NCBI GenBank assembly: GCA_014382365.1
Contig: JACNJW010000040.1
Location: 15,589 to 79,588 of the forward strand
Reading direction: 5' to 3'
Origin: SAR324 cluster bacterium
GTDB taxonomy: Bacteria > SAR324 > NAC60-12
Length of the DNA: 64,000 nucleotides
Shown here: in pieces, positions 1 to 64,000 of the stretch
Position numbering within the stretch: the first letter of the stretch is position 1
Layout: each line of letters begins with the position of its first letter
The notes under the pieces: generated by a model
Database searches by the model: none
The model's input: the letters and a program-made list of their open reading frames with translations, nothing else
Told to the model about the DNA's origin: nothing
Position numbers and translations under genes: made by a program

Positions 1-211
1 GTATATTTCCTTCAAACCATGTCTCAGCAATTTCCTCCTGTAGCCATGGATGAAGCTTCCGTTCAACATTTGCAGTAAACACATAACGTACTGCAGTAGT
101 TTGCAGGCTCAGTGGTTTTTCTTCAGCAGCAATTCCAGCAGGCAATAATATTATTGTTATGCATGCATGCAAAAAAAGCACATTCAAAATTTTTGTGATT
201 AAATTAGTCAT
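1..211 (-). CDS. Partial CDS (N-terminal ~70 aa; the gene continues beyond the window start) encoding a secreted hypothetical protein. Translation is MTNLITKILNVLFLHACITIILLPAGIAAEE..., a signal-peptide-like N-terminus. It is the last visible member of the minus-strand array downstream of the 722-aa OMP gene.
   Basis: Manual reverse-complement translation of 1-211 gives an ATG at 209-211 (minus) and an open frame to the window edge with no stops. The start is 6 nt downstream of the upstream gene's stop, and the N-terminus is hydrophobic. The ORF track omits it because it is truncated. Confidence 0.4.
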   Translation of the reverse strand, partial: MTNLITKILNVLFLHACITIILLPAGIAAEEKPLSLQTTAVRYVFTANVERKLHPWLQEEIAETWFEGNI

Positions 212-217
212 AATGCT

Positions 218-2296
218 CTAAAAAAATATACCAAATCCTAATAATACTCGTGTAAGATTTTTTGCACTGGACCAGCGCTCATTAACTGTTGAACGCTGAT
301 TCGGATTTACGGGAATACTAGACTCCTGATAACTGTCTTTATAATAAAAATAAATTGTTGGCTGCAGTGCAAATTGAAAGTAGTAATTTTCCAGGCCCTG
401 CCAACCAGCATCAAGAACTGCAAACAGTCCGTATGCTTTTGCTGAATGCAGATAATCTGTAGCTGTTGAATTAAAGTCCTCCGACTCACCGGAAATGCTG
501 GCAGTTGCACTGGCATCTTTCCCCTGATACTTCAAAGTTGCATAACCGAGACCACCTCCTGCTCCGTAATAAAAACCCTCTGTAATTCCCCAGACAATCG
601 ACTCATCGACAAACCAGCGGTAAGTTGCTGATAATATTGACCGGTTGATTTCCAACGAGTTTCCGGATCCACTTTTTGCAATACTTTGCATTGCAGTACT
701 CTCTTCAGTCAAACGAAGTGCCTTAAAAGTATTGCCAATCTGCGGCCCTGTCAGTTCAAGAGCATAATGTAATTGCACATTATGATCTAGATTATAATCA
801 TAAAAAGTAACAAGACCATTCAATCCCGAAAATGATAGTCCTATTCCAAGTCCACGATACTCAGAAATACGCCAGTCGGAGGCCTTCCGGATTTTATCAG
901 CTTTTGATTCTGCCGTTTTCAGACTGATATCAAGATTGTCTGTTTTTTCTGCAGTGGATAAAACCTGTTTATTATATTGTTCAATAGAAAAATTTTCTAA
1001 GCCTGCTTTTATCTTACTTTTAATTATTTTCTTCTTCTTTTTCCCACCCGGATCCTGTATTGAAACACTTGCTATAGGCCCCTTTAATCTACGCTCTGCA
1101 TCATCCTGAAACCAGAATTTTTGTTGTGTGAAAACCAAAAAGTGACTTGCATCTGGAGGTATCACTGTACTTTCAGGAAACTTATAACTTAATTTCCGGC
1201 CTGCTTCACCTGCAGACTTTACCTGCAGGTCCTGATCCATTTTTGATAATGTTGAAACTTGAATTTCTTTTTCAGTCAATCCATCTCTAAATTTATTAAT
1301 TTCAAACTGAGTAATTGCTGCAACACTTTCCAAACGAGATAATTCATCTTTACCCCAAAAAAATAAATAATGACTGGAATCCGATTCTTCTTCAGGTCTG
1401 ATAAAAGAGATAGTACCAGCAATCATCCCTAAATCAGCAGGTTCTTTTTTAAAGAACATATTTTGTGTCTGCTCCTGTTCATGCTGTATTTCACTCTCAA
1501 GTTCTGTTGAAACTCCTTGACTCATTTGTCCTTCTGCATTTCTACTGAAGACAAGCAGATGAGTTGCTTCCGGAGGTAACAACATGTCTATTTCATGCTG
1601 CAATGGGGTTAACTGCCAGGGTGCTTGAAGTTGAGTACTCAGACTGCTGAACCAGTAACGCTTTTCAATCACTAATACCGGAGAATGTGCCCTTAAAACG
1701 GTGTCATTGCTACTGCCCCAGTATACAGTATAATGACTCACATCACGCTCATCCCAGGCACGTGTAATTTTAATTACACCCTTAACACGGTTGCCTTCTT
1801 TTGCAGTTTGTTCAAAAACAATAGCCTGGGGTTTACTCTGGGGTACTCCTTTATCAACCAGACTAAGACTGTATTTTTCCGTCTCTTCTCCATTTTGATA
1901 ACGGACATAAAGCAAAAAGTGAGTAGCACCTTGAGGAATTCTAGTATCTTTAAACTGAATTTTCATCCGGCTTCCAGACTCAGCTACAGGCAAAACTACA
2001 ATTGGCAGGAACATACCCAGGCGCTGATGGGGATTATTTCCCCAATACAAAACATATTTTTCTACTTGTTCAGATTTTTTTGCAGAAACAATCTCATCTG
2101 TAACTGTAAAAATCAAATCACCTCTGAGCCAACCTCCTCTTGAATCGTTGTCAGAAAATTCCAAAACTCCATTTACAGCTGCAGCTACAACTCCGTGAAA
2201 AAACACTAGCACAAACAGCAGGATTATTTTTATTTTCCAGGAAAGTACTGTTCTACGTTCCCGCTTTCTCCTATGATCAGGAGCAGTGAAAAACAT
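218..2296 (-). CDS. Outer-membrane beta-barrel protein (~693 aa from Met31; the ORF-track start at 2386 gives 722 aa). The signal peptide is MFFTAPDHRRKRERRTVLSWKIKIILLFVLVFFHGVVAAA. Three tandem ~95-aa beta-rich modules share the signature sHY-V-YWG ... P-ATHhLVF. A poly-Lys linker (GGKKKKKIIKSKIK) follows, then a ~270-aa C-terminal domain with alternating hydrophobic residues that ends ...LLGFGIFF (terminal Phe).
   Basis: ORF 218..2386 (-). The internal Met at 2294-2296 gives a canonical signal peptide and removes the 86-nt overlap with the giant-gene stop at 2301-2303. A C-terminal aromatic or Phe residue is the classical OMP beta-barrel signature. The repeated modules were seen by self-comparison of the translation. 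It is co-directional and contiguous with the giant gene. Confidence 0.7.
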   Translation of the reverse strand: MFFTAPDHRRKRERRTVLSWKIKIILLFVLVFFHGVVAAAVNGVLEFSDNDSRGGWLRGDLIFTVTDEIVSAKKSEQVEKYVLYWGNNPHQRLGMFLPIVVLPVAESGSRMKIQFKDTRIPQGATHFLLYVRYQNGEETEKYSLSLVDKGVPQSKPQAIVFEQTAKEGNRVKGVIKITRAWDERDVSHYTVYWGSSNDTVLRAHSPVLVIEKRYWFSSLSTQLQAPWQLTPLQHEIDMLLPPEATHLLVFSRNAEGQMSQGVSTELESEIQHEQEQTQNMFFKKEPADLGMIAGTISFIRPEEESDSSHYLFFWGKDELSRLESVAAITQFEINKFRDGLTEKEIQVSTLSKMDQDLQVKSAGEAGRKLSYKFPESTVIPPDASHFLVFTQQKFWFQDDAERRLKGPIASVSIQDPGGKKKKKIIKSKIKAGLENFSIEQYNKQVLSTAEKTDNLDISLKTAESKADKIRKASDWRISEYRGLGIGLSFSGLNGLVTFYDYNLDHNVQLHYALELTGPQIGNTFKALRLTEESTAMQSIAKSGSGNSLEINRSILSATYRWFVDESIVWGITEGFYYGAGGGLGYATLKYQGKDASATASISGESEDFNSTATDYLHSAKAYGLFAVLDAGWQGLENYYFQFALQPTIYFYYKDSYQESSIPVNPNQRSTVNERWSSAKNLTRVLLGFGIFF

Positions 2297-2300
2297 AGTT

Positions 2301-5300
2301 CTAAAATGCAGGAGGTTCTGCAAACGAAAGACTAGTCGGGACTCCGCTGATGCTGAGGCGCACCCAATAGCCCTGACCTTTCTCAACAGAACTGAACGTA
2401 CTGTAGCCTTTTGTAGTCAATTCCAGAGCAACTGATGTTTTTGGAGAATATGCCAGCCACTTGCTGCTCGCATCATCCCATTTCCAAATAGAGTGAACCC
2501 GGTCATACGATCCAGAATAGTCAAAAGTTGAAGATGTTGAATCACCCTGCGGCGGTGCACATGCTACAACCAGCGTTATCAATGCTGCAATTGGAATCAA
2601 TTGCCAGACAGGAATCCTATGCAGCTTATGTTGTGCAAGAGAGGTGCTTTTAAGCTGTACTTGTCTACGGTACACCATCAAACTAACCGAAGTTAACAGC
2701 AGCACAACCAGCAAAAGCATAGTTCTGGAATTTTGCCCGAGTTCATTTGCCGCAACTAGATAATCATTACCAACATAATTTAATCCGGACGGCGGCCCAT
2801 TTCCTCCGGAATTATCTAAAAGTCCCAAAGTATTGGATTCATCTTCTGACGTTTGATCAAAATTTGCGGCCTGTGTTATTTCTGCAACAGAAATCTTTTT
2901 TGCAGTTCCGGCCAAATTCCATTCTGAGTTCATGCTGCTCAATTGTGGTAAAGCAGTATAGCCTCCATAATTTGCAACTTCGAAATTTGCGGGATTGACC
3001 GGTGAATTCAGTTCAATCCAAAATCCTTCTCCGGCCTCAATCGTTGAGTTTAATTCAGTATAACCTTTGTCTGTATAAACAGTTTTGTTATCACTGCTGG
3101 TATAAAACTGCCATGCACCACTCCGGCGCACCCAGACAGCTTTGTAAGAACTGAATTGACTTTCAAAACTGGCAGGAGCTATTGATGTATAAGCCGGTAG
3201 CGAAACCAGATTACGGGAACCGCTCATTGTTATTGAAGCAGGAATGCTGCTGACAGATACAGTTCCGCTCAGAGCAGATGGAAGTGCATCACCAATCCTC
3301 AGTTCTGCAGTTCCTGAAGTTAAGCTCACATTAGTTGTATTGTCATAAGCGTTTTCCAGCACGAGAGTTGCTCCAGAAGATGCCGACTGGACATAAACCG
3401 GTTTTCCTGATGTTGTGTCAACACCAATCCACTGTCCGCTTGTCGCATATTCAGAAGATACACCACTACGTTGAGATGTCCGGAGTGAAAAACTACGTTT
3501 GGAGATATTTCGCGAACTGCCAGAAGTTGTCAACGGAATAGTTACAACCAGTTTTCCGGATTCCTGACTGACAGTTCCGCCGGCACCTACTCCAGGAAAA
3601 ATCTGCTTTGCATTCGTTGAAACAGTGGTAATTGTCGGTATCATCAAACCTTCACTATTCATACTCACACTGCTGCTCATACTGGAACTTGGTGCAAATG
3701 TAGAAGTTATATTACGGTTTTTGCTAAGTAAAATTGTCGAACCAGTTGCTGCCTGAAGGGTGCTCTCGGAAACACCTGTACCCTGCACTTGAATTGCATT
3801 ATTTGTACTGCTGGTGGTACTTATGATGGTACGGCTCACGCCGTCATTACCTGTTTCTGCAGAGGAAGTGCTGACAACTTTTCCGCTCTTGATCTGCAAA
3901 TCCATACTGGTTGAGGATGTGAATGTAGTTTTGCTTGCACCGCTGTCAAAACTTGTCGATGAGGTGCCGTCGTTCAAAAGACTGGCTGCAAGAGTTCCTT
4001 CCGTAACCGACATGCTGGCGGCAACTCCGCTGCTGGTATCAATTGCGACTGTCAAACCTGCATCTGTACTTATACTTGACTTACTAGACTCTGAACTGTC
4101 TGCATTTGTTGTCCTGCCAGTACCTCCGCTCAGTGTTATCTCAGTTAAAGTAGAACCGTCCGGACTGAGCGTACTGACAACCTGAGAAGTTACACCACTG
4201 GTAGCGTCAGTAGATGCAGGCAGAGAGATGCTTGAAGTACCGTCACTTCCGATACTAACTTCAGAGCCCTTGGGCGCTTTGACATTTGCACCTGTACTTC
4301 CGGAGCTAACACCGACTGTCATTTCTCCTTCTGTGCTGATGTTGGTTGACAAAGTCGCACCGCTGTTCAGAGTCATTGCAACACTAACTGATGCATCTTT
4401 ATTCATATTAACTTCTGCACCAAGCGGTACATTGACTTTAGATTCAGTACCGTCCTTAGTTTTAATTTTACTGACAACAGTACCGTCTGTATTCATATCT
4501 AGATTCAATTCAGTTGTTCCTGTGGCCAATTTAAGTGTTTTTGAACCATCTGAATTTGTGGTTTCTGCATCCAGTGTTATATCTTTTGGATATTTCGGTT
4601 TTATTGAACCCACAGCACTTCCTATTGCTGTAACTTCCTTGACCGGTACAATCGTAACTGAAGTTGAACCATAAGATGCGGTTTTATCATCATCGATCAC
4701 TTCCAGTCCAAATAAAATAACAGTTGTATCCTCAATATCCGGAGCAGAAAAATATGCAATACTCTCGTTTTCACGTTTTACTGTAACATCTGTACGCTGA
4801 CCTACATATTTCCACTTGTAAGAAACAATACGTCCGGTTGGATCAGGGTCATAAGAAGCAGAACCATCCAGAATTACTCTTGTCTGTTCATTAACTTTTT
4901 GATCAGCACCTATTTGCACTATTGGACTCAAACCTTTTTGCAGATCATCGTTGATGTTAGTAAAAGTATATTTGAAAGCATGCTGTCTACTATCTGAAGT
5001 TGAGGAATAATTCGTGTCCGTTGATTCCGTATAGCCTACTATTCGTACTCTGACGTCATCATCTACAACTGAATCATCTTCACCGGTAATTATCAGAGTT
5101 TGAGTCTTGTTCCATGTACTTGGACTAAAAGACATTGTGTATTTGTCAAGGGTAGCTTCTGATAAATCAGAACTGTTCAAAACAACCTGCACATCACTGA
5201 CAGGACGGCTGAGTAGTTTAACCGACATAGTCGCCGTTTTTCGTTCGCCTTCAGACTCGGAAAGCATCCAGTTGGCACTGACAACGTTTCTGTACAGACC

Positions 5301-8300
5301 ATGTGCATTAAATCCATATGCACCGGTTTCTGTGAATCCGCTACAATTATCTTCACAATCAACTCCGCCGGCAGTACTGATAGTGCCTACTGTTCCAGTG
5401 GTGGTGGATAATGTAATATAAGAAATTTTGCTGTTATCAGTCATACTCAAATTAGGTTCACCATCAATTTCAAGCAACGCGATTTCGTTTCCATCAACTG
5501 AAGTCAACAGTGTATTATCAAGCATCATCAAAGCATTTCCGCTGAATTTTGATGTTTGAGCATGTGCTAGTTTAAGCGTACCACCGGTGCTGGTCAGTAT
5601 TCCATCACTAATGCTTAAAGCACTCAACAGTATCAAGTCCGCATCAGCAGTAGAAATTCCTTCTAAACTTGAATCGATGATGACAGCATTTTCCACTGTA
5701 AGGTCACTGGTTGCACTTCCCAATGTCAAAGTGAAATCATTCAGATTTAAATTTACAAAATTTGAGGCTTCATCACTGGTCAAGGTACTGCTGGCTGCAA
5801 GTTTCAAATCAGTTTGTGAAATAGTAAGAACTCCACTCGATTTGATAAAATCAGCACCTAGAACCCAGGTGCTTCCACTAAGATCCAATTTACCTGTTCC
5901 TGAAAGCTGACCTCCACCCAATGTAGAAATGTCTCCTCCTGTAGATGTTATGCCACCATCACTGATGTTCAGTGCAGCAAGGAAACTTATGTCGGCATCT
6001 CCTGAAATCAACCACTCGTCGGCATTGTCGAAAGTCATTGCAGATGTTACAGACAAATCTGTACTTGCTGAACCTAGAGTCAATGTCAAATCATTCAGTT
6101 GCAGCTGGTTAAAAGCAAGTGCTGTATCACTGCTTAAAGCTATACTATTCAACAAATTCAGCATTGCAGATGAACCGTCAAAATTACCACCGCTTTTCGT
6201 ATAATCTGCACTGAGACTGAGAGTACTTGCTCCTAAGTCAAATTCAAATGTTCCGGACTGAGTACCTCCATTGCGGAAAAGCAGTGTGCCTCCAGTTGAG
6301 CTTAATTTCCCATCTGCAAGTGTCACATTACCCTCAACAGTCAAATCTGCATCTCCTGTCTTCAATAATCCATTTGCTGTTGTTAAAGCCAAGTTTCCAC
6401 TGAGAGTTAAATCACTTGATTCCGAACCCAGTGTGAGCGTATTTGCACCTAACTCAATTGTATTAACGGAAAGTAAGTTGTTGTTGGTTATTTTTAAACT
6501 ACTGAGTACTGTTAAAGATGAATCTGAGGTTTCCAGAGTTCCACCTGTTTTAAACAAATCTGCATTTAAATTCAGCAAACTATTGCTGATATTCAACAAC
6601 CCTCCAGTTTGAGATACTCCACCATTAAATATTAAGGTGCCCCCTGTTGAGTCAAGCCCTCCGTTAGCTACACTCAGTAATCCTTGAAGCTTCAAATCTG
6701 CTGAATTTGTACGTATTTGCTCATCTGCAGAATCCAATGTTGTTGGATCACTAACCGTCAAATCAGTTGTCTCAGAGCCGAGTGTAAGTGTTTTATCATT
6801 CAAAGTAAGTGTTTTCACTGAAAGAGATGTATTGCTCGTAAACGTAAGTCTCTCAGTTAATTCCAGCGTTGTTCCAGCTTCAGTTGCAGTCAGAGTTCCG
6901 GCTGATTTAAGAAAATCTGCACCCAGTTTAAATGTACTGTCTGTCAGATCCAGACTTCCTCCGGATTGCTCTCCACCTTTTGCAAATGAAATAATTCCTT
7001 TAGTTGAAGAAATAAGTCCATCCTGCATGACAAAACCACCCTGCAGGTTTAAATCTGCAGGACCTGTTACGAGTTGTGCATTTGAATCATCAAACGTAAT
7101 GTTATCTGAAACAGTCAAATCACTACTTTCAGTCAGCAAAGTTAGGAGCTTGTTATTTAATACAAGCGATTGTGTCTCAACTGCTGTATCGCTTGAATAA
7201 TTTGTATTTTCACTCAAACTCCAGGAAACATTGTCGAGTGACATTGCACCACCTGTTTTTGTCAAAGCCCCTTGAGTTTCCCATTGATTATTCTCAAATA
7301 CCAGAGTAGCACCTGCATCAACTTTTATTTGCGCATTATTCCATTTGCTACTGGAGGACTGAAATGTTACAGATTCTTGTGCATCCAGCAAATTGTTTTC
7401 AGAATAATCAAAATTTCCGCTGACTTTTGTTCCTGCAGAATTTAATACAAATTGACTTTCATCTTCAAATGTTACAGTTCCGCCAAAAGTCAACTGACCG
7501 CTGTCTCCGGATACTGTCAGCACTTTTTGGCTGGGTACTGAAAAAGAGTTCGGCGTATTTAGCTCAGTCAATACAGACAATTCAAGATTTATATTACCTT
7601 TTTGATCAAGTTGCTCTACTACTATTTTTGCAGAGCTTTGCAATATACTGTCGTCTCCTTCACAGCTAGAATCTGCACTCACATCAACAACCAACACTTT
7701 GTCGTTTTCTACAAGGCCATCACTTGGATCAATGCCAAGATGTGAGAGTGTAGTTGCATCATCTGCAAGTTTTAGAATTCCGCCATCCTTATTCAGGCGG
7801 ATTGAATTATTATCCCAACTCGAAAAACGTCCTCCACCCTGCAAGGCGAGACTCAGGTCATTAACTTCGAGTGGGATACTACCCTCATAAGTCAAAACTT
7901 TATCCGGTGCAATAAAAATTGTGGAATTAGTAAGATGTTGAATTTTGCCGTTAATTGTAACGTTTTCAGTGACGCACATTACTCCGCCGTTTAAATTAAT
8001 GTTGGCAGTCATTGACCTGTTGAAATTCATGGTCCCGCTTACATTAAAAGTCAGTCCTCCTCCAACATCGAAAACGGTGCTGCCAGTCATTACTATTTGA
8101 TCTTTAAAATTGATATCTATCTCGTTCTCAACCTTCACATTTACATCCTGCAGCGTTAAAATGACGTCGTTCGGCTGAGTCACTTCTGTTACCAAGAGCC
8201 AGCCTCCGTTGCCGTCACCCATTATTTTTGCAGTAGAATAGACGTTTAAATTTTCAACATTCAGTTCAAACGACTCGTTAGTGAAGCTCAAACCCACGTC

Positions 8301-11300
8301 TGCCAATAAGTTCAGATTGGTAATTTTTGCATTAGCACTTTCAACACGTATTCCCTTTCCAGCCGTACTGTTTGCAGTTACTTCAATGAGAGCGATTGTA
8401 ATGTCATCTGCAAAAACCAGCAAACTGTCTGTACTACTGAGCAGAATCGAATTCGAATTCAATAAAGTTCCGCTTCCCAGCAATGTCAGTTGAAAAGTTG
8501 TGATGTCAATACTGAGACCTGAGTACTCCAGATTCACTCCCTGTGCTACATCTACAGAAGAATTACCGGAAATTAGAATGTCTGAAGCAATTTTAGTTTT
8601 GTAGTCCACATCCAGTAAACTTCCTTCTATCAATTCAAGTTTGCCATTTATCATGTTGTGATACGGCGTACCGGAACTGATAGTAGGAGCACTGAATTGA
8701 AGTGTGCCTGCCAGTTTCAGCGTGTCAGTTATACTGAGAGTACCGCCGTCTGAACCAAGAATTTCCAGTTTGTGGTCCTGCGGGATTTCAAATGTTTTTG
8801 TCAGACTTAATTGTTTGCCGTTGGCCAAATCCATGCTTGCATTGTCGGCAAGTGAAAGTTGAGTTGAAATCGTTACGTTTTCATCTACATCCAACAGACC
8901 ATTGTTGAAAATCAGTGTGCCGTTATTAAGCGTATTGTTGGTTGCATTCAGTTTCAGTGTCCCAGAAAGTGTCAGCTTATCGCTGATGTTAAGAATTCCA
9001 CCACCGGAACCTTGTAATTCCAACACCTTATTCATTGGAACTTCTACGCTGTCTGTCAGCGTTAAACTAATTGAGTTAGCAATATCTATTCTTGTTGATT
9101 TTACTGGCGATATTGTATTGATGGTAACGTTTTGTATCACATCAATAGATCCTTCAATCAAGTCTTCCGCAACAGCAACTTTTTCAACTTTCGCTATTCC
9201 ATCAAGTTTCAAGACACTTGCTGCATTATTAAGAGACAGCTCAGTTGAATTATTGAAACTCCCTCCTCCTGACATTGTCAAAGTGAGTGCACCGATTTCT
9301 AAATCACTTCCGAAATAACTCAGTATTTTGTCCGCGGAAACATCTATCGTGGAATTTAATAGATGTGTAATGTCTGAAGAAACTGTTGTGTTTTCAGAAC
9401 TTGTCAATGTACCTCCGTTCAGGGCCAGAGTTCCGTTATCTAGAGAAGAATCAGGTGCGTTAAACTTAATTTCACCTGACAAAGTCAACGTATCGCTTAT
9501 GCCCAGCGAGCCACTGCCGGAACCAATCAGTTCCATGGTTGTTGCTTCCGGAATCTCAAAAGTATTCTCTAAGGTCAAGCGGACTCCAGAAGCAATGTCC
9601 AGACGGGAGGAAACGTTTTGCGTTAAAGTCTCGATAAGTGAGTCACCAGTCACACTCAATTTTCCAGTTGACAATTCTTCAGGAAAAGAGACCCTGGAGA
9701 CTTCAACTCCATTCAACACCAGAACGCTGAGAGGGTCATCAAGAGCAATATCTTTTATGTTTTCGATCTTACCTTCTCCGGATAGAGTTAAGGCTAATGC
9801 GCCCACATTTGGAGAGTCTCCGGTATATTTCAGAGTTTTGTCAGCAAACACACTAATCGCTGAATCCATCAAATGAGTAATCTTAGAGTTGATAATTGCA
9901 TTCTCAGAAATTGACAGAGTTCCACCGTTGAGCGCTAATGTACCGTCAGACAAAGTATCTGGAGCACTGAATTTAAGTATTCCGGAAAGAGTCAGTTGAT
10001 CTCCCAAAACCAGGGTTCCATTATCAGCACCAACAAGCTCCATTGATTTATTTTGTGGTACTTCAAACAAATTCTGCACAGTCAGCGTGGTATCATTTGA
10101 GATATCAAAGCGTGAAGAACCTGTGTGCGACAGAGTCTGAATGAGAGTGTCATTGTCAACACTGAGCATTCCACTGGTTAATTCTCCGGTCACTGCAACT
10201 TTTGAAATTTGATTGATTCCTTTCAAGACCAATTGACTCGATGCATCATTCAAAGTGATTGCATTTTCATTTGTTATGGTTCCGCTTCCGGAAAGTGTCA
10301 GTGTAAAGGCACCTATTTTAGGTGTGTTTCCGGAATATGTTAATGTTTTGTCTGCAGCCACTGCAATGCTGCTGCTGCTCAACTGAGTTATTGTTGCTGC
10401 GATATTTGTATTCTCTAACACATCTAGCAGACCACCGTTAAGTCCAAGAACTCCGCTGGTGAGCGAATAACCGGCTGAACTTATTTTAAGATTTCCGGAA
10501 AGTTTAAGTGCATCAGGCAAATATATTGTCCTTCCTGCTCCGGAACCCAATAGTTCCATGAATTTTCCTGCTGGAATTTCAAACGGATTTGTCAGAGTCA
10601 GGTTATTTCCTTCATCAAGCTCAATACTGAACGATGCAGATTGTGTCAGTGAATCGATTGTAGAGTTTTCAGCAACATTTATCACCCCATCACTCAACTC
10701 AGTTTTAACAGCAACTTTTGAAATTTTGATTCCATCCAACTGGAGTTTGCTTTGAGCATGATTGAGACTGAGATTATTTGTATTATTGAAAGTCCCGCCG
10801 CCTGAAAATATTAATTTAAAGGCTTCAAGATTAAATTCCTGACCTGTGTAATTTATCGATTTACCCGTAGCAATTTCAATTGTAGCATTTGCACTATGAA
10901 CCATATTTGATTCGATTGTCAGATTTTCATCTACATCAAATTTTCCCCCACTCAGGAAAACCGTGCCGCCGCTTAAGACTCCGGATACGGGAAACTTAAG
11001 CGTGCCGCTGAGAGTCAAATTATCACCAATAGCAAGGGTTCCACCTGCACCGACAAACTGCATGACCTTTGTTTGAGGGATTTCAAAACCATTGGAAATA
11101 CTCAGGGTTTTTCCTGATAAAATATCTACAACTGATGATCCTGAATGCAGCAGGTTTTGGACTCCTGCATTATTTACAACCTCAAGTTTTCCCGTAGTGA
11201 GTGTAAGCGGAACCGAAACATTTGCGACAGCAGATATTCCATCCAACTTCAGGATGCTTACCGGATCATCTAAAACCAGCTGATCCTGATTGGCAAAAGT

Positions 11301-14300
11301 ACCTCCGCCGGAAAGAGTCAAAGTTTTTGCTCCAATTTTAAAATCACCACCGGAATGCGTTAAGGTTGCACCGGAAGAAATATTAACTGTAGAATCTGCA
11401 TTGTGAGTAATTATGGCTGAGATTGCAACGTCATCATTCACGCTTAATTTACCACCGTTGAGAACAATTGTCCCGTTGTCAAGTGTCTGTGGGACTGCAA
11501 ATTCCATGGTTCCGGAAACAGTTAGTGTATCCTCCAATTCCAGCACACCATTACTACCGGTTAAATTCATCTTTCTCTCAGCCGGCACTGACAAATCACC
11601 CTGAAGAGTCAAACGTTTACCGGAGGCAATCTCAAACGTTGATGCTGCAGGATGTGTGATTGAAGAGGAGATTGTTGAATCTTTTTTGACAGAAACAATT
11701 CCACTATCAAAGGCCAGTGTTCCGCCTTCAAGCCTACTCTCTTCATCCATTTGCAGTGTCCCGTTCAGAGTAAGTGTATTTTCCAGCTTCAAGCTGCCAC
11801 CAGAACCATTGAGCAGCATTGTTTTGTTACTGCTCACACTGAAATCTTCCTTGATGCTTAGGGTCTTTCCGGATGAAATATTAATTATCGATTCACCTGT
11901 ATGCGTGAGACTTTGAATTAACGTATTTTCTGAAACATTCAATTTGCCCGTCTGCAGTGACACAGGAAAAGAAACTTTGCTGACTTCTGTAATTCCAGCC
12001 AGGTTCAAAACACTGGCTACGTCATTGAATTTCAAATCTGCGCTATTGGCGAATTTACCTCCGCCGGATAGTGTAAGTGCAAACCCGCCGATATCCATTG
12101 CGCTGCCGGAATAAGTCAGAACTTTCCCGCTGGAGACATTAACTTCGGAACTAGCTTTGTGCAGCAATGTCGATAAAATGCCTGCATTTTCAACAACCTC
12201 TAGAGTACCTCCGCTGAGTGACAACGTACCGTCCTTGACAGTATCGGCTGCACTCACTTTCAGAGTGCCTTTAAGCGTCAACTTTTCATTCAAACTCAAA
12301 GTTCCGCCTCCGGATCCAGATAATTCCAGCGACTTCGCTTGTGGAATTTCTAAAGCATTTTTTAGCATCAATGTCTTTGCATTGGCAATCTCAATCATTG
12401 AAGAACCGGAATGAGACAAGGATTCTATAATCGAGTCCTGAACAATTTCCAGTTTGCCTGATGTTAAAACTGCTGAGACTGAAACTTTATTAACTTTTGC
12501 AATTCCATTAAATTTCAAAGAACTTGAAGGATCATTGAGTGTTATATTTGTTGTATTCGCAAAATTTCCACTGCCGGAAAGTATCAGCGTTTGTGCTCCA
12601 AGATTAAATTCATTTCCGGAATAATTTAGTGTTTTTCCGTCTGCCACTACAATGCTGGAATCCGCTTGCTGAGCCAGATCAGAGATAAAGTTTATGTCTT
12701 CATAAACTTGCAATGTCCCACCATTGAGAGTCACGGTTCCGCCAGACAAAGTCGTGTTTGCTATTGGTAAATTAAGCGTACCGGAAAGTGTCATGTTATC
12801 ACCCAGCGTCAGAGTCCCGGCTGCACCTGAAATCTTCAGTTCTTTTTCAGTCGGAACTTCAAAAGCCTCAGTAATACTCAATGTTTTGCCACTCACATAA
12901 TTTATTTCTGAAAATCCTGTGTGTGCTAAATTGTTGATGACACCACTACCAGTCATTTTTAAAACTGGTGCATTTAAGTTGTCTCCTGAGCTTGTTTTCA
13001 CGTGGCTGACAGTAGAGGCTCCTGCACCGGAAAACTCAAGTCCTCCATCGGCGTTATTTAAGGTTAATGGGTTGCTGCCGTCAGTGTTTAACAGCAGAGA
13101 CCCGCCGCCGGATATGGACAATATGCTGTCATTTAAGTTAAGTGCCGCTCCTTCATATGTTAAGCTGGCTCCATCAACTATCTTAAGATTGGATGACGCA
13201 TTTAATGAGATCGAAGAAGAACTGCTGATTGTCATATCACCGTCAATCCGTAAAGTTCCACCGTTCAAGACAATATTACCTTCAAGCCAACCGTCAATAC
13301 AGAACTCACCGCCTGTATTTATACTTACACCGCCGGGAAGTTTTAATTGTCCTTTAGGTTCAACCGGTAGAGATTGTGGACAGGAAATTCCGACAGAAAT
13401 AAGTTCATCAACCTTGAGTTTTGTTGTACTGCCCAATGTCAGCATTGGTTGAACATTTTCCGCAATCGTTACATTTGCTATCAACTGTTCTGCATTGGTG
13501 GTCAAAGTGGAGTCCCTAAGCAAATGGAAATTAGTAGTTACATCTGTCTGCAATACTCCTCCAGTTAAATTGAAATCTCCCCCTAAATTCAACAAAACCC
13601 CTTTTGCGTCAACCGTCAAACTTCCCGAAGTAAGTATCACATCTCCATTTAGAGTGAAGTTTTCATTTAGTTCCAGCATTCCTGAGCCTGACAATTCCAT
13701 ACCCTGTGTTGGTACAGTCAGGGACTCGGTGATACTAAAAGTTTTTTCGGAAGCAACAGAAAGTCTAAGCTTTTCTGTCAAATTCAAATTGCTCAGAGTA
13801 GCATCTGAAATCACGTCCAACCCTTTGTTTGAGCCACTGGCTGCTGAAACTGAGACATAACCGACAACCACATTATCCAGCACCAAATGGCTGTTTGAGT
13901 TATTCAGGCTCAAGGCAGAGGCAGCAGTATTAATGAAATTTCCGCCACCCTGAATATTCAGTTTTGAAGTGCTGAGATCAACGGTTGTTCCCGAGTAAGT
14001 CAGGGTTTGTGATGAATTGATATTTATTGTTGAATCTGCACTTTGTACCAGATTATCAACTAGAACTGTACTTTGTTCTATCGACAAATTACCGCCGTTC
14101 AAGGCAATATCACCCGAAATTTGCTGACCTTGCCCAACCAACGCACTGCCGGGTTCCAGGTTTAATCCTCCTGCAAAATCAAAAGATCCACCACCGTTAC
14201 TGAGTTTTTGTGTGTTGTCGACTGTTACAGGACTCGTTACTCGAACAGTAACATTTTCTGTTCCCAGACTTAATTCAGCTCCGCCTGTCAAAGCAAGAGT

Positions 14301-17300
14301 TCCGCTGTTGACATCCTTATTACTCGAAAAAGTCAGTGCTGCTGCTGCCGTAATATTTCCAAGTGCTACAGGTGTATCTGAGGTTACGGAAAAGCTGTCA
14401 CTGAGGTAGAGGTTCTCCACAATGTTTCCTGTAGCGGAAACATCACTGTCAGTAATGTTCAATCCGACTGCTGTAGCAGCCGTACTGACTGAGAGGAGAG
14501 AAATTATAGTACTATCACTTATCGAGAGCTTACTGCCTGAATCATCCAGTTCCAGCTTGCTCGTGTTGGCAAAAGTACCTCCGCCTGAAAGCTTAAACTC
14601 ATGATCACCAACACCAATTTCACTACCGGAATATGTAAGTGTTTTTCCAGATGCAATTGTTAATTCAATACCTTTATGATCTACAGCCTGCAGCAAAGAT
14701 CCTGAAAAAGTCAGGGATTGTTGCACATCCAACTTGCCTCCAACAGTTCCGGCACCGAATGCATCACCCTTCATTGTGACATTTGCGGCCAAAGTTCCAC
14801 TGTTATTGAGTTGAAGATTTCCATTTGAAAATACTTCAATTTCGCCGCTAAGACTCTGATTTTCTGAAATTGAAACCGGAATGAGATGACCAACTGTTAA
14901 TTCATTCACTGTTGATTCGTTTTCTACAACAAGACCAAGGCTGTCAGCGCTCGTTCTGACATAGTTTGCGGTAACTGCTGATAATTTAAGTTGACTTGCT
15001 GCATTGTCTAATTCAAGCGGATTGGTGTTACTGTAACTTCCTCCGCCACCAATACTTAAGGCAAAAGGGCCTACCTTGATAGTTGCACCTTCGTAGGTCA
15101 GCGTTTTCGTTTCTGCAATTTCGATAGTAGATGCAGCCAGATGTTCGATTGATGAATTAAGTGTCGTGCTGCTTTCAATGGCCAGCAAACCACCGTTAAG
15201 TTTTATTTTGGCTGTTCCAGTATCGAGATCTTTAGTCAGCCGTAAAACTGCACCGGAATCAATACTGACTCCGCCAGTCAGTATCAGGGACGTTGAGTCC
15301 TGCACAATACGTCCGTTGGGATTATTAAGAGTTAATTCCTCACTCAACGTAAATGAACTCGACTGACCAGCAAGCGATAGCACATTATTATTCAGCGTGA
15401 CCGCTTTAAAAGAAAGTGCTGAATCGCTGGAGAAGGTCACATCGTCAGTCAACTCCAGGGAGGAATTACTGCTTGTTAAGCTACCTCCTGTTTTAGTTAA
15501 GTTTCCACCAGTTTGAATTGCAGCAGCATCAACTGTTAACTCACCTCCGGACTGACCGAATGTACCAACCAAAATTAGTGTAGATCCGCTACTCAGTGAA
15601 ATTAACCCATTTGCTGAAAGTGAACTTCCGCCGCTAAGAGTTAGTGTCCCACCGGACGCATAGACTTTTGCAGTGCTGAATTCTGCAGCACCCGTCCATG
15701 TCAAATCAGCCTCCTGAATTTTAAAAGTTCCTGCGGATTCGCCTTCAGTCGGAGCTGAGTTATTGATGGTTAAGTCTGTCGTAGCAGAACCTAGAGTCAG
15801 TGAATTTCCTGCCAAATTTACTGAACCAAGCGTAAACAGCGAATCTCTACTGATAGTTGTATCTGCAGTTAATTTCAGCACAGTACCATTGCTTGTTGCT
15901 ACATCATCCAGCGTCAAACTACCTGCCGTTTCCAATCTTCCATTTGACAGGTTTAACCAGTTTGCACCACTCAAGCCAGTACTGCCGTTGGTTTGCAGTA
16001 AACCGCTAAACACCAGATTTGCAGTTTGCAAAGCAAGTGTTGAGTTTTTGCTGTTCACAGTTCCGGAAACTGAACCGCCTTTTTGAAAAGTCAGCCTTCC
16101 GCCGGAAGGTTCAAGGATTCCAGCAATAGTCGCAGTTTCAGCAAAGCTCAAATCTGCGCCACTCATTTGCAGAGTCGAACCATTGTTTAAAGTGAATGCT
16201 TTTTTAAGTGTGAGATCTGCGCCTTCTGTTGCTGTGACTGTCAGGTTCCGGTTATTCATTTCCAGAGTTCCAAAACTTAACGCCCTGTTACTGCTAATAG
16301 TCACGTCGTTGATTAGATTCAACTCAGAAGTTTCTGCAAGAGTTAATGTTCCGCCAGTAATGCTGATGTTATCACTTAATTTGAGCTCCCCGCCTTGAAT
16401 ATCAATTGTACCTGCTGAACCCAAGTTAACTGTTGAGCCGAAAGAGATGACGCCGCTTTGTGAGGACAGCTTTCCTGCAACAAGTTCCAGCTGGTTGTTC
16501 AGCGTTAAGTCTGATGCTCCAGTCAGTAGTTGTTCTCCGGAAGCATCGAGAGTAAATGGATCATTGATGGTTGTTGCCATTGTAATGCTCAACGCAGAAC
16601 CGTTGAGGTCAAGTGTGCCAAATTTAGTGGCAAGTGAGTTGCCAAGAGTCGAATCTGTCTGCAAAGTCAAAGAGGTGGCATCATCTGTAACTGTACCACC
16701 GAGATCCAAATCTCCACCTAAAATTAGTTTTCCGCCGGAAAGATTAAGTTCACGTGTGTTACGCGAAATCGTGCTTCCTGCGTCTGTGGACAATGTTCCG
16801 GCAATTGCTAAATTACTCCGCAGCGCCAGTTCCGTTCCAGGAAGTGAAATTTCAGAAGTGCTGTCAACTGAACCACCCAGTTTCAGCGTACCACCAGTAG
16901 AATCAAGTACAGAGTTCGCAGCAAGTGTGAGTGTTCCCTGCAGATTTAAATCTGCATCACCGGTATGTAAAGTTACAGCACTGAGGTTGAGTGGATCAAG
17001 CAGCTTCAAGTCTGAGGTTGAGCTGCCGAGGCTAAGTATTTTCCCGTTGTGCTCTAAAGCCTTAAACGTTTTTTCTCCATTGAAAGTCAGAATCACATCA
17101 TCCAACAAATCCAGTATAGAAGTATCATTTGTGGTCAGTGTTCCACTATCAGCAGCAAGATCCGCATTCAATTTCAGTGTGGTTCCACTTACATCAAGTG
17201 TTGCGTTTGTTCCCAGTGTACCACCTTGTGTAAGTGTGAAAGTTCCTCCGCTTGAAGTTATTTTTCCGGCATTCAGCTCCAAAGGATAGGGCAGACTTAA

Positions 17301-20300
17301 ATCCGCCTGATTTGTAGTTAGTTTTGAACCTGAATTGTCCAGCTTCAGAATAGACTGAATCGTCAGGTCAGTGGTCTCTGAACCAAGCGTAAGTTCGAAG
17401 TTGTTCAGATCCAGTCCACCAATTATCATTGCAGATGAAGTGGAGATATTTGTATCTGCATTTAGTTTCAATGCAGTATTGCTGTCAGTCTGTATTTTAC
17501 TGAAATCACTATAAGTACCACCGAATTCAAGGGTGCCGCCTGTCAAAGTAATTTTTGAGGAGCCGACACTAAAGGCAGTGTCTTTCAATCGCAATGTACT
17601 ACTGTTTGACATTGCAACATCTGCCGCAAGAGTCAAAGTCGAGTTAAACAGTTTCAATTCACCCCCGCTAATTTGTGCTGCGGAATTGAAAGCAACTGAG
17701 CCTCCTGTCATAAGTATACCGGCATCGTCCAAAGCCACACTTCCATTGAATATGAGTGCTCCTGCACTCGATTCGAGTTTCCCGTTATTGTTTAGACTAA
17801 GCGCATCATTAAGCGTCATACTGCCGGATTGAGTGTTGATGGATTCGTCGGATCCGACTGTAAGCAGATTACTCAACGTTAGATGGGTTGAAGAAGTATT
17901 CAGGGTCAGCCCTTGTCCGTTCAAGTCCAGCGTCGGAATAGTAAATACAGCATTGCTGGAAAAACTTGATGCGGTTTGGAGTTCGAGTTTGGAGGAATTG
18001 TTTGTGTTTAGGGTGCCGTCGGCAACATCCAGAGTTCCAGACAATTTCACTGTGCTGCCTGAAAAATCAAAAACAGCACCGTTTCCAAATACTGCGCCCT
18101 GCTGTAGTGTCAAAATCCCTGAGGTGGAACTCAGTTTCCCGTCTGCCAGTGCCAGTGCAGACTGAAGCGTGATGTCTGCTCCTCCGGTTAACATTTGTGA
18201 AGCAGTGGTATCAAAAGTTAATGCTCCAGTAACTGTCATGTCACTGGTCTCTGAAGCGAGGGAAAGTGCTTTATTTTGCAAATCGATACTGCCCAGAGTA
18301 AACGGAGAACCACGTGAGAGAGTTGCATCCGCGGAAAGTAGTAGAGCTGTGTTTGTACCGGTGATGACTCCATCCAGCGACAAACCTGTCCCTAATTCCA
18401 ATTTAACATTCGTTCCGGATAAATCGACGCTGCTGCCGTTTAACTGCAGAGTTGGATCATTTCCGCTGGTTGTCAGTTTGTCGCCAATTGTTAAATCTCC
18501 ACCCAAAACCAGTGTCGCGCTTTCAAGCGTTAATTCATCTACTGAACCACCGTCTGCAAAATCCAGGGTTCCGTTGCTGACCTTAAGTTCACCGTCTTGA
18601 ACATTTATCGAGTTTTGAAACTTCAAACTTCCGTTACCTCTCAATGACAATATCTTTTCGTTCAACGAAAAATCACCGCCCTGCTGAATTATTAAAGTAG
18701 AGTTTGGAGCGACGTTCATTTCTGAATCTGCCGAAAGACTTAGCGTGCCAGTCAAATTCTTATCATTGGCAACACTGAATTTCCCTCCGGCAAGTTCCAT
18801 TCCGCCTGTATATTCTCCACTTCCCGAAATTTTAAGTTCGCTATTATTGTTTAATTTTATCTGACCGTCGATCGTTTTATTTGCTGCGATGTCAAGAATG
18901 GTGGTTGCGGTCATTTCGAAGTTACCCAAAGTCACGGACTCTGTAACCTGAACTCCTTTTCCGGAATTTGCAACAGATGTTGACTTCACATTTCCAACTG
19001 TGTTGATTCCAGCCAAGACAAGCAGACTATCCGCATGATCCAGTTCAAGCACATTTGAATTGTTGAAAATCCCTCCGCCGCTCATAGTCAGTTTGTTTGC
19101 ACCAAGCTTCAAGGATGCTCCGGAATAATTCAGTGTTTTTCCGGAAACGACTTCAATGTTAGCATCATCAAATATGCCTATATCACCCGATATTGTCGGA
19201 GAACCACTTGCTTTTAGCGTGCAACCTTCCAGTCTGATTGCTCCGGAAATTATTCCATTTCCTGTTAAATCCAGCACACTTTCCTCAACAACCAATACTA
19301 TTGGGCTGTTTACAGCATTACTGAACGTACCTGCGCCTCCAATCGTCAGGGTGTAGTCCTGAACAGTCAGGTTCCCTCCTGAATAGCTCAGCGTTGTACC
19401 TGCATCCGGAATTAAAACTGTGACATTGTCTGCAACATTTATTGTTCCGGAAACCATGAGACTCGTTCCTGCTTCCAGCGTTCCTTCAAGATTCAGTGTG
19501 CTGCCAAAAGTGCCTGCACCGCTGAGTTTGAGACTAGTGTTTTGCGCAACATCTGTTGATCCGGAGAGAGTTTTTCCGGCTGCAATATTCAATTCTGTAT
19601 CTGCCGCAATATTCAGCTTACTGATTGTTCCGGAATCATCTATCAGAATACCTTTGCCCTCATTACTCGCCGTAGAAACTTTCGCAGACTGTAATGTACC
19701 GGTTCCATTCAGTTTTAGTAGACCGTCCGAGTTATTTAAAACGATGCCGGACGCATTTTCTGGAAAAGCAACAATTCCGGCGCCTTCAAGCGTCAACTGA
19801 TAACTTCCTGTCTTTATCTCACCGGAACCAAAAGTAAGAGTTTTTCCGGAGTCCACATCAATTGAGATGTCTCCGGATTGTGTCAATGCACCTGAAATTG
19901 TTAGCGATTCATTTGCATCCAGCGTTCCGCCGCTCATCAAAACATTTGCTGCTAAAGTACCGCTATTGCTAAACTGCAATGTTCCTCCGGTATTCACGAC
20001 AATGTTTCCGGAGAGGCTTTTGCTTGAAGTAATAGAAACAGGAAGGAGATTACTGACTGTAAGACTTGAAACCGTTGAGTTATTTTCTATTTCCATTCCA
20101 AGACTGTCTGCGGAAGAAATTACATTTGCGATACTGATTCCGGAAAGTTTTAATTTGCCGTTTGTGCCAAGATTGAGCGCATTCGTGTTCTGCAGTTGTC
20201 CAATACCTGAAAATGAAAGCTCATTTCCAAGCATAATTTCTGCGCCAGAATAATTTAGAATGCTTCCGCTGTTGAATTTAATTGCTGAATCTGCTGTCAG

Positions 20301-23300
20301 CGTAAGATTGGATGCAAGTGCGAAAGTTTGGGAAACATTTTCACCAAGTTCTAAAACACCACCGTTGAGAGAAATGTCGCCTATTGTTAAATTAACAGGA
20401 TCTTTCCACGCAAATTCTCCATTTGGATCAAGCTTCAGTCCGCCATTCAAGGCAACTGCAGAATTTTCATCCCAAATAATTCTCTCATTTGCATTGTCCA
20501 GCACAAGCTCATTTGCGACTGTAAACGAAGATACAGAATTTAGAGTCAGTATTTTATTTTCCAGACGCAATTCATTGACAGCAAACGTGGCATCACTGGT
20601 GAGACTGAGGTTACTCAGCAACTCTAAATCTGTGGCGCTGAGTGTTAAGGTACCTCCACTTTTAGTAAAATTATCTGCTACTGCCAGCGTACTGTCCTGT
20701 ATTACTAATGTTCCTCCATTGACAGCACCACCTTTTTCAAAAGTTATTTTGCCTCCACTTGAAGTCAAAGTTGTTCCGGATGTGAGATCTGCAATCCCTC
20801 CAGTGAAAGTCAGATCTGCCAGGTCCGTTGCCATTGTTCCTGCTGGAGTACCTGTGTTTGTTCCACTATTACTTGAAGCACTGAGGTCAAGTGTCAAATC
20901 TGTTGTTTCTGAGGCAAGTGTAAAAGTGAAACCTTCTAAATTCAACTCGCCTAAAATGAAACCCTGACTGCGATTCACTGTTGTATCTTCACCAAGTTTG
21001 AATGTTGTCTGGTTATTGGTCAGTACATTATCTAGAGTTACGTTGCCGCCAAGTTTCAGCGTGCCTCCGGAGAGATCAAGATTGGACCCGAGGTTCCAGC
21101 TTGTGGTACTGTTTGTTTTGAGGGTTCCGGAAACCGCATAGTCAGTTCCAATCTTCAATTCAGCACCCGCCGCATTGATTTCTCCAGCATTGGTTCCGCC
21201 CTGCTGAAATTCGAGCTTTCCCCCTGTGCCGGTAATGACACTTGCATCAATAGACGCTCCGGTTGAAATATCCGCCCTGCCAACAAAAACAAGATCGGCA
21301 CCCTGAGTGCTTAGTGTACCGGATGCAAGTGTAAAAGCATTTCCGAGTGTAAGGTCAGAGGTTACGGAGGCTAGTTTAAAATTAAAACCATTGGTATCTA
21401 AAGTTGCTGCTTCAACTGCCACCGTGCTTGCAAGCTCTGCATTGGCAGTCAGTGAAAGATTGGTATTTGTACTTGTCCAAGAATCCGCAACATTTAAATT
21501 TCCACCAAGTTGAATCGTTGTTCCGGAAGTGCTGAAAGTTGCTCCGCTGACTGCAGTAGCACCGCCGGGCAGACTTAAGGTTCCGCCTTCGATATTAATT
21601 ATTCCGGTAGTATCTGCGCTCAGACTTGAGGCAGAAAGAGTTCCGCCACTGGATGAAAGCGTTCCGGAGCTCACTGTAATTCCACCGTTGAGTGACAAAT
21701 CAGCCGCGCCGCTTATAATCTGTTCTGTGGCTGCGTCAAGTGTCACTGCCTGCGAAACACTCAGTCCCGCCATTGCGTCATCCAGCGTCAAGGCAAATTC
21801 TTCCAGTTCAAGTGTGCCGATTGACAAGGTGTCGCTGTCATTGAGCGTCGTATCTCCTGACAAACGAAGTATGCTTGTATTATCCGGAGTCACTCCGCTT
21901 AAATCCTGTGTACCCTCAATCTCCAGATTACTGCCTGATAATGTCAACGCGTTTGAGTTTGTAGTAAAAGTTGTGTTCTTGGTCTTCAGTGTTGAAGAGG
22001 AAATTGTCAACGGACTTTGCAGAACCAACGTTGACTCAGGAAGTGAGAGAGTTGAACCTTCAGCAAGACTGCCTCCGGAGTTGAGGGTGATTGTGCCTCC
22101 GCTTGAATTGAGTTTCGCAAGATTGCTCAAGTTCAACGCTCCGGCAAGTGACAAACTTCCTGCACCGGTTTCCAAAGTGATGCCGGACAAACTAAGCGTT
22201 GTATTAGCGTCAGTTAAGTTCAGCTGAGTTGTTGCTGAACCAAGAGTCAGTACCTGACCCTCCAAATTAACACTACCGAAAGAAACAGCATTACTCGATG
22301 AAAGCGTGGTTGCAGACTGCAGTTTCAGAATTGAAGTATTACTGCTGCTGAATGTTCCGGCGTTCAGATCAAGAGTCTGGCTGACACTCAAGGTACTGTC
22401 TGTTACATCAAGTATTCCTGCTTCGCCCAGAGTCAGTCCGCCTGCAAATGAAAGCGTTCCGCCTGTGGAAGTAATTGAGCCTGAATCAAGTTGCAAAGCG
22501 CTGGAAAGCGTCAGATTAGCAGATTTGGTTTCAATTGCTGAGCCGGTCGCAGTCATTGCCAGAGGGTTCGGCAGAGTCAGGCCTGCACTGTCTTCTGCAA
22601 GTGTAAGTTTGTTTCCACTTAATTCCAGTGTACCGAAACTCAGTGGGGTATTGCTCGTTACCTCTGTATCACCACTTAATTTAAAAGTTGTATTTGTGCC
22701 GGTTGTAAAATCATTTAAGTTGATTGAACCCCCGCTAGACTCAAGGGTTCCGGAACTAAGATCAAGCGTACCCTGCCAACCACTCCAGTTCGAACCGGAG
22801 TTTGCCGTTAAAGTTCCTGTTATGTTTAAGGCTCCTCCAAGTTTAAGCTCAGAGTCGCTCATGTCTAACTTACCGGTGGCTCCGACAGTTCCACCTTCGA
22901 TCAGATTCAAAATACCGCCGCCTTGTACAAATTCGCCGTTCAGAGTCAAACCATCCATTAGGCTGATATTACCTGTGCCGGATGCTAATTTGCCACCCTC
23001 AGCAATACTCAAACTATCATTGAATGACAGCTCACTCGATCCACTGTTGAACGTTTCATAGCTGCCGATATTCTGTGCACCGTCAATTGTCATAGAGGTC
23101 ACACTGCTGTCCAGTGTCAGTTCGTTGCCGTTCAAATCGAAATCTGGCCATGTTGCATTTCCACTATGAGAAAGAGTGGTGGCTCCTTCCAGCTTCACTG
23201 TGGAAGTTGAATCGTAATCAACAACACTGTTGTTGACCAGTGATAGCGATCCTGACATTTTGAAAGACGCATCAGGAAAAGACAAATTACTACTGTCAAA

Positions 23301-26300
23301 TGCTCCTCCATCTTCTAATATTAATCCGGCACTACCTACATCCAGTAAGCTACCGTTTTTGAATGTTGGAGATTTTTGAAATGTAAGATTTCCATTAGAG
23401 TAACCAAAATATGCAGCGTCAAATTGTGATGCTTTTGAAACCGTAAGGTTCATATCACTGATAGTTAAAAAGCCGCCGCTGGTTCCACCAGACTGCCAAA
23501 ATATTAATTCGCCAATTATACTTGTGCCGGAATCTGTACGTGAAATATCTGCTGAAGTGTTTATTTGAAGTGTTGTGTCTGCGTCCGTTGTGAAACCGTC
23601 CAAACTGTGAGTTCCAGCAAGTACAAGCTTTCCGCCTGAAAGATCAAGAGTATTGGCTGCCAGGCTGATATTTGCACCACTGTTTAAATTCAACATACCT
23701 GCAACGGAAAAATCTCCTATTAGATTAAATCCAGCTGAGTTTCCGACTTCAAGTTCTCCATTCGCTCCTACATTACCCCCGGAAAGCACCAATGTTCCGC
23801 CTTTGACTTCTATTTTACTTTGAGTTAAAGCCAGACTTCCAAATGAAACAATACTGGTTGAAATACCGTTTAGAACTAAATCGAAGCCTTTTGGATCAAA
23901 AGTATCAAAACCTACAGCAGAATCGAGTATGAGACTTACATCGCTCTGTAACTCTAAAGCTGTACCGCTTAGTGTTAAGGTACCTCCGCTTTTAGTAAAA
24001 TTATCTGCTACTGCCAGCGTACTGTCCTGTATTACTAATGTTCCTCCATTGACAGCACCACCTTTTTCAAAAGTTATTTTGCCTCCACTTGAAGTCAAAG
24101 TTGTTCCGGATGTGAGATCTGCAATCCCTCCAGTGAAAGTCAGATCTGCCAGGTCCGTTGCCATTGTTCCTGCTGGAGTACCTGTGTTTGTTCCACTATT
24201 ACTTGAAGCACTGAGGTCAAGTGTCAAATCTGTTGTTTCTGAGGCAAGTGTAAAAGTGAAACCTTCTAAATTCAACTCGCCTAAAATGAAACCCTGACTG
24301 CGATTCACTGTTGTATCTTCACCAAGTTTGAATGTTGTCTGGTTATTGGTCAGTACATTATCTAGAGTTACGTTGCCGCCAAGTTTCAGCGTGCCTCCGG
24401 AGAGATCAAGATTGGACCCGAGGTTCCAGCTTGTGGTACTGTTTGTTTTGAGGGTTCCGGAAACCGCATAGTCAGTTCCAATCTTCAATTCAGCACCCGC
24501 CGCATTGATTTCTCCAGCATTGGTTCCGCCCTGCTGAAATTCGAGCTTTCCCCCTGTGCCGGTAATGACACTTGCATCAATAGACGCTCCGGTTGAAATA
24601 TCCGCCCTGCCAACAAAAACAAGATCGGCACCCTGAGTGCTTAGTGTACCGGATGCAAGTGTAAAAGCATTTCCGAGTGTAAGGTCAGAGGTTACGGAGG
24701 CTAGTTTAAAATTAAAACCATTGGTATCTAAAGTTGCTGCTTCAACTGCCACCGTGCTTGCAAGCTCTGCATTGGCAGTCAGTGAAAGATTGGTATTTGT
24801 ACTTGTCCAAGAATCCGCAACATTTAAATTTCCACCAAGTTGAATCGTTGTTCCGGAAGTGCTGAAAGTTGCTCCGCTGACTGCAGTAGCACCGCCGGGC
24901 AGACTTAAGGTTCCGCCTTCGATATTAATTATTCCGGTAGTATCTGCGCTCAGACTTGAGGCAGAAAGAGTTCCGCCACTGGATGAAAGCGTTCCGGAGC
25001 TCACTGTAATTCCACCGTTGAGTGACAAATCAGCCGCGCCGCTTATAATCTGTTCTGTGGCTGCGTCAAGTGTCACTGCCTGCGAAACACTCAGTCCCGC
25101 CATTGCGTCATCCAGCGTCAAGGCAAATTCTTCCAGTTCAAGTGTGCCGATTGACAAGGTGTCGCTGTCATTGAGCGTCGTATCTCCTGACAAACGAAGT
25201 ATGCTTGTATTATCCGGAGTCACTCCGCTTAAATCCTGTGTACCCTCAATCTCCAGATTACTGCCTGATAATGTCAACGCGTTTGAGTTTGTAGTAAAAG
25301 TTGTGTTCTTGGTCTTCAGTGTTGAAGAGGAAATTGTCAACGGACTTTGCAGAACCAACGTTGACTCAGGAAGTGAGAGAGTTGAACCTTCAGCAAGACT
25401 GCCTCCGGAGTTGAGGGTGATTGTGCCTCCGCTTGAATTGAGTTTCGCAAGATTGCTCAAGTTCAACGCTCCGGCAAGTGACAAACTTCCTGCACCGGTT
25501 TCCAAAGTGATGCCGGACAAACTAAGCGTTGTATTAGCGTCAGTTAAGTTCAGCTGAGTTGTTGCTGAACCAAGAGTCAGTACCTGACCCTCCAAATTAA
25601 CACTACCGAAAGAAACAGCATTACTCGATGAAAGCGTGGTTGCAGACTGCAGTTTCAGAATTGAAGTATTACTGCTGCTGAATGTTCCGGCGTTCAGATC
25701 AAGAGTCTGGCTGACACTCAAGGTACTGTCTGTTACATCAAGTATTCCTGCTTCGCCCAGAGTCAGTCCGCCTGCAAATGAAAGCGTTCCGCCTGTGGAA
25801 GTAATTGAGCCTGAATCAAGTTGCAAAGCGCTGGAAAGCGTCAGATTAGCAGATTTGGTTTCAATTGCTGAGCCGGTCGCAGTCATTGCCAGAGGGTTCG
25901 GCAGAGTCAGGCCTGCACTGTCTTCTGCAAGTGTAAGTTTGTTTCCACTTAATTCCAGTGTACCGAAACTCAGTGGGGTATTGCTCGTTACCTCTGTATC
26001 ACCACTTAATTTAAAAGTTGTATTTGTGCCGGTTGTAAAATCATTTAAGTTGATTGAACCCCCGCTAGACTCAAGGGTTCCGGAACTAAGATCAAGCGTA
26101 CCCTGCCAACCACTCCAGTTCGAACCGGAGTTTGCCGTTAAAGTTCCTGTTATGTTTAAGGCTCCTCCAAGTTTAAGCTCAGAGTCGCTCATGTCTAACT
26201 TACCGGTGGCTCCGACAGTTCCACCTTCGATCAGATTCAGAATACCGCCGCCCTGCACAAGCTCTCCATTCAGCGTCAAGGCTCCACTCAGTTGAACTGA

Positions 26301-29300
26301 ACCATTGTCTGAAGTAAGTAAACCTCCACTTTCGATTATTAAGGAATTGTTCAGTGAAGTATCTATTTGGCCCAAATTCAACGAGTCACCATTGTCTATA
26401 TTTAATGTTGAATTGAACATCACTTCTGTTACATTACTTCCCAGTGTTAAGGCATTTCCGTTCAGGTCCAAGGTGGTGAAATCAAGACGCCCATTACTTG
26501 AGAGGGTTGTATCTCCATTCAATACTACAGAACTATTATTCAAACCATACCAACTGTCAGCCAGAGAAACTGTACCCTTTGGTTTAAAAACTGAATTCTC
26601 TAAATACAAATTACCATTGCTGAAAGTTAGTCCATCCTGCAAAATCAACTCACCGTCAAGCACTCGAATGGAAGCATTATCTGCTGAAACAGTTTTTTGT
26701 AATGTGAGCGTACCTTTATTGAAATTGATATTTCCTTGTTCGATTTGGACATCTCCGACAATGTTGAGGCTCATATTATCAACCTCTAAATAAGTACCAT
26801 TATTGCTGGAGTTGTCGTTTTCATATTGTACAGAGAGCATTTCCAGATTTCCGATGGTGTTACTACCGTAGTCGGTCCTAAAAATATGTCCGTAAGAATT
26901 AATTTGGAGCGTAGTTGCTGAAGAGGTGGTGATGCCATCCAGATTATGTTTGCTGCTCAATTCCAGACGACCGCCGGAAAGGTCTATTAGATTATCCGAA
27001 GGAGTAACATTTGCATCATGATCCAGAACCAAAGTTCCAGCAACCGCCACATTGCCCTGCAAATTCAGATTGCCGTTCCAGCCAATTTTAATTTTTCCGT
27101 TTTGGGTGACATTTCCTCCCGAAAGATTGAGTGCACCGTTTTGTATTTCTACTGTTCCATCATCAAGCGTCAAATTTCCGTTGAAACTCACATCTCCCTG
27201 ATAACTATGGATGGTCGCATTATCTTTCAGTGTTACATCACCGGAGAGAGTTAGATTTGCATCGTCAGTTTGGATACCTATGTAATGAGAGTTATTGTCC
27301 AGGTGTGTCTCAGTTAGAATATCGTTTTGATACTCATACCATTTAACAAAACCACTCGACAAAGCGGCAGAACTAGGTTGAAGCAAAATGTCTCCACCCA
27401 GAGTTAGAGTGGATGCATTATCATGCATCAGCAATCCCCAACCGTTAGGTTCATAGCTGTCAAATGTGACTGCAGATCCCGGCTCAAAAATAGTATTAGC
27501 ATTTAATCTAAGTGTGCTGGCAGAGGTAGTAAACGTACCGCCATCGTAATTCCCAAACGGTCCACCAAGTTCTAAAATACTGTTGCTCAAATCCAATTCA
27601 CTGTTTGCCCCTAAACCTCCACCTTTTTCCAGCTTAAGAGTTCCCCCTCCCATCTCCAGTTTGCCGTGTTCAAGGTAGAAAGATCGTGTCATAGTTACGT
27701 CAACCCCTTGAGCAATCAAAGCACCCACATTACTATTATTGAGAGTACCATTATCACCATAATTTGGAGCCCAAAAGCTACCTGTTGTTAAACTGGTAAT
27801 TGCTGAATTCAAAGTTAAAGTGTTGCCTTTCGCGCTTATTCCTTTAAACAAAAGGACACCGGTTTTTGTGATACCTGCGTCGCCAACCAAACCTAAGTAT
27901 GTCTCACTGTCTGTAACCACATCTGTAAAATCAAATTCCGGCCCTCCTCCAAGATCAATACCGTCTGCTAGTGTTAAAGTGTTACCATTGGTTTTCAAAA
28001 GAGAAGAGGCTCCTGTAAATTCCATCCATGAGACTGTGAGATTTGTCCTTAAATCTAAGGTTGTGTTTTCCAGCAACATTCCTGTTTCATTATCCGCGAA
28101 AGTAGTCCCTGCTGATCCTGCTTCATAAGTTACAGTTCCACCACTGGACATTATTCCTCCTGCCAGCACATTGACTGGACCATTCAGAGTCAAATCTGCA
28201 AGCCCTGTATCAAGTCCATTCTCTCCGGGATAATTAATGGTGAGTCCTTCATTAATAGTCAAATCAGTAGTTTCCGAACCCAGCTTCAACCAATGCTGGC
28301 CCAGCTCGACAGTCTTTAGTGATATTGGATTAGCACTGCTGAGTGTTGTATCAGCAGTTAGTTTAATTGTGCTTTTGTCGTCAAAAGCCATTCCGTCAAG
28401 GGACAGCGTTCCGCTCGTCTCCAAAACCCCTCCGGATGCCGCAGTTCCACCAGAAAAATCAAGAATATTGTTGTTTAGTGTAATTGTCGAAGTGTCTTTC
28501 AATTTCAAAGTTCCGGCAACACTTAAACCTGCATTCAGCACCAAGGAACCACTACTGATTTCCAGCTTGGCATCCGAAGCAATTGTGCTGACATTTCCCA
28601 AAGAAATACTACCGTCATCTACTTCAATTTCTCCTGCTGACAATGTTAAGCCACCGGATAAAGTCAGATCCGCGCTACCGACTTTGATTTTTTCGTTTTC
28701 ATTACTCAGGCTTAAAATATTACTTATAGTTAAATCAGTTGATGCCGATCCCAAAGTCAAATCATTTCCATTCAAGGCCAGTGATTGAAAACTAAGCGGA
28801 CTGTAACTAAATATACTAACATCATTAAGGAGTTTAAATTCTGTAGTCGATGAGGCCATGTTGCCGCTCAGTATATTGCTCAGATGACTGCTGAGATTTA
28901 CTTTTGAATCCGAGAGATCCATATTTCCATCTTCCAGCGTTACTCCTCCTGAAAGCGTCAGTTCAACATTTTGCAGACTTACTGTTCCTTGATTGTGCAG
29001 CAAACCGCCGACTGTAACTTGCGGGTTATCCGGAAAGTCATCATCGAGATTTTTCAATGCAACATCCGCTCTCGAATCCAGATAGAGATGCTTAACTTCA
29101 GTCTCAGTCAGTGCACGGTTATATAGGCGAAATTCGTCCAGGTTTCCACCAAAATAATTACAAAAGCATTCACCCTGTTCACCAATGTAAAGGGGTGCTG
29201 ACGTTCCACCGTTATCTATGGCAGTGATATTACTATAGTAGGGACCGTCTTCAACTCCATTAAGATAAAAATAAATGCGCAACTGTTCGCCGATATCCTC

Positions 29301-30740
29301 TACCGTGACCGCGACATGCTGCCAGGTATTGAGAGCATAAGTCGTTATTGAAAAAACACTTGAACCACAGACAGCCTGATCCCAAAAAACAAGGCTGTTA
29401 GGTGTTCCACAACTACCGTCTCCTGACAAGGCAAAACCATAACCATAATTACCACGCATGGCAATACTACTCCAATCGTTATCTGTCGGATAAACCCAGG
29501 CTGACATTGTTAGCTTTTCACCCATGTTAAGACTAGTGCTGGTAGGAATTGTCAAGTAATCATCAGTACCGTTTAAAGCCAGTGACTTGTCTGCGTCTCC
29601 TTTACGGTCGGCGGCATAACTCGAACCATCCACGGAAGGGGCGTGATTAGCATTTGTGGTTTCATCGTTGGCATTTCCATTGAATTTATAGTGAGCAACC
29701 AAGCCATTTTCAGCCATTGCATTTAGTACAACTTCATACTCCTGATGTCCGTCCGAAATTTCGTCATTGACTCCGGTTACTGTCACGGTTTGCGGCGTGT
29801 TCCAGTTTTGCTCAGTGAAGCTTAAAGTGGCAGGATTGACATATGCTTCGCTGGTGTTACTACTGGATAAACTAACTGTAAGATCCAAATCATCATCTAG
29901 GTTGTGCAGGACCACTTCTACAGATTCTGGTGCTGAAATACTCACACCGCTTGCTGACAAGCTGATTTGATATTCCTGGTGTCCATCTGAATCTGTATCA
30001 TCAATTCCTGTCACGGTTACAGTTTGCGCAGTGTCCCAATTTCCCGTTGTAAAAGTTAAGATCGCCGGATTTACTGTTGCTTCTTCGGTATTACTGCTGG
30101 AGACATTGACAACAACATCCTCAGTTGGAGCAATTTTCAGCGTAACATCAAAGGTTGCGGCTGTTCCGTCTTCTGATGTATGTCCGGAAATGTTGCTGAT
30201 CGTGTAAAAAGTGCTTTCTGGTGCTACCGGAGCTTCAGGAGTTGCGGGAACAGGAGGAGCGGCATTAAGTACAACATCAAAAGTAGAAGCTGTTCCGACT
30301 TCTGAAGTATGTCCTGAAATGTTAGTGATGCTGTAGAAATCACTGATCGGTATGCTGGGATCTGCAGGGGTTTGTGGTGCCTGCAGATTTATGTTTCCTG
30401 AATTAGTTAGTTTGTTGCCGAAATTTGCATTCCCTGTGAGATTTAAGGTTCCACCATTTTCAACTTCCACTGTACCTGAAATGCTGTTGACTGAATCACT
30501 CCAATTCACAGACGTTCCGGAACCAATTTTGTAATTCAGGGAATAATTTGAACCACACTCCGAACTTTGTGAACTACCATCGCTGAGTGTCCCAAAAGTG
30601 GAGCTAGAAGTGAGGGCACCATCAGTTGTCGAAACACATTGATTCGATGTGGCCTGCAACATTGTGAACAAAGCTCCGCCGCCCAGTACCAGAAGCACAA
30701 GTAAGTAACGCGGCTGCAGAATTTTGTTGAGTTTAAGCAT
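2301..30740 (-). CDS. Giant secreted surface fibre/adhesin: 9479 aa, a single uninterrupted 28,440-nt ORF. From N to C it has a Sec signal peptide and two Ig/cadherin-like modules. Next come a LamG (concanavalin-A-like) domain and roughly 8000 aa of Gly/Thr/Ser/Asn/Leu-rich beta-helix-type repeats in at least three families. The C-terminal part has a Cys-containing segment, another Ig/cadherin-like module, a PKD-like module and a ~370-aa Ser/Thr-rich stalk. A duplicated Trp-rich ~50-aa domain flanks a C-terminal hydrophobic anchor region.
   Basis: The six-frame track shows one minus-strand ORF of 9479 aa with N-terminal MLKLNKILQPRYLLVLLVLGGGALFTMLQA. The repetitive low-complexity composition is typical of beta-helical adhesins and haemagglutinin-like fibres. 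A LamG motif run is present (AHYKFNGNANDE...SAWVYP...WQHVAVT...LDEFRLYNRALTETEVKHLYL). A PKD-like motif LDGSASYDPDPTGRIVSYKWKY was confirmed on the nucleotide sequence near 4805-4860. The many plus-strand ORFs inside this span are antisense artefacts of the repeats. Confidence 0.9.
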   Translation of the reverse strand: MLKLNKILQPRYLLVLLVLGGGALFTMLQATSNQCVSTTDGALTSSSTFGTLSDGSSQSSECGSNYSLNYKIGSGTSVNWSDSVNSISGTVEVENGGTLNLTGNANFGNKLTNSGNINLQAPQTPADPSIPISDFYSITNISGHTSEVGTASTFDVVLNAAPPVPATPEAPVAPESTFYTISNISGHTSEDGTAATFDVTLKIAPTEDVVVNVSSSNTEEATVNPAILTFTTGNWDTAQTVTVTGIDDTDSDGHQEYQISLSASGVSISAPESVEVVLHNLDDDLDLTVSLSSSNTSEAYVNPATLSFTEQNWNTPQTVTVTGVNDEISDGHQEYEVVLNAMAENGLVAHYKFNGNANDETTNANHAPSVDGSSYAADRKGDADKSLALNGTDDYLTIPTSTSLNMGEKLTMSAWVYPTDNDWSSIAMRGNYGYGFALSGDGSCGTPNSLVFWDQAVCGSSVFSITTYALNTWQHVAVTVEDIGEQLRIYFYLNGVEDGPYYSNITAIDNGGTSAPLYIGEQGECFCNYFGGNLDEFRLYNRALTETEVKHLYLDSRADVALKNLDDDFPDNPQVTVGGLLHNQGTVSLQNVELTLSGGVTLEDGNMDLSDSKVNLSSHLSNILSGNMASSTTEFKLLNDVSIFSYSPLSFQSLALNGNDLTLGSASTDLTISNILSLSNENEKIKVGSADLTLSGGLTLSAGEIEVDDGSISLGNVSTIASDAKLEISSGSLVLNAGLSVAGTLKLKDTSTITLNNNILDFSGGTAASGGVLETSGTLSLDGMAFDDKSTIKLTADTTLSSANPISLKTVELGQHWLKLGSETTDLTINEGLTINYPGENGLDTGLADLTLNGPVNVLAGGIMSSGGTVTYEAGSAGTTFADNETGMLLENTTLDLRTNLTVSWMEFTGASSLLKTNGNTLTLADGIDLGGGPEFDFTDVVTDSETYLGLVGDAGITKTGVLLFKGISAKGNTLTLNSAITSLTTGSFWAPNYGDNGTLNNSNVGALIAQGVDVTMTRSFYLEHGKLEMGGGTLKLEKGGGLGANSELDLSNSILELGGPFGNYDGGTFTTSASTLRLNANTIFEPGSAVTFDSYEPNGWGLLMHDNASTLTLGGDILLQPSSAALSSGFVKWYEYQNDILTETHLDNNSHYIGIQTDDANLTLSGDVTLKDNATIHSYQGDVSFNGNLTLDDGTVEIQNGALNLSGGNVTQNGKIKIGWNGNLNLQGNVAVAGTLVLDHDANVTPSDNLIDLSGGRLELSSKHNLDGITTSSATTLQINSYGHIFRTDYGSNTIGNLEMLSVQYENDNSSNNGTYLEVDNMSLNIVGDVQIEQGNINFNKGTLTLQKTVSADNASIRVLDGELILQDGLTFSNGNLYLENSVFKPKGTVSLADSWYGLNNSSVVLNGDTTLSSNGRLDFTTLDLNGNALTLGSNVTEVMFNSTLNIDNGDSLNLGQIDTSLNNSLIIESGGLLTSDNGSVQLSGALTLNGELVQGGGILNLIEGGTVGATGKLDMSDSELKLGGALNITGTLTANSGSNWSGWQGTLDLSSGTLESSGGSINLNDFTTGTNTTFKLSGDTEVTSNTPLSFGTLELSGNKLTLAEDSAGLTLPNPLAMTATGSAIETKSANLTLSSALQLDSGSITSTGGTLSFAGGLTLGEAGILDVTDSTLSVSQTLDLNAGTFSSSNTSILKLQSATTLSSSNAVSFGSVNLEGQVLTLGSATTQLNLTDANTTLSLSGITLETGAGSLSLAGALNLSNLAKLNSSGGTITLNSGGSLAEGSTLSLPESTLVLQSPLTISSSTLKTKNTTFTTNSNALTLSGSNLEIEGTQDLSGVTPDNTSILRLSGDTTLNDSDTLSIGTLELEEFALTLDDAMAGLSVSQAVTLDAATEQIISGAADLSLNGGITVSSGTLSSSGGTLSASSLSADTTGIINIEGGTLSLPGGATAVSGATFSTSGTTIQLGGNLNVADSWTSTNTNLSLTANAELASTVAVEAATLDTNGFNFKLASVTSDLTLGNAFTLASGTLSTQGADLVFVGRADISTGASIDASVITGTGGKLEFQQGGTNAGEINAAGAELKIGTDYAVSGTLKTNSTTSWNLGSNLDLSGGTLKLGGNVTLDNVLTNNQTTFKLGEDTTVNRSQGFILGELNLEGFTFTLASETTDLTLDLSASSNSGTNTGTPAGTMATDLADLTFTGGIADLTSGTTLTSSGGKITFEKGGAVNGGTLVIQDSTLAVADNFTKSGGTLTLSGTALELQSDVSLILDSAVGFDTFDPKGFDLVLNGISTSIVSFGSLALTQSKIEVKGGTLVLSGGNVGANGELEVGNSAGFNLIGDFSVAGMLNLNSGANISLAANTLDLSGGKLVLAGTHSLDGFTTDADTTLQINTSADISRTDSGTSIIGELIFWQSGGTSGGFLTISDMNLTVSKASQFDAAYFGYSNGNLTFQKSPTFKNGSLLDVGSAGLILEDGGAFDSSNLSFPDASFKMSGSLSLVNNSVVDYDSTSTVKLEGATTLSHSGNATWPDFDLNGNELTLDSSVTSMTIDGAQNIGSYETFNSGSSELSFNDSLSIAEGGKLASGTGNISLMDGLTLNGEFVQGGGILNLIEGGTVGATGKLDMSDSELKLGGALNITGTLTANSGSNWSGWQGTLDLSSGTLESSGGSINLNDFTTGTNTTFKLSGDTEVTSNTPLSFGTLELSGNKLTLAEDSAGLTLPNPLAMTATGSAIETKSANLTLSSALQLDSGSITSTGGTLSFAGGLTLGEAGILDVTDSTLSVSQTLDLNAGTFSSSNTSILKLQSATTLSSSNAVSFGSVNLEGQVLTLGSATTQLNLTDANTTLSLSGITLETGAGSLSLAGALNLSNLAKLNSSGGTITLNSGGSLAEGSTLSLPESTLVLQSPLTISSSTLKTKNTTFTTNSNALTLSGSNLEIEGTQDLSGVTPDNTSILRLSGDTTLNDSDTLSIGTLELEEFALTLDDAMAGLSVSQAVTLDAATEQIISGAADLSLNGGITVSSGTLSSSGGTLSASSLSADTTGIINIEGGTLSLPGGATAVSGATFSTSGTTIQLGGNLNVADSWTSTNTNLSLTANAELASTVAVEAATLDTNGFNFKLASVTSDLTLGNAFTLASGTLSTQGADLVFVGRADISTGASIDASVITGTGGKLEFQQGGTNAGEINAAGAELKIGTDYAVSGTLKTNSTTSWNLGSNLDLSGGTLKLGGNVTLDNVLTNNQTTFKLGEDTTVNRSQGFILGELNLEGFTFTLASETTDLTLDLSASSNSGTNTGTPAGTMATDLADLTFTGGIADLTSGTTLTSSGGKITFEKGGAVNGGTLVIQDSTLAVADNFTKSGGTLTLSATDLELLSNLSLTSDATFAVNELRLENKILTLNSVSSFTVANELVLDNANERIIWDENSAVALNGGLKLDPNGEFAWKDPVNLTIGDISLNGGVLELGENVSQTFALASNLTLTADSAIKFNSGSILNYSGAEIMLGNELSFSGIGQLQNTNALNLGTNGKLKLSGISIANVISSADSLGMEIENNSTVSSLTVSNLLPVSITSSKSLSGNIVVNTGGTLQFSNSGTLAANVLMSGGTLDANESLTISGALTQSGDISIDVDSGKTLTFGSGEIKTGSYQLTLEGAGIVAFPENASGIVLNNSDGLLKLNGTGTLQSAKVSTASNEGKGILIDDSGTISKLNIAADTELNIAAGKTLSGSTDVAQNTSLKLSGAGTFGSTLNLEGTLEAGTSLMVSGTINVADNVTVLIPDAGTTLSYSGGNLTVQDYTLTIGGAGTFSNAVNSPIVLVVEESVLDLTGNGIISGAIRLEGCTLKASGSPTISGDIGIFDDANIEVVSGKTLNYSGASLKLGANKLTMSGGGIFNNSNVLELDHADSLLVLAGINTVGNVKSTSVANSGKGVQVTESVTLGNFEMTATTILDIAANKTIDGQIKLNNNSELKISGSGEYTGGMELAGGKFSVANDKNLTGTLSLSADSEMNVAPNSTLIIQQGGDFSLNEKILSLRGNGSLKFQNSINVQDGELKVSNGTLDFADGGSVDELTLESATLVLGGDLTIGDKLTTSGNDPTLQLNGSSVDLSGTNVKLELGTGLSLDGVITGTNTALLLSADATLSRGSPFTLGSIDLQNKALSLASETSDMTVTGALTFDTTASQMLTGGADITLQSALALADGKLSSTSGILTLQQGAVFGNGAVFDFSGSTVKLSGTLDVADGTLNTNNSSKLELQTASSFSSNAVFTIPTLDLNGQGLTLNTSSTHLTLSNLLTVGSDESINTQSGSMTLNDALSLNNNGKLESSAGALIFNGSVALDDAGILMTGGSVAFNSAAQISGGELKLFNSTLTLAADVAMSNSSTLRLKDTAFSVGSSKITLTGGTLEFGGTYSDFSKIQTDSNTALKLNADTNISTSSAMIIGGLDLNNFELTLGSETTDLTIQSILKLDNSGSKLTTNQADLSLPYPLELNAGKITSSGGTFTLTQGGTLGTNATLDVSGTTLKLNADLAADSGTLTTNDTSILDLLDDVILTFNGEKTFKALEHNGKILSLGSSTSDLKLLDPLNLSAVTLHTGDADLNLQGTLTLAANSVLDSTGGTLKLGGSVDSTSEISLPGTELALRSNLAIAGTLSTDAGSTISRNTRELNLSGGKLILGGDLDLGGTVTDDATSLTLQTDSTLGNSLATKFGTLDLNGSALSITMATTINDPFTLDASGEQLLTGASDLTLNNQLELVAGKLSSQSGVISFGSTVNLGSAGTIDIQGGELKLSDNISITGGTLTLAETSELNLINDVTISSNRALSFGTLEMNNRNLTVTATEGADLTLKKAFTLNNGSTLQMSGADLSFAETATIAGILEPSGGRLTFQKGGSVSGTVNSKNSTLALQTANLVFSGLLQTNGSTGLSGANWLNLSNGRLETAGSLTLDDVATSNGTVLKLTADTTISRDSLFTLGSVNLAGNSLTLGSATTDLTINNSAPTEGESAGTFKIQEADLTWTGAAEFSTAKVYASGGTLTLSGGSSLSANGLISLSSGSTLILVGTFGQSGGELTVDAAAIQTGGNLTKTGGSLTSSNSSLELTDDVTFSSDSALSFKAVTLNNNVLSLAGQSSSFTLSEELTLNNPNGRIVQDSTSLILTGGVSIDSGAVLRLTKDLDTGTAKIKLNGGLLAIESSTTLNSSIEHLAASTIEIAETKTLTYEGATIKVGPFALSIGGGGSYSNTNPLELDNAASQLKLSAVTANYVRTSADSLGLVVENESTVNELTVGHLIPVSISENQSLSGEIEVFSNGNLQLNNSGTLAANVTMKGDAFGAGTVGGKLDVQQSLTFSGSLLQAVDHKGIELTIASGKTLTYSGSEIGVGDHEFKLSGGGTFANTSKLELDDSGSKLSISDSTIISLLSVSTAATAVGLNITDSDVSATGNIVENLYLSDSFSVTSDTPVALGNITAAAALTFSSNKDVNSGTLALTGGAELSLGTENVTVRVTSPVTVDNTQKLSNGGGSFDFAGGLNLEPGSALVGQGQQISGDIALNGGNLSIEQSTVLVDNLVQSADSTININSSQTLTYSGTTVDLSTSKLNIQGGGNFINTAASALSLNNSNSHLVLDNVVVGYVSVSAASGSNKGLDVISDATLSNLNLTEKLRLSVASEKTFSITESLTVPTQGMELSGSGMLELNENFTLNGDVILTSGSLTVDAKGVLLNLGGDFNLTGGVLQTDVTTNFHLLRDSTLTTNAEQLIANVTIAENVQPMLTLGSTTKLKVDELISVGISCPQSLPVEPKGQLKLPGGVSINTGGEFCIDGWLEGNIVLNGGTLRIDGDMTISSSSSISLNASSNLKIVDGASLTYEGAALNLNDSILSISGGGSLLLNTDGSNPLTLNNADGGLEFSGAGASTVSHVKTSSGDNLNAPVLKMTGSGVINNLAHTGFSEINYVSGKTLSITEAFEVPTEKELKISGAAGTLTLGDNMTLSGTLNLPIANTTLSGGTVTLNGGTLQVYEDINFISDLAQQADSSIVVADGKTLNYSGNEFNLGAQTLILSGSGNFANTTNITLNDPSSSLKFNGIAKVNKVSVSAVLTSGKLEIVQDSIIESLSHSGSSMIEIANAKTLMLKNALEIPQAKSLELSGSGGGTLSLNEKLTLKGTLKVSAADTVKDGTLSLSGGTLEVVENAGILSTLLHKASSEVNVSSGKVLTYSGSAMDIGGFALTLSGGGKFANSADLKFNDVASVLNLAGITEVSKVSFPVSLQTGKLNVSENTLIQSLTHTGESIINISSGKTLSIKEDFSVSSNKTMLLNGSGGSLKLENTLTLNGTLQMDEESRLEGGTLAFDSGIVSVKKDSTISSSITHPAASTFEIASGKRLTLQGDLSVPAERKMNLTGSNGVLELEDTLTVSGTMEFAVPQTLDNGTIVLNGGKLSVNDDVAISAIITHNADSTVNISSGATLTHSGGDFKIGAKTLTLSGGGTFANQDQLVLDDPVSILKLDGISAVANVSVPLTLTTGKLEVVNNAGVQNLLHSGSSVVDILSGKTLSISNGFEIPQTKVMQFVGAGGTLAIGDNLTLSGTLKFPVSGVLSGGTVFLSGGKFDVDENLTIESNMVHSANATIEIATGKSINYTGQEFNLEAFKLIFSGGGTFNNTNNLSLNHAQSKLQLDGIKISKVAVKTELSDGVINVAENSTIDSLTQSASFSIELDEGNNLTLTNPFEIPAGKFMELLGSGAGRTIYLPDALKLSGNLKISSAGYSLTSGVLGLNGGLLDVLENTNIAATITQLSSSSIAVAADKTLTYSGNTPKIGAFTLTLSGSGTITNENAITLNDASSQLVLKGINQISKVAVTGELTSGMLSVDNDTLIQTLSHTGSSRFDISNDTTLTVQNLFEVPQNKSMELVGADNGTLVLGDQLTLSGILKFSAPDTLSDGTLALNGGTLSISENAIINSKITHLMDSAISVFADKTLKYTGDSPNVGALALTLSGEGKIENIKDIALDDPLSVLVLNGVEVSRVSFPEELSTGKLSVTGDSLIETLTQNVSSRLDIASGVRLTLENTFEIPEATTMELIGSGSGSLGISDTLTLSGEIKFNAPDSSLDNGTLALNGGTLTSSENTTVSSDITHLLNSTIDVSADKILSYFGSDLEIGALTLTMSGGGSFNNSTELSLNNAASVLKLDGIAKVEKVAVAEDLIEGSIDVIQNVTINTISPVKSTRIDIANSISLTLTDSVEVPMNKVLELQGSGGGILNISDKLTLSGTLKLNATNNTLNNGTLIFNNGLLDVDENVTISTQLSLADNASMDLANGKQLSLTKTFEIPQDHKLEILGSDGGTLSITDTLKLAGTLQFSAPTISSGTPYHNMINGKLELIEGSLLDVDYKTKIASDILISGNSSVDVAQGVNLEYSGLSIDITTFQLTLLGSGTLLNSNSILLSSTDSLLVFADDITIALIEVTANSTAGKGIRVESANAKITNLNLLADVGLSFTNESFELNVENLNVYSTAKIMGDGNGGWLLVTEVTQPNDVILTLQDVNVKVENEIDINFKDQIVMTGSTVFDVGGGLTFNVSGTMNFNRSMTANINLNGGVMCVTENVTINGKIQHLTNSTIFIAPDKVLTYEGSIPLEVNDLSLALQGGGRFSSWDNNSIRLNKDGGILKLADDATTLSHLGIDPSDGLVENDKVLVVDVSADSSCEGDDSILQSSAKIVVEQLDQKGNINLELSVLTELNTPNSFSVPSQKVLTVSGDSGQLTFGGTVTFEDESQFVLNSAGTKVSGNFDYSENNLLDAQESVTFQSSSSKWNNAQIKVDAGATLVFENNQWETQGALTKTGGAMSLDNVSWSLSENTNYSSDTAVETQSLVLNNKLLTLLTESSDLTVSDNITFDDSNAQLVTGPADLNLQGGFVMQDGLISSTKGIISFAKGGEQSGGSLDLTDSTFKLGADFLKSAGTLTATEAGTTLELTERLTFTSNTSLSVKTLTLNDKTLTLGSETTDLTVSDPTTLDSADEQIRTNSADLKLQGLLSVANGGLDSTGGTLIFNGGVSQTGGLLNISNSLLNLNADLFKTGGTLETSDSSLTVLSSLKITNNNLLSVNTIELGANTLTLGSESSDLTLSGNLALTTANGLLKTGDADLTVEGNVTLADGKLSSTGGTLLFRNGGTQSGTFEFDLGASTLSLSADYTKSGGNFDGSSAMLNLLNSIALSSDTALAFNQLQLNDLTLTLGSASTDLSVTSAMTFDNADEWLISGDADISFLAALNISDGGITSTGGDISTLGGGQLSGTGKLDLSGSTWVLGADFIKSSGVLTISQTDLKLAASSTLTSDEASNFVNLNLNDFTLTLGSATSDLTVENAVIIDSSLEGISTADADLILLSALSISDGILTSTGGTLKLAHAQTSKFSGNALMMLDNTLLTSVDGNEIALLEIDGEPNLSMTDNSKISYITLSTTTGTVGTISTAGGVDCEDNCSGFTETGAYGFNAHGLYRNVVSANWMLSESEGERKTATMSVKLLSRPVSDVQVVLNSSDLSEATLDKYTMSFSPSTWNKTQTLIITGEDDSVVDDDVRVRIVGYTESTDTNYSSTSDSRQHAFKYTFTNINDDLQKGLSPIVQIGADQKVNEQTRVILDGSASYDPDPTGRIVSYKWKYVGQRTDVTVKRENESIAYFSAPDIEDTTVILFGLEVIDDDKTASYGSTSVTIVPVKEVTAIGSAVGSIKPKYPKDITLDAETTNSDGSKTLKLATGTTELNLDMNTDGTVVSKIKTKDGTESKVNVPLGAEVNMNKDASVSVAMTLNSGATLSTNISTEGEMTVGVSSGSTGANVKAPKGSEVSIGSDGTSSISLPASTDATSGVTSQVVSTLSPDGSTLTEITLSGGTGRTTNADSSESSKSSISTDAGLTVAIDTSSGVAASMSVTEGTLAASLLNDGTSSTSFDSGASKTTFTSSTSMDLQIKSGKVVSTSSAETGNDGVSRTIISTTSSTNNAIQVQGTGVSESTLQAATGSTILLSKNRNITSTFAPSSSMSSSVSMNSEGLMIPTITTVSTNAKQIFPGVGAGGTVSQESGKLVVTIPLTTSGSSRNISKRSFSLRTSQRSGVSSEYATSGQWIGVDTTSGKPVYVQSASSGATLVLENAYDNTTNVSLTSGTAELRIGDALPSALSGTVSVSSIPASITMSGSRNLVSLPAYTSIAPASFESQFSSYKAVWVRRSGAWQFYTSSDNKTVYTDKGYTELNSTIEAGEGFWIELNSPVNPANFEVANYGGYTALPQLSSMNSEWNLAGTAKKISVAEITQAANFDQTSEDESNTLGLLDNSGGNGPPSGLNYVGNDYLVAANELGQNSRTMLLLVVLLLTSVSLMVYRRQVQLKSTSLAQHKLHRIPVWQLIPIAALITLVVACAPPQGDSTSSTFDYSGSYDRVHSIWKWDDASSKWLAYSPKTSVALELTTKGYSTFSSVEKGQGYWVRLSISGVPTSLSFAEPPAF
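2304..3152 (-). other. C-terminal anchor region of the giant protein. It begins with Trp-rich domain copy A (SSYKAVWVRRSGAWQFYTSS...GEGFWIELNS; 3003-3152). A hydrophobic helix MLLLVVLLLTSVSLMVY follows (about 2679-2720), then a basic patch YRRQVQLKS...HKLHR. A second signal-peptide-like hydrophobic segment WQLIPIAALITLVVAC carries a lipobox-like VVAC (Cys codon 2559-2561). Trp-rich domain copy B (YDRVHSIWKWDDASSKWLAY...GQGYWVRLSIS; about 2343-2507) closes the region.
   Basis: Coordinates were checked by reverse-complementing 2551-2570 (VVACAP) and 2671-2720 (MVYRRQ / MLLLVV). No stop codon separates the two hydrophobic segments, and I saw no Shine-Dalgarno sequence before either internal Met. 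Confidence 0.6.
3150..4250 (-). other. Ser/Thr/Gly-rich low-complexity stalk (~370 aa) between the PKD-like module and the C-terminal Trp-rich domains. It is a possible flexible or glycosylated spacer.
   Basis: The translation is dominated by S/T/G/A with few hydrophobic residues (for example ...SSESSKSSISTDAGLTVAIDTSSGVAASMSV...STTSSTNNAIQVQGTGVSESTLQ...). Confidence 0.6.
4680..4930 (-). other. PKD-like domain in the giant protein (IGADQKVNEQTRVILDGSASYDPDPTGRIVSYKWKYVGQRT...).
   Basis: The PKD-like signature DGSxSxDPDG.I.SY.W was verified on the reverse complement of about 4805-4860. Confidence 0.5.
6100..12700 (-). repeat. Second repeat family of the giant protein: about 10 or more diverged tandem ~220-230-aa units. 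The consensus is roughly ...GKTLTYSG...LSGGG.F.N...L.LD...S.LKL.GI..V..VSV......GKL.V......I..L.HSG.S...I..GKTL.I...FE.P..K.MEL.GSG.G.L.L.D.LTLSG.LKF....
   Basis: Recurring blocks in the translation, for example SGKVLTYSGSAMDIGGFALTLSGGGKFANS... versus SGATLTHSGGDFKIGAKTLTLSGGGTFANQ... versus ADKTLTYSGNTPKIGAFTLTLSGSGTITNE.... Coordinates are approximate. Confidence 0.5.
20630..22909 (-). repeat. Copy 1 of a 2.28-kb near-100%-identical intragenic direct repeat (about 760 aa of beta-helix repeats).
   Basis: Nucleotide-level comparison of 20641-22909 with 23971-26239 (offset exactly 3330 bp) shows identity apart from one mismatch seen at 20658 vs 23988. Boundaries are sharp: sequence diverges upstream of 20630/23960 and decays after 22909/26239. 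Identical plus-strand antisense ORFs in the track (21307-21513=24637-24843; 21529-22227=24859-25557) corroborate it. Confidence 0.9.
23960..26239 (-). repeat. Copy 2 of the 2.28-kb near-identical intragenic direct repeat.
   Basis: Same comparison as copy 1. The 1050-bp segments between and flanking the copies (19580-20629, 22910-23959, 26240-27289) are homologous but clearly diverged. The underlying period is therefore 3330 bp (1110 aa). Confidence 0.9.
29070..29700 (-). other. LamG / concanavalin A-like lectin domain (Laminin_G_3-type) inside the giant protein.
   Basis: Hallmarks are NGLVAHYKFNGNANDET..., LALNGTDDYLTIP..., LTMSAWVYP..., WQHVAVTVEDIGEQLRIYFYLNG..., and LDEFRLYNRALTETEVKHLYL. 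The C-terminal motif was checked on the reverse complement of 29075-29110. Confidence 0.75.
29740..30200 (-). other. Two tandem Ig/cadherin-like extracellular modules (~95 aa each) separated by Pro-rich linkers. They share the motif SSSNTxEAxVNPAxLxFTxxNWxTxQTVTVTGxDDxxSDGHQEY. A third related copy lies near the C-terminus (VQVVLNSSDLSEATLDKYTMSFSPSTWNKTQTLIITGEDD...).
   Basis: Direct repeat comparison in the translated N-terminal region. Pro/Ala-rich linkers (APPVPATPEAPVAPE) separate the copies. Confidence 0.5.
30650..30740 (-). other. Sec-type signal peptide of the giant protein (about the first 30 aa).
   Basis: N-terminal MLKLNKILQPRYLLVLLVLGGGALFTMLQA-TSNQ has a positive n-region, a hydrophobic core and A-x-A-like cleavage context. 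A weak RBS (AAAGG) lies about 5 nt upstream of the ATG on the minus strand. Confidence 0.7.
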
Positions 30741-30925
30741 GATGCCTTTGTAATATTACTAAAACATTTTCATTGCTTATGTTGCCAAAAATCATAAAAT
30801 ATTGAATTCATTAATCCCAATAAGATCTCGCTCTTCGTTCAAGATGACAAAATTCACATACGAAACAGCTATTTGCCATGAGTTTTTCTAAGTTATAATT
30901 CACAAGTTACCGCCCATTTAACCAG

Positions 30926-32608
30926 TTATTCAACCACAGAGTTTTGTAATGAACCAGTCCATTGCATCAAGTTTGAAGACAGATTATCTCCAACTGAAAC
31001 GTTGTCTGACCTCACAATTGAATTATTTTCAACCTGAATAAAAAATACTGCCTGCGGATTATTTGCTTCAGTGGTTGCAGGATTACTGTCATTTTTAAAA
31101 TTATAAGGACCATAAGTTATATTGTCGGTTATTCCAGGACCAGTCAAAACTAGTTTAAAATTCTGTACATCTGTCTCGCTGACATCTTCTACATAAACCA
31201 GATAAGTTCCATTGCCGACTTTTTGACTGTCTGTAGCCCAGACTTGAACCTCAGTATCAGAGGAACTGCTGCCGTCCTGCAACTGAACTACATCTCCAGT
31301 TTCAGAATATTTTTTGTTGGCTGCATTACTGTAAACCCAGTAACGCGAACCCCTGGTAGTATTATCAAAACTTCCATTTGTAGTTTCTTCATTGTATGTC
31401 CAATCCGGAAAATAGTATGAGTGCAGATCCGGATCCAGTCCATCTGTCCAACTGAGTGTAAAACACATGGTACTGTTGTCAACACAGGCATCATAGTTAA
31501 CTGTGCCAATTGTCTGTGTTTTTGAAACTTCATTAACCGTAAGAATCACTTGAAGTTCATTTGAACCGTGAACTAAAGGCAGGGATGAGGCTGTTGTAAA
31601 TTGAGTTGTGTAAGTCACATTATCCGAACCTTCAGTATTAGACCAACTGGAAAGAGCAATTGGTGGTGTAACATCTACAAGTGTACTGGCTCCAACCCGT
31701 TTTACCTGCATTAAGGATAATATCTGGGTTACATTGTCTTTTTGGGCAATCGGTACATTTAACACAAGTGTCCCGCTTGCAGTCGCATATGCAGATGTTC
31801 CCACTTGAGAAATGCTCATACTTTCAAAACTCAACCAATCAATATCTACATAATTCGGTGTTAATTTTACATCCAGAGTCTCTGTGGAACTGCTGACCAG
31901 AAACGTCTGATTTAAGGGAATAAATCCCTGCAAATCAACATCATAACTATATGAGTTATAAACAACATTTGAAAACACTATCGACTTACTGGCATTGTCC
32001 TCAGAACTAATCGTGAATGAACTGTTGTCAATGAGAATACCTGCAGTAGAATTAAGCTTGGCAGTACCTGTACTTCCGGGCAGCATTCCGGCACTGCTTG
32101 TGCTGCTGATTTTGAATGTAACAGTTGAATATTTTGTAGTCCAAAATTCAACAGCAACTGTTTTGGAGATAGTTTCCGAATCAATCGTAAAAATACCTGA
32201 TTCACCATATCCTCCAGGTGTAATAGTACCTGCACCCAATTCGTTCAAAGCATAAGTTTCACTAAAAAAGTAGAGGCAGAGTTTAATTTTTGTATCCAGC
32301 GGCACAACAAATTGAGCATCATAAGTATTAATGTCAACCAACGACCTGCTGTATTCAACTCCGGAATTTGCAGTAGTAGACTCACATTGAACTGCCGGTA
32401 TCAAAACTGCTAAAATTGTTTTGGCATCGCTGCTGGTCAAACTTTCTGCATACTGCGAACGACTCATTTTTCTATCTGATACGTCATCCATCCGAATCTG
32501 CAACGAAGCATAGCCGTTCGTCTCTGTTTCTACTTCTGCACAGGACACTGCAAGTACAAAAAGCAACAGCATAATAACAAAGATGTTAAGGTTGGTAGTC
32601 CGCATCAT
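30926..32608 (-). CDS. Secreted (probable lipo)protein, 560 aa, hypothetical. The signal peptide plus lipobox-like segment is LAVSC-AEVETE. A C-terminal PPC-like beta-sandwich module is present (DPDLHSYYFPDW...GNGTYLVYVEDVSETDVQNFKLVLTG). It lies immediately upstream of the giant gene.
   Basis: ORF 30926..32608 (-). N-terminal MMRTTNLNIFVIMLLLFVLAVSCAEV fits the Prosite lipobox pattern. The PPC-like motifs were recognised by eye. There is no enzymatic signature. Confidence 0.65.
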   Translation of the reverse strand: MMRTTNLNIFVIMLLLFVLAVSCAEVETETNGYASLQIRMDDVSDRKMSRSQYAESLTSSDAKTILAVLIPAVQCESTTANSGVEYSRSLVDINTYDAQFVVPLDTKIKLCLYFFSETYALNELGAGTITPGGYGESGIFTIDSETISKTVAVEFWTTKYSTVTFKISSTSSAGMLPGSTGTAKLNSTAGILIDNSSFTISSEDNASKSIVFSNVVYNSYSYDVDLQGFIPLNQTFLVSSSTETLDVKLTPNYVDIDWLSFESMSISQVGTSAYATASGTLVLNVPIAQKDNVTQILSLMQVKRVGASTLVDVTPPIALSSWSNTEGSDNVTYTTQFTTASSLPLVHGSNELQVILTVNEVSKTQTIGTVNYDACVDNSTMCFTLSWTDGLDPDLHSYYFPDWTYNEETTNGSFDNTTRGSRYWVYSNAANKKYSETGDVVQLQDGSSSSDTEVQVWATDSQKVGNGTYLVYVEDVSETDVQNFKLVLTGPGITDNITYGPYNFKNDSNPATTEANNPQAVFFIQVENNSIVRSDNVSVGDNLSSNLMQWTGSLQNSVVE

Positions 32609-32713
32609 CTTAACTAGTGCAGGATTGTGGTATCATCATTCACACTCATATTAACTTAAAACTAAACTTGTAAAACTTTTTTCATTTAATTATTGCCATC
32701 AATTGCAGAAATG

Positions 32714-33739
32714 CTAACGGTTCGTGAATGTCATTCCTATAATGATGGTTTTACTTGTTGCGGCATCAATAGCATTTTCCGCATTATTAACCATGGTTTC
32801 TAATTCCTCAAGACGATCCAGTTGTTCCAGTAATTCGCCTTCTGCGTCTGCTTCTTCTTCAAAGACTGGTGCTGCATCAGTATTGTTCAGTCGCTTCTGA
32901 ATAGACCCTACAGGTTCAGACTGACCAAACTGCACCTCTTGAAAACTAGCAGTACCATCTGCTTGGGCAATTTTATCTCTTTCCTCAGGTGAAACAGTAA
33001 CAGGAGCAGACGGACCTGAACCTTCACGCACATGTGAAACCTCGTTTGCAACAACTGCAATTTCATAATCCGGAACTTCTGGAGATGCAAGCGAGACCTC
33101 ACCGGATAAAGCCAGCAAATTTGTTGAATCTCCACTTGTGGCAACCACGAAATCAGTTCCTTTAACTCCTATAATTGCTGTGACTGTCCGGACATTAAAT
33201 CTCTTTTTTTTACGCTTCAGTTTAGTTTTTGTAAGTTTTGCCAGGTTACCCTTTAATTTTTCGCCAAAATTTACATTCGCTTTGTTTTCCACAGCTTGTT
33301 CTTTTTTAGTCTTTTGCTTTACTTCTCCACTGCCTGATGTTTCTGCAAGAGGTTTGACACTGAAGTTTCCTTTGCCTGTCAAAAGGGCCATGTTGTTTTG
33401 TTCTGCAGAAATATCATCCAGTTTAAAAAAACTGTGAGAAAATAATTTTACTGTGTTATCTCTGTTTTTTAAATAAAGTGAAATCTGGGTGCCCTTACCG
33501 GTTTGTAAGCGGTCATTAGCCTGCAGCAGATATGTTTCACCAACTTTTTGTAAAAAAACACTTTTTCCATTACGAATCAACTTAACTCTGCCGGCATGCA
33601 ACTCCAGAGAATTCTGAACTGCACCTGCAGAAGACTGAAATAACAACAGGCAAAAGCAGGTAATTGCCAGCGAAAGTAAAATTATCTGTTTTTTGATTTG
33701 GTAAAACATTTTTATTCTCAACAATTTTAGAACATCCAA
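32714..33739 (-). CDS. FecR-domain periplasmic or membrane-anchored protein, 341 aa. It has an N-terminal signal or TM anchor, a central FecR-like beta domain (...TVTAIIGVKGTDFVVATSGDSTNLLALSGEVSL...), a Lys-rich linker and a C-terminal coiled coil (LEQLDRLEELETMVNNAENAIDAA).
   Basis: ORF 32714..33739 (-). The GxxGTxFxV motif is typical of the FecR/PF04773 fold. It overlaps the upstream 416-aa gene by 13 nt, which implies translational coupling. Confidence 0.65.
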   Translation of the reverse strand: MDVLKLLRIKMFYQIKKQIILLSLAITCFCLLLFQSSAGAVQNSLELHAGRVKLIRNGKSVFLQKVGETYLLQANDRLQTGKGTQISLYLKNRDNTVKLFSHSFFKLDDISAEQNNMALLTGKGNFSVKPLAETSGSGEVKQKTKKEQAVENKANVNFGEKLKGNLAKLTKTKLKRKKKRFNVRTVTAIIGVKGTDFVVATSGDSTNLLALSGEVSLASPEVPDYEIAVVANEVSHVREGSGPSAPVTVSPEERDKIAQADGTASFQEVQFGQSEPVGSIQKRLNNTDAAPVFEEEADAEGELLEQLDRLEELETMVNNAENAIDAATSKTIIIGMTFTNR

Positions 33740-34977
33740 ATATATTGCAGTATCAGTTGATTCTCCTGAAAGGCCCGTGTTGCATCATTTGAAGCCTGTT
33801 TTAATTGTTTCAAGTCTATACCTACTATAGTCGCTTGACTGTATGCATATTTACAATTTAATGTCATTTCATCCTTTTTATTCTGTAAAACAACATTAGT
33901 TGCCGGATCAGCACTTTTATATTGCTGATTATTATTTTGAATATTCAGACCAAAGACCCAGGGAGTCCAGGAATAAGAAGCTCCGGCGTCAATCAGTGTC
34001 GACTGATAATCTTTGCTGGCAGTCTTAAATTTTGTCGTTTGTGAATCCCAGCGTAATTTAAATCTAAAATCCTGCCAGCGCATCTTTGCTCCTAAAGAAA
34101 TCAGAGTTAGTATTCCGTCTTCGGAGTTAGTTTTTACTTTGTTCTGACTGTCTAACTGCAGTTTAAAAGAAGCATCCACGAACTTTGCCCAGCGTTTTTT
34201 TGCTGCAATAAACAGAAATAGAGACTGTACATCTTCCCTGAATTCTCCAGCTTTTTTAGGATCAGTCGGATTAGCATCTTTGACACTAATCACACTCTGT
34301 CCCAAAGCGGAACTAAAATCCATTCCCAGCAGTTGTTTGTTCCTGTATTCTGTACTGAACTGCCGGAACAGGACTTCTTCAGCAACTAAGCTGCGGTTTT
34401 GCTGACGATCAAATTTTAAGACAGCTTTCAACGAAACTGCTGAATCCTTTTGCAGTTGAAAAGCGTATGCTCCAGACACAAGCAAATCATTTTTAGCAGC
34501 ACTGGTTTTTGAGCTGCCTTCCTGCACACGAAGCATGTTACTGCTGTTTGTCTGCCCCAGCATAATGACACCATTCAGCGGTGGAGGTATTTTCTTTTTT
34601 TTCTGCTTTGGTTCATAAGTTACAATAAATTCCTGTTCCTGCTGTCCTGTTTTTGTCTGCACAAAAATAGTAAAACTATTCTTGCCGGGCTTTAAATAAT
34701 ATGGTATTTCATATTCCGCCCAATCTGAATCCTCTCTCACCATTTGCGCAAAGCCGTTAACTTTGACTACCAGCAACGGACTGAAAGTACTGACTTGAAA
34801 ACGAAACCAACCTTCGGCCTGCTCTTCCTTTCCGGGCGAAGTCCGAAAAACAAGTATCTCTTCCGGAAGTTCCAGTCCCTGCTTGTTATCTTCAGTCTGA
34901 GCCTGTACAACACTAATTCCCTGTAGAAAAACTATAATCCAGATTAAGACACAGACCCTCATGCTAAAATGAAACAT
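33727..34977 (-). CDS. Secreted protein, 416 aa, probably an outer-membrane protein. It has a signal peptide, an N-terminal Ig-like beta-sandwich region, a poly-Lys/Pro linker (KQKKKKIPPP) and a ~280-aa C-terminal domain ending ...LILQYIWMF (C-terminal Phe, a beta-barrel-type signature).
   Basis: ORF 33727..34977 (-). The N-terminus is MFHFSMRVCVLIWIIVFLQGISVVQAQ. The terminal aromatic residue and alternating pattern suggest an OMP. The gene is 8 nt downstream of the MotB-like gene. Confidence 0.6.
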   Translation of the reverse strand: MFHFSMRVCVLIWIIVFLQGISVVQAQTEDNKQGLELPEEILVFRTSPGKEEQAEGWFRFQVSTFSPLLVVKVNGFAQMVREDSDWAEYEIPYYLKPGKNSFTIFVQTKTGQQEQEFIVTYEPKQKKKKIPPPLNGVIMLGQTNSSNMLRVQEGSSKTSAAKNDLLVSGAYAFQLQKDSAVSLKAVLKFDRQQNRSLVAEEVLFRQFSTEYRNKQLLGMDFSSALGQSVISVKDANPTDPKKAGEFREDVQSLFLFIAAKKRWAKFVDASFKLQLDSQNKVKTNSEDGILTLISLGAKMRWQDFRFKLRWDSQTTKFKTASKDYQSTLIDAGASYSWTPWVFGLNIQNNNQQYKSADPATNVVLQNKKDEMTLNCKYAYSQATIVGIDLKQLKQASNDATRAFQENQLILQYIWMF

Positions 34978-34985
34978 AGTTTGCC

Positions 34986-36557
34986 TTAGCCTTCATCAGG
35001 ATCCGGAAAAAATTTTCTGGTTCGTTCTTTTTTTACAGGCCTCGTAAATATTAGATCTACCCGCCGATTTGCTTTGCGTGCAGCTTTTAACTCTTTCCCG
35101 CTTTTCCGCTTACCATCCTCAGATAGATATGACTTTTTAGGTCTGGTTTCCGCATAGCCGGAAATTGCAATTCTTTCCGGATTAAAGCCGACTTTTTCCA
35201 TCATTAGTGTGGCGACTACAGTGGCCCGCACCGTACTCAGTTCCCAATTATTCCTGAATTTACTTTTTTTTCTGAGAGGGACATCATCCGTATGTCCATC
35301 CACCCTGATTGCATCTCCTTCCAATTCATAACGATCACGGATTTCACTCAGAAATTGCTGTAATTGCACTTCTACTTCCTGCACAATTGCTGCTCCTCCG
35401 CTGGGAAACAGGAAGCTGGACGGTAGAGAAAGGATACAACGTGATTTACTTGCATTGAGTTCGAAGGAGGCAAAATCTTCATTTTCACGTAAAAAACGAT
35501 TAATTCCACTACAGTCCTTCATTTCCTGTGCACCAATGATGGTATTGACTTGTTTTGAGATACGACCTGTTTCTGCATTTTTAATGGCGAGAGCATCCAT
35601 TTGAACAACCAATGTGCGCGTAGCATATAAAGGAACCTCGTCTTGCAAGACTTCCATTTCCACCGTACCTTTTTCAGTATAGGGATAGATCTTAATCGTA
35701 GCACCATCCATGAAACGAAAGTCTTTTTTCTCCTTGGCAGTTCCAGCAAATTTAATTGGAATTTCTGTTATTACACCACTGACTGGTGAAATTTTAGCAG
35801 TGATATTTGAGATACCTTTGTAAAGATCCCTGCGTGAAACTTCAAAGCTAACGCTGGGAAGCGGTTCATCATCCTGGATAAAAATGCTCCTACTGACAAA
35901 GTTTCCACGCTCCACATCTCCACGTAGTTTTCCGATTTGTACCAGAATTTCTTCCGAATCCTCATAAAGTTCATCGTTGATGATACATAATGGGAAAAAA
36001 GTTTCATATTCTCCCTGTGGAATAACTGCCACTTCTGATCCCAGAATATAATCAAACTCCTGAATTTCAGTCGGATTTGCAGTTAAACCTTCACTTGTGC
36101 AAAGCTCAGCATCAACCGGCCCTCTGCGTGCGCTGCCTGAAAAGAAAAGGGGAATCCTCAAATCTTCTTCTACTTTTTCATTGAGCAGGACCACTACTTT
36201 CAACACTCCTGCAGATTCATCAACCTGACCTTTGGCCATGCTTTCAATCAGAATCTGCGTTTTGTAGAGAGATGTCTGTTTTTTACCAATCAGTGTTTCC
36301 AGTTTTTCTTCAAAATTTTCTTTGTTATCAAAGAAAACTCCCATCATCGATCCTAAACTATTGACAGTATTATCCGGAAGACGGTTTTTCAAAGTATCAA
36401 TTGTTGCAGCATTGACTACAAATCCGGTTTTCAGATCTACTTGTGGTTTGTTAAACAACGACAAATACACAAAAAAACAAAACAGCAATGTAATCAAATC
36501 AGCGAATGTCAACATCCACCTTACTTCATTAGCCTTTTTTTTCTTTCCTCCAAGCAT
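34986..36557 (-). CDS. MotB-like stator protein with an OmpA-type peptidoglycan-binding C-terminal domain, 523 aa. This is about 200 aa longer than canonical MotB because of a long periplasmic linker.
   Basis: The N-terminal TM helix with the conserved MotB Asp reads VRWMLTFADLITLLFCFFVYL (compare MotB ...YADLMTLL...). The C-terminal OmpA/MotB motif is VDGHTDDVPL...NWELSTVRATVV. It is adjacent to the MotA-like gene with an 88-bp gap. Confidence 0.85.
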   Translation of the reverse strand: MLGGKKKKANEVRWMLTFADLITLLFCFFVYLSLFNKPQVDLKTGFVVNAATIDTLKNRLPDNTVNSLGSMMGVFFDNKENFEEKLETLIGKKQTSLYKTQILIESMAKGQVDESAGVLKVVVLLNEKVEEDLRIPLFFSGSARRGPVDAELCTSEGLTANPTEIQEFDYILGSEVAVIPQGEYETFFPLCIINDELYEDSEEILVQIGKLRGDVERGNFVSRSIFIQDDEPLPSVSFEVSRRDLYKGISNITAKISPVSGVITEIPIKFAGTAKEKKDFRFMDGATIKIYPYTEKGTVEMEVLQDEVPLYATRTLVVQMDALAIKNAETGRISKQVNTIIGAQEMKDCSGINRFLRENEDFASFELNASKSRCILSLPSSFLFPSGGAAIVQEVEVQLQQFLSEIRDRYELEGDAIRVDGHTDDVPLRKKSKFRNNWELSTVRATVVATLMMEKVGFNPERIAISGYAETRPKKSYLSEDGKRKSGKELKAARKANRRVDLIFTRPVKKERTRKFFPDPDEG

Positions 36558-36645
36558 CTTTTCTTCTTCAACGAGTCACGGTTTTCTATAAATTATTTAT
36601 GTCAACAGTTAGCAAATTATACTGAGTACCATAAACTTTAATACA

Positions 36646-37512
36646 TCACCCATACTGTTTATCAAATTCGTCCCGCTTGTGAGGGAGAAACATTCGTAGT
36701 TCCTGAAGAATTGTGTATGGTGCCTCACGACGTGCTATGCGATGCACACTTTCACGAATCATTTCCAGCAAAATTAGATTTGATTCTTTGAGTTGCTTCC
36801 GCTTCGAAGCTATCGGCAGTAAAATCATGTTTGAAAAAATTACTCCATAAAGTGTGGTCAACATGGCAATTGACATGGCCTGCATAACTGCACGAATACT
36901 TCCGGTTTCCGCCAGCATCAGTACCAGCCCAACAATCGTTCCAACCATACCAAATGCAGGAGCTGCGGTTGCCATAAAATCCATAATCTCAATTTCTTCA
37001 TCTGCACGCTGCTCATACATGGCCACCTCAGACTTTATGATCTGGTGCAGCGACTCTTCCTCTACTTGCTCTCTGACAATCAGCCCCTCTATCCAGCGTC
37101 GCATAAATGGATTTTGCAGATTGTTGAGATCATCGTTGGTGATTCGCTTTCCACTATAGCGTTTTTCTGCGATTAGCTTGGATTGATCATATATTTCCTG
37201 AGTTGCTTCTTCAGCAATATCTGAAGAAAACACTTTAGGGATGCTGCCAAAACTTCGTAAAGCCTTTCGGTAGGGAAAGGCAATGAAAGTTGCAGAAACA
37301 GTTCCGCCCAACACGATGAAGGTAGATTTCAGGTCAAAAAATCTTAAGATTTGAATTAAATATTTGTTATATGAATCCGCTTCTCCGGAACTCTCCAGCC
37401 AAAGTGCCAGATTAGAAAATTCTGCCGGCCACAGAATTCCAGAAAGAATAAAAATTGCTCCTGATAAAAAACCGAGTGATGTTCCTAATTTATCTGCACT
37501 TGTTTGTTTCAT
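36646..37512 (-). CDS. MotA/PomA-like proton-channel stator subunit (MotA/TolQ/ExbB superfamily; closest in pattern to flagellar MotA/PomA), 288 aa.
   Basis: There are four predicted TM helices. The TM3 signature MATAAPAFGMVGTIVGLVLML closely matches PomA/MotA ...AAPAMGMIGTLVGLV.... TM4 reads SIAMLTTLYGVIFSNMILLPI, and the MotA-like cytoplasmic tail is ...MIRESVHRIARREAPY.... Its stop overlaps the start of the upstream 543-aa gene by 4 nt (ATGA-type coupling). Confidence 0.85.
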   Translation of the reverse strand: MKQTSADKLGTSLGFLSGAIFILSGILWPAEFSNLALWLESSGEADSYNKYLIQILRFFDLKSTFIVLGGTVSATFIAFPYRKALRSFGSIPKVFSSDIAEEATQEIYDQSKLIAEKRYSGKRITNDDLNNLQNPFMRRWIEGLIVREQVEEESLHQIIKSEVAMYEQRADEEIEIMDFMATAAPAFGMVGTIVGLVLMLAETGSIRAVMQAMSIAMLTTLYGVIFSNMILLPIASKRKQLKESNLILLEMIRESVHRIARREAPYTILQELRMFLPHKRDEFDKQYG

Positions 37513-39140
37513 GAATCCTTTTTATTCCAAATTTTAGCCAGTTCCTGATGCACATGACGCATAAAAACGTTGCGGTGCAGATCTCGGAGTTGATTTATCC
37601 GCTCCTTATCTGCATCATCTTCTTCACGTTGTTTTTCAAAACCCTGCTGTTGTTCTTGATAATATTGCCGTGTTTCTTCTGTATATTCCTTCATAATTTT
37701 TTCAGTCACCGATGACTCAGCATCGAGTAACAGATAAGGTACTGAGACCCTGGCTCCAGTGCTTAACCGTGAACGCTCAAAACGTTCCATCACTCTGGCT
37801 ACAAGTGCTTCCTCAATCTCTGAACTGCTTTGCAGTTCATCAAAAGACAGACTTCGTTCGCGGATTTGAGACATGGAACTGTCTGCAGTTTTTGCCAGAT
37901 CTGGATTTTTCTTCTTCAGTTCTCCTGTACTGTCAAGTATCATGTTCCATTGTTCAGCACTCACCTGTCCTGAAAGTTCTCCAATTCGGCCTAGTCCGTC
38001 AAAAGAAACCGGTAATTTTTTTGCAGTTTCAGCTAATTCCTCCGCCAGCTTTTCCAGTTCACTTGGCGAAACACTGACATCTTTCATGGCCAGCACAGCC
38101 GCCAGTGCATCCTCTGCAGGAAACTCCTTGAGGATTACAGCCATTTCACCAGGATCCATTTGACTGAAAACTGCAGCCTGTTGAGCTGGTTTTATTTTCT
38201 GCAGCAGATTAACTCGAATTCCTGCAGGCATCCTGCGAACAAAACCGAAATAATCTATTTTGCCTTCATCATCATCTGCCCCATCTTCTTCATCAGGAAG
38301 ATCCAGTTCCTCTTCTTCCTCCTCTGTTTCCGGTGCCATGCTTTCAATAGCAGTTGCAACTTTTCCAAGTGTAGACTGTAAAGGATGTTCTTTTTCCTCT
38401 TTCTCACGAGTACTGCGGGAGACAAAAAAGAAGAGGGCAAGGGTCAACAACAACAGAACTCCAAGTGTGCCAATTATGGCCCATTGAGCAGGTGTAATTG
38501 CTTCAGTACCTTCAGGCACATATTCAGGAATTAACTGCTCCACTCCCAGCATTTCATAACCTGCTGGAAATTCTGCACTTATTGCTGCTGCCTGTTTCAG
38601 CATTTCCTGTGCTGCAACCGGTTCATCAAGATTTAAATTTGCACGTGCACCAACCAGTAAATTTACATATTCAACCAGTTTTGCAGAAAAATCCGGCCGC
38701 TCGATTTGTAGTTTTTCTATAACAACTGACTGTTCAAAACGGTCCTGAGATTTTAATTCAGTAATTTCTGAACGTATCCGCATTTCCACTTGATCTAAAT
38801 TTACTGCATCGTTGACCGTTAAAATTATACTGCGGTAATTGAAGACTACTTTCACGTCATTTTCACTAGTAATAATTTTCACTCCAGGAAGCAGATCACT
38901 GTCTTTTTTTACAGGTGTATTATCCAAAACTGAATGCATTACTACTGAAACGTCAATATATTTTTCAGCTAGAGTTTTACGCAGAATTTTATGAATCCGT
39001 TCACGCATCTCCGGTTCCGGCCGGCTGCGACTTAAAATTTCCGCCTGACAGTAACTAATACTGAGGAAAATGAAAACCAGGCTGCAGCTTATAATGCTTA
39101 GAATTTTTTTGTTCATAATGTGGTATGTGTTCATGGACAA
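37509..39140 (-). CDS. Bitopic inner-membrane protein with a cytoplasmic FliG/MgtE_N-like helical repeat, 543 aa. It has an N-terminal signal or TM1, a ~190-aa periplasmic domain and TM2 (WAIIGTLGVLLLLTLALFFFV) followed by positive charges. The cytoplasmic part starts with an acidic stretch (EEEEEELDLPDEEDGADDDEG). A FliG-like ARM-type segment follows: LQKIKPAQQAAVFSQMDPGEMAVILKEFPAEDALAAVLAMKDVSVSPSELEKLAEELAE. The C-terminus is coiled-coil and charged.
   Basis: ORF 37509..39140 (-); an alternative start at Met9 (39116) is possible. The FliG-like assignment comes from my pattern match to the FliG middle/C-domain repeat (...L..EHPQTIALvLSyLdP.kAAeVLs.LPeELradVayRIAtl.rVSPEvleEVE..LE...). It needs HHpred or structure prediction. 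The gene is translationally coupled to the MotA-like gene. Confidence 0.6.
   Translation of the reverse strand: MSMNTYHIMNKKILSIISCSLVFIFLSISYCQAEILSRSRPEPEMRERIHKILRKTLAEKYIDVSVVMHSVLDNTPVKKDSDLLPGVKIITSENDVKVVFNYRSIILTVNDAVNLDQVEMRIRSEITELKSQDRFEQSVVIEKLQIERPDFSAKLVEYVNLLVGARANLNLDEPVAAQEMLKQAAAISAEFPAGYEMLGVEQLIPEYVPEGTEAITPAQWAIIGTLGVLLLLTLALFFFVSRSTREKEEKEHPLQSTLGKVATAIESMAPETEEEEEELDLPDEEDGADDDEGKIDYFGFVRRMPAGIRVNLLQKIKPAQQAAVFSQMDPGEMAVILKEFPAEDALAAVLAMKDVSVSPSELEKLAEELAETAKKLPVSFDGLGRIGELSGQVSAEQWNMILDSTGELKKKNPDLAKTADSSMSQIRERSLSFDELQSSSEIEEALVARVMERFERSRLSTGARVSVPYLLLDAESSVTEKIMKEYTEETRQYYQEQQQGFEKQREEDDADKERINQLRDLHRNVFMRHVHQELAKIWNKKDS
37990..38250 (-). other. FliG/MgtE_N-like helical repeat segment within the 543-aa protein (approximate coordinates).
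   Basis: Residues about 300-380, with the motif IKPAQQAAVFSQMDPGEMAVILKEFPAEDALAAVLAMKDVSVSPSELEKLAEEL. Confidence 0.5.
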
Positions 39141-39485
39141 GCAATATTTTGGTGGTGAAAATATTTGTTTTCAGTATATTTTCAGCTAATTTAATCTCTC
39201 ATTAACCCTCTTTATTACGCTTTGACGGAAGATTTGTCAAGCATAATTACATGCCATTGTTAGTAAAATTTGTCAGGCAGATCAATTTTTTTACAGATTT
39301 TAATTATATCCCTTTCATCTGCCAACAATAATATTATTTTTTTATTTTCTGTTAGATATTCGTTGCAAATTAAAGACATCTCAGTTAGTCTTGGTCTTTA
39401 GTCATCTTGCATAATTTGCCAATCTGCGTAAAAGATTGTATTCCTCAAATAAAAAATGTCTGGAACAATCTTAAAAGGTACTCAC
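39141..39485. promoter_or_regulatory. AT-rich 345-bp divergent intergenic region. It lies between the minus-strand motor/adhesin array (starting at 39140) and the plus-strand pal-like/tolQ/tolR/lpxB/tldD array. Divergent promoters are likely. It contains a 9-bp direct repeat ATTTGTCAR (39232-39240 and 39268-39276).
   Basis: The position between divergently oriented first genes, the AT richness and a direct repeat seen by eye. No consensus sigma70 boxes were confidently identified. Confidence 0.3.
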
Positions 39486-40685
39486 ATGCTAAAATATTTT
39501 ACTATTTCGTTAGTTCTTTTGTCTCTCCTTTTTGCCGGATGCAGTTCAAAAAGTCCGGAACCTCAAGTAGTAGAAGAAGAACCTGTTGTTGAAGAAGAAA
39601 AAACTGCTGTTGTTGAAGAAGAAACTGCTGTTGAAATAAGTCCTGAGGAGGAAAACAAACTAGACTTAGAACATCAAATAAACATAGAAGAGCAGGAAAA
39701 ACTTCAGGAAGAAAAAATTACTGAACTACTGACCCAGGAAAGTGTTGCAGAAACAGAAGATTCTGCGCCTGCATCAACAGAAAGTTTGTTAGTGGCCGAA
39801 GCCGAGCAGGAAACTCAGGAAGTAATTCAACCTGAATTACAAAATGATGAATCCGACTCTTCCGCAGAGATTTTACCTGCAACAGAACCAAAATCACAGG
39901 AACCACCCGTAGAGGAAACTCAGACAGATGGAACTCCGGCAGAAGAAACTCAGACAGAGGAAGCTGTTCAGGAAATAATAGAGGAAACGGTGCAGGTTGT
40001 AGTAACGGAGGCAACCGAGGAAACTGTAGTCGAAGCCGCACAATCTCGAGCAGAGAAAGTGCAAACTCAGGAAACTCAGTCAGAAACAGTTGAAGATTCA
40101 GTAGCAGAAGAAACTAAAAAAACTACTCCGGATGTAGTCGCTATCATAGTATCACCACAGGTCGAACCAAAGCCTGATCTTTTTATTCCGGAAGCACCGT
40201 TGGCACTTTCCTCTGCCAATAGACTTGTATCCTGTAGCAAGGTACCGGAACTGATGGCAGCAATTCATCAACGCCTGCTTAAAACAAAAGAATTAGATAT
40301 TGCAGACAGGAGACTTCGTGACAAAACAAATGATCGACTGATGCCTGTCATACACTTTGATTTTGATAAAATAGTTATCAAAACTGACTATATAAAACTA
40401 TTACGCCAGCAAAGTTCCTGTGTGCTGAAAAATGTGGAGTCACGTGGTGACATGATTATTCAGATTGAAGGTCATGCAGATGAACGGGGTAGCGACGAAT
40501 ACAACATGGCTTTAGGACATCGCCGGGCTAACTCAGTTTCAAATGCGATTTTGGCCTATCTCACCGACTCTTCACTTGCACAAATCTTCAGTTTTGGTGA
40601 AGAATATCCGCTGGTTTCTGAATCCAACAAAAATGCCTGGGCCCAAAACAGGAGAGTGGAATTCACTTTATTGCTTAAACCATAA
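39486..40685 (+). CDS. OmpA-family / Pal-like peptidoglycan-associated lipoprotein, about 399 aa from Met11. The lipobox is LLFAGC. A ~200-aa acidic Glu/Gln/Thr-rich low-complexity region follows. The C-terminus is an OmpA/Pal domain (GHADERGSDEYNMALGHRRANSVSNAIL).
   Basis: The ORF track start is 39456. The signal peptide begins at the internal Met (MLKYFTISLVLLSLLFAGCSS), so 39486 is preferred. OmpA/Pal C-terminal motifs are present. Confidence 0.75.
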   Translation: MLKYFTISLVLLSLLFAGCSSKSPEPQVVEEEPVVEEEKTAVVEEETAVEISPEEENKLDLEHQINIEEQEKLQEEKITELLTQESVAETEDSAPASTESLLVAEAEQETQEVIQPELQNDESDSSAEILPATEPKSQEPPVEETQTDGTPAEETQTEEAVQEIIEETVQVVVTEATEETVVEAAQSRAEKVQTQETQSETVEDSVAEETKKTTPDVVAIIVSPQVEPKPDLFIPEAPLALSSANRLVSCSKVPELMAAIHQRLLKTKELDIADRRLRDKTNDRLMPVIHFDFDKIVIKTDYIKLLRQQSSCVLKNVESRGDMIIQIEGHADERGSDEYNMALGHRRANSVSNAILAYLTDSSLAQIFSFGEEYPLVSESNKNAWAQNRRVEFTLLLKP

Positions 40686-40693
40686 ATACATAA

Positions 40694-41374
40694 ATGGATT
40701 TTTTATCTCTCCCGTTTACTACTGATTTCAGTAGTATTGCCTTTAGTGTTCTTGCAGTGCTTTTTGCCTGTTCTGTGATTGTCTGGATCACGTTGTTCAT
40801 GAAGTTTTTCAGCCTTATCCGGGCAAAGTTTCTTCAGTCACGTGCCCTAAAACTACTGGAAAACACAAAACGTGTTGATGAACTACGCTTGCGGTTCGCA
40901 AAGATGCCCAATAATCCGCTCCAGGAAATGTTCACACTTGGAGATCGGGAACTTAAGAGGTTCCTTAAATCAAATCCTGCATCAGATTATGGCCACCGCC
41001 GGGAATTAATGGACCGACTGGAAAGGATGCTGGAAGCTCGAATTTTGCTGGCAGAGAAAGATCTAAATGCCGGCCAGGCTCTGCTGGCAACCATCGCTGT
41101 CACATCTCCGTTTATTGGTTTATTTGGCACTGTGATTGGTGTAATTAACACTTTCATGAGTATTTCTGAGTTCAATTCAGTTGATCTGTCTGTGATCAGT
41201 CCAGGCATTGCTGAGGCGCTTGTAGCTACTGCGGCCGGTTTGTTTGCGGCAATTCCTGCTACTTTAGGCTACAACCTCTTTCGTGCAACGATCCGGGGAA
41301 TGACTGAGACAATGGATTATTTTGCACTGCAACTTCTGCATCACCTTCAACAGCATTTGCTGCCAAAAAAATGA
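40694..41374 (+). CDS. TolQ/ExbB-family proton channel (MotA/TolQ/ExbB family), 226 aa.
   Basis: It has three TM helices with the signature TIAVTSPFIGLFGTVIGVINTF. It is adjacent to an ExbD/TolR-like gene and a Pal-like gene. Confidence 0.85.
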   Translation: MDFLSLPFTTDFSSIAFSVLAVLFACSVIVWITLFMKFFSLIRAKFLQSRALKLLENTKRVDELRLRFAKMPNNPLQEMFTLGDRELKRFLKSNPASDYGHRRELMDRLERMLEARILLAEKDLNAGQALLATIAVTSPFIGLFGTVIGVINTFMSISEFNSVDLSVISPGIAEALVATAAGLFAAIPATLGYNLFRATIRGMTETMDYFALQLLHHLQQHLLPKK

Positions 41375-41793
41375 GAAAATTTCGACATGCCCGGCGACTC
41401 CGTGGGGAACTGATGTCTGAAATCAACATCACTCCCTTTGTAGATGTCTTATTGGTACTTCTGGTGGCCTTTTTGATTTCTGCACCTTTATTGACTCTTG
41501 CACTGCCTGTTCAGTTACCTAAAGGAAATATAAAAGAACGTCTTCCTGCTTACGAAAAATCAATCCTGGCAGTCGTCAACAACCAACAGCAAATTCTAAT
41601 TCTAGACAAGATTTATTCACTTAAAAGCCTTTCATTATCATTGACTGATGATGTTAATTTGTGGCAGAGTAAACTACCAATCTATGTGGAAATGGATAAA
41701 AATGTTCCTTACGGAACTCTAATGGAACTAATGCTGCTTTTTAAGAATGCCGGCTTTCCGCAAGTAGGACTTGTATTCAAAAAAGACTCCTGA
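41371..41793 (+). CDS. TolR/ExbD-family biopolymer transport protein, 140 aa.
   Basis: The N-terminal motif MSEINITPFVDVLLVLLVAFLI is typical of ExbD/TolR. It overlaps tolQ-like by 4 nt. Confidence 0.8.
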   Translation: MRKFRHARRLRGELMSEINITPFVDVLLVLLVAFLISAPLLTLALPVQLPKGNIKERLPAYEKSILAVVNNQQQILILDKIYSLKSLSLSLTDDVNLWQSKLPIYVEMDKNVPYGTLMELMLLFKNAGFPQVGLVFKKDS

Positions 41794-41837
41794 TTCAACA
41801 CCTGCCATAGTCTAAAACCACCTTCCTGAAATACTCG

Positions 41838-42971
41838 ATGAAACTTATGATGGTTGCCGGAGAAGCATCCGGAGATGCTCATGGAGCAGGTCTGATTAGT
41901 AGTTTGAGACAAAATCTAAAGTCTGCAGAGATATTTGGTATCGGCGGTGAAAAAATGCTGAGAGCTGGTTTCCGTCCATATTACCTGCTGGATTCTTTGC
42001 AGACACATGGTTTAGTCGAGGTAATACGGCATCTTCCACGTCTCTACCGGATTCTCTGGAGGATGCGGGACGCCTTGTTAGAAGAACGCCCGGATGCACT
42101 AATCCTGATTGATTATCCGGGTTTTAATCTCAAATTGGCTGCTTATGCTAAAGCTGCAGGAATTCCGGTAATATTTTTCAACAGTCCACAAATTTGGGCC
42201 TGGCGTAAAGGCAGATTAGCAACCATCAAACGTGTGGTTGATAAGATGATTGTACTCTTTCCCTTCGAAGAAATAATTTATCAACAGGCTGGAGTAGATG
42301 TCAGTTGGGTTAGTCACCCTCTATTGGATGAAATTCAGGAAAATACAGACTCCAATGCATTTCTAAAACGAAACGGACTGCAGGAAGATCTTCCGCTGCT
42401 GTTGCTTGCCCCAGGCAGCCGACCAAGCGAAATGAGAAGGCACCTGCCAGTTATGCTTGAGTCGCTACCGGAAATTCAGAAAATAACGGGAAATATCCAG
42501 TGCATTCTGCCTGTTGCTGAGTCACTCAATTTACAGCTGGTAAAACAGGCAGTTCAATCATCAATGGTTCCAGTAACTCTCGTTACAGAACATTTTGTTG
42601 AAGCATTGCAGGCTTGTGATGCAGCAATTGTTGCTTCTGGAACTGCTTCACTGCAAACTGGACTTGCACTCAAACCGTTCGTAATAGTTTATCGGGTTTC
42701 AGCACTAACATACTGGCTTGCACGTAGACTGGCGGATACTAAATATATTGGTCTGGTTAATGTGCTGGCCGAAAAAGAAATCGTTCCAGAATTACTGCAA
42801 AATGATTTTAACGTCAGTAAGATAACAACTGCAACTGTTCGCCTCTTGCAGGATGAAGACTATCGTGAAACAATGATCAGCCAACTGCAAACAACACGCA
42901 GCAAGCTTGGTGAGCCTGGAGCCTATAACAAGGCTGCAGACTGTATTGAATCCTTTCTAGCTGCAGACTGA
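41838..42971 (+). CDS. lpxB: Lipid-A-disaccharide synthase (LpxB), 377 aa.
   Basis: The N-terminus MKLMMVAGEASGDAHGAGLI matches the LpxB consensus (...VAGETSGDxLGAxLI...). The length is typical. Confidence 0.88.
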   Translation: MKLMMVAGEASGDAHGAGLISSLRQNLKSAEIFGIGGEKMLRAGFRPYYLLDSLQTHGLVEVIRHLPRLYRILWRMRDALLEERPDALILIDYPGFNLKLAAYAKAAGIPVIFFNSPQIWAWRKGRLATIKRVVDKMIVLFPFEEIIYQQAGVDVSWVSHPLLDEIQENTDSNAFLKRNGLQEDLPLLLLAPGSRPSEMRRHLPVMLESLPEIQKITGNIQCILPVAESLNLQLVKQAVQSSMVPVTLVTEHFVEALQACDAAIVASGTASLQTGLALKPFVIVYRVSALTYWLARRLADTKYIGLVNVLAEKEIVPELLQNDFNVSKITTATVRLLQDEDYRETMISQLQTTRSKLGEPGAYNKAADCIESFLAAD

Positions 42972-43025
42972 ACTCAACTTGTCTTCCAATCATAATTTTT
43001 AACAAACAAATAGTCTTAATACTAA

Positions 43026-44525
43026 ATGAATTCTTCCCAAATATCACTTGAAACCAGCAATATAGCCCAGCACCTGACACACACTTTGTCTGCAGAGGAA
43101 GCAGTAAAGCAGCTGTTTGAGGTACAGATGGGTATTGACCAGCAGGTACTTCGTCAATTATTGAATACTGCACTTCACCGGGGAGGTGATTTTGCAGACA
43201 TTTATTTTGAGTACAGCACAAGAAATTCAGTAGTAATGGAGGACGGCATCATCAAAAACTCTGCTGTAGCAGTAGTTTCCGGAGTGGGAATACGTGTAGT
43301 ACAGGGTGATCAGACAGGCTATGCATACAGTGAAGATTTTGCCTTAAAACCAATGCTGCATGCAGCTCGTTCAGCAGCAGCGATTGCTTCCAGCGGAGAG
43401 GTCTTGCTGGAAGATGGTTTTCGATTTAACGAACTGCTTCCCCCCAATTATTACCCTGTTCTGGAAACAGTAACAGATTTGGAGCTTTTGCAAAAAATAG
43501 AGCTGGTCAAACGTACAGAAGCCGCCGCCAAAGCCTTCGATGAAAAAATTGTTCGTGTAACCGTTGCCGTGATGGATGCACTCAACCTGACTCAGGTCAT
43601 CACTTCAGAAGGTTCAATTTTACGTGACACTCGACCAATGTTCCGCATGAATGTACATTGCGTTTCGCAAGAAGGCAAGAACATTCAAAACGGTAGTTCA
43701 GGAATAGGTGGACGTGTAGGTCTGGAATATTTAAAAAATGCCGATCATGCAGTAATTTTAGGTGAACAGGCAGCATCAGAAGCAATTTTGCTGCTAAGTG
43801 CTGTACAGGCTCCATCAGGATTAATGCCGGTTGTTTTAGGTCCGGCTCAATCAGGAATTTTGCTGCATGAAGCCGTTGGCCATCCACTGGAAGCTGATTT
43901 TAACCGTAAAGGAAGTTCTGCCTACAGTGGTCGTATCGGCGAAAAAGTTGCTTCTGAACTCTGTACTATTTTTGATTCCGGTACCATTCCACATGAACGC
44001 GGTGCATTAAATTTTGATGATGAAGGAGTGCCATCTGCAGAAAACTTATTAATCGAAAAAGGGGTTTTACGCAATTACATGCATGACCGGATTAGTGCCA
44101 GACATTTTCGTACTAATCCCTCAGGAAACGGACGCCGCGAATCCTATGCCCATTATCCAATACCACGGATGACATCCACTTTTTTAGCTCAGGGAGAATC
44201 TGAACCTGAGGAGATAATCGGTTCCATAAAAAAAGGGGTTTATTGTCAGGAGTTCAGTGGCGGACAAGTAGATATTTCAAATGGTGATTTTGTCTTTGTG
44301 CCAACAGTTGCCTGGTTGATTGAAGATGGCAAGAAAATTGTTCCTATAAAAAATTTCACGCTGATCGGCAATGGTCCAGATTCAATGTCAAAAGTCAGTA
44401 TGGTAGGCAATGATTTTGCTATGAGTGAAGGTATCTGGACTTGCGGTAAAGAAGGCCAGAATGTGCCGGTAGGAGTTGGGCTGCCGACTGTCTTGATTTC
44501 AGAAATGACTGTTGGCGGGATGTAA
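43026..44525 (+). CDS. tldD: TldD/PmbA-family metalloprotease (TldD-like), 499 aa.
   Basis: The HExxxH motif HEAVGHPLEADF is present. The length and overall pattern match TldD. Confidence 0.8.
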   Translation: MNSSQISLETSNIAQHLTHTLSAEEAVKQLFEVQMGIDQQVLRQLLNTALHRGGDFADIYFEYSTRNSVVMEDGIIKNSAVAVVSGVGIRVVQGDQTGYAYSEDFALKPMLHAARSAAAIASSGEVLLEDGFRFNELLPPNYYPVLETVTDLELLQKIELVKRTEAAAKAFDEKIVRVTVAVMDALNLTQVITSEGSILRDTRPMFRMNVHCVSQEGKNIQNGSSGIGGRVGLEYLKNADHAVILGEQAASEAILLLSAVQAPSGLMPVVLGPAQSGILLHEAVGHPLEADFNRKGSSAYSGRIGEKVASELCTIFDSGTIPHERGALNFDDEGVPSAENLLIEKGVLRNYMHDRISARHFRTNPSGNGRRESYAHYPIPRMTSTFLAQGESEPEEIIGSIKKGVYCQEFSGGQVDISNGDFVFVPTVAWLIEDGKKIVPIKNFTLIGNGPDSMSKVSMVGNDFAMSEGIWTCGKEGQNVPVGVGLPTVLISEMTVGGM

Positions 44526-44607
44526 CTAATTTGCAGACTGCAATGCTTAAATATTCACACTTAGTGCAACAAAATATTTCGACAAAATCTAATTCTTTCT
44601 ACTACTA

Positions 44608-46179
44608 TTATAACTGCTGTTGTTCTTCAGACAAATTGGATATTTCACAACTCAGTATTGCAAGTTCCAGACAGTCAAGCATGTGTTCATCCAAAAGCGG
44701 CTGGTAGTTCACAGTGTCTTTGGCAACTGCAGTTTTAACTTTAGCCAACATTTCATTTTTTTTAACAAACTGATCTAACTGTTCTGCTAAATGAGTGGTT
44801 TGTGCTGTGATTTTATTTAACCGCCCGGATGCTTTGATCCATTCTTTTGCAAAATTAGCCATTTCTGTCAGCTTGGTAAAACTGTGGCGTTCATCAGTTT
44901 CCACGTGATCACCCCAAAACTCGCCCATTCCCAGAGAAACTGCTTTGTCTCCCATCCGCTCCAAAAATGACTGCTTGCTTTTAAATATCTCAAACAGGTC
45001 AAAAGTAATGATTTTTTCCTCATCTCCGGCCTTTACCGGTCTCTTCAGTTCTTTGAGCCGCAACTCATGACGCTTGATATCCTTTATTATTCTCTTTCTT
45101 GAATTATTCAGCTGTTGATATTCATCTTCATCCTCTAAGTGTGACTTTTCTATGATGCTGATGGAGTGAATTACCTCTTTTAATTTCTCTTTAACATTTT
45201 TAATGCTTTCCTCTTCAGCCTCAATTTTAACTGCAAGCTGATCTTCCTGTTTAACCTTTCGTTCCTCCTGTTTGCTGATAATTGTTTTTTTACGCAGGGC
45301 AACTCTGACTGGAAAAGTGTCTTTAGTAAATTTCCAGGAATTAAAAAAAACAATATCCACTTTTTCAAAATCTGCTGAATTAAAGACATAATCTGCAATA
45401 TTTGCCTTTGACAATTCGTCTTCAGCATGATCATTCCTGAATTTTTCAATCTTGTTTGCCAGTTCATTGGAAGGCATAAAAGAAAGAAATTTTCGGCTGA
45501 AATCTATTTTCACCAGCCCATCCTGTGTACGCTGACCAAGATCATCTATAATCATCACATTGATCAAACCTTTCATCAGACCGTCTAAAATTGCAACTCC
45601 AGTAATCTTCTCAATTGCAGTACTGAGAATGTAACCGATACCCTGATAGTATGGCTTTTCTACTTCAGTAATTTCTTGTTCCAGCTTGCTAACCAGTTCC
45701 TGAAATTGTAGTAGTATTTTTTGTTTGTTGCGCAAAACAGCATCAGTCACTGCCAACTTGAAGAATTTCGGGTCTTTTTCACGTTCTTCACAAATCTGCA
45801 GAATTTCCTTGTAACGACTTGTCAGCTTTGTCAATTGTTCCGTGTCACTTGAAGCTGTTTTTTCCTGCAATAGATCTGGGCTACCTGGCACACGGAATAC
45901 CTGTTTGACACTGTCTGCATCCGGAGTTATTCCCAGTGGGAGATCTCCGGGAAAACTTAAAATCCATTTGTATTTTTTCTGCTTTTCTTCCGGATAATTC
46001 GTTTCATCAATTGCAACCGTGACATCCGTTTTTAGTAAACGATCTACTAAAGTTTTCATGTAACTTTTACGTAAATCTTTACTGAGAAGCAATAATATCA
46101 GTTTGTTTTTTTCCGCTTCACCTGCCTGGAGATCTGTGTCTTGAACCTGATCAACCATATTTGCCTCATTCGTCGTCAA
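44608..46179 (-). CDS. Hypothetical cytoplasmic protein, 523 aa, charged and coiled-coil rich, with no recognisable motif. It overlaps the upstream gene by 14 nt.
   Basis: ORF 44608..46179 (-). It is convergent with tldD and co-operonic with 46166..47722. Confidence 0.55.
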   Translation of the reverse strand: MTTNEANMVDQVQDTDLQAGEAEKNKLILLLLSKDLRKSYMKTLVDRLLKTDVTVAIDETNYPEEKQKKYKWILSFPGDLPLGITPDADSVKQVFRVPGSPDLLQEKTASSDTEQLTKLTSRYKEILQICEEREKDPKFFKLAVTDAVLRNKQKILLQFQELVSKLEQEITEVEKPYYQGIGYILSTAIEKITGVAILDGLMKGLINVMIIDDLGQRTQDGLVKIDFSRKFLSFMPSNELANKIEKFRNDHAEDELSKANIADYVFNSADFEKVDIVFFNSWKFTKDTFPVRVALRKKTIISKQEERKVKQEDQLAVKIEAEEESIKNVKEKLKEVIHSISIIEKSHLEDEDEYQQLNNSRKRIIKDIKRHELRLKELKRPVKAGDEEKIITFDLFEIFKSKQSFLERMGDKAVSLGMGEFWGDHVETDERHSFTKLTEMANFAKEWIKASGRLNKITAQTTHLAEQLDQFVKKNEMLAKVKTAVAKDTVNYQPLLDEHMLDCLELAILSCEISNLSEEQQQL

Positions 46180-47722
46180 GATGAAAACGAGTTAATTTTT
46201 CTTTTGTTAAAATTTCCCGGTCATCAAATGTTGCCTTTAGCTTTGCTGAGCCTACTTTCAGTTCTTTATATTCTTCTGTGCCTTCTTCAAGCTTATTTTC
46301 AGGATCATAATTGTCCATAAATTTCATGTATTGTGCAGCAGACTGTAATTCATTAAGATATATTTTAATCTGAAATAATAACAAGCATACATGAATCATC
46401 TCAGGTCCCTTTAATCTTTCAAAAATAGGTTCCAGTTTCTCAACCACCTTTTTCAGGTTTGCTTCTGCTGCCTCTCTGTCCTTGTTTTCCATCAAGAGTT
46501 CCGCCTGTGTCATCAACATCGATGCTTCTTTACGAAGTGCCATACCCTTTTGCTGATCATCTGAAACAATACTGGACATCTGTTCAAAAGTTGCAATTGC
46601 CAGATCATAAGCCAGGATTCCCTGCTTGGTGTTTCGTTCTTCAGAATAGAATTCTTCGCCTGCCGCCTGAGATTTTTTGAGCAGAGGTGCAATTTTTTCT
46701 TCCCAACCTGTTGAAAACTTGGTTACATCAAAAACTGCTTTATCTGTTTTCAAACGTTTAAAATGTTCTTTATGGTTACTGGAGAAGCCGCATTTTGCAC
46801 AAGAGGCAACTTGAATGAGATTATAATCACAAAAATCCAATTTTCCTGCCGATCTGATATATGCAGGAATTCCAAAAATATTTGGTTCAGTAATCATACT
46901 TTTTGAATGCAGTTCAAAAAAAGCAACTTCGGGATTATCACAGACATAACAACGTAAGTTACTACCCAAAAGTGAGTTCTTCTTGGTTTTGATAAACCCT
47001 CCATCAGAAAATTTAGCAAATTTTTCTGGATGCATTATCTGCATTATCCCATGTTCTTCTGCTATTTTTTGTACAAAAACTGCTCGCACCAGATAGCAAC
47101 TTTCTTCAAATTTCAACTGACGTTGTTTAAACATTTTACAGGAGATAACATCCCAGTATTTTTCTTCTTCTTCGCTACCTTGATTTTCCGGAATTTCTTT
47201 ACGTACCTTGAGCATGATACTAACTTTTGGCATCAGTGCTTTTCCCAGCCGAAATGTGAAACCGTCTCCATCTACTTTAGTTAATCTGACTTTTGCAGTT
47301 ATTTTTCCTGTTTCTATTATTCCTAGTGGCAAATCCCTATCCAGCATTGCACGGGCACTCTTCCAGAGCTTTGTCAATATTTCGTTATTAAAACCTAAAT
47401 AGCGTCCGGCTAAGAGAAAATAAGCAATTTCTTTTGAATGCAGATGAGAATCTGCAACCATTAACTGTGCCAGAAATTTCAGCATCAGAAACGCCTGCTT
47501 GGGTTCGATTTCCAGAAGGCTCATCTCGGGTGATTTACCCTCCTTGATAATATCCATAATTGCCTGTATATCATCTTTATTTTCTAAAAAATTAATTGCC
47601 TCCCGCAAAAAGTTCATTTCCTGCTGGTCTGCACGTCCATCGGCAACAACCATTCCTGCAATTGATTTGGCAAACCAAATCTTTTCTGCCGCTGACATCG
47701 CTTCTACATCTGGTAACTGCAT
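46166..47722 (-). CDS. Hypothetical protein, 518 aa. It has an N-terminal TerB-like domain (...SIAGMVVADGRADQQEMNFLREAINFLE...KFLAQLMVADSHLHSKEIAYF...). A central Cys-pair zinc-ribbon-like segment follows (CYVCDNPE...CAKCGFSS), then a C-terminal helical region.
   Basis: ORF 46166..47722 (-). The TerB-like repeat (ADG..D..E...L) and the two CxxC motifs were seen in the translation. Confidence 0.55.
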   Translation of the reverse strand: MQLPDVEAMSAAEKIWFAKSIAGMVVADGRADQQEMNFLREAINFLENKDDIQAIMDIIKEGKSPEMSLLEIEPKQAFLMLKFLAQLMVADSHLHSKEIAYFLLAGRYLGFNNEILTKLWKSARAMLDRDLPLGIIETGKITAKVRLTKVDGDGFTFRLGKALMPKVSIMLKVRKEIPENQGSEEEEKYWDVISCKMFKQRQLKFEESCYLVRAVFVQKIAEEHGIMQIMHPEKFAKFSDGGFIKTKKNSLLGSNLRCYVCDNPEVAFFELHSKSMITEPNIFGIPAYIRSAGKLDFCDYNLIQVASCAKCGFSSNHKEHFKRLKTDKAVFDVTKFSTGWEEKIAPLLKKSQAAGEEFYSEERNTKQGILAYDLAIATFEQMSSIVSDDQQKGMALRKEASMLMTQAELLMENKDREAAEANLKKVVEKLEPIFERLKGPEMIHVCLLLFQIKIYLNELQSAAQYMKFMDNYDPENKLEEGTEEYKELKVGSAKLKATFDDREILTKEKLTRFHLDDE

Positions 47723-47754
47723 AATTTTTTACTAAATTAAGATGAATTAATTAA

Positions 47755-48411
47755 TTAGAAGCCGTAGCTTAAGCCCAACAAATAACCCGTAGATCCCAGT
47801 CGCTGATCTCCGGTGCCACTCCCGCTGGCACTGTCCATGGTTAAAATACCAGCATCAGACCAAAAGTCCTCAGACAATTCCATCCCGATCCGAAATTCAC
47901 TAACCAGAGAGTTGCCAAGTTTTCGCTGACTACCAAGACTGAAAACTGTTCTTGCCAATCCGAGTGCAGCACTTATCTTCCAGCCTTCTGTCAGCAAATG
48001 CTGTGTCTTTGCTAAAACACCCAGGTAAGTTGTACTTGATTCTGCCTGGTTCTCACTTGAAGCAAACATCTTAAAGCGTTGTTCAGCAAGCAAACCTTTT
48101 ATACCCCAGCGGTCACTAAACCACCATTCTCCCCAATAAACATGACTTCTCAGTTCTAGAGTGTTTCGGAAAGCACTGTAATGCGGATTGCTCAGAACAA
48201 AAAAGTCCATTCCAGCCTGCCAGACGGGCATCTTTCTACCAACACCGCCAAAAACAGTAGTCGGCTGAGCAACCTGATTTTCAGCAAGAGCAGGGGCAGA
48301 TTCTAGCGGAGTCTGACCTATTGTTTCAACAGCCTGAATGCTGCCAGCCAGAAAAATAATCCCGCCCGCAAATAAAAGTCTTAAACATATTTTAGTTACT
48401 GTAGAAATCAT
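47755..48411 (-). CDS. Small outer-membrane beta-barrel protein, 218 aa, with a signal peptide. It ends ...LGLSYGF.
   Basis: N-terminal MISTVTKICLRLLFAGGIIFLAGSIQA, the C-terminal Phe and the alternating pattern. Confidence 0.55.
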   Translation of the reverse strand: MISTVTKICLRLLFAGGIIFLAGSIQAVETIGQTPLESAPALAENQVAQPTTVFGGVGRKMPVWQAGMDFFVLSNPHYSAFRNTLELRSHVYWGEWWFSDRWGIKGLLAEQRFKMFASSENQAESSTTYLGVLAKTQHLLTEGWKISAALGLARTVFSLGSQRKLGNSLVSEFRIGMELSEDFWSDAGILTMDSASGSGTGDQRLGSTGYLLGLSYGF

Positions 48412-48425
48412 CTAAATCTTAATAT

Positions 48426-49217
48426 TTAAGCTTCAGGATTCCAAGCTGGTTTGCGTTTGCTGAAGAAGGCATCGATACCTTCTTTAATTGAATCCGACTC
48501 CCAGGCATTTGCCAGTTTTTCAATTGTTGCACTGCGTACATCATCCGGTTCTTTTCCTCTGACCTCTGCAATAAGACGCTTGGCAGCCGAAACTGCTTCC
48601 GGTGCACAGCACAGCAGTTCCTTGATTTCCTGCCCAATTGCTTCATCCAGTTTGTTAGCAGGAACTGTCTTGGCAATTAGATTTAACTGAACAGCTTCCT
48701 CTGCAGAAAAACGATGTGCGTTTAACATCACCCGCCTTGCATTCGGTGCCCCGATTCGACGCAGCACATAGGGGGAGATCGTCGCCGGCAGTAGACCCAA
48801 CAATACTTCAGTCAGTGAAAACAAGGCCTCTTCAACTGCAACTGCAATGTCGCAACAGGCAATCAGGCCCACTGCACCTCCAAAAGAGAGGCCGTTAATC
48901 CGTCCAATCAGCGGCACCTTGAGCTGGTCCAGTTCGCCAAGCATTTCGGATAACTCCGTTGCTTCCGCAATTCTGTCTTCACGTTTTTGCTCTCTAATTT
49001 CCTGCATCCAGCGCAGGTCTGCACCGGCACAGAAAGATTTCCCGCTGCCTGTCAGAATCACTCCTCTGACTACTGAATTTGCGTTTATTTCTGCCACCAC
49101 TTGACGCAGTTCACGAATCATTTCCAGACTTAATGCATTGTGTACATCCGGACGGTTCAGGGTCAGGGTAGCTATTTTACGCTCATTAATTTCTAAAATT
49201 ATGGTCTTAAAACTCAT
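48426..49217 (-). CDS. Enoyl-CoA hydratase/isomerase (crotonase family), 263 aa.
   Basis: Crotonase motifs ...GVILTGSGKSFCAGADLRWM... and the typical fold length. Confidence 0.85.
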   Translation of the reverse strand: MSFKTIILEINERKIATLTLNRPDVHNALSLEMIRELRQVVAEINANSVVRGVILTGSGKSFCAGADLRWMQEIREQKREDRIAEATELSEMLGELDQLKVPLIGRINGLSFGGAVGLIACCDIAVAVEEALFSLTEVLLGLLPATISPYVLRRIGAPNARRVMLNAHRFSAEEAVQLNLIAKTVPANKLDEAIGQEIKELLCCAPEAVSAAKRLIAEVRGKEPDDVRSATIEKLANAWESDSIKEGIDAFFSKRKPAWNPEA

Positions 49218-49379
49218 CTTAGCTTATCTTAAAATAGTTTAACTTGAAAAGTGCTATTATCCACTTTTCAGCAATAACGGCAAGTTTTTGCTTGCAACAG
49301 TTTTTCAGTAGGAATTAAATGAGGATTCGAGACATCTCCCTGCTCAGAAAGAACAGGGAAATGCTCGCAAAAGGTGATG

Positions 49380-50948
49380 CTATTCTAAAGTTGGTTCCGG
49401 TTTTGTCGGCTGAGAACCAAAATTGGTGTTGTAGTTTGAGATACTCTCCAAATTATTAGTGATACTTGCTCCGTACCCGCCAAAAGTGGTTGTGGAGTAA
49501 GAAGAATTATCAAAATTACAATCATTTGTGGGTGCAAAAGTAATATTGTCAGTAGCTGACTTCCAAACATTAGCTGTACTATCAAAGCTCAATTGCTGTC
49601 GTTGTACTTTTGAAACACCTGTACGGCTATTGTTTGGACCAGCCCAGTTGCAAATCATCCTGTCAATTTTAGTTGAACGATATTTATTCGTTCCGCTGCT
49701 GTTGTCAGGATGTGGATTGAAGCCGAAATAGGCATCTCCGCTCAAAGTTCCGGAAGTATTGTCCGTTTTGATATTAAACGTCCTGGTATATCCATCACCT
49801 TTACCTGCCTGCCAGGCATAGCCTATTTTACCAAAACCGCTGGAATCCAGATTTGCTCTTACAACATTTAAGTCAGCACACCAGCCCGCACTTGAATTAT
49901 CAGTAATTGAAGTTCCGCGAACTTCTCCGCCTGAACCGAAAAATTCACTGCTGGTCATGTTATCAGAAAAATTAGCTTTAACTGCCCTGATGCTGACATT
50001 ATCAGAGGTATTTTTGTAGGCTACTGACATTGCAGTATCAAGTGTAGAACCACCACAATTCCCATCAGTTCTGTTGAGACCTTCCTGCCACATTTGAATC
50101 AGGCCTTCTCCACCTGTTCCCAGCGTAGAGGATTCAGTATCCGGAACATGCTGAAATTTGATGGTGAAGTTTTGATTGTCTGTATTGTTACTGCTGTCGG
50201 TGTATGAAAAACTACCTACCAGTTTTGATAAGTATTTGATTTTTCCACTGGCAAGTGTACTGCGCTTAAGAGTAGCAGATGTGATTTCCATCCCACCGCG
50301 TTTTGCCGACATTTGTGTCTTGGCAACCGAGGCGGTTACATCTAGTGCGTCGCCGTCAACTGTCGGCCTGCTTAGACTGTCATTCTTGGCGGCACAAATC
50401 ATCATCGCTGTAATACCCACTGCCAGGTCAACTTTCCTGCCGATCTTATCCATCAACAGATTCATTTGTCCTACTGAACAAGCCTCCTGCGTTGAATTGT
50501 CATTGTAGGCAGACCATATTCCCAGATCACCCGTTGGGAGGGTACCATCTGATGAGTTATCAGCTGGATGATTTACATAAGCAAGTTGAGGTCCGTAACA
50601 ACTGACATATTTGCTGCTGTCACCTTTCATTTTCTTGGGAATTGCCTTATGGCACTGACTGATATCAGTTGTATTCAAAACTGCCTGCAGTCTGGCAACT
50701 TTATCTGCATGTTTTTTGGGATCGCTGTCGTCATTGATCTTGGCTGAAGTACGACCTGCAGTTCTGCTGCTGACACTTGAGCCTGATTCGGTATTTGAGG
50801 AAACTGACAGATTACTCGGCATGGCTGAGACCATACTTGAATCTGAGACTCCACTGCTACTACTGCTGCTACTGCTGTCATCTTTCTCGGAACAGGCTAC
50901 AAACAGCAGTACTGATGATATTAACACTAAATATTGGTAAGTTTTCAT
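49380..50948 (-). CDS. Lipoprotein, 522 aa, hypothetical. The lipobox is LLFVAC, followed by a poly-Ser run.
   Basis: N-terminal MKTYQYLVLISSVLLFVACSEKDDSSSSSSSSG. No catalytic motif was recognised. Confidence 0.6.
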   Translation of the reverse strand: MKTYQYLVLISSVLLFVACSEKDDSSSSSSSSGVSDSSMVSAMPSNLSVSSNTESGSSVSSRTAGRTSAKINDDSDPKKHADKVARLQAVLNTTDISQCHKAIPKKMKGDSSKYVSCYGPQLAYVNHPADNSSDGTLPTGDLGIWSAYNDNSTQEACSVGQMNLLMDKIGRKVDLAVGITAMMICAAKNDSLSRPTVDGDALDVTASVAKTQMSAKRGGMEITSATLKRSTLASGKIKYLSKLVGSFSYTDSSNNTDNQNFTIKFQHVPDTESSTLGTGGEGLIQMWQEGLNRTDGNCGGSTLDTAMSVAYKNTSDNVSIRAVKANFSDNMTSSEFFGSGGEVRGTSITDNSSAGWCADLNVVRANLDSSGFGKIGYAWQAGKGDGYTRTFNIKTDNTSGTLSGDAYFGFNPHPDNSSGTNKYRSTKIDRMICNWAGPNNSRTGVSKVQRQQLSFDSTANVWKSATDNITFAPTNDCNFDNSSYSTTTFGGYGASITNNLESISNYNTNFGSQPTKPEPTLE

Positions 50949-51300
50949 CTTTACCTATTTAGTTAAGATTAATAATTACGGCTGAATACTACTCATAACC
51001 AATATCAGCCGGACTTATGTTACACAATACCTCCTCAAAAACCGCGGTGAACCTGCACACTGCAGCAATTCTCCTCAATTTATCAAATAGTGCAGAAGAA
51101 TTAAAGATTGCTTTTACGCACAAATCCCACCATTTAAAGCAGATTATAATTGTTTTAACACAGAAATCAACTAAAAAATATTTTGCGGATGTCATGGTTT
51201 AAAACTGTGCTACTTCGAACCCAACGATAAATCTTTTTCAATCATTCATTTTTTCATATCTGTCAAGTTGTGTTAAACTTACAATGCAATTAAAAACAAC

Positions 51301-51879
51301 TTGATGCTACCCCTTTATAATCAAATGATTACTCAATATTCTGCCCAACATAAAACAAGACTTTTGCAGGTCGCAAGAAAAGCACTGCAGAATTATCTGG
51401 AAAATAAAACCCGAACCAAGTTTGTGGAAGAATCTGCTGAAATGCTCTGCAAACGTGCTGTGTTTGTAACTTTGAGAAAAAAGGACTCCGGTGAATTGCG
51501 CGGTTGTATAGGACAAACCGAGGCTCGCTGCTCGCTGATTGAGGCCGTCGCCAGAACAGCAGTTTCCAGTGCAGTTGATGACTCACGTTTTCCAGCGGTC
51601 ACGCTTCATGAATTGCCGAATCTCTTGATTGAAATAAATGTACTCACACCAATGTATGCCATAACTGCTGAAAATGTGGTGGTTGGAAAACACGGGTTAC
51701 TACTCATTAAAGGATGCTCTAGAGGATTATTTTTACCGGAAGTAGCAGTTTCACAAGGCTGGGATCGCCTTACACTGCTGGATGAACTGTGCCGTAAAGC
51801 AGAGTTACCAAAAGGCAGTTGGCGTGATGCTGATGCTGAACTTCTGGCCTTTGAATCTGAAGCATGGGAAGAAAAATGA
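51301..51879 (+). CDS. AMMECR1-domain protein, 192 aa.
   Basis: The conserved LRGCIG motif (SGELRGCIGQTEA). It overlaps pyrD by 16 nt. Confidence 0.8.
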   Translation: MMLPLYNQMITQYSAQHKTRLLQVARKALQNYLENKTRTKFVEESAEMLCKRAVFVTLRKKDSGELRGCIGQTEARCSLIEAVARTAVSSAVDDSRFPAVTLHELPNLLIEINVLTPMYAITAENVVVGKHGLLLIKGCSRGLFLPEVAVSQGWDRLTLLDELCRKAELPKGSWRDADAELLAFESEAWEEK

Positions 51880-53039
51880 GGTTGCCCATTGATTTTATTT
51901 TCCAACAACTGCGTCCATTTTTATTTGCAGTAGATCCTGAAAACGCCCATGAAAGAATGCTTTCTGCAGTTGAACTTGTTTCAAAGTTTCCCGGACTGCT
52001 TCAGTTCTTGTGCTGGCAGTTCCGTGAGGAATCTCCTCGGTTAACAACTGAACTCTTTGGATATACTTTGCAAAACCCAATTGGTCTGGCTGCAGGTTTT
52101 GACAAAGACGGTCGCATTCATCCTGCATTATTTGCACTTGGTTTTGGTTTTGTAGAAATCGGAACCGTTACCCCAAAGCCCCAAAGCGGAAATTCGCGTC
52201 CCAGACTTTTCCGGCTGGTTCAAGATCTGGCACTGATAAACCGCATGGGGTTCAATAATCAGGGTGCCTGGAAAATGGCGGAAAGACTTGTCTCCAGGAC
52301 AGCAACTATCAGTGCTGATGAGGTGGAAATATTCAATCAATCCACAAACTATCCTGCAAATATAAACTCAGGACTGCTGGGCATTAATATTGGCAAGAAT
52401 AAGGACACAGATCTGGATAATGCTGAAGATGATTATGTCTCTGCACTGAGTACACTCCACCCCTTTGCAGATTATTTCACACTCAATATCAGCTCACCAA
52501 ACACAGATAATTTACGCAATTTACAGGAAAAAGAGGCTCTGCGCAGTCTTCTCGTTGCTGTCTGTGCACGGCGCGATACGCTGGAGCGGAATCATCTCCG
52601 GAAGACTCCGCTGATGGTTAAACTTGCTCCGGATCTTAGCCAAGAGGCTTTGGAAAACACCATTCAAGTCATTCAGGAATTTTCCATCCAGGGTGTGATT
52701 GCTACCAACACTACCGTTGAGCGTCCTCAACTTAATAGTAAAAATCATCACGAAACCGGAGGTCTGAGTGGTAAACCACTACAGAAACGAAGTACGGAAA
52801 TGATCCGGAGTTTGTTTCAGGAACTTGGTCCGGAAATACCGATCATTGGAGTTGGTGGGATTTTAAGCGGTGCTGATGCTTATGAAAAAATCAGAGCCGG
52901 TGCATCTGCAGTACAGATTTACACCGGATTAATTTATCAGGGTCCCGGAATGGTGCGTAAAGTAAAGCGTGAACTGTCGGAGTTGTTGAAAAAAGATGCT
53001 TTCGAATCTGTTGCCTCTGCAGTTGGTGTGGACTGTTAA
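51864..53039 (+). CDS. pyrD: Dihydroorotate dehydrogenase (quinone), class 2, 391 aa.
   Basis: An N-terminal membrane-association helix is present. The motif GFGFVEIGTVTPKPQSGNSRPRLFRL matches class-2 PyrD (GFGFVEVGTVTP.PQ.GN..PR.FRL). The C-terminus is a TIM barrel. Confidence 0.9.
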   Translation: MGRKMRLPIDFIFQQLRPFLFAVDPENAHERMLSAVELVSKFPGLLQFLCWQFREESPRLTTELFGYTLQNPIGLAAGFDKDGRIHPALFALGFGFVEIGTVTPKPQSGNSRPRLFRLVQDLALINRMGFNNQGAWKMAERLVSRTATISADEVEIFNQSTNYPANINSGLLGINIGKNKDTDLDNAEDDYVSALSTLHPFADYFTLNISSPNTDNLRNLQEKEALRSLLVAVCARRDTLERNHLRKTPLMVKLAPDLSQEALENTIQVIQEFSIQGVIATNTTVERPQLNSKNHHETGGLSGKPLQKRSTEMIRSLFQELGPEIPIIGVGGILSGADAYEKIRAGASAVQIYTGLIYQGPGMVRKVKRELSELLKKDAFESVASAVGVDC

Positions 53040-53047
53040 TACTTTTT

Positions 53048-54436
53048 TTAGCTCTTGTTTCGAATTACTGCCAACATTTCTGTAACCGAAGTTACTTTTC
53101 GCCGGGGTCGCCCCTCTGCCTGACCTGCTTCAATCTCGTGAGTATCCAGCAGTTTCCAGTCTGAAAACGAAATAAAATCCACTTTACGTTTTTCCAGCAA
53201 AGCAGTGATATCCTGAGATTTCACATCTTGGCCAGCCTCCATTTTTTCTACCATGAAAGTTTCCAGCATTCGATGCACCGTTTCAACTGCATCCTGTTTA
53301 TTGGTACCGATTACACCACTGGGACCTCGCTTTATCCAACCGGCAACATATTCACGCATTCTTAAAGTATTTCCATTTTCAGGATCTTTGACTTGCCCGC
53401 ATTCATTTGGAATTGTGCCTGATTTTTTATCAAAAGGCAGATCCGGTAGCGGTTTCCCAAGATAACCGATTGAACGGAAAATCAAACCAGCCTCTTCTAC
53501 AATTTTATTCTCAGTTGCCTGTGGACGCAAACTGCCATCAGCCTGCTTCACCAATTGATTACGGATCAGACTTATCTTTTCAACTCTGCCTTTTCCGGAT
53601 ATTTCAACAGGTGATGCCAGAAAAAGAAAATGAACATGTTTCTTTTTATTAGTGGATGTATCTCTTTCAGAAATCTGTTTGAGAATTTCGATGTTTTTCT
53701 TTGTGTCTTTGCTGGCTTCAGTTTCCAGTAAATGCTGACTTTCCGGATCCAGTTCCAGCAATCCTCCTTCGAGAACTACATCAGACTCCTGCAGCTCCAG
53801 AAATTCTCTGGCTTCAGACGGTGTAAAAGCTGCCTGCAGCGGCCCCCTGCGGCCTACCAGCCAGATATTTTCCAGTTGACTCTCTGCTAGAGCCTTGAGA
53901 GCATAATCCGCAATATCCGTTTCTGCGAGTTCATCCGGAGTTTTTGCCAAAATCCTTGCTACATCAAGTGCCACATTACCCATGCCAATTACAAAAGCCT
54001 GCTTTGCTGACAAATCAAACTTGAGTTCAGCAAAATCAGGATGTCCGTTATACCAGGCAACAAACTCTGTTGCAGAGTGGCTTCCGGATAATTCCTCACC
54101 CGGAATTCCTAAAGCACGATCTGCAGGACTACCGACTGCATAAATCACTGCATCATAGCGTTCCATTAAATCAGACTGTTGTATGTCCCTGCCAAATTCT
54201 ACATTGCCAAAAAATCTGAAATTCTCATTTTCTGCAATTCGTGTATAGATTTTAGTGACAGATTTTATTTTCTGATGATCCGGTGCTACTCCTCCGCGGA
54301 CAAGTCCAAACGGTGTCGGCAAGCACTCAAACATATCAACTTTGATCGACCATGATTCTTGTCTAAACAACTCTCCAGCAGCATAAAATCCTGCAGGACC
54401 TGAACCGATAATTGCAATATTCCAGTATTTTTCCAT
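53048..54436 (-). CDS. FAD/NAD(P)-binding oxidoreductase, adrenodoxin-reductase/FprA-like NADPH:ferredoxin reductase, about 462 aa from MEKYWNIAIIGSGPAGFY.
   Basis: A Rossmann GxGxxG at the N-terminus and a second NADP-binding motif (VIGMGNVALDVARIL). The start is trimmed from the ORF-track 54502 to the internal Met (54434-54436), which lies 11 nt downstream of the hemC stop. Confidence 0.75.
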   Translation of the reverse strand: MEKYWNIAIIGSGPAGFYAAGELFRQESWSIKVDMFECLPTPFGLVRGGVAPDHQKIKSVTKIYTRIAENENFRFFGNVEFGRDIQQSDLMERYDAVIYAVGSPADRALGIPGEELSGSHSATEFVAWYNGHPDFAELKFDLSAKQAFVIGMGNVALDVARILAKTPDELAETDIADYALKALAESQLENIWLVGRRGPLQAAFTPSEAREFLELQESDVVLEGGLLELDPESQHLLETEASKDTKKNIEILKQISERDTSTNKKKHVHFLFLASPVEISGKGRVEKISLIRNQLVKQADGSLRPQATENKIVEEAGLIFRSIGYLGKPLPDLPFDKKSGTIPNECGQVKDPENGNTLRMREYVAGWIKRGPSGVIGTNKQDAVETVHRMLETFMVEKMEAGQDVKSQDITALLEKRKVDFISFSDWKLLDTHEIEAGQAEGRPRRKVTSVTEMLAVIRNKS

Positions 54437-54447
54437 GACAATGTTGA

Positions 54448-55401
54448 TTAAATGTTTTTTAATTTTCGCAACAGATCCTCTGCACCATTGTCCAGTAACC
54501 ACTCTGCGACATCCTGACCAAGTTTGTTTGCATTTTTACGGGATGCACGTGCTTCATAAGCTAACATTAAACCAATTCCACTGTCACAAATTGCGGCTCT
54601 CAAAAACAATTCTTCTCCGTCTAAAATACAATATCCGGCTAAAGGCAGTTGACAGTTCCCCTCCAGCACTGCCAACAAAGTCCTCTCTGCCTGTAAACAA
54701 TCCCATGTAAGTGGATGATTAAGATGTTCAATCCGGCTCAGTGTCGCCTGATCTCCTATCCGTGTTTCAATCCCAATTGCACCCTGACCAATTGCCGGAA
54801 GCATCAATTTCAGCGGCAATATTTCAGTAATTCGTGCTTCAAGTTTGAGTCGCTTCAATCCTGCAACTGCTAAAATTGCTGCATCTACCTCACCTTCATC
54901 CAGTTTCCTGAGCCGTGTTTGTACATTTCCACGCAAACTCTTAATCTTCAAATCCGGACGATGATGATTCAGTTGAGATGCCCTGCGTAAAGAACTTGTA
55001 CCGACAACTGCACCATTTGGGAAATTATTCAGAGTACCATATTTTTGACAAATCCAGGCGTCTCCTGCTTCTTCTCGCTCAGTAATCACTGATATTTCCA
55101 AGCCCTCAGGAAATTCACTTGTCACATCTTTCATACTGTGAACAGCCATATCTGCACGACCGTCAAGCAGTGCGCTTTCCAATTCCTTGATGAATAAACC
55201 CTTACCGCCGACTTCAGACAGTGGGCGATCCTGTATTCTATCTCCGGTTGTCTTAAGGATTAACAATTCAACAGAGGTTTCAGGATATTCATCCAGAATC
55301 CTTTGCTGCACCCATTCTGCCTGCCAGAGAGCAAGTAGACTACCGCGGGTTGCAATTACTAAACTGGATTTACTCCCGCTTGTCGAAAAAGCGTTGGACA
55401 T
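54448..55401 (-). CDS. hemC: Hydroxymethylbilane synthase (porphobilinogen deaminase), 317 aa.
   Basis: N-terminal ...LVIATRGSLLALWQAEWV... and ...GGKGLFIKELE..ADMAVHSMKDV match HemC. Confidence 0.9.
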   Translation of the reverse strand: MSNAFSTSGSKSSLVIATRGSLLALWQAEWVQQRILDEYPETSVELLILKTTGDRIQDRPLSEVGGKGLFIKELESALLDGRADMAVHSMKDVTSEFPEGLEISVITEREEAGDAWICQKYGTLNNFPNGAVVGTSSLRRASQLNHHRPDLKIKSLRGNVQTRLRKLDEGEVDAAILAVAGLKRLKLEARITEILPLKLMLPAIGQGAIGIETRIGDQATLSRIEHLNHPLTWDCLQAERTLLAVLEGNCQLPLAGYCILDGEELFLRAAICDSGIGLMLAYEARASRKNANKLGQDVAEWLLDNGAEDLLRKLKNI

Positions 55402-55404
55402 ATG

Positions 55405-56718
55405 TCAGGAATTCACGATTTTGAGTCTGGAATATTTTTTTGGATTCTCTTCCAAATTAAGCTGTTGTGGTTTCAAGTCAAATATCTTTTTTACAGATTC
55501 CAGATAAAGGTGGGCATCTTCAGAATGTGCAATTTGCTTAAGGTTATGTGAAGGATCGTGCAACAGCTTGTGAATCAGCCTGTGTACAAACTGCTCTATT
55601 TCCTTTTGTTCTGATGCCGGAAGATTTTTCATTCGCCGAAATGCTTTCTCCATTTCCTCTTCTGCTTTGGAATGGAATGCTCTGCGCAGACTTCTAATTG
55701 TTGGTACTGCAGAAAGAGACTTAAACCAGAGTTCCACCTCCAAAATTTCCTCTTCAATTATTTCTTCTGCAACAAATGACTGTTTCTTTCGTTCCTGCTG
55801 GTTTTGAGAAACATGAGCCTGCAGATCATCAATATCATAGCAATAGGTTCCATTCAGTTCATTGATTTCAGGATCAACATCACGCGGTACTGCAATGTCG
55901 ATGAAAAACATAGAATTGCCTTTGCGTTGTCTCAGACTTTGTTTAACCATTTCTGAAGTGATAATAAAGTCACGCGCACCGGTAGAGCTGATGATAATAT
56001 CTGCTTGATGTAAATGACGTTTGAGATGTTCAAAAGGTACTGCCAGGCCCTGAAATTTTTCTGCAAGTTTTGCTGCACTTAAAAAAGTTCTGTTGGTCAC
56101 AAAAAGTTGTGAAATACCATTGCGCATGAGGTGTCGGACGGCTAATTCGGCCATTTCTCCAGCTCCAATTACCATCACTGTCTGTTTGGATAGATCTTCA
56201 AAAATATGCTTAGCAAGTTCCACTGCTGCATAACTGATGGAAACTGCATTACTGGCAAGAGTGGTTTCTGTCCTGACGCGCTTAGCAGTTGAAAATGAAC
56301 GTGTAAAAAGAGGATGAAGCAATTTTCCTGTCAAACCTGCTTCATTAAATGTATGGAAAGTGTCCTTTAGTTGACCAAGTATTTGAGGTTCTCCAAGGAC
56401 CATTGAATCTAAACTGGAGGCAACTCGAAAAAGGTGCTTTACTCCTGCTAAATTATGAATCGTATAAACACTTTCCCGCAGTTTATAAAGTTTCCAGTAA
56501 CTTTCCAACTGCTCGATAATTTGTTCAAGCTGCTCCTCTGCATTGACCAGATATAATTCCGTACGGTTGCAGGTACTTAGAATTGCGACTCCACCCAAGT
56601 CAAAGCGACCTTTCAACTGATGCCCAAGTTCTACCTGCTGCTCAGGAGTTAAAGCGAGACTATCACGAATTTCAACAGGTGTGTTTCTAAAATTCCATCC
56701 AATTACTGAAAAATGCAT
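55405..56718 (-). CDS. hemA: Glutamyl-tRNA reductase, 437 aa.
   Basis: ...VILSTCNRTELY... and the NADP-binding VIGAGEMAEL. It is directly upstream of hemC, 3 nt away. Confidence 0.9.
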   Translation of the reverse strand: MHFSVIGWNFRNTPVEIRDSLALTPEQQVELGHQLKGRFDLGGVAILSTCNRTELYLVNAEEQLEQIIEQLESYWKLYKLRESVYTIHNLAGVKHLFRVASSLDSMVLGEPQILGQLKDTFHTFNEAGLTGKLLHPLFTRSFSTAKRVRTETTLASNAVSISYAAVELAKHIFEDLSKQTVMVIGAGEMAELAVRHLMRNGISQLFVTNRTFLSAAKLAEKFQGLAVPFEHLKRHLHQADIIISSTGARDFIITSEMVKQSLRQRKGNSMFFIDIAVPRDVDPEINELNGTYCYDIDDLQAHVSQNQQERKKQSFVAEEIIEEEILEVELWFKSLSAVPTIRSLRRAFHSKAEEEMEKAFRRMKNLPASEQKEIEQFVHRLIHKLLHDPSHNLKQIAHSEDAHLYLESVKKIFDLKPQQLNLEENPKKYSRLKIVNS

Positions 56719-56870
56719 CTCTTGAAGTGTTTTTTGCTACAATGTTATTATCTTCAAATTCAAATCTAAGCAGAAAAATTTCATCCAATTTGAAAGGTAA
56801 ATTGCTTTTTTTGCTGAATCAGCGGATTATATTAGCTGACCAAAATAACTTTAAGACAGTAAATATTTAC

Positions 56871-57437
56871 ATGGTTGCATTTTTTTCAAAATGGCTGACT
56901 GCCAATCATTTAACCACATTACGGGTGGCATTGGTACCATTTATTTATGCCGGTATACTTATCGGTAAAGACGACCACTTGATATTATTCAGTACCTGGA
57001 CGATTTTTGCCTTCGCCTGCATGACAGATTATTGGGATGGTGTACTGGCACGCCATCAGGGTCAAACTACCAAACTTGGTAAATTATTGGATCCTGTAGC
57101 AGACAAAATATTAATTGGTTCTCTGCTGATTTTATTAGTTGCTCTCGGAAGAGCACCTGCACTTCTAACGGTTATACTCATCTCAAGAGAGTTCATAATC
57201 AATGCTTTACGTTCCATCGCCGCAACTGAAGGAATTATTATTTCAGCGAGTTCTGGAGGAAAATTAAAAACAATATCCCAGATGTTTGCAGTTGGTTTCC
57301 TCATCATTCATTTTCAGACCATTGGTATTCCCACCCATGATGTTGGCATAATACTACTCTGGGTTTCAGCTGCCATTTCGCTTTGGAGCGGATATAATTA
57401 TGTGGCAGGATATTTTCAGGCTCTTTCAGACAAATAA
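56871..57437 (+). CDS. pgsA: CDP-diacylglycerol--glycerol-3-phosphate 3-phosphatidyltransferase (CDP-alcohol phosphatidyltransferase family), about 188 aa.
   Basis: The CDP-OH P-transferase motif DYWDGVLARHQGQTTKLGKLLDPVADK. The start is moved to the internal Met (MVAFFSKWLTANHLTTLRVAL, typical PgsA N-terminus). The ORF-track start at 56727 would leave only 8 bp to the divergent hemA start. Confidence 0.7.
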   Translation: MVAFFSKWLTANHLTTLRVALVPFIYAGILIGKDDHLILFSTWTIFAFACMTDYWDGVLARHQGQTTKLGKLLDPVADKILIGSLLILLVALGRAPALLTVILISREFIINALRSIAATEGIIISASSGGKLKTISQMFAVGFLIIHFQTIGIPTHDVGIILLWVSAAISLWSGYNYVAGYFQALSDK

Positions 57438-57488
57438 TAGTCTGTGTATTTGCTGCTGACAGGAAGCTATTTATCTCTCGTCTGGACA

Positions 57489-57510
57489 ATAGTAGCTCAA
57501 CTGCTACTAT
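57489..57510. promoter_or_regulatory. Perfect 8-bp inverted repeat with a 6-bp spacer (ATAGTAGC-TCAACT-GCTACTAT), about 43 bp upstream of the hslV start. A TATAAT-like hexamer lies at 57526-57531. It is a candidate operator for hslVU.
   Basis: Palindrome verified base by base. Its position is in the 115-bp pgsA-hslV intergenic region. Confidence 0.3.
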
Positions 57511-57552
57511 ATACAGTCTGGTCACTATAATTATTTCTCAACAAATAAGTTT

Positions 57553-58074
57553 ATGACAACAATTCTCTGTGTTCGTAAGGACAACCGTGTTGTGATGGCA
57601 GGTGACGGACAGGTCTCCATGCAAAACACAATTATGAAACCTTCCGCTCGTAAACTACGCAACACATTTGACGGCAAAGTAATTGCCGGATTCGCGGGTT
57701 CTACTGCAGATGCTTTTACACTTTTTGAAAAATTTGACGAAAAACTGGAGCAATACAATGGAAAGCTGCTACGTTCTGCAGTTGAATTAGCAAAGGAGTG
57801 GCGTACTGACAAAATGCTGCGTAACCTTGAAGCACTGTTGGCTGTCTCCAGTGCGGAAGCTTCTTTAATCATTTCCGGAAACGGTGATGTGATTGAACCT
57901 GATGACGGATTAATCGGCATTGGTTCAGGCGGAATGTACGCACTTGCGGCGGCGCGCGCACTAATGGACTCTAAGCTCAGTCCACGAAAAATTGCAGAAA
58001 AATCTATGAAAATCGCCTCTGAAATCTGTATTTATACCAACGATAAAATCACATACGAAGAATTGAAAATTTAA
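57553..58074 (+). CDS. hslV: ATP-dependent protease subunit HslV, 173 aa.
   Basis: The N-terminal Thr protease [21 protein letters not shown] is near-identical in pattern to E. coli HslV. Confidence 0.93.
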
Positions 58075-58078
58075 ACAA

Positions 58079-59434
58079 ATGAAAGCAACCTCAGAACTTG
58101 ATATGACACCGCAGGAAACGGTGATTGCACTTGATAAATATATCATTGGTCAGACTGATGCAAAAAAAGCAGTGGCAGTAGCTTTGCGCAACCGCTGGAG
58201 ACGTCTGCAGTTGGATGATGATTTAAAAGATGAAATCCTGCCAAAAAACATCATCATGATTGGTGCAACCGGAATTGGTAAAACAGAAATTGCACGTCGT
58301 ATTTCGAAGTTGGTCAATGCACCTTTTGTAAAAGTGGAGGCTTCCAAATTTACTGAAGTCGGCTACGTGGGACGAGATGTTGAGTCTATGATTCGTGACT
58401 TAACTGATTACTCTGTTAAAATGGTGCGTGAAGAACATACAGAACAGAAAATTGAGGCTGCAATAATAATGGTTGAAGAACGTCTCCTTGATCTACTGCT
58501 ACCGCCTGTAGAAAGTGATAAAGATATTTCAACAGAAGAAGCACCTCCAAATCCGACCCGTGAGAAATTCCGTAAAAAACTGCGTTCAGGTGTACTGGAC
58601 GAAAGGATGATTGAATTGGATGTTTCAGAACGGCCATCAGGTGCTGTCATGGAGCTAATGCCGATTTCCATGAATGACAACATGGATATGAATATTAGGG
58701 ATATGCTCTCAAATATGATGCCCAAGCAATCAAAACGCCGTAGAGTCAGTATTGAGGATGCACGGAATATTTTACAACAGGAAGAGGTCAGTAAGTTAAT
58801 CGACATGGAAGAAGTGTCTCGAGAAGCTGTCTCACGGGTTGAGCAAAGTGGCATTGTTTTTTTGGATGAGATTGACAAGGTAGCTTCACGACGCAGTCAT
58901 TCTCAGGGACCAGATGTTTCCAGAGAAGGCGTGCAACGTGATTTACTACCGATTGTAGAAGGTTCAACTGTTAACACAAAACACGGACCAGTTCAAACAG
59001 ACCATATCCTCTTTATTGCTGCAGGTGCATTTCATCTTTCAAAACCTTCAGACATGATTCCAGAATTACAGGGACGTTTTCCAATTCGTGTAGAACTTCA
59101 GTCACTCAGCAAAGAAGATTTTGTCAGGATTCTTACAGAACCAAAAAATGCACTGATAGTCCAATACACAGCCTTGATGAAAACAGAAGGTGTTCTGTTG
59201 AAATTTACCAAAGCTGCCATTGAAACTATTGCAGAAATTGCCTGCCAAATTAATGAGGATTCGGAAAATATTGGTGCACGCAGACTACACACCGTAATGG
59301 AGCAACTGCTGGAAGAAGTCAGTTTTACTGCTCCGGATTTAAAGGGACAGACAATTTCTGTTACTCCGGAATATATTCAGAGTAGAATTTCAAACTTGTT
59401 AAAAAATCAGGACCTTAGTCGTTATATTTTATAA
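58079..59434 (+). CDS. hslU: ATP-dependent protease ATPase subunit HslU, 451 aa.
   Basis: ...[24 protein letters not shown]...[16 protein letters not shown]...[19 protein letters not shown]... is a strong HslU match. Confidence 0.93.
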
Positions 59435-59460
59435 GTTAAAATACCTACAGAGGAAAATCT

Positions 59461-60372
59461 TTGGACTATCCAACTTTGCTGTTGCAATTAGAAAATCAGT
59501 TGCAGTCCCTGCATAAAAAAGGGTTTGATTATATGAATATCGAAGCCATGCCCAAAGTAGAGTTGAGGCGTCTCCTTGAAGGATTAGGCATAATTGGTTC
59601 ATCTCATGCTGAACTGCAGAACAAAGTTGAGAAAAGCAGTTTTTCATTTTCAGAACAATCACAGTCTGCAGTTGAAACTAAAGAACATAATTCACACCCC
59701 AGCATTCTCCCTCCATCAACAGGAATCTCAGATTTTCAAGATAAATTATCCTCAGCAAAACAACAGACTATAACAGAAGCCTTTGCTCAAATGGCGACAC
59801 AAAAAACTCAACCAAAAGCAGCAGAAAATCTGTCGGAACTGGCACAACAAAATGCCTCATGTAAACGTTGTAATCTGGCAAAAACCAGAACGAACCTTGT
59901 TTTTGGTAGCGGACTTTCTAGTTCTCCAGTTCTTTTTATTGGAGAAGGCCCTGGAGCAGATGAAGATGCACAGGGAGAACCTTTTGTTGGACGCGCGGGC
60001 AGGTTATTGACAAAGATGATCAATACCATTGGAATTGAGCGTGAGGATGTTTATATCAGTAACATTGTAAAATGCCGACCACCGGAAAACAGGAATCCTA
60101 CTCCGGCTGAAATTTCCTGCTGCCTGCCGATCATCAGGCAGCAAATTGAAATTATCAATCCAAAATTGATCGTTACGCTTGGTAACGTACCAACAAAGAC
60201 ACTCATTCCCGAGCTTCCTGGAATTACCAAAGTTCGCGGCAGGATTTTACAGTATGCTAACTGGACCATGCTGCCGACCTTTCATCCTTCTTACCTGCTG
60301 CGGAACCGTTCTGCAATGCCCTTAGCCTGGGAAGATTTTAAAAAAATACCTGAACTGGCATTTATCTCATGA
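59461..60372 (+). CDS. Uracil-DNA glycosylase, family 4, with a ~150-aa N-terminal extension; 303 aa in total.
   Basis: Family-4 UDG motifs GEGPGADEDAQGEPFVGRAGRLL and FHPSYLLRN. The Cys residues (CKRCNLAK...C...C) are consistent with the 4Fe-4S family-4 enzymes. Confidence 0.8.
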   Translation: MDYPTLLLQLENQLQSLHKKGFDYMNIEAMPKVELRRLLEGLGIIGSSHAELQNKVEKSSFSFSEQSQSAVETKEHNSHPSILPPSTGISDFQDKLSSAKQQTITEAFAQMATQKTQPKAAENLSELAQQNASCKRCNLAKTRTNLVFGSGLSSSPVLFIGEGPGADEDAQGEPFVGRAGRLLTKMINTIGIEREDVYISNIVKCRPPENRNPTPAEISCCLPIIRQQIEIINPKLIVTLGNVPTKTLIPELPGITKVRGRILQYANWTMLPTFHPSYLLRNRSAMPLAWEDFKKIPELAFIS

Positions 60373-60432
60373 ACCAACTCGGGTTGCAAATTCCAATTAT
60401 TCAAAGACTGTCCATCTCAATTAAGAACCATT

Positions 60433-61707
60433 ATGATTGATTTACAACCTGTCAAGGGTACACGTGATTTCTTTCCGGATGAAATGCGTCTGCGTAACTG
60501 GTTATTTGAGACCTGGCGGAGTGTCTCAGAACAAGCTGGATTCGAAGAATATGATACTTGTGTGCTGGAACATGAAGAACTTTATATTCGTAAAGCAGGT
60601 GATGAAATAAGTAAACAACTCTACAGTTTTGAAGATAAAGGAGGAAGACGCTTAAGTCTACGTCCGGAGATGACACCATCACTTGCAAGACTGGTTCTGC
60701 AGCACAAAAAATCAATCTCATTTCCAATTAAGTGGTTTTCAATGCCGCAGTGTTTCCGCTATGAACGTATGACTAAAGGTCGGAGGCGTGAACATTTCCA
60801 GTGGAATGCAGACATTATAGGTCAACCTGGCATAGTTGCAGAAGCCGAAATCCTGCTGCTGCTGATTTCTGCTTGTGAATCAATGGGACTTTCTTCAAAT
60901 AAGATTCGCATTTTTATCAATGACAGACGTATCCTGAATTCGATTCTCAGTCAAATAAAAGTGCCGCAGGAACTGCACAGCGAAGTTCTGGTTATCATGG
61001 ATAAACGTGATAAAATTTCCAGCGAAGCTCTGACAACAATGCTGGCAGAATTGGGCATGTCCTCAAAGCAGGTAGAGCAGTTAAATAGATTCCTGTTAAA
61101 ATCTGAGCTACAGGAACTACGGGACAGTTTGAATGATACTGAAGGTATCGATGAGCTGCAGAACTTAATGCAACTGCTGGAAACTGCTGGATATGCAGAT
61201 TATCTGCAATTTGACATTTCCATTGTCAGAGGCCTGTCTTATTACACAGGAGCAGTTTTTGAAGTCAACAGTCCAGAAAAACAGCACCGTGCAATTTGCG
61301 GAGGAGGACGTTATGATTCACTTCTATCTGCATATGGTGGTGAAACAGTTCCTGCAGTTGGATTTGGATTTGGTGATGTCGTAATTTTAGATGTACTGAA
61401 AGAGTTGAATCGTTTTCCGGAACTAACCAAAAACATAGATTATACAATCATTCCTTTTGACAAAGAACAGTTGGGAACTGCTTTAAAAATTGCAGCAAAA
61501 CTTCGATTGCAGGGTTCAACAGTAGATTGTAACTTTAGTTTGAAAAAGATGAAAAAAATGATGCAGCAGGCAAATGAATCCGGTGCAGCAAAAGCAGTTC
61601 TTTTGTTTCCGGATGAATTGTCTGAAAACAAGGTGGTCATCCGAGATTTGACACTACGCGAACAAAAACCTGTCAAAATAGTAGATTTATTATCTTCTGC
61701 GGAGTAG
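60433..61707 (+). CDS. hisS: Histidine--tRNA ligase, 424 aa.
   Basis: Class II motifs (...RDFFPDEM..., ...SLRPEMTPSLARLV..., ...FRYERMTKGRRREHFQ...). The C-terminal anticodon-binding domain is present. Confidence 0.9.
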   Translation: MIDLQPVKGTRDFFPDEMRLRNWLFETWRSVSEQAGFEEYDTCVLEHEELYIRKAGDEISKQLYSFEDKGGRRLSLRPEMTPSLARLVLQHKKSISFPIKWFSMPQCFRYERMTKGRRREHFQWNADIIGQPGIVAEAEILLLLISACESMGLSSNKIRIFINDRRILNSILSQIKVPQELHSEVLVIMDKRDKISSEALTTMLAELGMSSKQVEQLNRFLLKSELQELRDSLNDTEGIDELQNLMQLLETAGYADYLQFDISIVRGLSYYTGAVFEVNSPEKQHRAICGGGRYDSLLSAYGGETVPAVGFGFGDVVILDVLKELNRFPELTKNIDYTIIPFDKEQLGTALKIAAKLRLQGSTVDCNFSLKKMKKMMQQANESGAAKAVLLFPDELSENKVVIRDLTLREQKPVKIVDLLSSAE

Positions 61708-61712
61708 ACTTC

Positions 61713-62237
61713 TTGAATATTTCTAAAACAGTATCAATGCCTGCTTTCAGGTTTAACTGGATTATCATGATCCTCCTGTTGGGCTTGGATCTAGGTTCAA
61801 AGATGTGGGTCAGGGCAAACGTTGCTTTGTATGAAACGACCGAACTCCTGGCTGATTTTATCGACTTGACCCATGTACAAAATCGTGGAGTTAGTTTTAG
61901 TTTTTTAGCAGATTTAGCTGACACATATAGAATCCCGTTGATAGTAGGAGTCTCCATCCTGGCAGTTGTTGGAATGCTCTATTACCAGACTCGCTACTGG
62001 AATGAGTTGGATTTTTACTCCCGCTCTGGTTTGGCCTGTGTAATACCTGGTGCAGGCGGTAATTTATTTGATCGTACAGTTTACGGACATGTTACCGATT
62101 TTTTGCATTTTCACTGGTATGAAACAAGTTTCTTTGTCAACAACCTGGCAGATTGCTTCATCAGTCTGGGTGTTGTTTTCTTTGTACTTCAGTTGTTTTT
62201 TACAAAAAATGACGATGTCACATCAAACTCGGATTGA
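61713..62237 (+). CDS. lspA: Lipoprotein signal peptidase (signal peptidase II), 174 aa.
   Basis: LspA motifs DLGSKMWV, NRGVSFSF and FDRTVYGHVTDFLHFHW...FNLADCFISLGVV. Confidence 0.85.
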   Translation: MNISKTVSMPAFRFNWIIMILLLGLDLGSKMWVRANVALYETTELLADFIDLTHVQNRGVSFSFLADLADTYRIPLIVGVSILAVVGMLYYQTRYWNELDFYSRSGLACVIPGAGGNLFDRTVYGHVTDFLHFHWYETSFFVNNLADCFISLGVVFFVLQLFFTKNDDVTSNSD

Positions 62238-62745
62238 CCACTTTTTGCTGAACAAAAAAAAAATCATTAGCCTTTTTGCCGTGCTTTTGTTTTCAGCTTC
62301 TTTGTTCAGTTCAACAAGTATCGCACAAAAAGAACTGCGCTACATCAAAGGACTGGGCGCAGTCTTACGTGCAGACTCCTCTATTCAGAGCAAAACGCTG
62401 ACAAAACTGATCCGTGGAACTAGGGTCATTCTCCTTGAAACAAAAGGAATCTGGCAAAAAGTTAAAGCTGGAGATAATCAAGGCTGGCTGATGCGCGGGC
62501 TGTTGACAAACCAACCGATCAATCTCAAAAAGTCTGTCCTTGGACAAAAAATCAGTCTCAATGCATCTTCCGGAAGGAGATTACGTTTACGTACTTTTTC
62601 TGCAGTAATCGGAGTGAAGGGTCTGGTAGACAGTAAGGGTAAAAAAATCAGCCCATACCAAACAGACTACCAGGCACTGGAGTGGCTGGAAAAACAACCT
62701 GCAGATGAAGAAGTTTCTGTTCAATATTTAACATTTTCAGAATGA
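62209..62745 (+). CDS. Secreted SH3b-domain protein, about 178 aa from MTMSHQ....
   Basis: The start is trimmed to the internal Met that gives a signal peptide (LFAVLLFSASLFSSTSIAQ). The bacterial SH3-like segment reads GAVLRADSSIQSKTLTKLIRGTRVILLETKGIWQKVKAGDNQGWLMRGLL. It overlaps the lspA 3' end by 29 nt in another frame. Confidence 0.6.
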   Translation: MTMSHQTRIDHFLLNKKKIISLFAVLLFSASLFSSTSIAQKELRYIKGLGAVLRADSSIQSKTLTKLIRGTRVILLETKGIWQKVKAGDNQGWLMRGLLTNQPINLKKSVLGQKISLNASSGRRLRLRTFSAVIGVKGLVDSKGKKISPYQTDYQALEWLEKQPADEEVSVQYLTFSE

Positions 62746-62752
62746 GTATTTA

Positions 62753-63592
62753 ATGCTTCTTTTACGAAAATATCTGTGGTTGAATTTCTTGTTTTTTTCA
62801 CTGTTCACTGCATCTTCCATTGTGGCAGAGGAGTTTCGTCTAAGGGCTCATCACGCTTTTTGGAAAAATCAGACCGCGGATACAGAAAAGGAAATAGATT
62901 TCGGCCGTGGTGTGTCCGCAAAAATTCTGGGGAAATATCCTATTCTGCGGGACGAGCGCTCCGTAAATTACATAACAAGAATTGGTACAGGTATCTCTGC
63001 ACAACTGGGAAGACCGGAGTTAAGATATTATTTTGGAGTCCTGGATACTGAAGAAATAAATGCATTTGCAGCGCCAGGAGGCTATATCTTTGTCACCAGA
63101 GGTGCCTTGAAACTGATGCACAACGAAGCACAACTGGCAGGAGTTCTGGCTCACGAACTGGCTCACATAGATCAAAAACATATTGTCCGCAAACTTAAGC
63201 TTCAAAGCATTGACCGCTCTTTGACTTCCGGTATTGCTCAGGTTCTTGGTGGAGCCTCACTTTCAGCAAAAATTGCTTTGGAACGTCTGAATGATCTTGC
63301 CTTTAAAATGTTGATGGAAGAAGGTCTCTCCAAGGATGACGAAGCAGATGCTGATCAAAAAGCTCTGGAAATGCTGCTGTCAACCGGTTACGATCTGCAA
63401 AGCTATCTTGATTATCTGCAATCCCTGAAACCATTTTTGGAAAAAGGACAGGCAAAAGTACTTTCAAAAACTCACCCTACAATTCAATTCCGCTACAACA
63501 ATTTACGTAATTTTATCATCAAAAATGAGTTGGAGAATTTTAATGGGAAGAAAAATGAAAAACGTTTTCAGCAGAATACCGTTCAGCTTTAG
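62753..63592 (+). CDS. M48-family Zn-metallopeptidase (BepA/YcaL-like), 279 aa, with a signal peptide.
   Basis: The HEXXH motif HELAHIDQKH, the downstream Glu, and the signal peptide MLLLRKYLWLNFLFFSLFTASSIVA. Confidence 0.75.
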   Translation: MLLLRKYLWLNFLFFSLFTASSIVAEEFRLRAHHAFWKNQTADTEKEIDFGRGVSAKILGKYPILRDERSVNYITRIGTGISAQLGRPELRYYFGVLDTEEINAFAAPGGYIFVTRGALKLMHNEAQLAGVLAHELAHIDQKHIVRKLKLQSIDRSLTSGIAQVLGGASLSAKIALERLNDLAFKMLMEEGLSKDDEADADQKALEMLLSTGYDLQSYLDYLQSLKPFLEKGQAKVLSKTHPTIQFRYNNLRNFIIKNELENFNGKKNEKRFQQNTVQL

Positions 63593-64000
63593 TTTAATTG
63601 TAATTATTTGTTTCACTGCAATTCCGCTGAAAGCAGATGATGCACACTACAAAAATATGCTGGTTGGCGAACGCGCTGCAACTATGGGGGGAACCTATGT
63701 AGCAATTTCTGATGACAGTACTGGTTGCTACTACAATCCTGCAGGAATAGCCTATGCAGTTGGTGACAGCCTTTCCGGTAGTGGTAACGTTCTGCACAAA
63801 ATGAAAACAGTCTACTCTGAAACCATTGGTACTAAAGATTGGGTCCGTGAAAGTGAAGCCTTGGTACCAAATTATTTTGGCGTACTTAAAAAATACAAAT
63901 CATATTCGTTCTGCTTTTCTTATGTGGTTCCGGAGGCTTTTATTGAGCATCAGGATCTGGTTTTTGATTATCCACTCAGTACTGTTAAAAAATATTACCA
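63555..64000 (+). CDS. Partial CDS (N-terminal ~148 aa; it continues past the window end) encoding a FadL/TodX-family outer-membrane transport protein.
   Basis: Manual translation from the ATG at 63555 gives MKNVFSRIPFSFSLIVIICFTAIPLKADDAHYKNMLVGERAATMGGTYVAISDDSTGCYYNPAGIAYAV.... That is a signal peptide followed by the FadL-family N-terminal motif (G.a.a..dDas..yYNPAGla). The ORF track misses it because there is no stop in the window. It overlaps the M48 gene's 3' end by 38 nt in a different frame. Confidence 0.55.
   Translation, partial: MKNVFSRIPFSFSLIVIICFTAIPLKADDAHYKNMLVGERAATMGGTYVAISDDSTGCYYNPAGIAYAVGDSLSGSGNVLHKMKTVYSETIGTKDWVRESEALVPNYFGVLKKYKSYSFCFSYVVPEAFIEHQDLVFDYPLSTVKKYY

What the first reader, a model, noticed from the sequence alone, without database searches (positions are those of the whole stretch)
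37990..38250. FliG/MgtE_N-like armadillo-type repeat in a non-flagellar membrane protein
The motif spacing L..I.P...A.V.S.MDP.E.A..L.E.P.E.A...VLAM..VS.SP.ELE.L.E.L mirrors the FliG middle or C-domain repeat (...HPQTIALvLSyLDP.kAAeVLs.LPeEL..dV..RIAtl.rVSPEvleEVE..LE...) almost position for position. An upstream poly-acidic stretch precedes it; FliG uses conserved charged residues to engage MotA. The module is tethered to the membrane by TM2 rather than sitting on an MS ring. That would make it a minimal, non-flagellar rotor or track element.
Basis: partly seen in the sequence, partly recalled or inferred. Interest (0 to 1): 0.85.

Follow-up and report, generated by a model that had tools for sequence, protein, structure and literature searches.

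The report
Membrane-anchored FliG homologue with MotAB
A SAR324 marine bacterium encodes a membrane-anchored relative of the flagellar rotor protein FliG, joined to its own flagellar-type MotA/MotB ion motor in an operon with outer-membrane proteins and a 9,479-residue surface protein, so flagellar motor parts may be reused here for a non-flagellar job.

Summary
Window 37990-38250 (minus strand) encodes residues 297-384 of a 541/543-aa protein (39134/39140..37509). That stretch is a genuine FliG-middle-domain fold:
- A family profile hits T. maritima FliG at E=4e-8, against 0.19 for MgtE.
- hhalign probability 95%, aligned to E. coli FliG residues 105-278.

Homology covers FliG_M, the Gly linker, ARM_C, the MFxF-like hinge and the first helices of FliG_C. 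It does not demonstrably include the torque helix. The FliM-binding EHPQR motif and the FliG_N domain are absent.

In place of FliG_N there is a signal/TM1 segment, a periplasmic α-β-β-α-β (RBM/KH-like) domain, TM2 and an acidic disordered linker. This is a FliF–FliG-fusion architecture, as reported for Chlamydiaceae.

The gene overlaps by 4 nt a divergent flagellar-type MotA. A MotB follows, with plug, TM Asp, a ~230-aa insertion and an OmpA domain.

This trio is conserved in SAR324 and in a distant 'Deltaproteobacteria bacterium TL4'. In both it is linked to a giant surface protein and its outer-membrane partner.

Best reading (~0.55): the rotor/receiver of a non-flagellar, ion-driven envelope machine. 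Main rival: a flagellar stator accessory. This is a new variant of a known kind.

The parts
37509..39134 (-). Gene X: a 541-aa membrane-anchored FliG homologue. The mechanical ORF starts at TTG 39140; the likely start is ATG 39134.
   Evidence: It is 100% identical to an NCBI SAR324 MAG protein named 'flagellar motor switch protein FliG'.
39042..39134 (-). N-terminal signal peptide or TM1 (res ~3-33; ...SISYCQA|E).
   Evidence: Read from the sequence. AF2 helix 2-28.
38724..39014 (-). Periplasmic α-β-β-α-β domain (res ~43-139), RBM/KH-like.
38412..38492 (-). TM2 (res ~217-243), followed by basic residues.
   Evidence: Read from the sequence. AF2 helix 215-241.
38337..38390 (-). Juxtamembrane helix, nearly invariant across the family: EHPLQxTLGKVATAIExM (res 251-268).
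   Evidence: Invariant columns in A1 and A2, and 'ENHPL' in the TL4 homologue. Its function is unknown.
38253..38336 (-). Acidic disordered linker (res 269-296).
   Evidence: pLDDT 30-40. Composition read from the sequence.
38016..38246 (-). FliG_M-like armadillo domain (res ~299-375). This is the finding itself.
37857..37997 (-). Gly-linker (FDGLGR) and ARM_C-like helices (res ~382-428).
   Evidence: HMMER and hhalign alignments to FliG.
37680..37853 (-). MFxF-like hinge (SLSFDEL) and the first helices of a FliG_C-like domain (res 430-487).
   Evidence: Aligned to T. maritima FliG 'MFVFEDI...ALKGASDELKEKIFKNMS' and to E. coli FliG up to residue 278.
37512..37679 (-). Highly charged, highly conserved predicted long helix at the C-terminus (res 488-543). 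It sits where the FliG torque helix would be, but homology is not shown.
36646..37512 (-). MotA/PomA-type stator A subunit (288 aa). Its start overlaps the stop of X by 4 nt.
   Evidence: Pfam MotA_ExbB 3e-18. NCBIfam MotP/PomA/MotA full-length matches, but below the equivalog cut-offs. PDB hits are flagellar stators only, 1e-23 to 8e-7.
34986..36557 (-). MotB-type stator B subunit (523 aa). It has a plug, TM Asp20, a ~230-aa insertion (Calx-beta-like) and an OmpA-like peptidoglycan-binding domain.
33727..34977 (-). Predicted outer-membrane β-barrel protein (416 aa, ends ...IWMF).
   Evidence: Weak Porin_4 hit. Sequence. Conserved in SAR324 loci.
32714..33739 (-). Secreted protein with a FecR domain (341 aa).
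   Evidence: Pfam FecR 1.2e-8. Conserved in SAR324 loci.
30926..32608 (-). Predicted lipoprotein (560 aa, lipobox LAVSC). No known domain.
2301..30740 (-). Giant 9,479-aa surface-protein ORF (Laminin_G_3 and PKD domains; S/T/G/L/N-rich). It has a C-terminal TM hairpin.
   Evidence: Its C-terminal ~750 aa are homologous to a gene in the TL4 locus.
218..2386 (-). Predicted outer-membrane protein (about 690-722 aa, C-terminal β-barrel signature ...GFGIFF).
   Evidence: It is 30% identical (E 3.8e-76) to the 762-aa gene in the TL4 locus.

Best explanation
Gene X encodes a natural FliF/FliG-type fusion. Its parts, in order, are:
- a signal/TM1 segment;
- one periplasmic RBM/KH-like domain plus a helical hairpin;
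- TM2;
- a flexible acidic linker;
- a cytoplasmic FliG homologue made of FliG_M, ARM_C and a partial FliG_C.

X is made together with a dedicated, divergent flagellar-type MotA5B2-like ion channel.

Proposed mechanism (inferred):
- Ion flow through MotAB turns the MotA ring around the peptidoglycan-anchored MotB.
- MotA's cytoplasmic domain pushes on the FliG-like C-terminal region of X.
- X may polymerise into a ring or a chain, through ARM_M/ARM_C stacking and its RBM-like domain.
- X therefore rotates or is driven laterally in the inner membrane.
- Its periplasmic domain passes that motion on to the co-encoded envelope proteins: the FecR-domain protein, the lipoprotein and two outer-membrane barrels. 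These handle the giant 9,479-aa surface protein, for deployment, tensioning or movement (adhesion or gliding).

Shown: the homology, domain order, topology logic, gene linkage and its conservation.

Inferred: the MotA-X contact, oligomerisation, transmission of motion and the output function.
For: - FliF-like topology: the periplasmic αββαβ domain has FliF, PrgK and EscJ among its structural hits.
- The stator is flagellar-type. MotA aligns full-length only to flagellar stators, and an acidic pair aligns to PomA E96/E97. MotB has a plug (2e-10), a TM Asp, and a PG-binding domain closest to MotB/PomB.
- Both stator subunits fall far below every NCBIfam flagellar equivalog cut-off (127 against 237-394 bits; 103 against 259), and MotB carries a ~230-aa insertion. 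This points to a specialised paralogue.
- X and MotA overlap by 4 nt, and no terminator lies between the genes.
- The order X>MotA>MotB>OMP>FecR>lipoprotein>giant is kept in 6 SAR324 loci at 47-80% identity.
- In the distant TL4 locus (X 24% identical) the trio again sits beside homologues of the giant protein's C-terminus (E 1.5e-35) and of the 722-aa OMP (E 3.8e-76).
- No flagellar genes lie in the window.
- Precedents: the Chlamydiaceae FliF-FliG fusion in a non-flagellate (10.1101/023564), and the MotAB-like SiiAB working with the giant adhesin SiiE (10.1101/641415).
Against: - The torque helix and its charged residues are not demonstrably conserved. The C-terminal 105 residues alone show no similarity to FliG 243-331, and the AF2 confidence there is ~50.
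- The MotA loop charges that are invariant in SAR324 are absent from the TL4 MotA.
- The RBM assignment rests on a medium-confidence model. Its hits are mixed with KH and OsmC folds, with no sequence support.
- SAR324 genomes carry many flagellar genes (23/32 KEGG; PMC4749706). I could not check whether a second, canonical motAB/fliG set exists in the same genome.
- There is no experimental data of any kind.
Confidence: 0.55

Rival explanations
1. Flagellar accessory. The MotAB pair is the ordinary flagellar stator of SAR324 (or one of several). X is then a stator-associated scaffold, parking site or brake: a membrane-tethered FliG decoy that binds idle MotA. The neighbouring envelope and giant-protein genes would be functionally unrelated.
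For: - SAR324 assemblies encode most flagellar assembly genes, and these are scattered around the genome (PMC4749706; PMC4782131; PMC9031357).
- The stator is clearly of the flagellar (plug-bearing, PomA-like) type.
- Annotation pipelines call X 'FliG'.
Against: - Linkage of X-MotAB with homologues of the giant protein's C-terminus and the 722-aa OMP recurs, in a rearranged order, in the very distant TL4 locus.
- MotA and MotB score far below the flagellar equivalog cut-offs, and MotB carries a 230-aa insertion.
- X has its own periplasmic domain and lacks the FliM-binding motif.
- There are no flagellar genes within 64 kb.
Confidence: 0.22
2. TonB/TolA-like energy transducer. X docks to MotAB mainly through TM2, as TonB does with ExbBD. 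X's periplasmic domain is the energised arm that acts on outer-membrane proteins. The FliG-like domain would be only a cytoplasmic docking or regulatory module, and nothing ring-shaped rotates.
For: - X is a bitopic or hairpin inner-membrane protein with a periplasmic domain.
- Outer-membrane barrels and a FecR-domain protein are co-encoded.
- All 5:2 motors other than the flagellar one work in this way (PMC12505986).
Against: - The stator is of the flagellar type, with the full cytoplasmic torque-generating region.
- X's cytoplasmic part is large (~290 aa), highly conserved and FliG-homologous.
- The periplasmic part is short (~180 aa) and unlikely to span the periplasm alone.
Confidence: 0.15
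3. MgtE_N-type cation-sensing or regulatory domain. The helical repeat plus the acidic stretch would bind Mg2+/Ca2+ and regulate the channel, with no mechanical role.
For: - MgtE_N is the best single Pfam hit.
- An acidic linker lies next to the domain.
- A Calx-beta-like segment is present in MotB.
Against: - Homology extends through ARM_C and the MFxF hinge, which MgtE lacks.
- There is no CBS domain and no MgtE membrane domain.
Confidence: 0.05
4. Chance resemblance of a generic helical repeat or coiled coil.
For: - The window protein alone is below Pfam thresholds.
- A single-sequence hhalign to E. coli FliG was insignificant.
Against: All family-level sequence and structure tests are significant, and the top hits are FliG chains in each.
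Confidence: 0.02

Closest known systems
FliG, the flagellar rotor/switch protein (T. maritima 1lkv, A. aeolicus 3hjl, H. pylori 4fq0/3usw, Salmonella C-ring 8umd)
   Same: - Gly linker, ARM_C, an MFxF-like hinge (SLSF) and the first C-domain helices.
- Encoded next to a PomA/MotA-type stator.
   Different: - No FliG_N domain. The protein is instead fused to TM helices and a periplasmic domain.
- EHPQR is not conserved (IKPA...A).
- The torque helix is not demonstrably conserved, and the C-terminus is predicted as one long charged helix.
- There is no fliF/fliM/fliN context.
Chlamydiaceae FliF-FliG fusion protein (Bergeron, bioRxiv 10.1101/023564)
   Same: - Signal/TM1, a shortened periplasmic region with 1-2 RBMs, TM2, and a cytosolic domain homologous to FliG_M.
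- Found outside a complete flagellar system.
   Different: - The chlamydial protein is ~330 aa and has no reported MotAB partner.
- The SAR324 protein is 541 aa, extends into ARM_C and partial FliG_C, and is translationally coupled to MotAB.
- A direct sequence relationship was not tested here.
Engineered or spontaneous FliF-FliG fusions of Salmonella and Vibrio (e.g. PDB 8z4d)
   Same: They show that a covalently membrane-tethered FliG can still be driven by MotAB/PomAB.
   Different: Those fusions keep full FliF and full FliG within a complete flagellum.
SiiAB with the giant adhesin SiiE (Salmonella SPI-4)
   Same: A MotAB-like ion channel is encoded with, and needed for the function of, a giant non-fimbrial adhesin (10.1101/641415, PMC6272769).
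   Different: - The Sii system uses a T1SS (SiiCDF) and has no FliG-like partner.
- In this operon, Pfam found no ABC-transporter, membrane-fusion or TolC family in any scanned product.
GldLM/SprB gliding motor of Bacteroidota and AglRQS-Glt of Myxococcus
   Same: The concept is the same: a 5:2 ion-driven motor in the inner membrane moves a very large surface adhesin through envelope-spanning partners.
   Different: - Those motors are of the ExbBD/TolQR-like (generic) type, not flagellar-type MotAB.
- Their transmission is periplasmic (GldM, GltG/J), with no FliG homologue.

Membership tests
FliG (flagellar motor switch protein) | FliG_M armadillo fold | tested here: met
   [not shown]
FliG (flagellar motor switch protein) | FliG_N domain that binds the FliF C-terminal tail | tested here: not met
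   Alignments begin at FliG residue ~101-105. Upstream of that point lie a disordered acidic linker, a TM helix and a periplasmic domain.
FliG (flagellar motor switch protein) | EHPQR motif (FliM-binding surface of FliG_M) | tested here: not met
   E125/H126/P127/Q128/R160 of E. coli FliG align to I316/K317/P318/A319/A351. Only the Pro is kept. No fliM or fliN lies nearby.
FliG (flagellar motor switch protein) | Gly-Gly linker, ARM_C and the MFxF hinge | tested here: met
   The invariant FDGLGR aligns to FliG 'VGGID/MGGVR', and SLSF[DE][DE]L aligns to 'MFVFEDI/MFLFENL'. The residues are degenerate but in register.
FliG (flagellar motor switch protein) | C-terminal torque helix with conserved charges (E. 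coli K264, R281, D288, D289, R297) | tested here: inconclusive
   The confident alignment stops at FliG 278. The C-terminal segment alone shows no similarity (Prob 0.15). A greedy alignment maps K264→L, R281→E, D288→E, D289→Q and R297→R. The region is charged and invariant within the family.
FliG (flagellar motor switch protein) | Encoded and operating within a flagellar gene set (fliF, fliH, fliM, fliN and others) | tested here: not met
   Pfam/NCBIfam scans of 25 of the 41 ORFs of at least 150 aa (the plus-strand ORFs from 51301 and 56727 onward were not scanned) found no flagellar family other than motAB in the 64-kb window. The rest of the genome could not be examined.
MgtE_N / FliG Pfam superfamily (PF03448 and relatives) | Significant match to the domain model | tested here: met
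   10/10 members hit MgtE_N (best 3.6e-7). P0122 scores 40.3 bits against a gathering score of 25.9.
MgtE Mg2+ transporter | CBS pair and the C-terminal MgtE membrane domain | tested here: not met
   No such Pfam hits. PDB MgtE scores only E 0.19-0.6.
FliF/SctJ (EscJ, PrgK) ring-building-motif proteins | Periplasmic αββαβ RBM fold between two membrane segments | tested here: inconclusive
   [not shown]
FliF/SctJ (EscJ, PrgK) ring-building-motif proteins | Assembly into a ring | not testable with these tools
   No multimer prediction or experiment was available.
Flagellar-type stator (MotAB/PomAB; 'FIT' clade of PMC12505986) | A subunit with four TM helices and the full cytoplasmic torque-generating region | tested here: met
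   Residues 54-285 align to MotP/PomA/MotA models (E 5e-37 to 1e-11). In the PDB it hits only flagellar MotA/PomA (1.2e-23 to 8e-7). However, its scores are below every equivalog cut-off.
Flagellar-type stator (MotAB/PomAB; 'FIT' clade of PMC12505986) | B subunit with a plug, the conserved TM Asp and an OmpA-like PG-binding domain | tested here: met
   MotB_plug 2.1e-10 and OmpA 8.3e-13. Asp20 sits in 'TFADLITLL'. The best PDB hits are MotB/PomB/MotS. There is an atypical ~230-aa insertion.
Flagellar-type stator (MotAB/PomAB; 'FIT' clade of PMC12505986) | Charged loop residues that contact FliG (MotA R90/E98; PomA R88/K89/E96/E97) | tested here: inconclusive
   DD aligns to PomA E96/E97, and an Arg aligns to an Arg of Aquifex MotA. 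'EKR[YF]SGKRITN[DE]D' is invariant in SAR324 but absent from the TL4 orthologue.
Zorya (ZorAB) defence system | ZorA/ZorB family membership plus ZorC/D/E partners | tested here: not met
   PADLOC: ZorA only E 1e-3. ZorB hits are limited to the generic OmpA part. No partner proteins were found.

The most novel reading that the evidence does not exclude
X plus MotAB form a self-contained minimal rotary (or rack-and-pinion) motor. A ring or chain of FliF/FliG-fusion subunits would be driven by flagellar-type stators with no flagellum attached. Its periplasmic face would power the movement or tensioning of a giant surface adhesin in an abundant ocean phylum. That would be a previously unrecognised kind of bacterial surface machine. 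It would also be a living analogue of the rotor-stator core that preceded, or was salvaged from, the flagellum.
Probability: 0.3. Interest if true: 0.9.

Novelty: new variant of a known kind. Interest (0 to 1): 0.72.

Why it matters
FliG-MotA is the textbook torque-generating interface, and it is known only inside flagella. Every other 5:2 ion motor (Exb, Tol, Gld, Agl, Zor, Sii) uses other partners.

A conserved operon that pairs a flagellar-type stator with its own membrane-fused FliG homologue, linked to a giant surface protein, would have three consequences:
- It would show that the rotor-stator couple can be redeployed as a module.
- It would give a small, tractable system (three genes) for studying stator-FliG mechanics without the other ~30 flagellar proteins.
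- It would bear on scenarios for flagellar origin, because the FliF-FliG fusion has been suggested to be ancestral (10.1101/023564).

There are also practical points. It would explain part of the 'flagellar motor genes' counted in SAR324 metabolic reconstructions. It would also flag a systematic misannotation, since these proteins are named 'FliG'.

Tried and rejected
- A single-sequence phmmer of X against PDB sequences found nothing relevant. A family profile was needed.
- hhalign of the family profile against E. coli FliG alone was insignificant. It became significant once a small FliG alignment was used.
- I spent one large protein search trying to build a diverse FliG alignment. It returned almost only Enterobacteriaceae and was of little use.
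- A search with the TL4 homologue P0147 found only itself.
- The exhaustive HMMER search over 1.84 billion representatives found only 47 hits, mostly fragments of the same family. There is therefore no wider family to exploit, and too few sequences for co-evolution analysis (EVcomplex) between X and MotA.
- hhalign of the periplasmic domain against E. coli FliF and against the N-terminus of P0164 found no similarity.
- The C-terminal 105 residues against FliG_C found no similarity.
- Zorya was rejected.
- PDB sequence searches with the 722-aa OMP found nothing.
- Supplementary tables of PMC4782131 held no flagellar gene list.
- Literature searches for membrane-anchored FliG-like proteins with MotA found none.
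- The promoter/terminator scan gave numbers near chance. It shows only that there is no obvious terminator between the genes.
Full report
**What is at the coordinates**

Window 37990-38250 lies on the minus strand inside an ORF at 39140..37509 (543 aa from a TTG).
- Orthologues begin at the third codon, so ATG 39134 is the likely start, giving 541 aa.
- The stretch encodes residues ~297-384: GFVRRMPAGIRVNLLQKIKPAQQAAVFSQMDPGEMAVILKEFPAEDALAAVLAMKDVSVSPSELEKLAEELAETAKKLP.
- The acidic run ETEEEEEELDLPDEEDGADDDEG (271-293) and a hydrophobic helix (about 217-243) precede it, as described.
- The protein is 100% identical to a SAR324-cluster MAG protein that NCBI names 'flagellar motor switch protein FliG'. 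JGI gives some orthologues the same name.

**Is the FliG resemblance real?** Yes.

Sequence evidence:
- On the window protein alone Pfam is sub-threshold: MgtE_N E=3.7e-4, FliG_M E=3.5e-3.
- All ten family members scanned hit MgtE_N, and nine hit FliG_M.
- A 46%-identical orthologue passes Pfam's gathering score.
- A profile of the cytoplasmic region (A3) searched against all PDB sequences puts only FliG chains on top: T. maritima 1lkv E=4.1e-8, 3ajc, A. aeolicus 3hjl, H. pylori 3usw/3usy. MgtE scores E=0.19.
- The whole-protein profile aligns residues 293-485 to FliG.
- hhalign against a small FliG alignment gives probability 94.9% and E=4.4e-8. It aligns residues ~296-486 to E. coli FliG 105-278.

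Structure evidence:
- AF2 models have medium confidence overall (pLDDT 62-64), but pLDDT is 80-88 across residues 299-375.
- Foldseek's 13 best PDB hits are all FliG.

**How much of FliG is there?**

Kept, in register with FliG:
- FliG_M.
- The Gly linker: the invariant FDGLGR aligns to VGGID/MGGVR.
- ARM_C.
- The MFxF hinge: SLSF[DE][DE]L aligns to MFVFEDI.
- The first C-domain helices: LLLDAESSVTEKIMKEYT aligns to ALKGASDELKEKIFKNMS.

Missing or not shown:
- There is no FliG_N.
- The EHPQR FliM-binding motif is not kept. E/H/P/Q/R align to I316/K317/P318/A319/A351.
- The confident alignment stops at FliG 278, just before the torque helix.
- The last 105 residues alone show no similarity to FliG 243-331.
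- A forced alignment maps K264/R281/D288/D289/R297 to L/E/E/Q/R.
- That C-terminal segment (488-543) is nonetheless almost invariant and very charged within the family. It is predicted, with low confidence, as one long helix.

The protein is therefore a FliG homologue but not an orthodox FliG.

**The rest of the protein**

- N-terminally there is a signal peptide or TM1 (…SYCQA|E).
- Next comes a ~180-residue periplasmic region with the order α(41-55) β(59-71) β(95-107) α(113-123) β(132-137), followed by a helical hairpin.
- This is the ring-building-motif topology of FliF/EscJ/PrgK.
- No sequence-level signal exists. 'RBM-like' is plausible but not established.
- After TM2 comes a strikingly conserved juxtamembrane helix, EHPLQxTLGKVATAIExM. 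It is kept even in the 24%-identical TL4 homologue as ENHPL.
- After that comes the disordered acidic linker (pLDDT 30-40).
- Overall the architecture is that of a shortened FliF fused to FliG-minus-N.
- Exactly such a natural fusion was described for Chlamydiaceae: ~330 aa, two TMs, one or two RBMs, cytosolic FliG_M (Bergeron, 10.1101/023564).
- The exhaustive search also surfaced an unrelated 614-aa protein (P0164) with a weak YscJ_FliF_C hit, a TM helix and FliG N/M/C domains.

**Neighbours**

MotA-type gene:
- The stop of X overlaps by 4 nt the start of a 288-aa MotA-type protein.
- It matches MotP/PomA/MotA models over nearly their whole length (E down to 5e-37).
- In the PDB it hits only flagellar stators: Aquifex MotA 1.2e-23, PomA 7e-22, Clostridium, Bacillus and Campylobacter MotA.
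- An acidic pair aligns with PomA E96/E97.
- The loop EKR[YF]SGKRITN[DE]D is invariant in SAR324.

MotB-type gene:
- The next gene encodes a 523-aa MotB with a plug (2e-10), the TM Asp (TFADLITLL) and an OmpA-like domain closest to MotB/PomB/MotS.
- It also carries an unusual ~230-residue insertion with a faint Calx-beta signal.

Assessment of the stator:
- In the scheme of PMC12505986, the plug plus the full cytoplasmic domain mark the flagellar ('FIT') type.
- Yet both subunits score far below every NCBIfam flagellar equivalog cut-off. This suggests a specialised paralogue.

Downstream, on the same strand and with no convincing terminators:
- A β-barrel-like 416-aa protein.
- A FecR-domain protein.
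- A 560-aa lipoprotein.
- A 9,479-aa ORF with Laminin_G_3 and PKD domains, S/T/G/L/N-rich.
- A ~700-aa protein with an outer-membrane C-terminal signature.

Upstream, and divergently transcribed, are pal-tolQ-tolR-lpxB. The scanned part of the remaining window, up to about 56.7 kb, is housekeeping.

**Conservation**

- An exhaustive HMMER search of 1.84 billion representatives found only 47 hits, mostly fragments.
- The genome scan found nine loci, most of them titled SAR324 or Lambdaproteobacteria MAGs and the rest generic or differently binned proteobacterial MAGs.
- The order X>MotA>MotB>OMP>FecR>lipoprotein>giant is kept in loci whose X is 47-80% identical.
- The only distant full-length relative (P0147, 24% identity) comes from 'Deltaproteobacteria bacterium TL4'.
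- It again sits directly upstream of MotA (44% identical) and of the long MotB (35% identical).
- That trio is immediately preceded by homologues of the giant protein's C-terminal ~750 residues (E 1.5e-35) and of the ~700-aa OMP (E 3.8e-76), in a different gene order.
- This recurrence is the strongest argument that the motor module and the giant-protein module work together.

**Interpretation**

I favour, at about 0.55, that X is the rotor or receiver element of a non-flagellar ion-driven machine.
- MotA, turning around the peptidoglycan-anchored MotB, acts on the FliG-like cytoplasmic part of X.
- X is possibly polymerised through ARM_M/ARM_C stacking and its RBM-like domain.
- X's motion is passed through the periplasm to the outer-membrane and giant-protein components.
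- Conceptually this resembles GldLM/SprB gliding or SiiAB/SiiE adhesion, but it uses the flagellar rotor-stator couple.
- Only the homology, topology and linkage are shown. The contact, the oligomer and the output are inferred.

Weak points:
- The torque helix is unproven.
- The MotA loop charges are lost in TL4.
- The C-terminal and periplasmic models have medium or low confidence.

The main rival, at about 0.22, is that this is SAR324's flagellar stator with an accessory or decoy protein.
- SAR324 assemblies carry most flagellar genes, scattered over the genome.

Lesser rivals:
- A TonB/TolA-like transducer reading (~0.15).
- An MgtE-like cation sensor (~0.05).
- Chance (~0.02).

**Novelty and score**

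- The FliG similarity itself is already reflected, wrongly, in database names.
- A FliF-FliG fusion has a chlamydial precedent.
- MotAB homologues serving giant adhesins have the Sii precedent.
- I found no description of what appears new here: a membrane-fused FliG homologue translationally coupled to its own flagellar-type stator, in a conserved operon with a giant surface protein.
- I rate it a new variant of a known kind, with interest 0.72.

Noticed in passing
window 2301-30740 (-): A single 9,479-aa ORF, rich in S/T/G/L/N, with a Laminin_G_3 domain near the N-terminus and a PKD domain near the C-terminus. Its last ~170 residues hold a TM segment followed by RRQ, then a second hydrophobic segment ending in a lipobox-like LVVAC, then a small W-rich domain. 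The same C-terminal arrangement (…LILSRW…LFMYACGSG…) is present in the TL4 819-aa homologue.
   Followed up: partly
window 218-2386 (-); L002 5248-7536: A ~700-aa protein with internal repeats (Y.LYWG/Y.VYWG/YLFFWG) and a C-terminal outer-membrane β-barrel signature. It has no Pfam or PDB sequence hit. It is 30% identical to a 762-aa protein next to the TL4 motor genes, and its 5' end overlaps the end of the giant ORF.
   Followed up: partly
window 34986-36557 (-), residues ~100-330: The MotB-type protein carries a ~230-residue insertion between the plug and the OmpA-like domain, with a faint Calx-beta signal. The insertion is conserved in SAR324 and in TL4 (536 aa).
   Followed up: partly
window 38337-38390 (-), residues 251-268 of X: The juxtamembrane motif EHPLQxTLGKVATAIExM is nearly invariant across the family, including the 24%-identical TL4 protein (ENHPLMG...). 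Its role is unknown. It is not the FliG EHPQR motif by alignment.
   Followed up: no
L014 1549-3393 (NCBI GCA_016927835.1): P0164 is a 614-aa protein with a weak YscJ_FliF_C-like N-terminal region, a TM helix, and FliG_N/M/C domains that include a clear FliG_C (1.2e-16). It is encoded away from any motAB or flagellar gene, and is another apparent natural FliF-FliG-type fusion.
   Followed up: partly
window 39456-41793 (+): A divergently transcribed Tol-Pal cluster (pal, tolQ, tolR) followed by lpxB. The Pal homologue is unusually long (409 aa), with a ~250-residue acidic, E/T/Q-rich low-complexity region ahead of the OmpA domain.
   Followed up: no
window 44608-47722 (-), 47755-48411 (-), 49380-50948 (-): Four sizeable ORFs (523, 518, 218 and 522 aa) have no Pfam hit at E<=1e-5.
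   Followed up: no
window 37509-39140 (-), public annotation: NCBI and JGI pipelines name this protein and several orthologues 'flagellar motor switch protein FliG'. It lacks FliG_N and the EHPQR motif and has two membrane segments. It may inflate the 'flagellar motor gene' counts reported for SAR324.
   Followed up: partly
L002 7594-9855 and 14527-19668: Alongside the X-MotA-MotB trio, the TL4 locus has a 346-aa protein with a β-barrel-like C-terminus, a 401-aa lipoprotein and a 1,713-aa lipoprotein. None shows detectable similarity to the SAR324 416/341/560-aa proteins. The composition is similar but the sequences differ.
   Followed up: no
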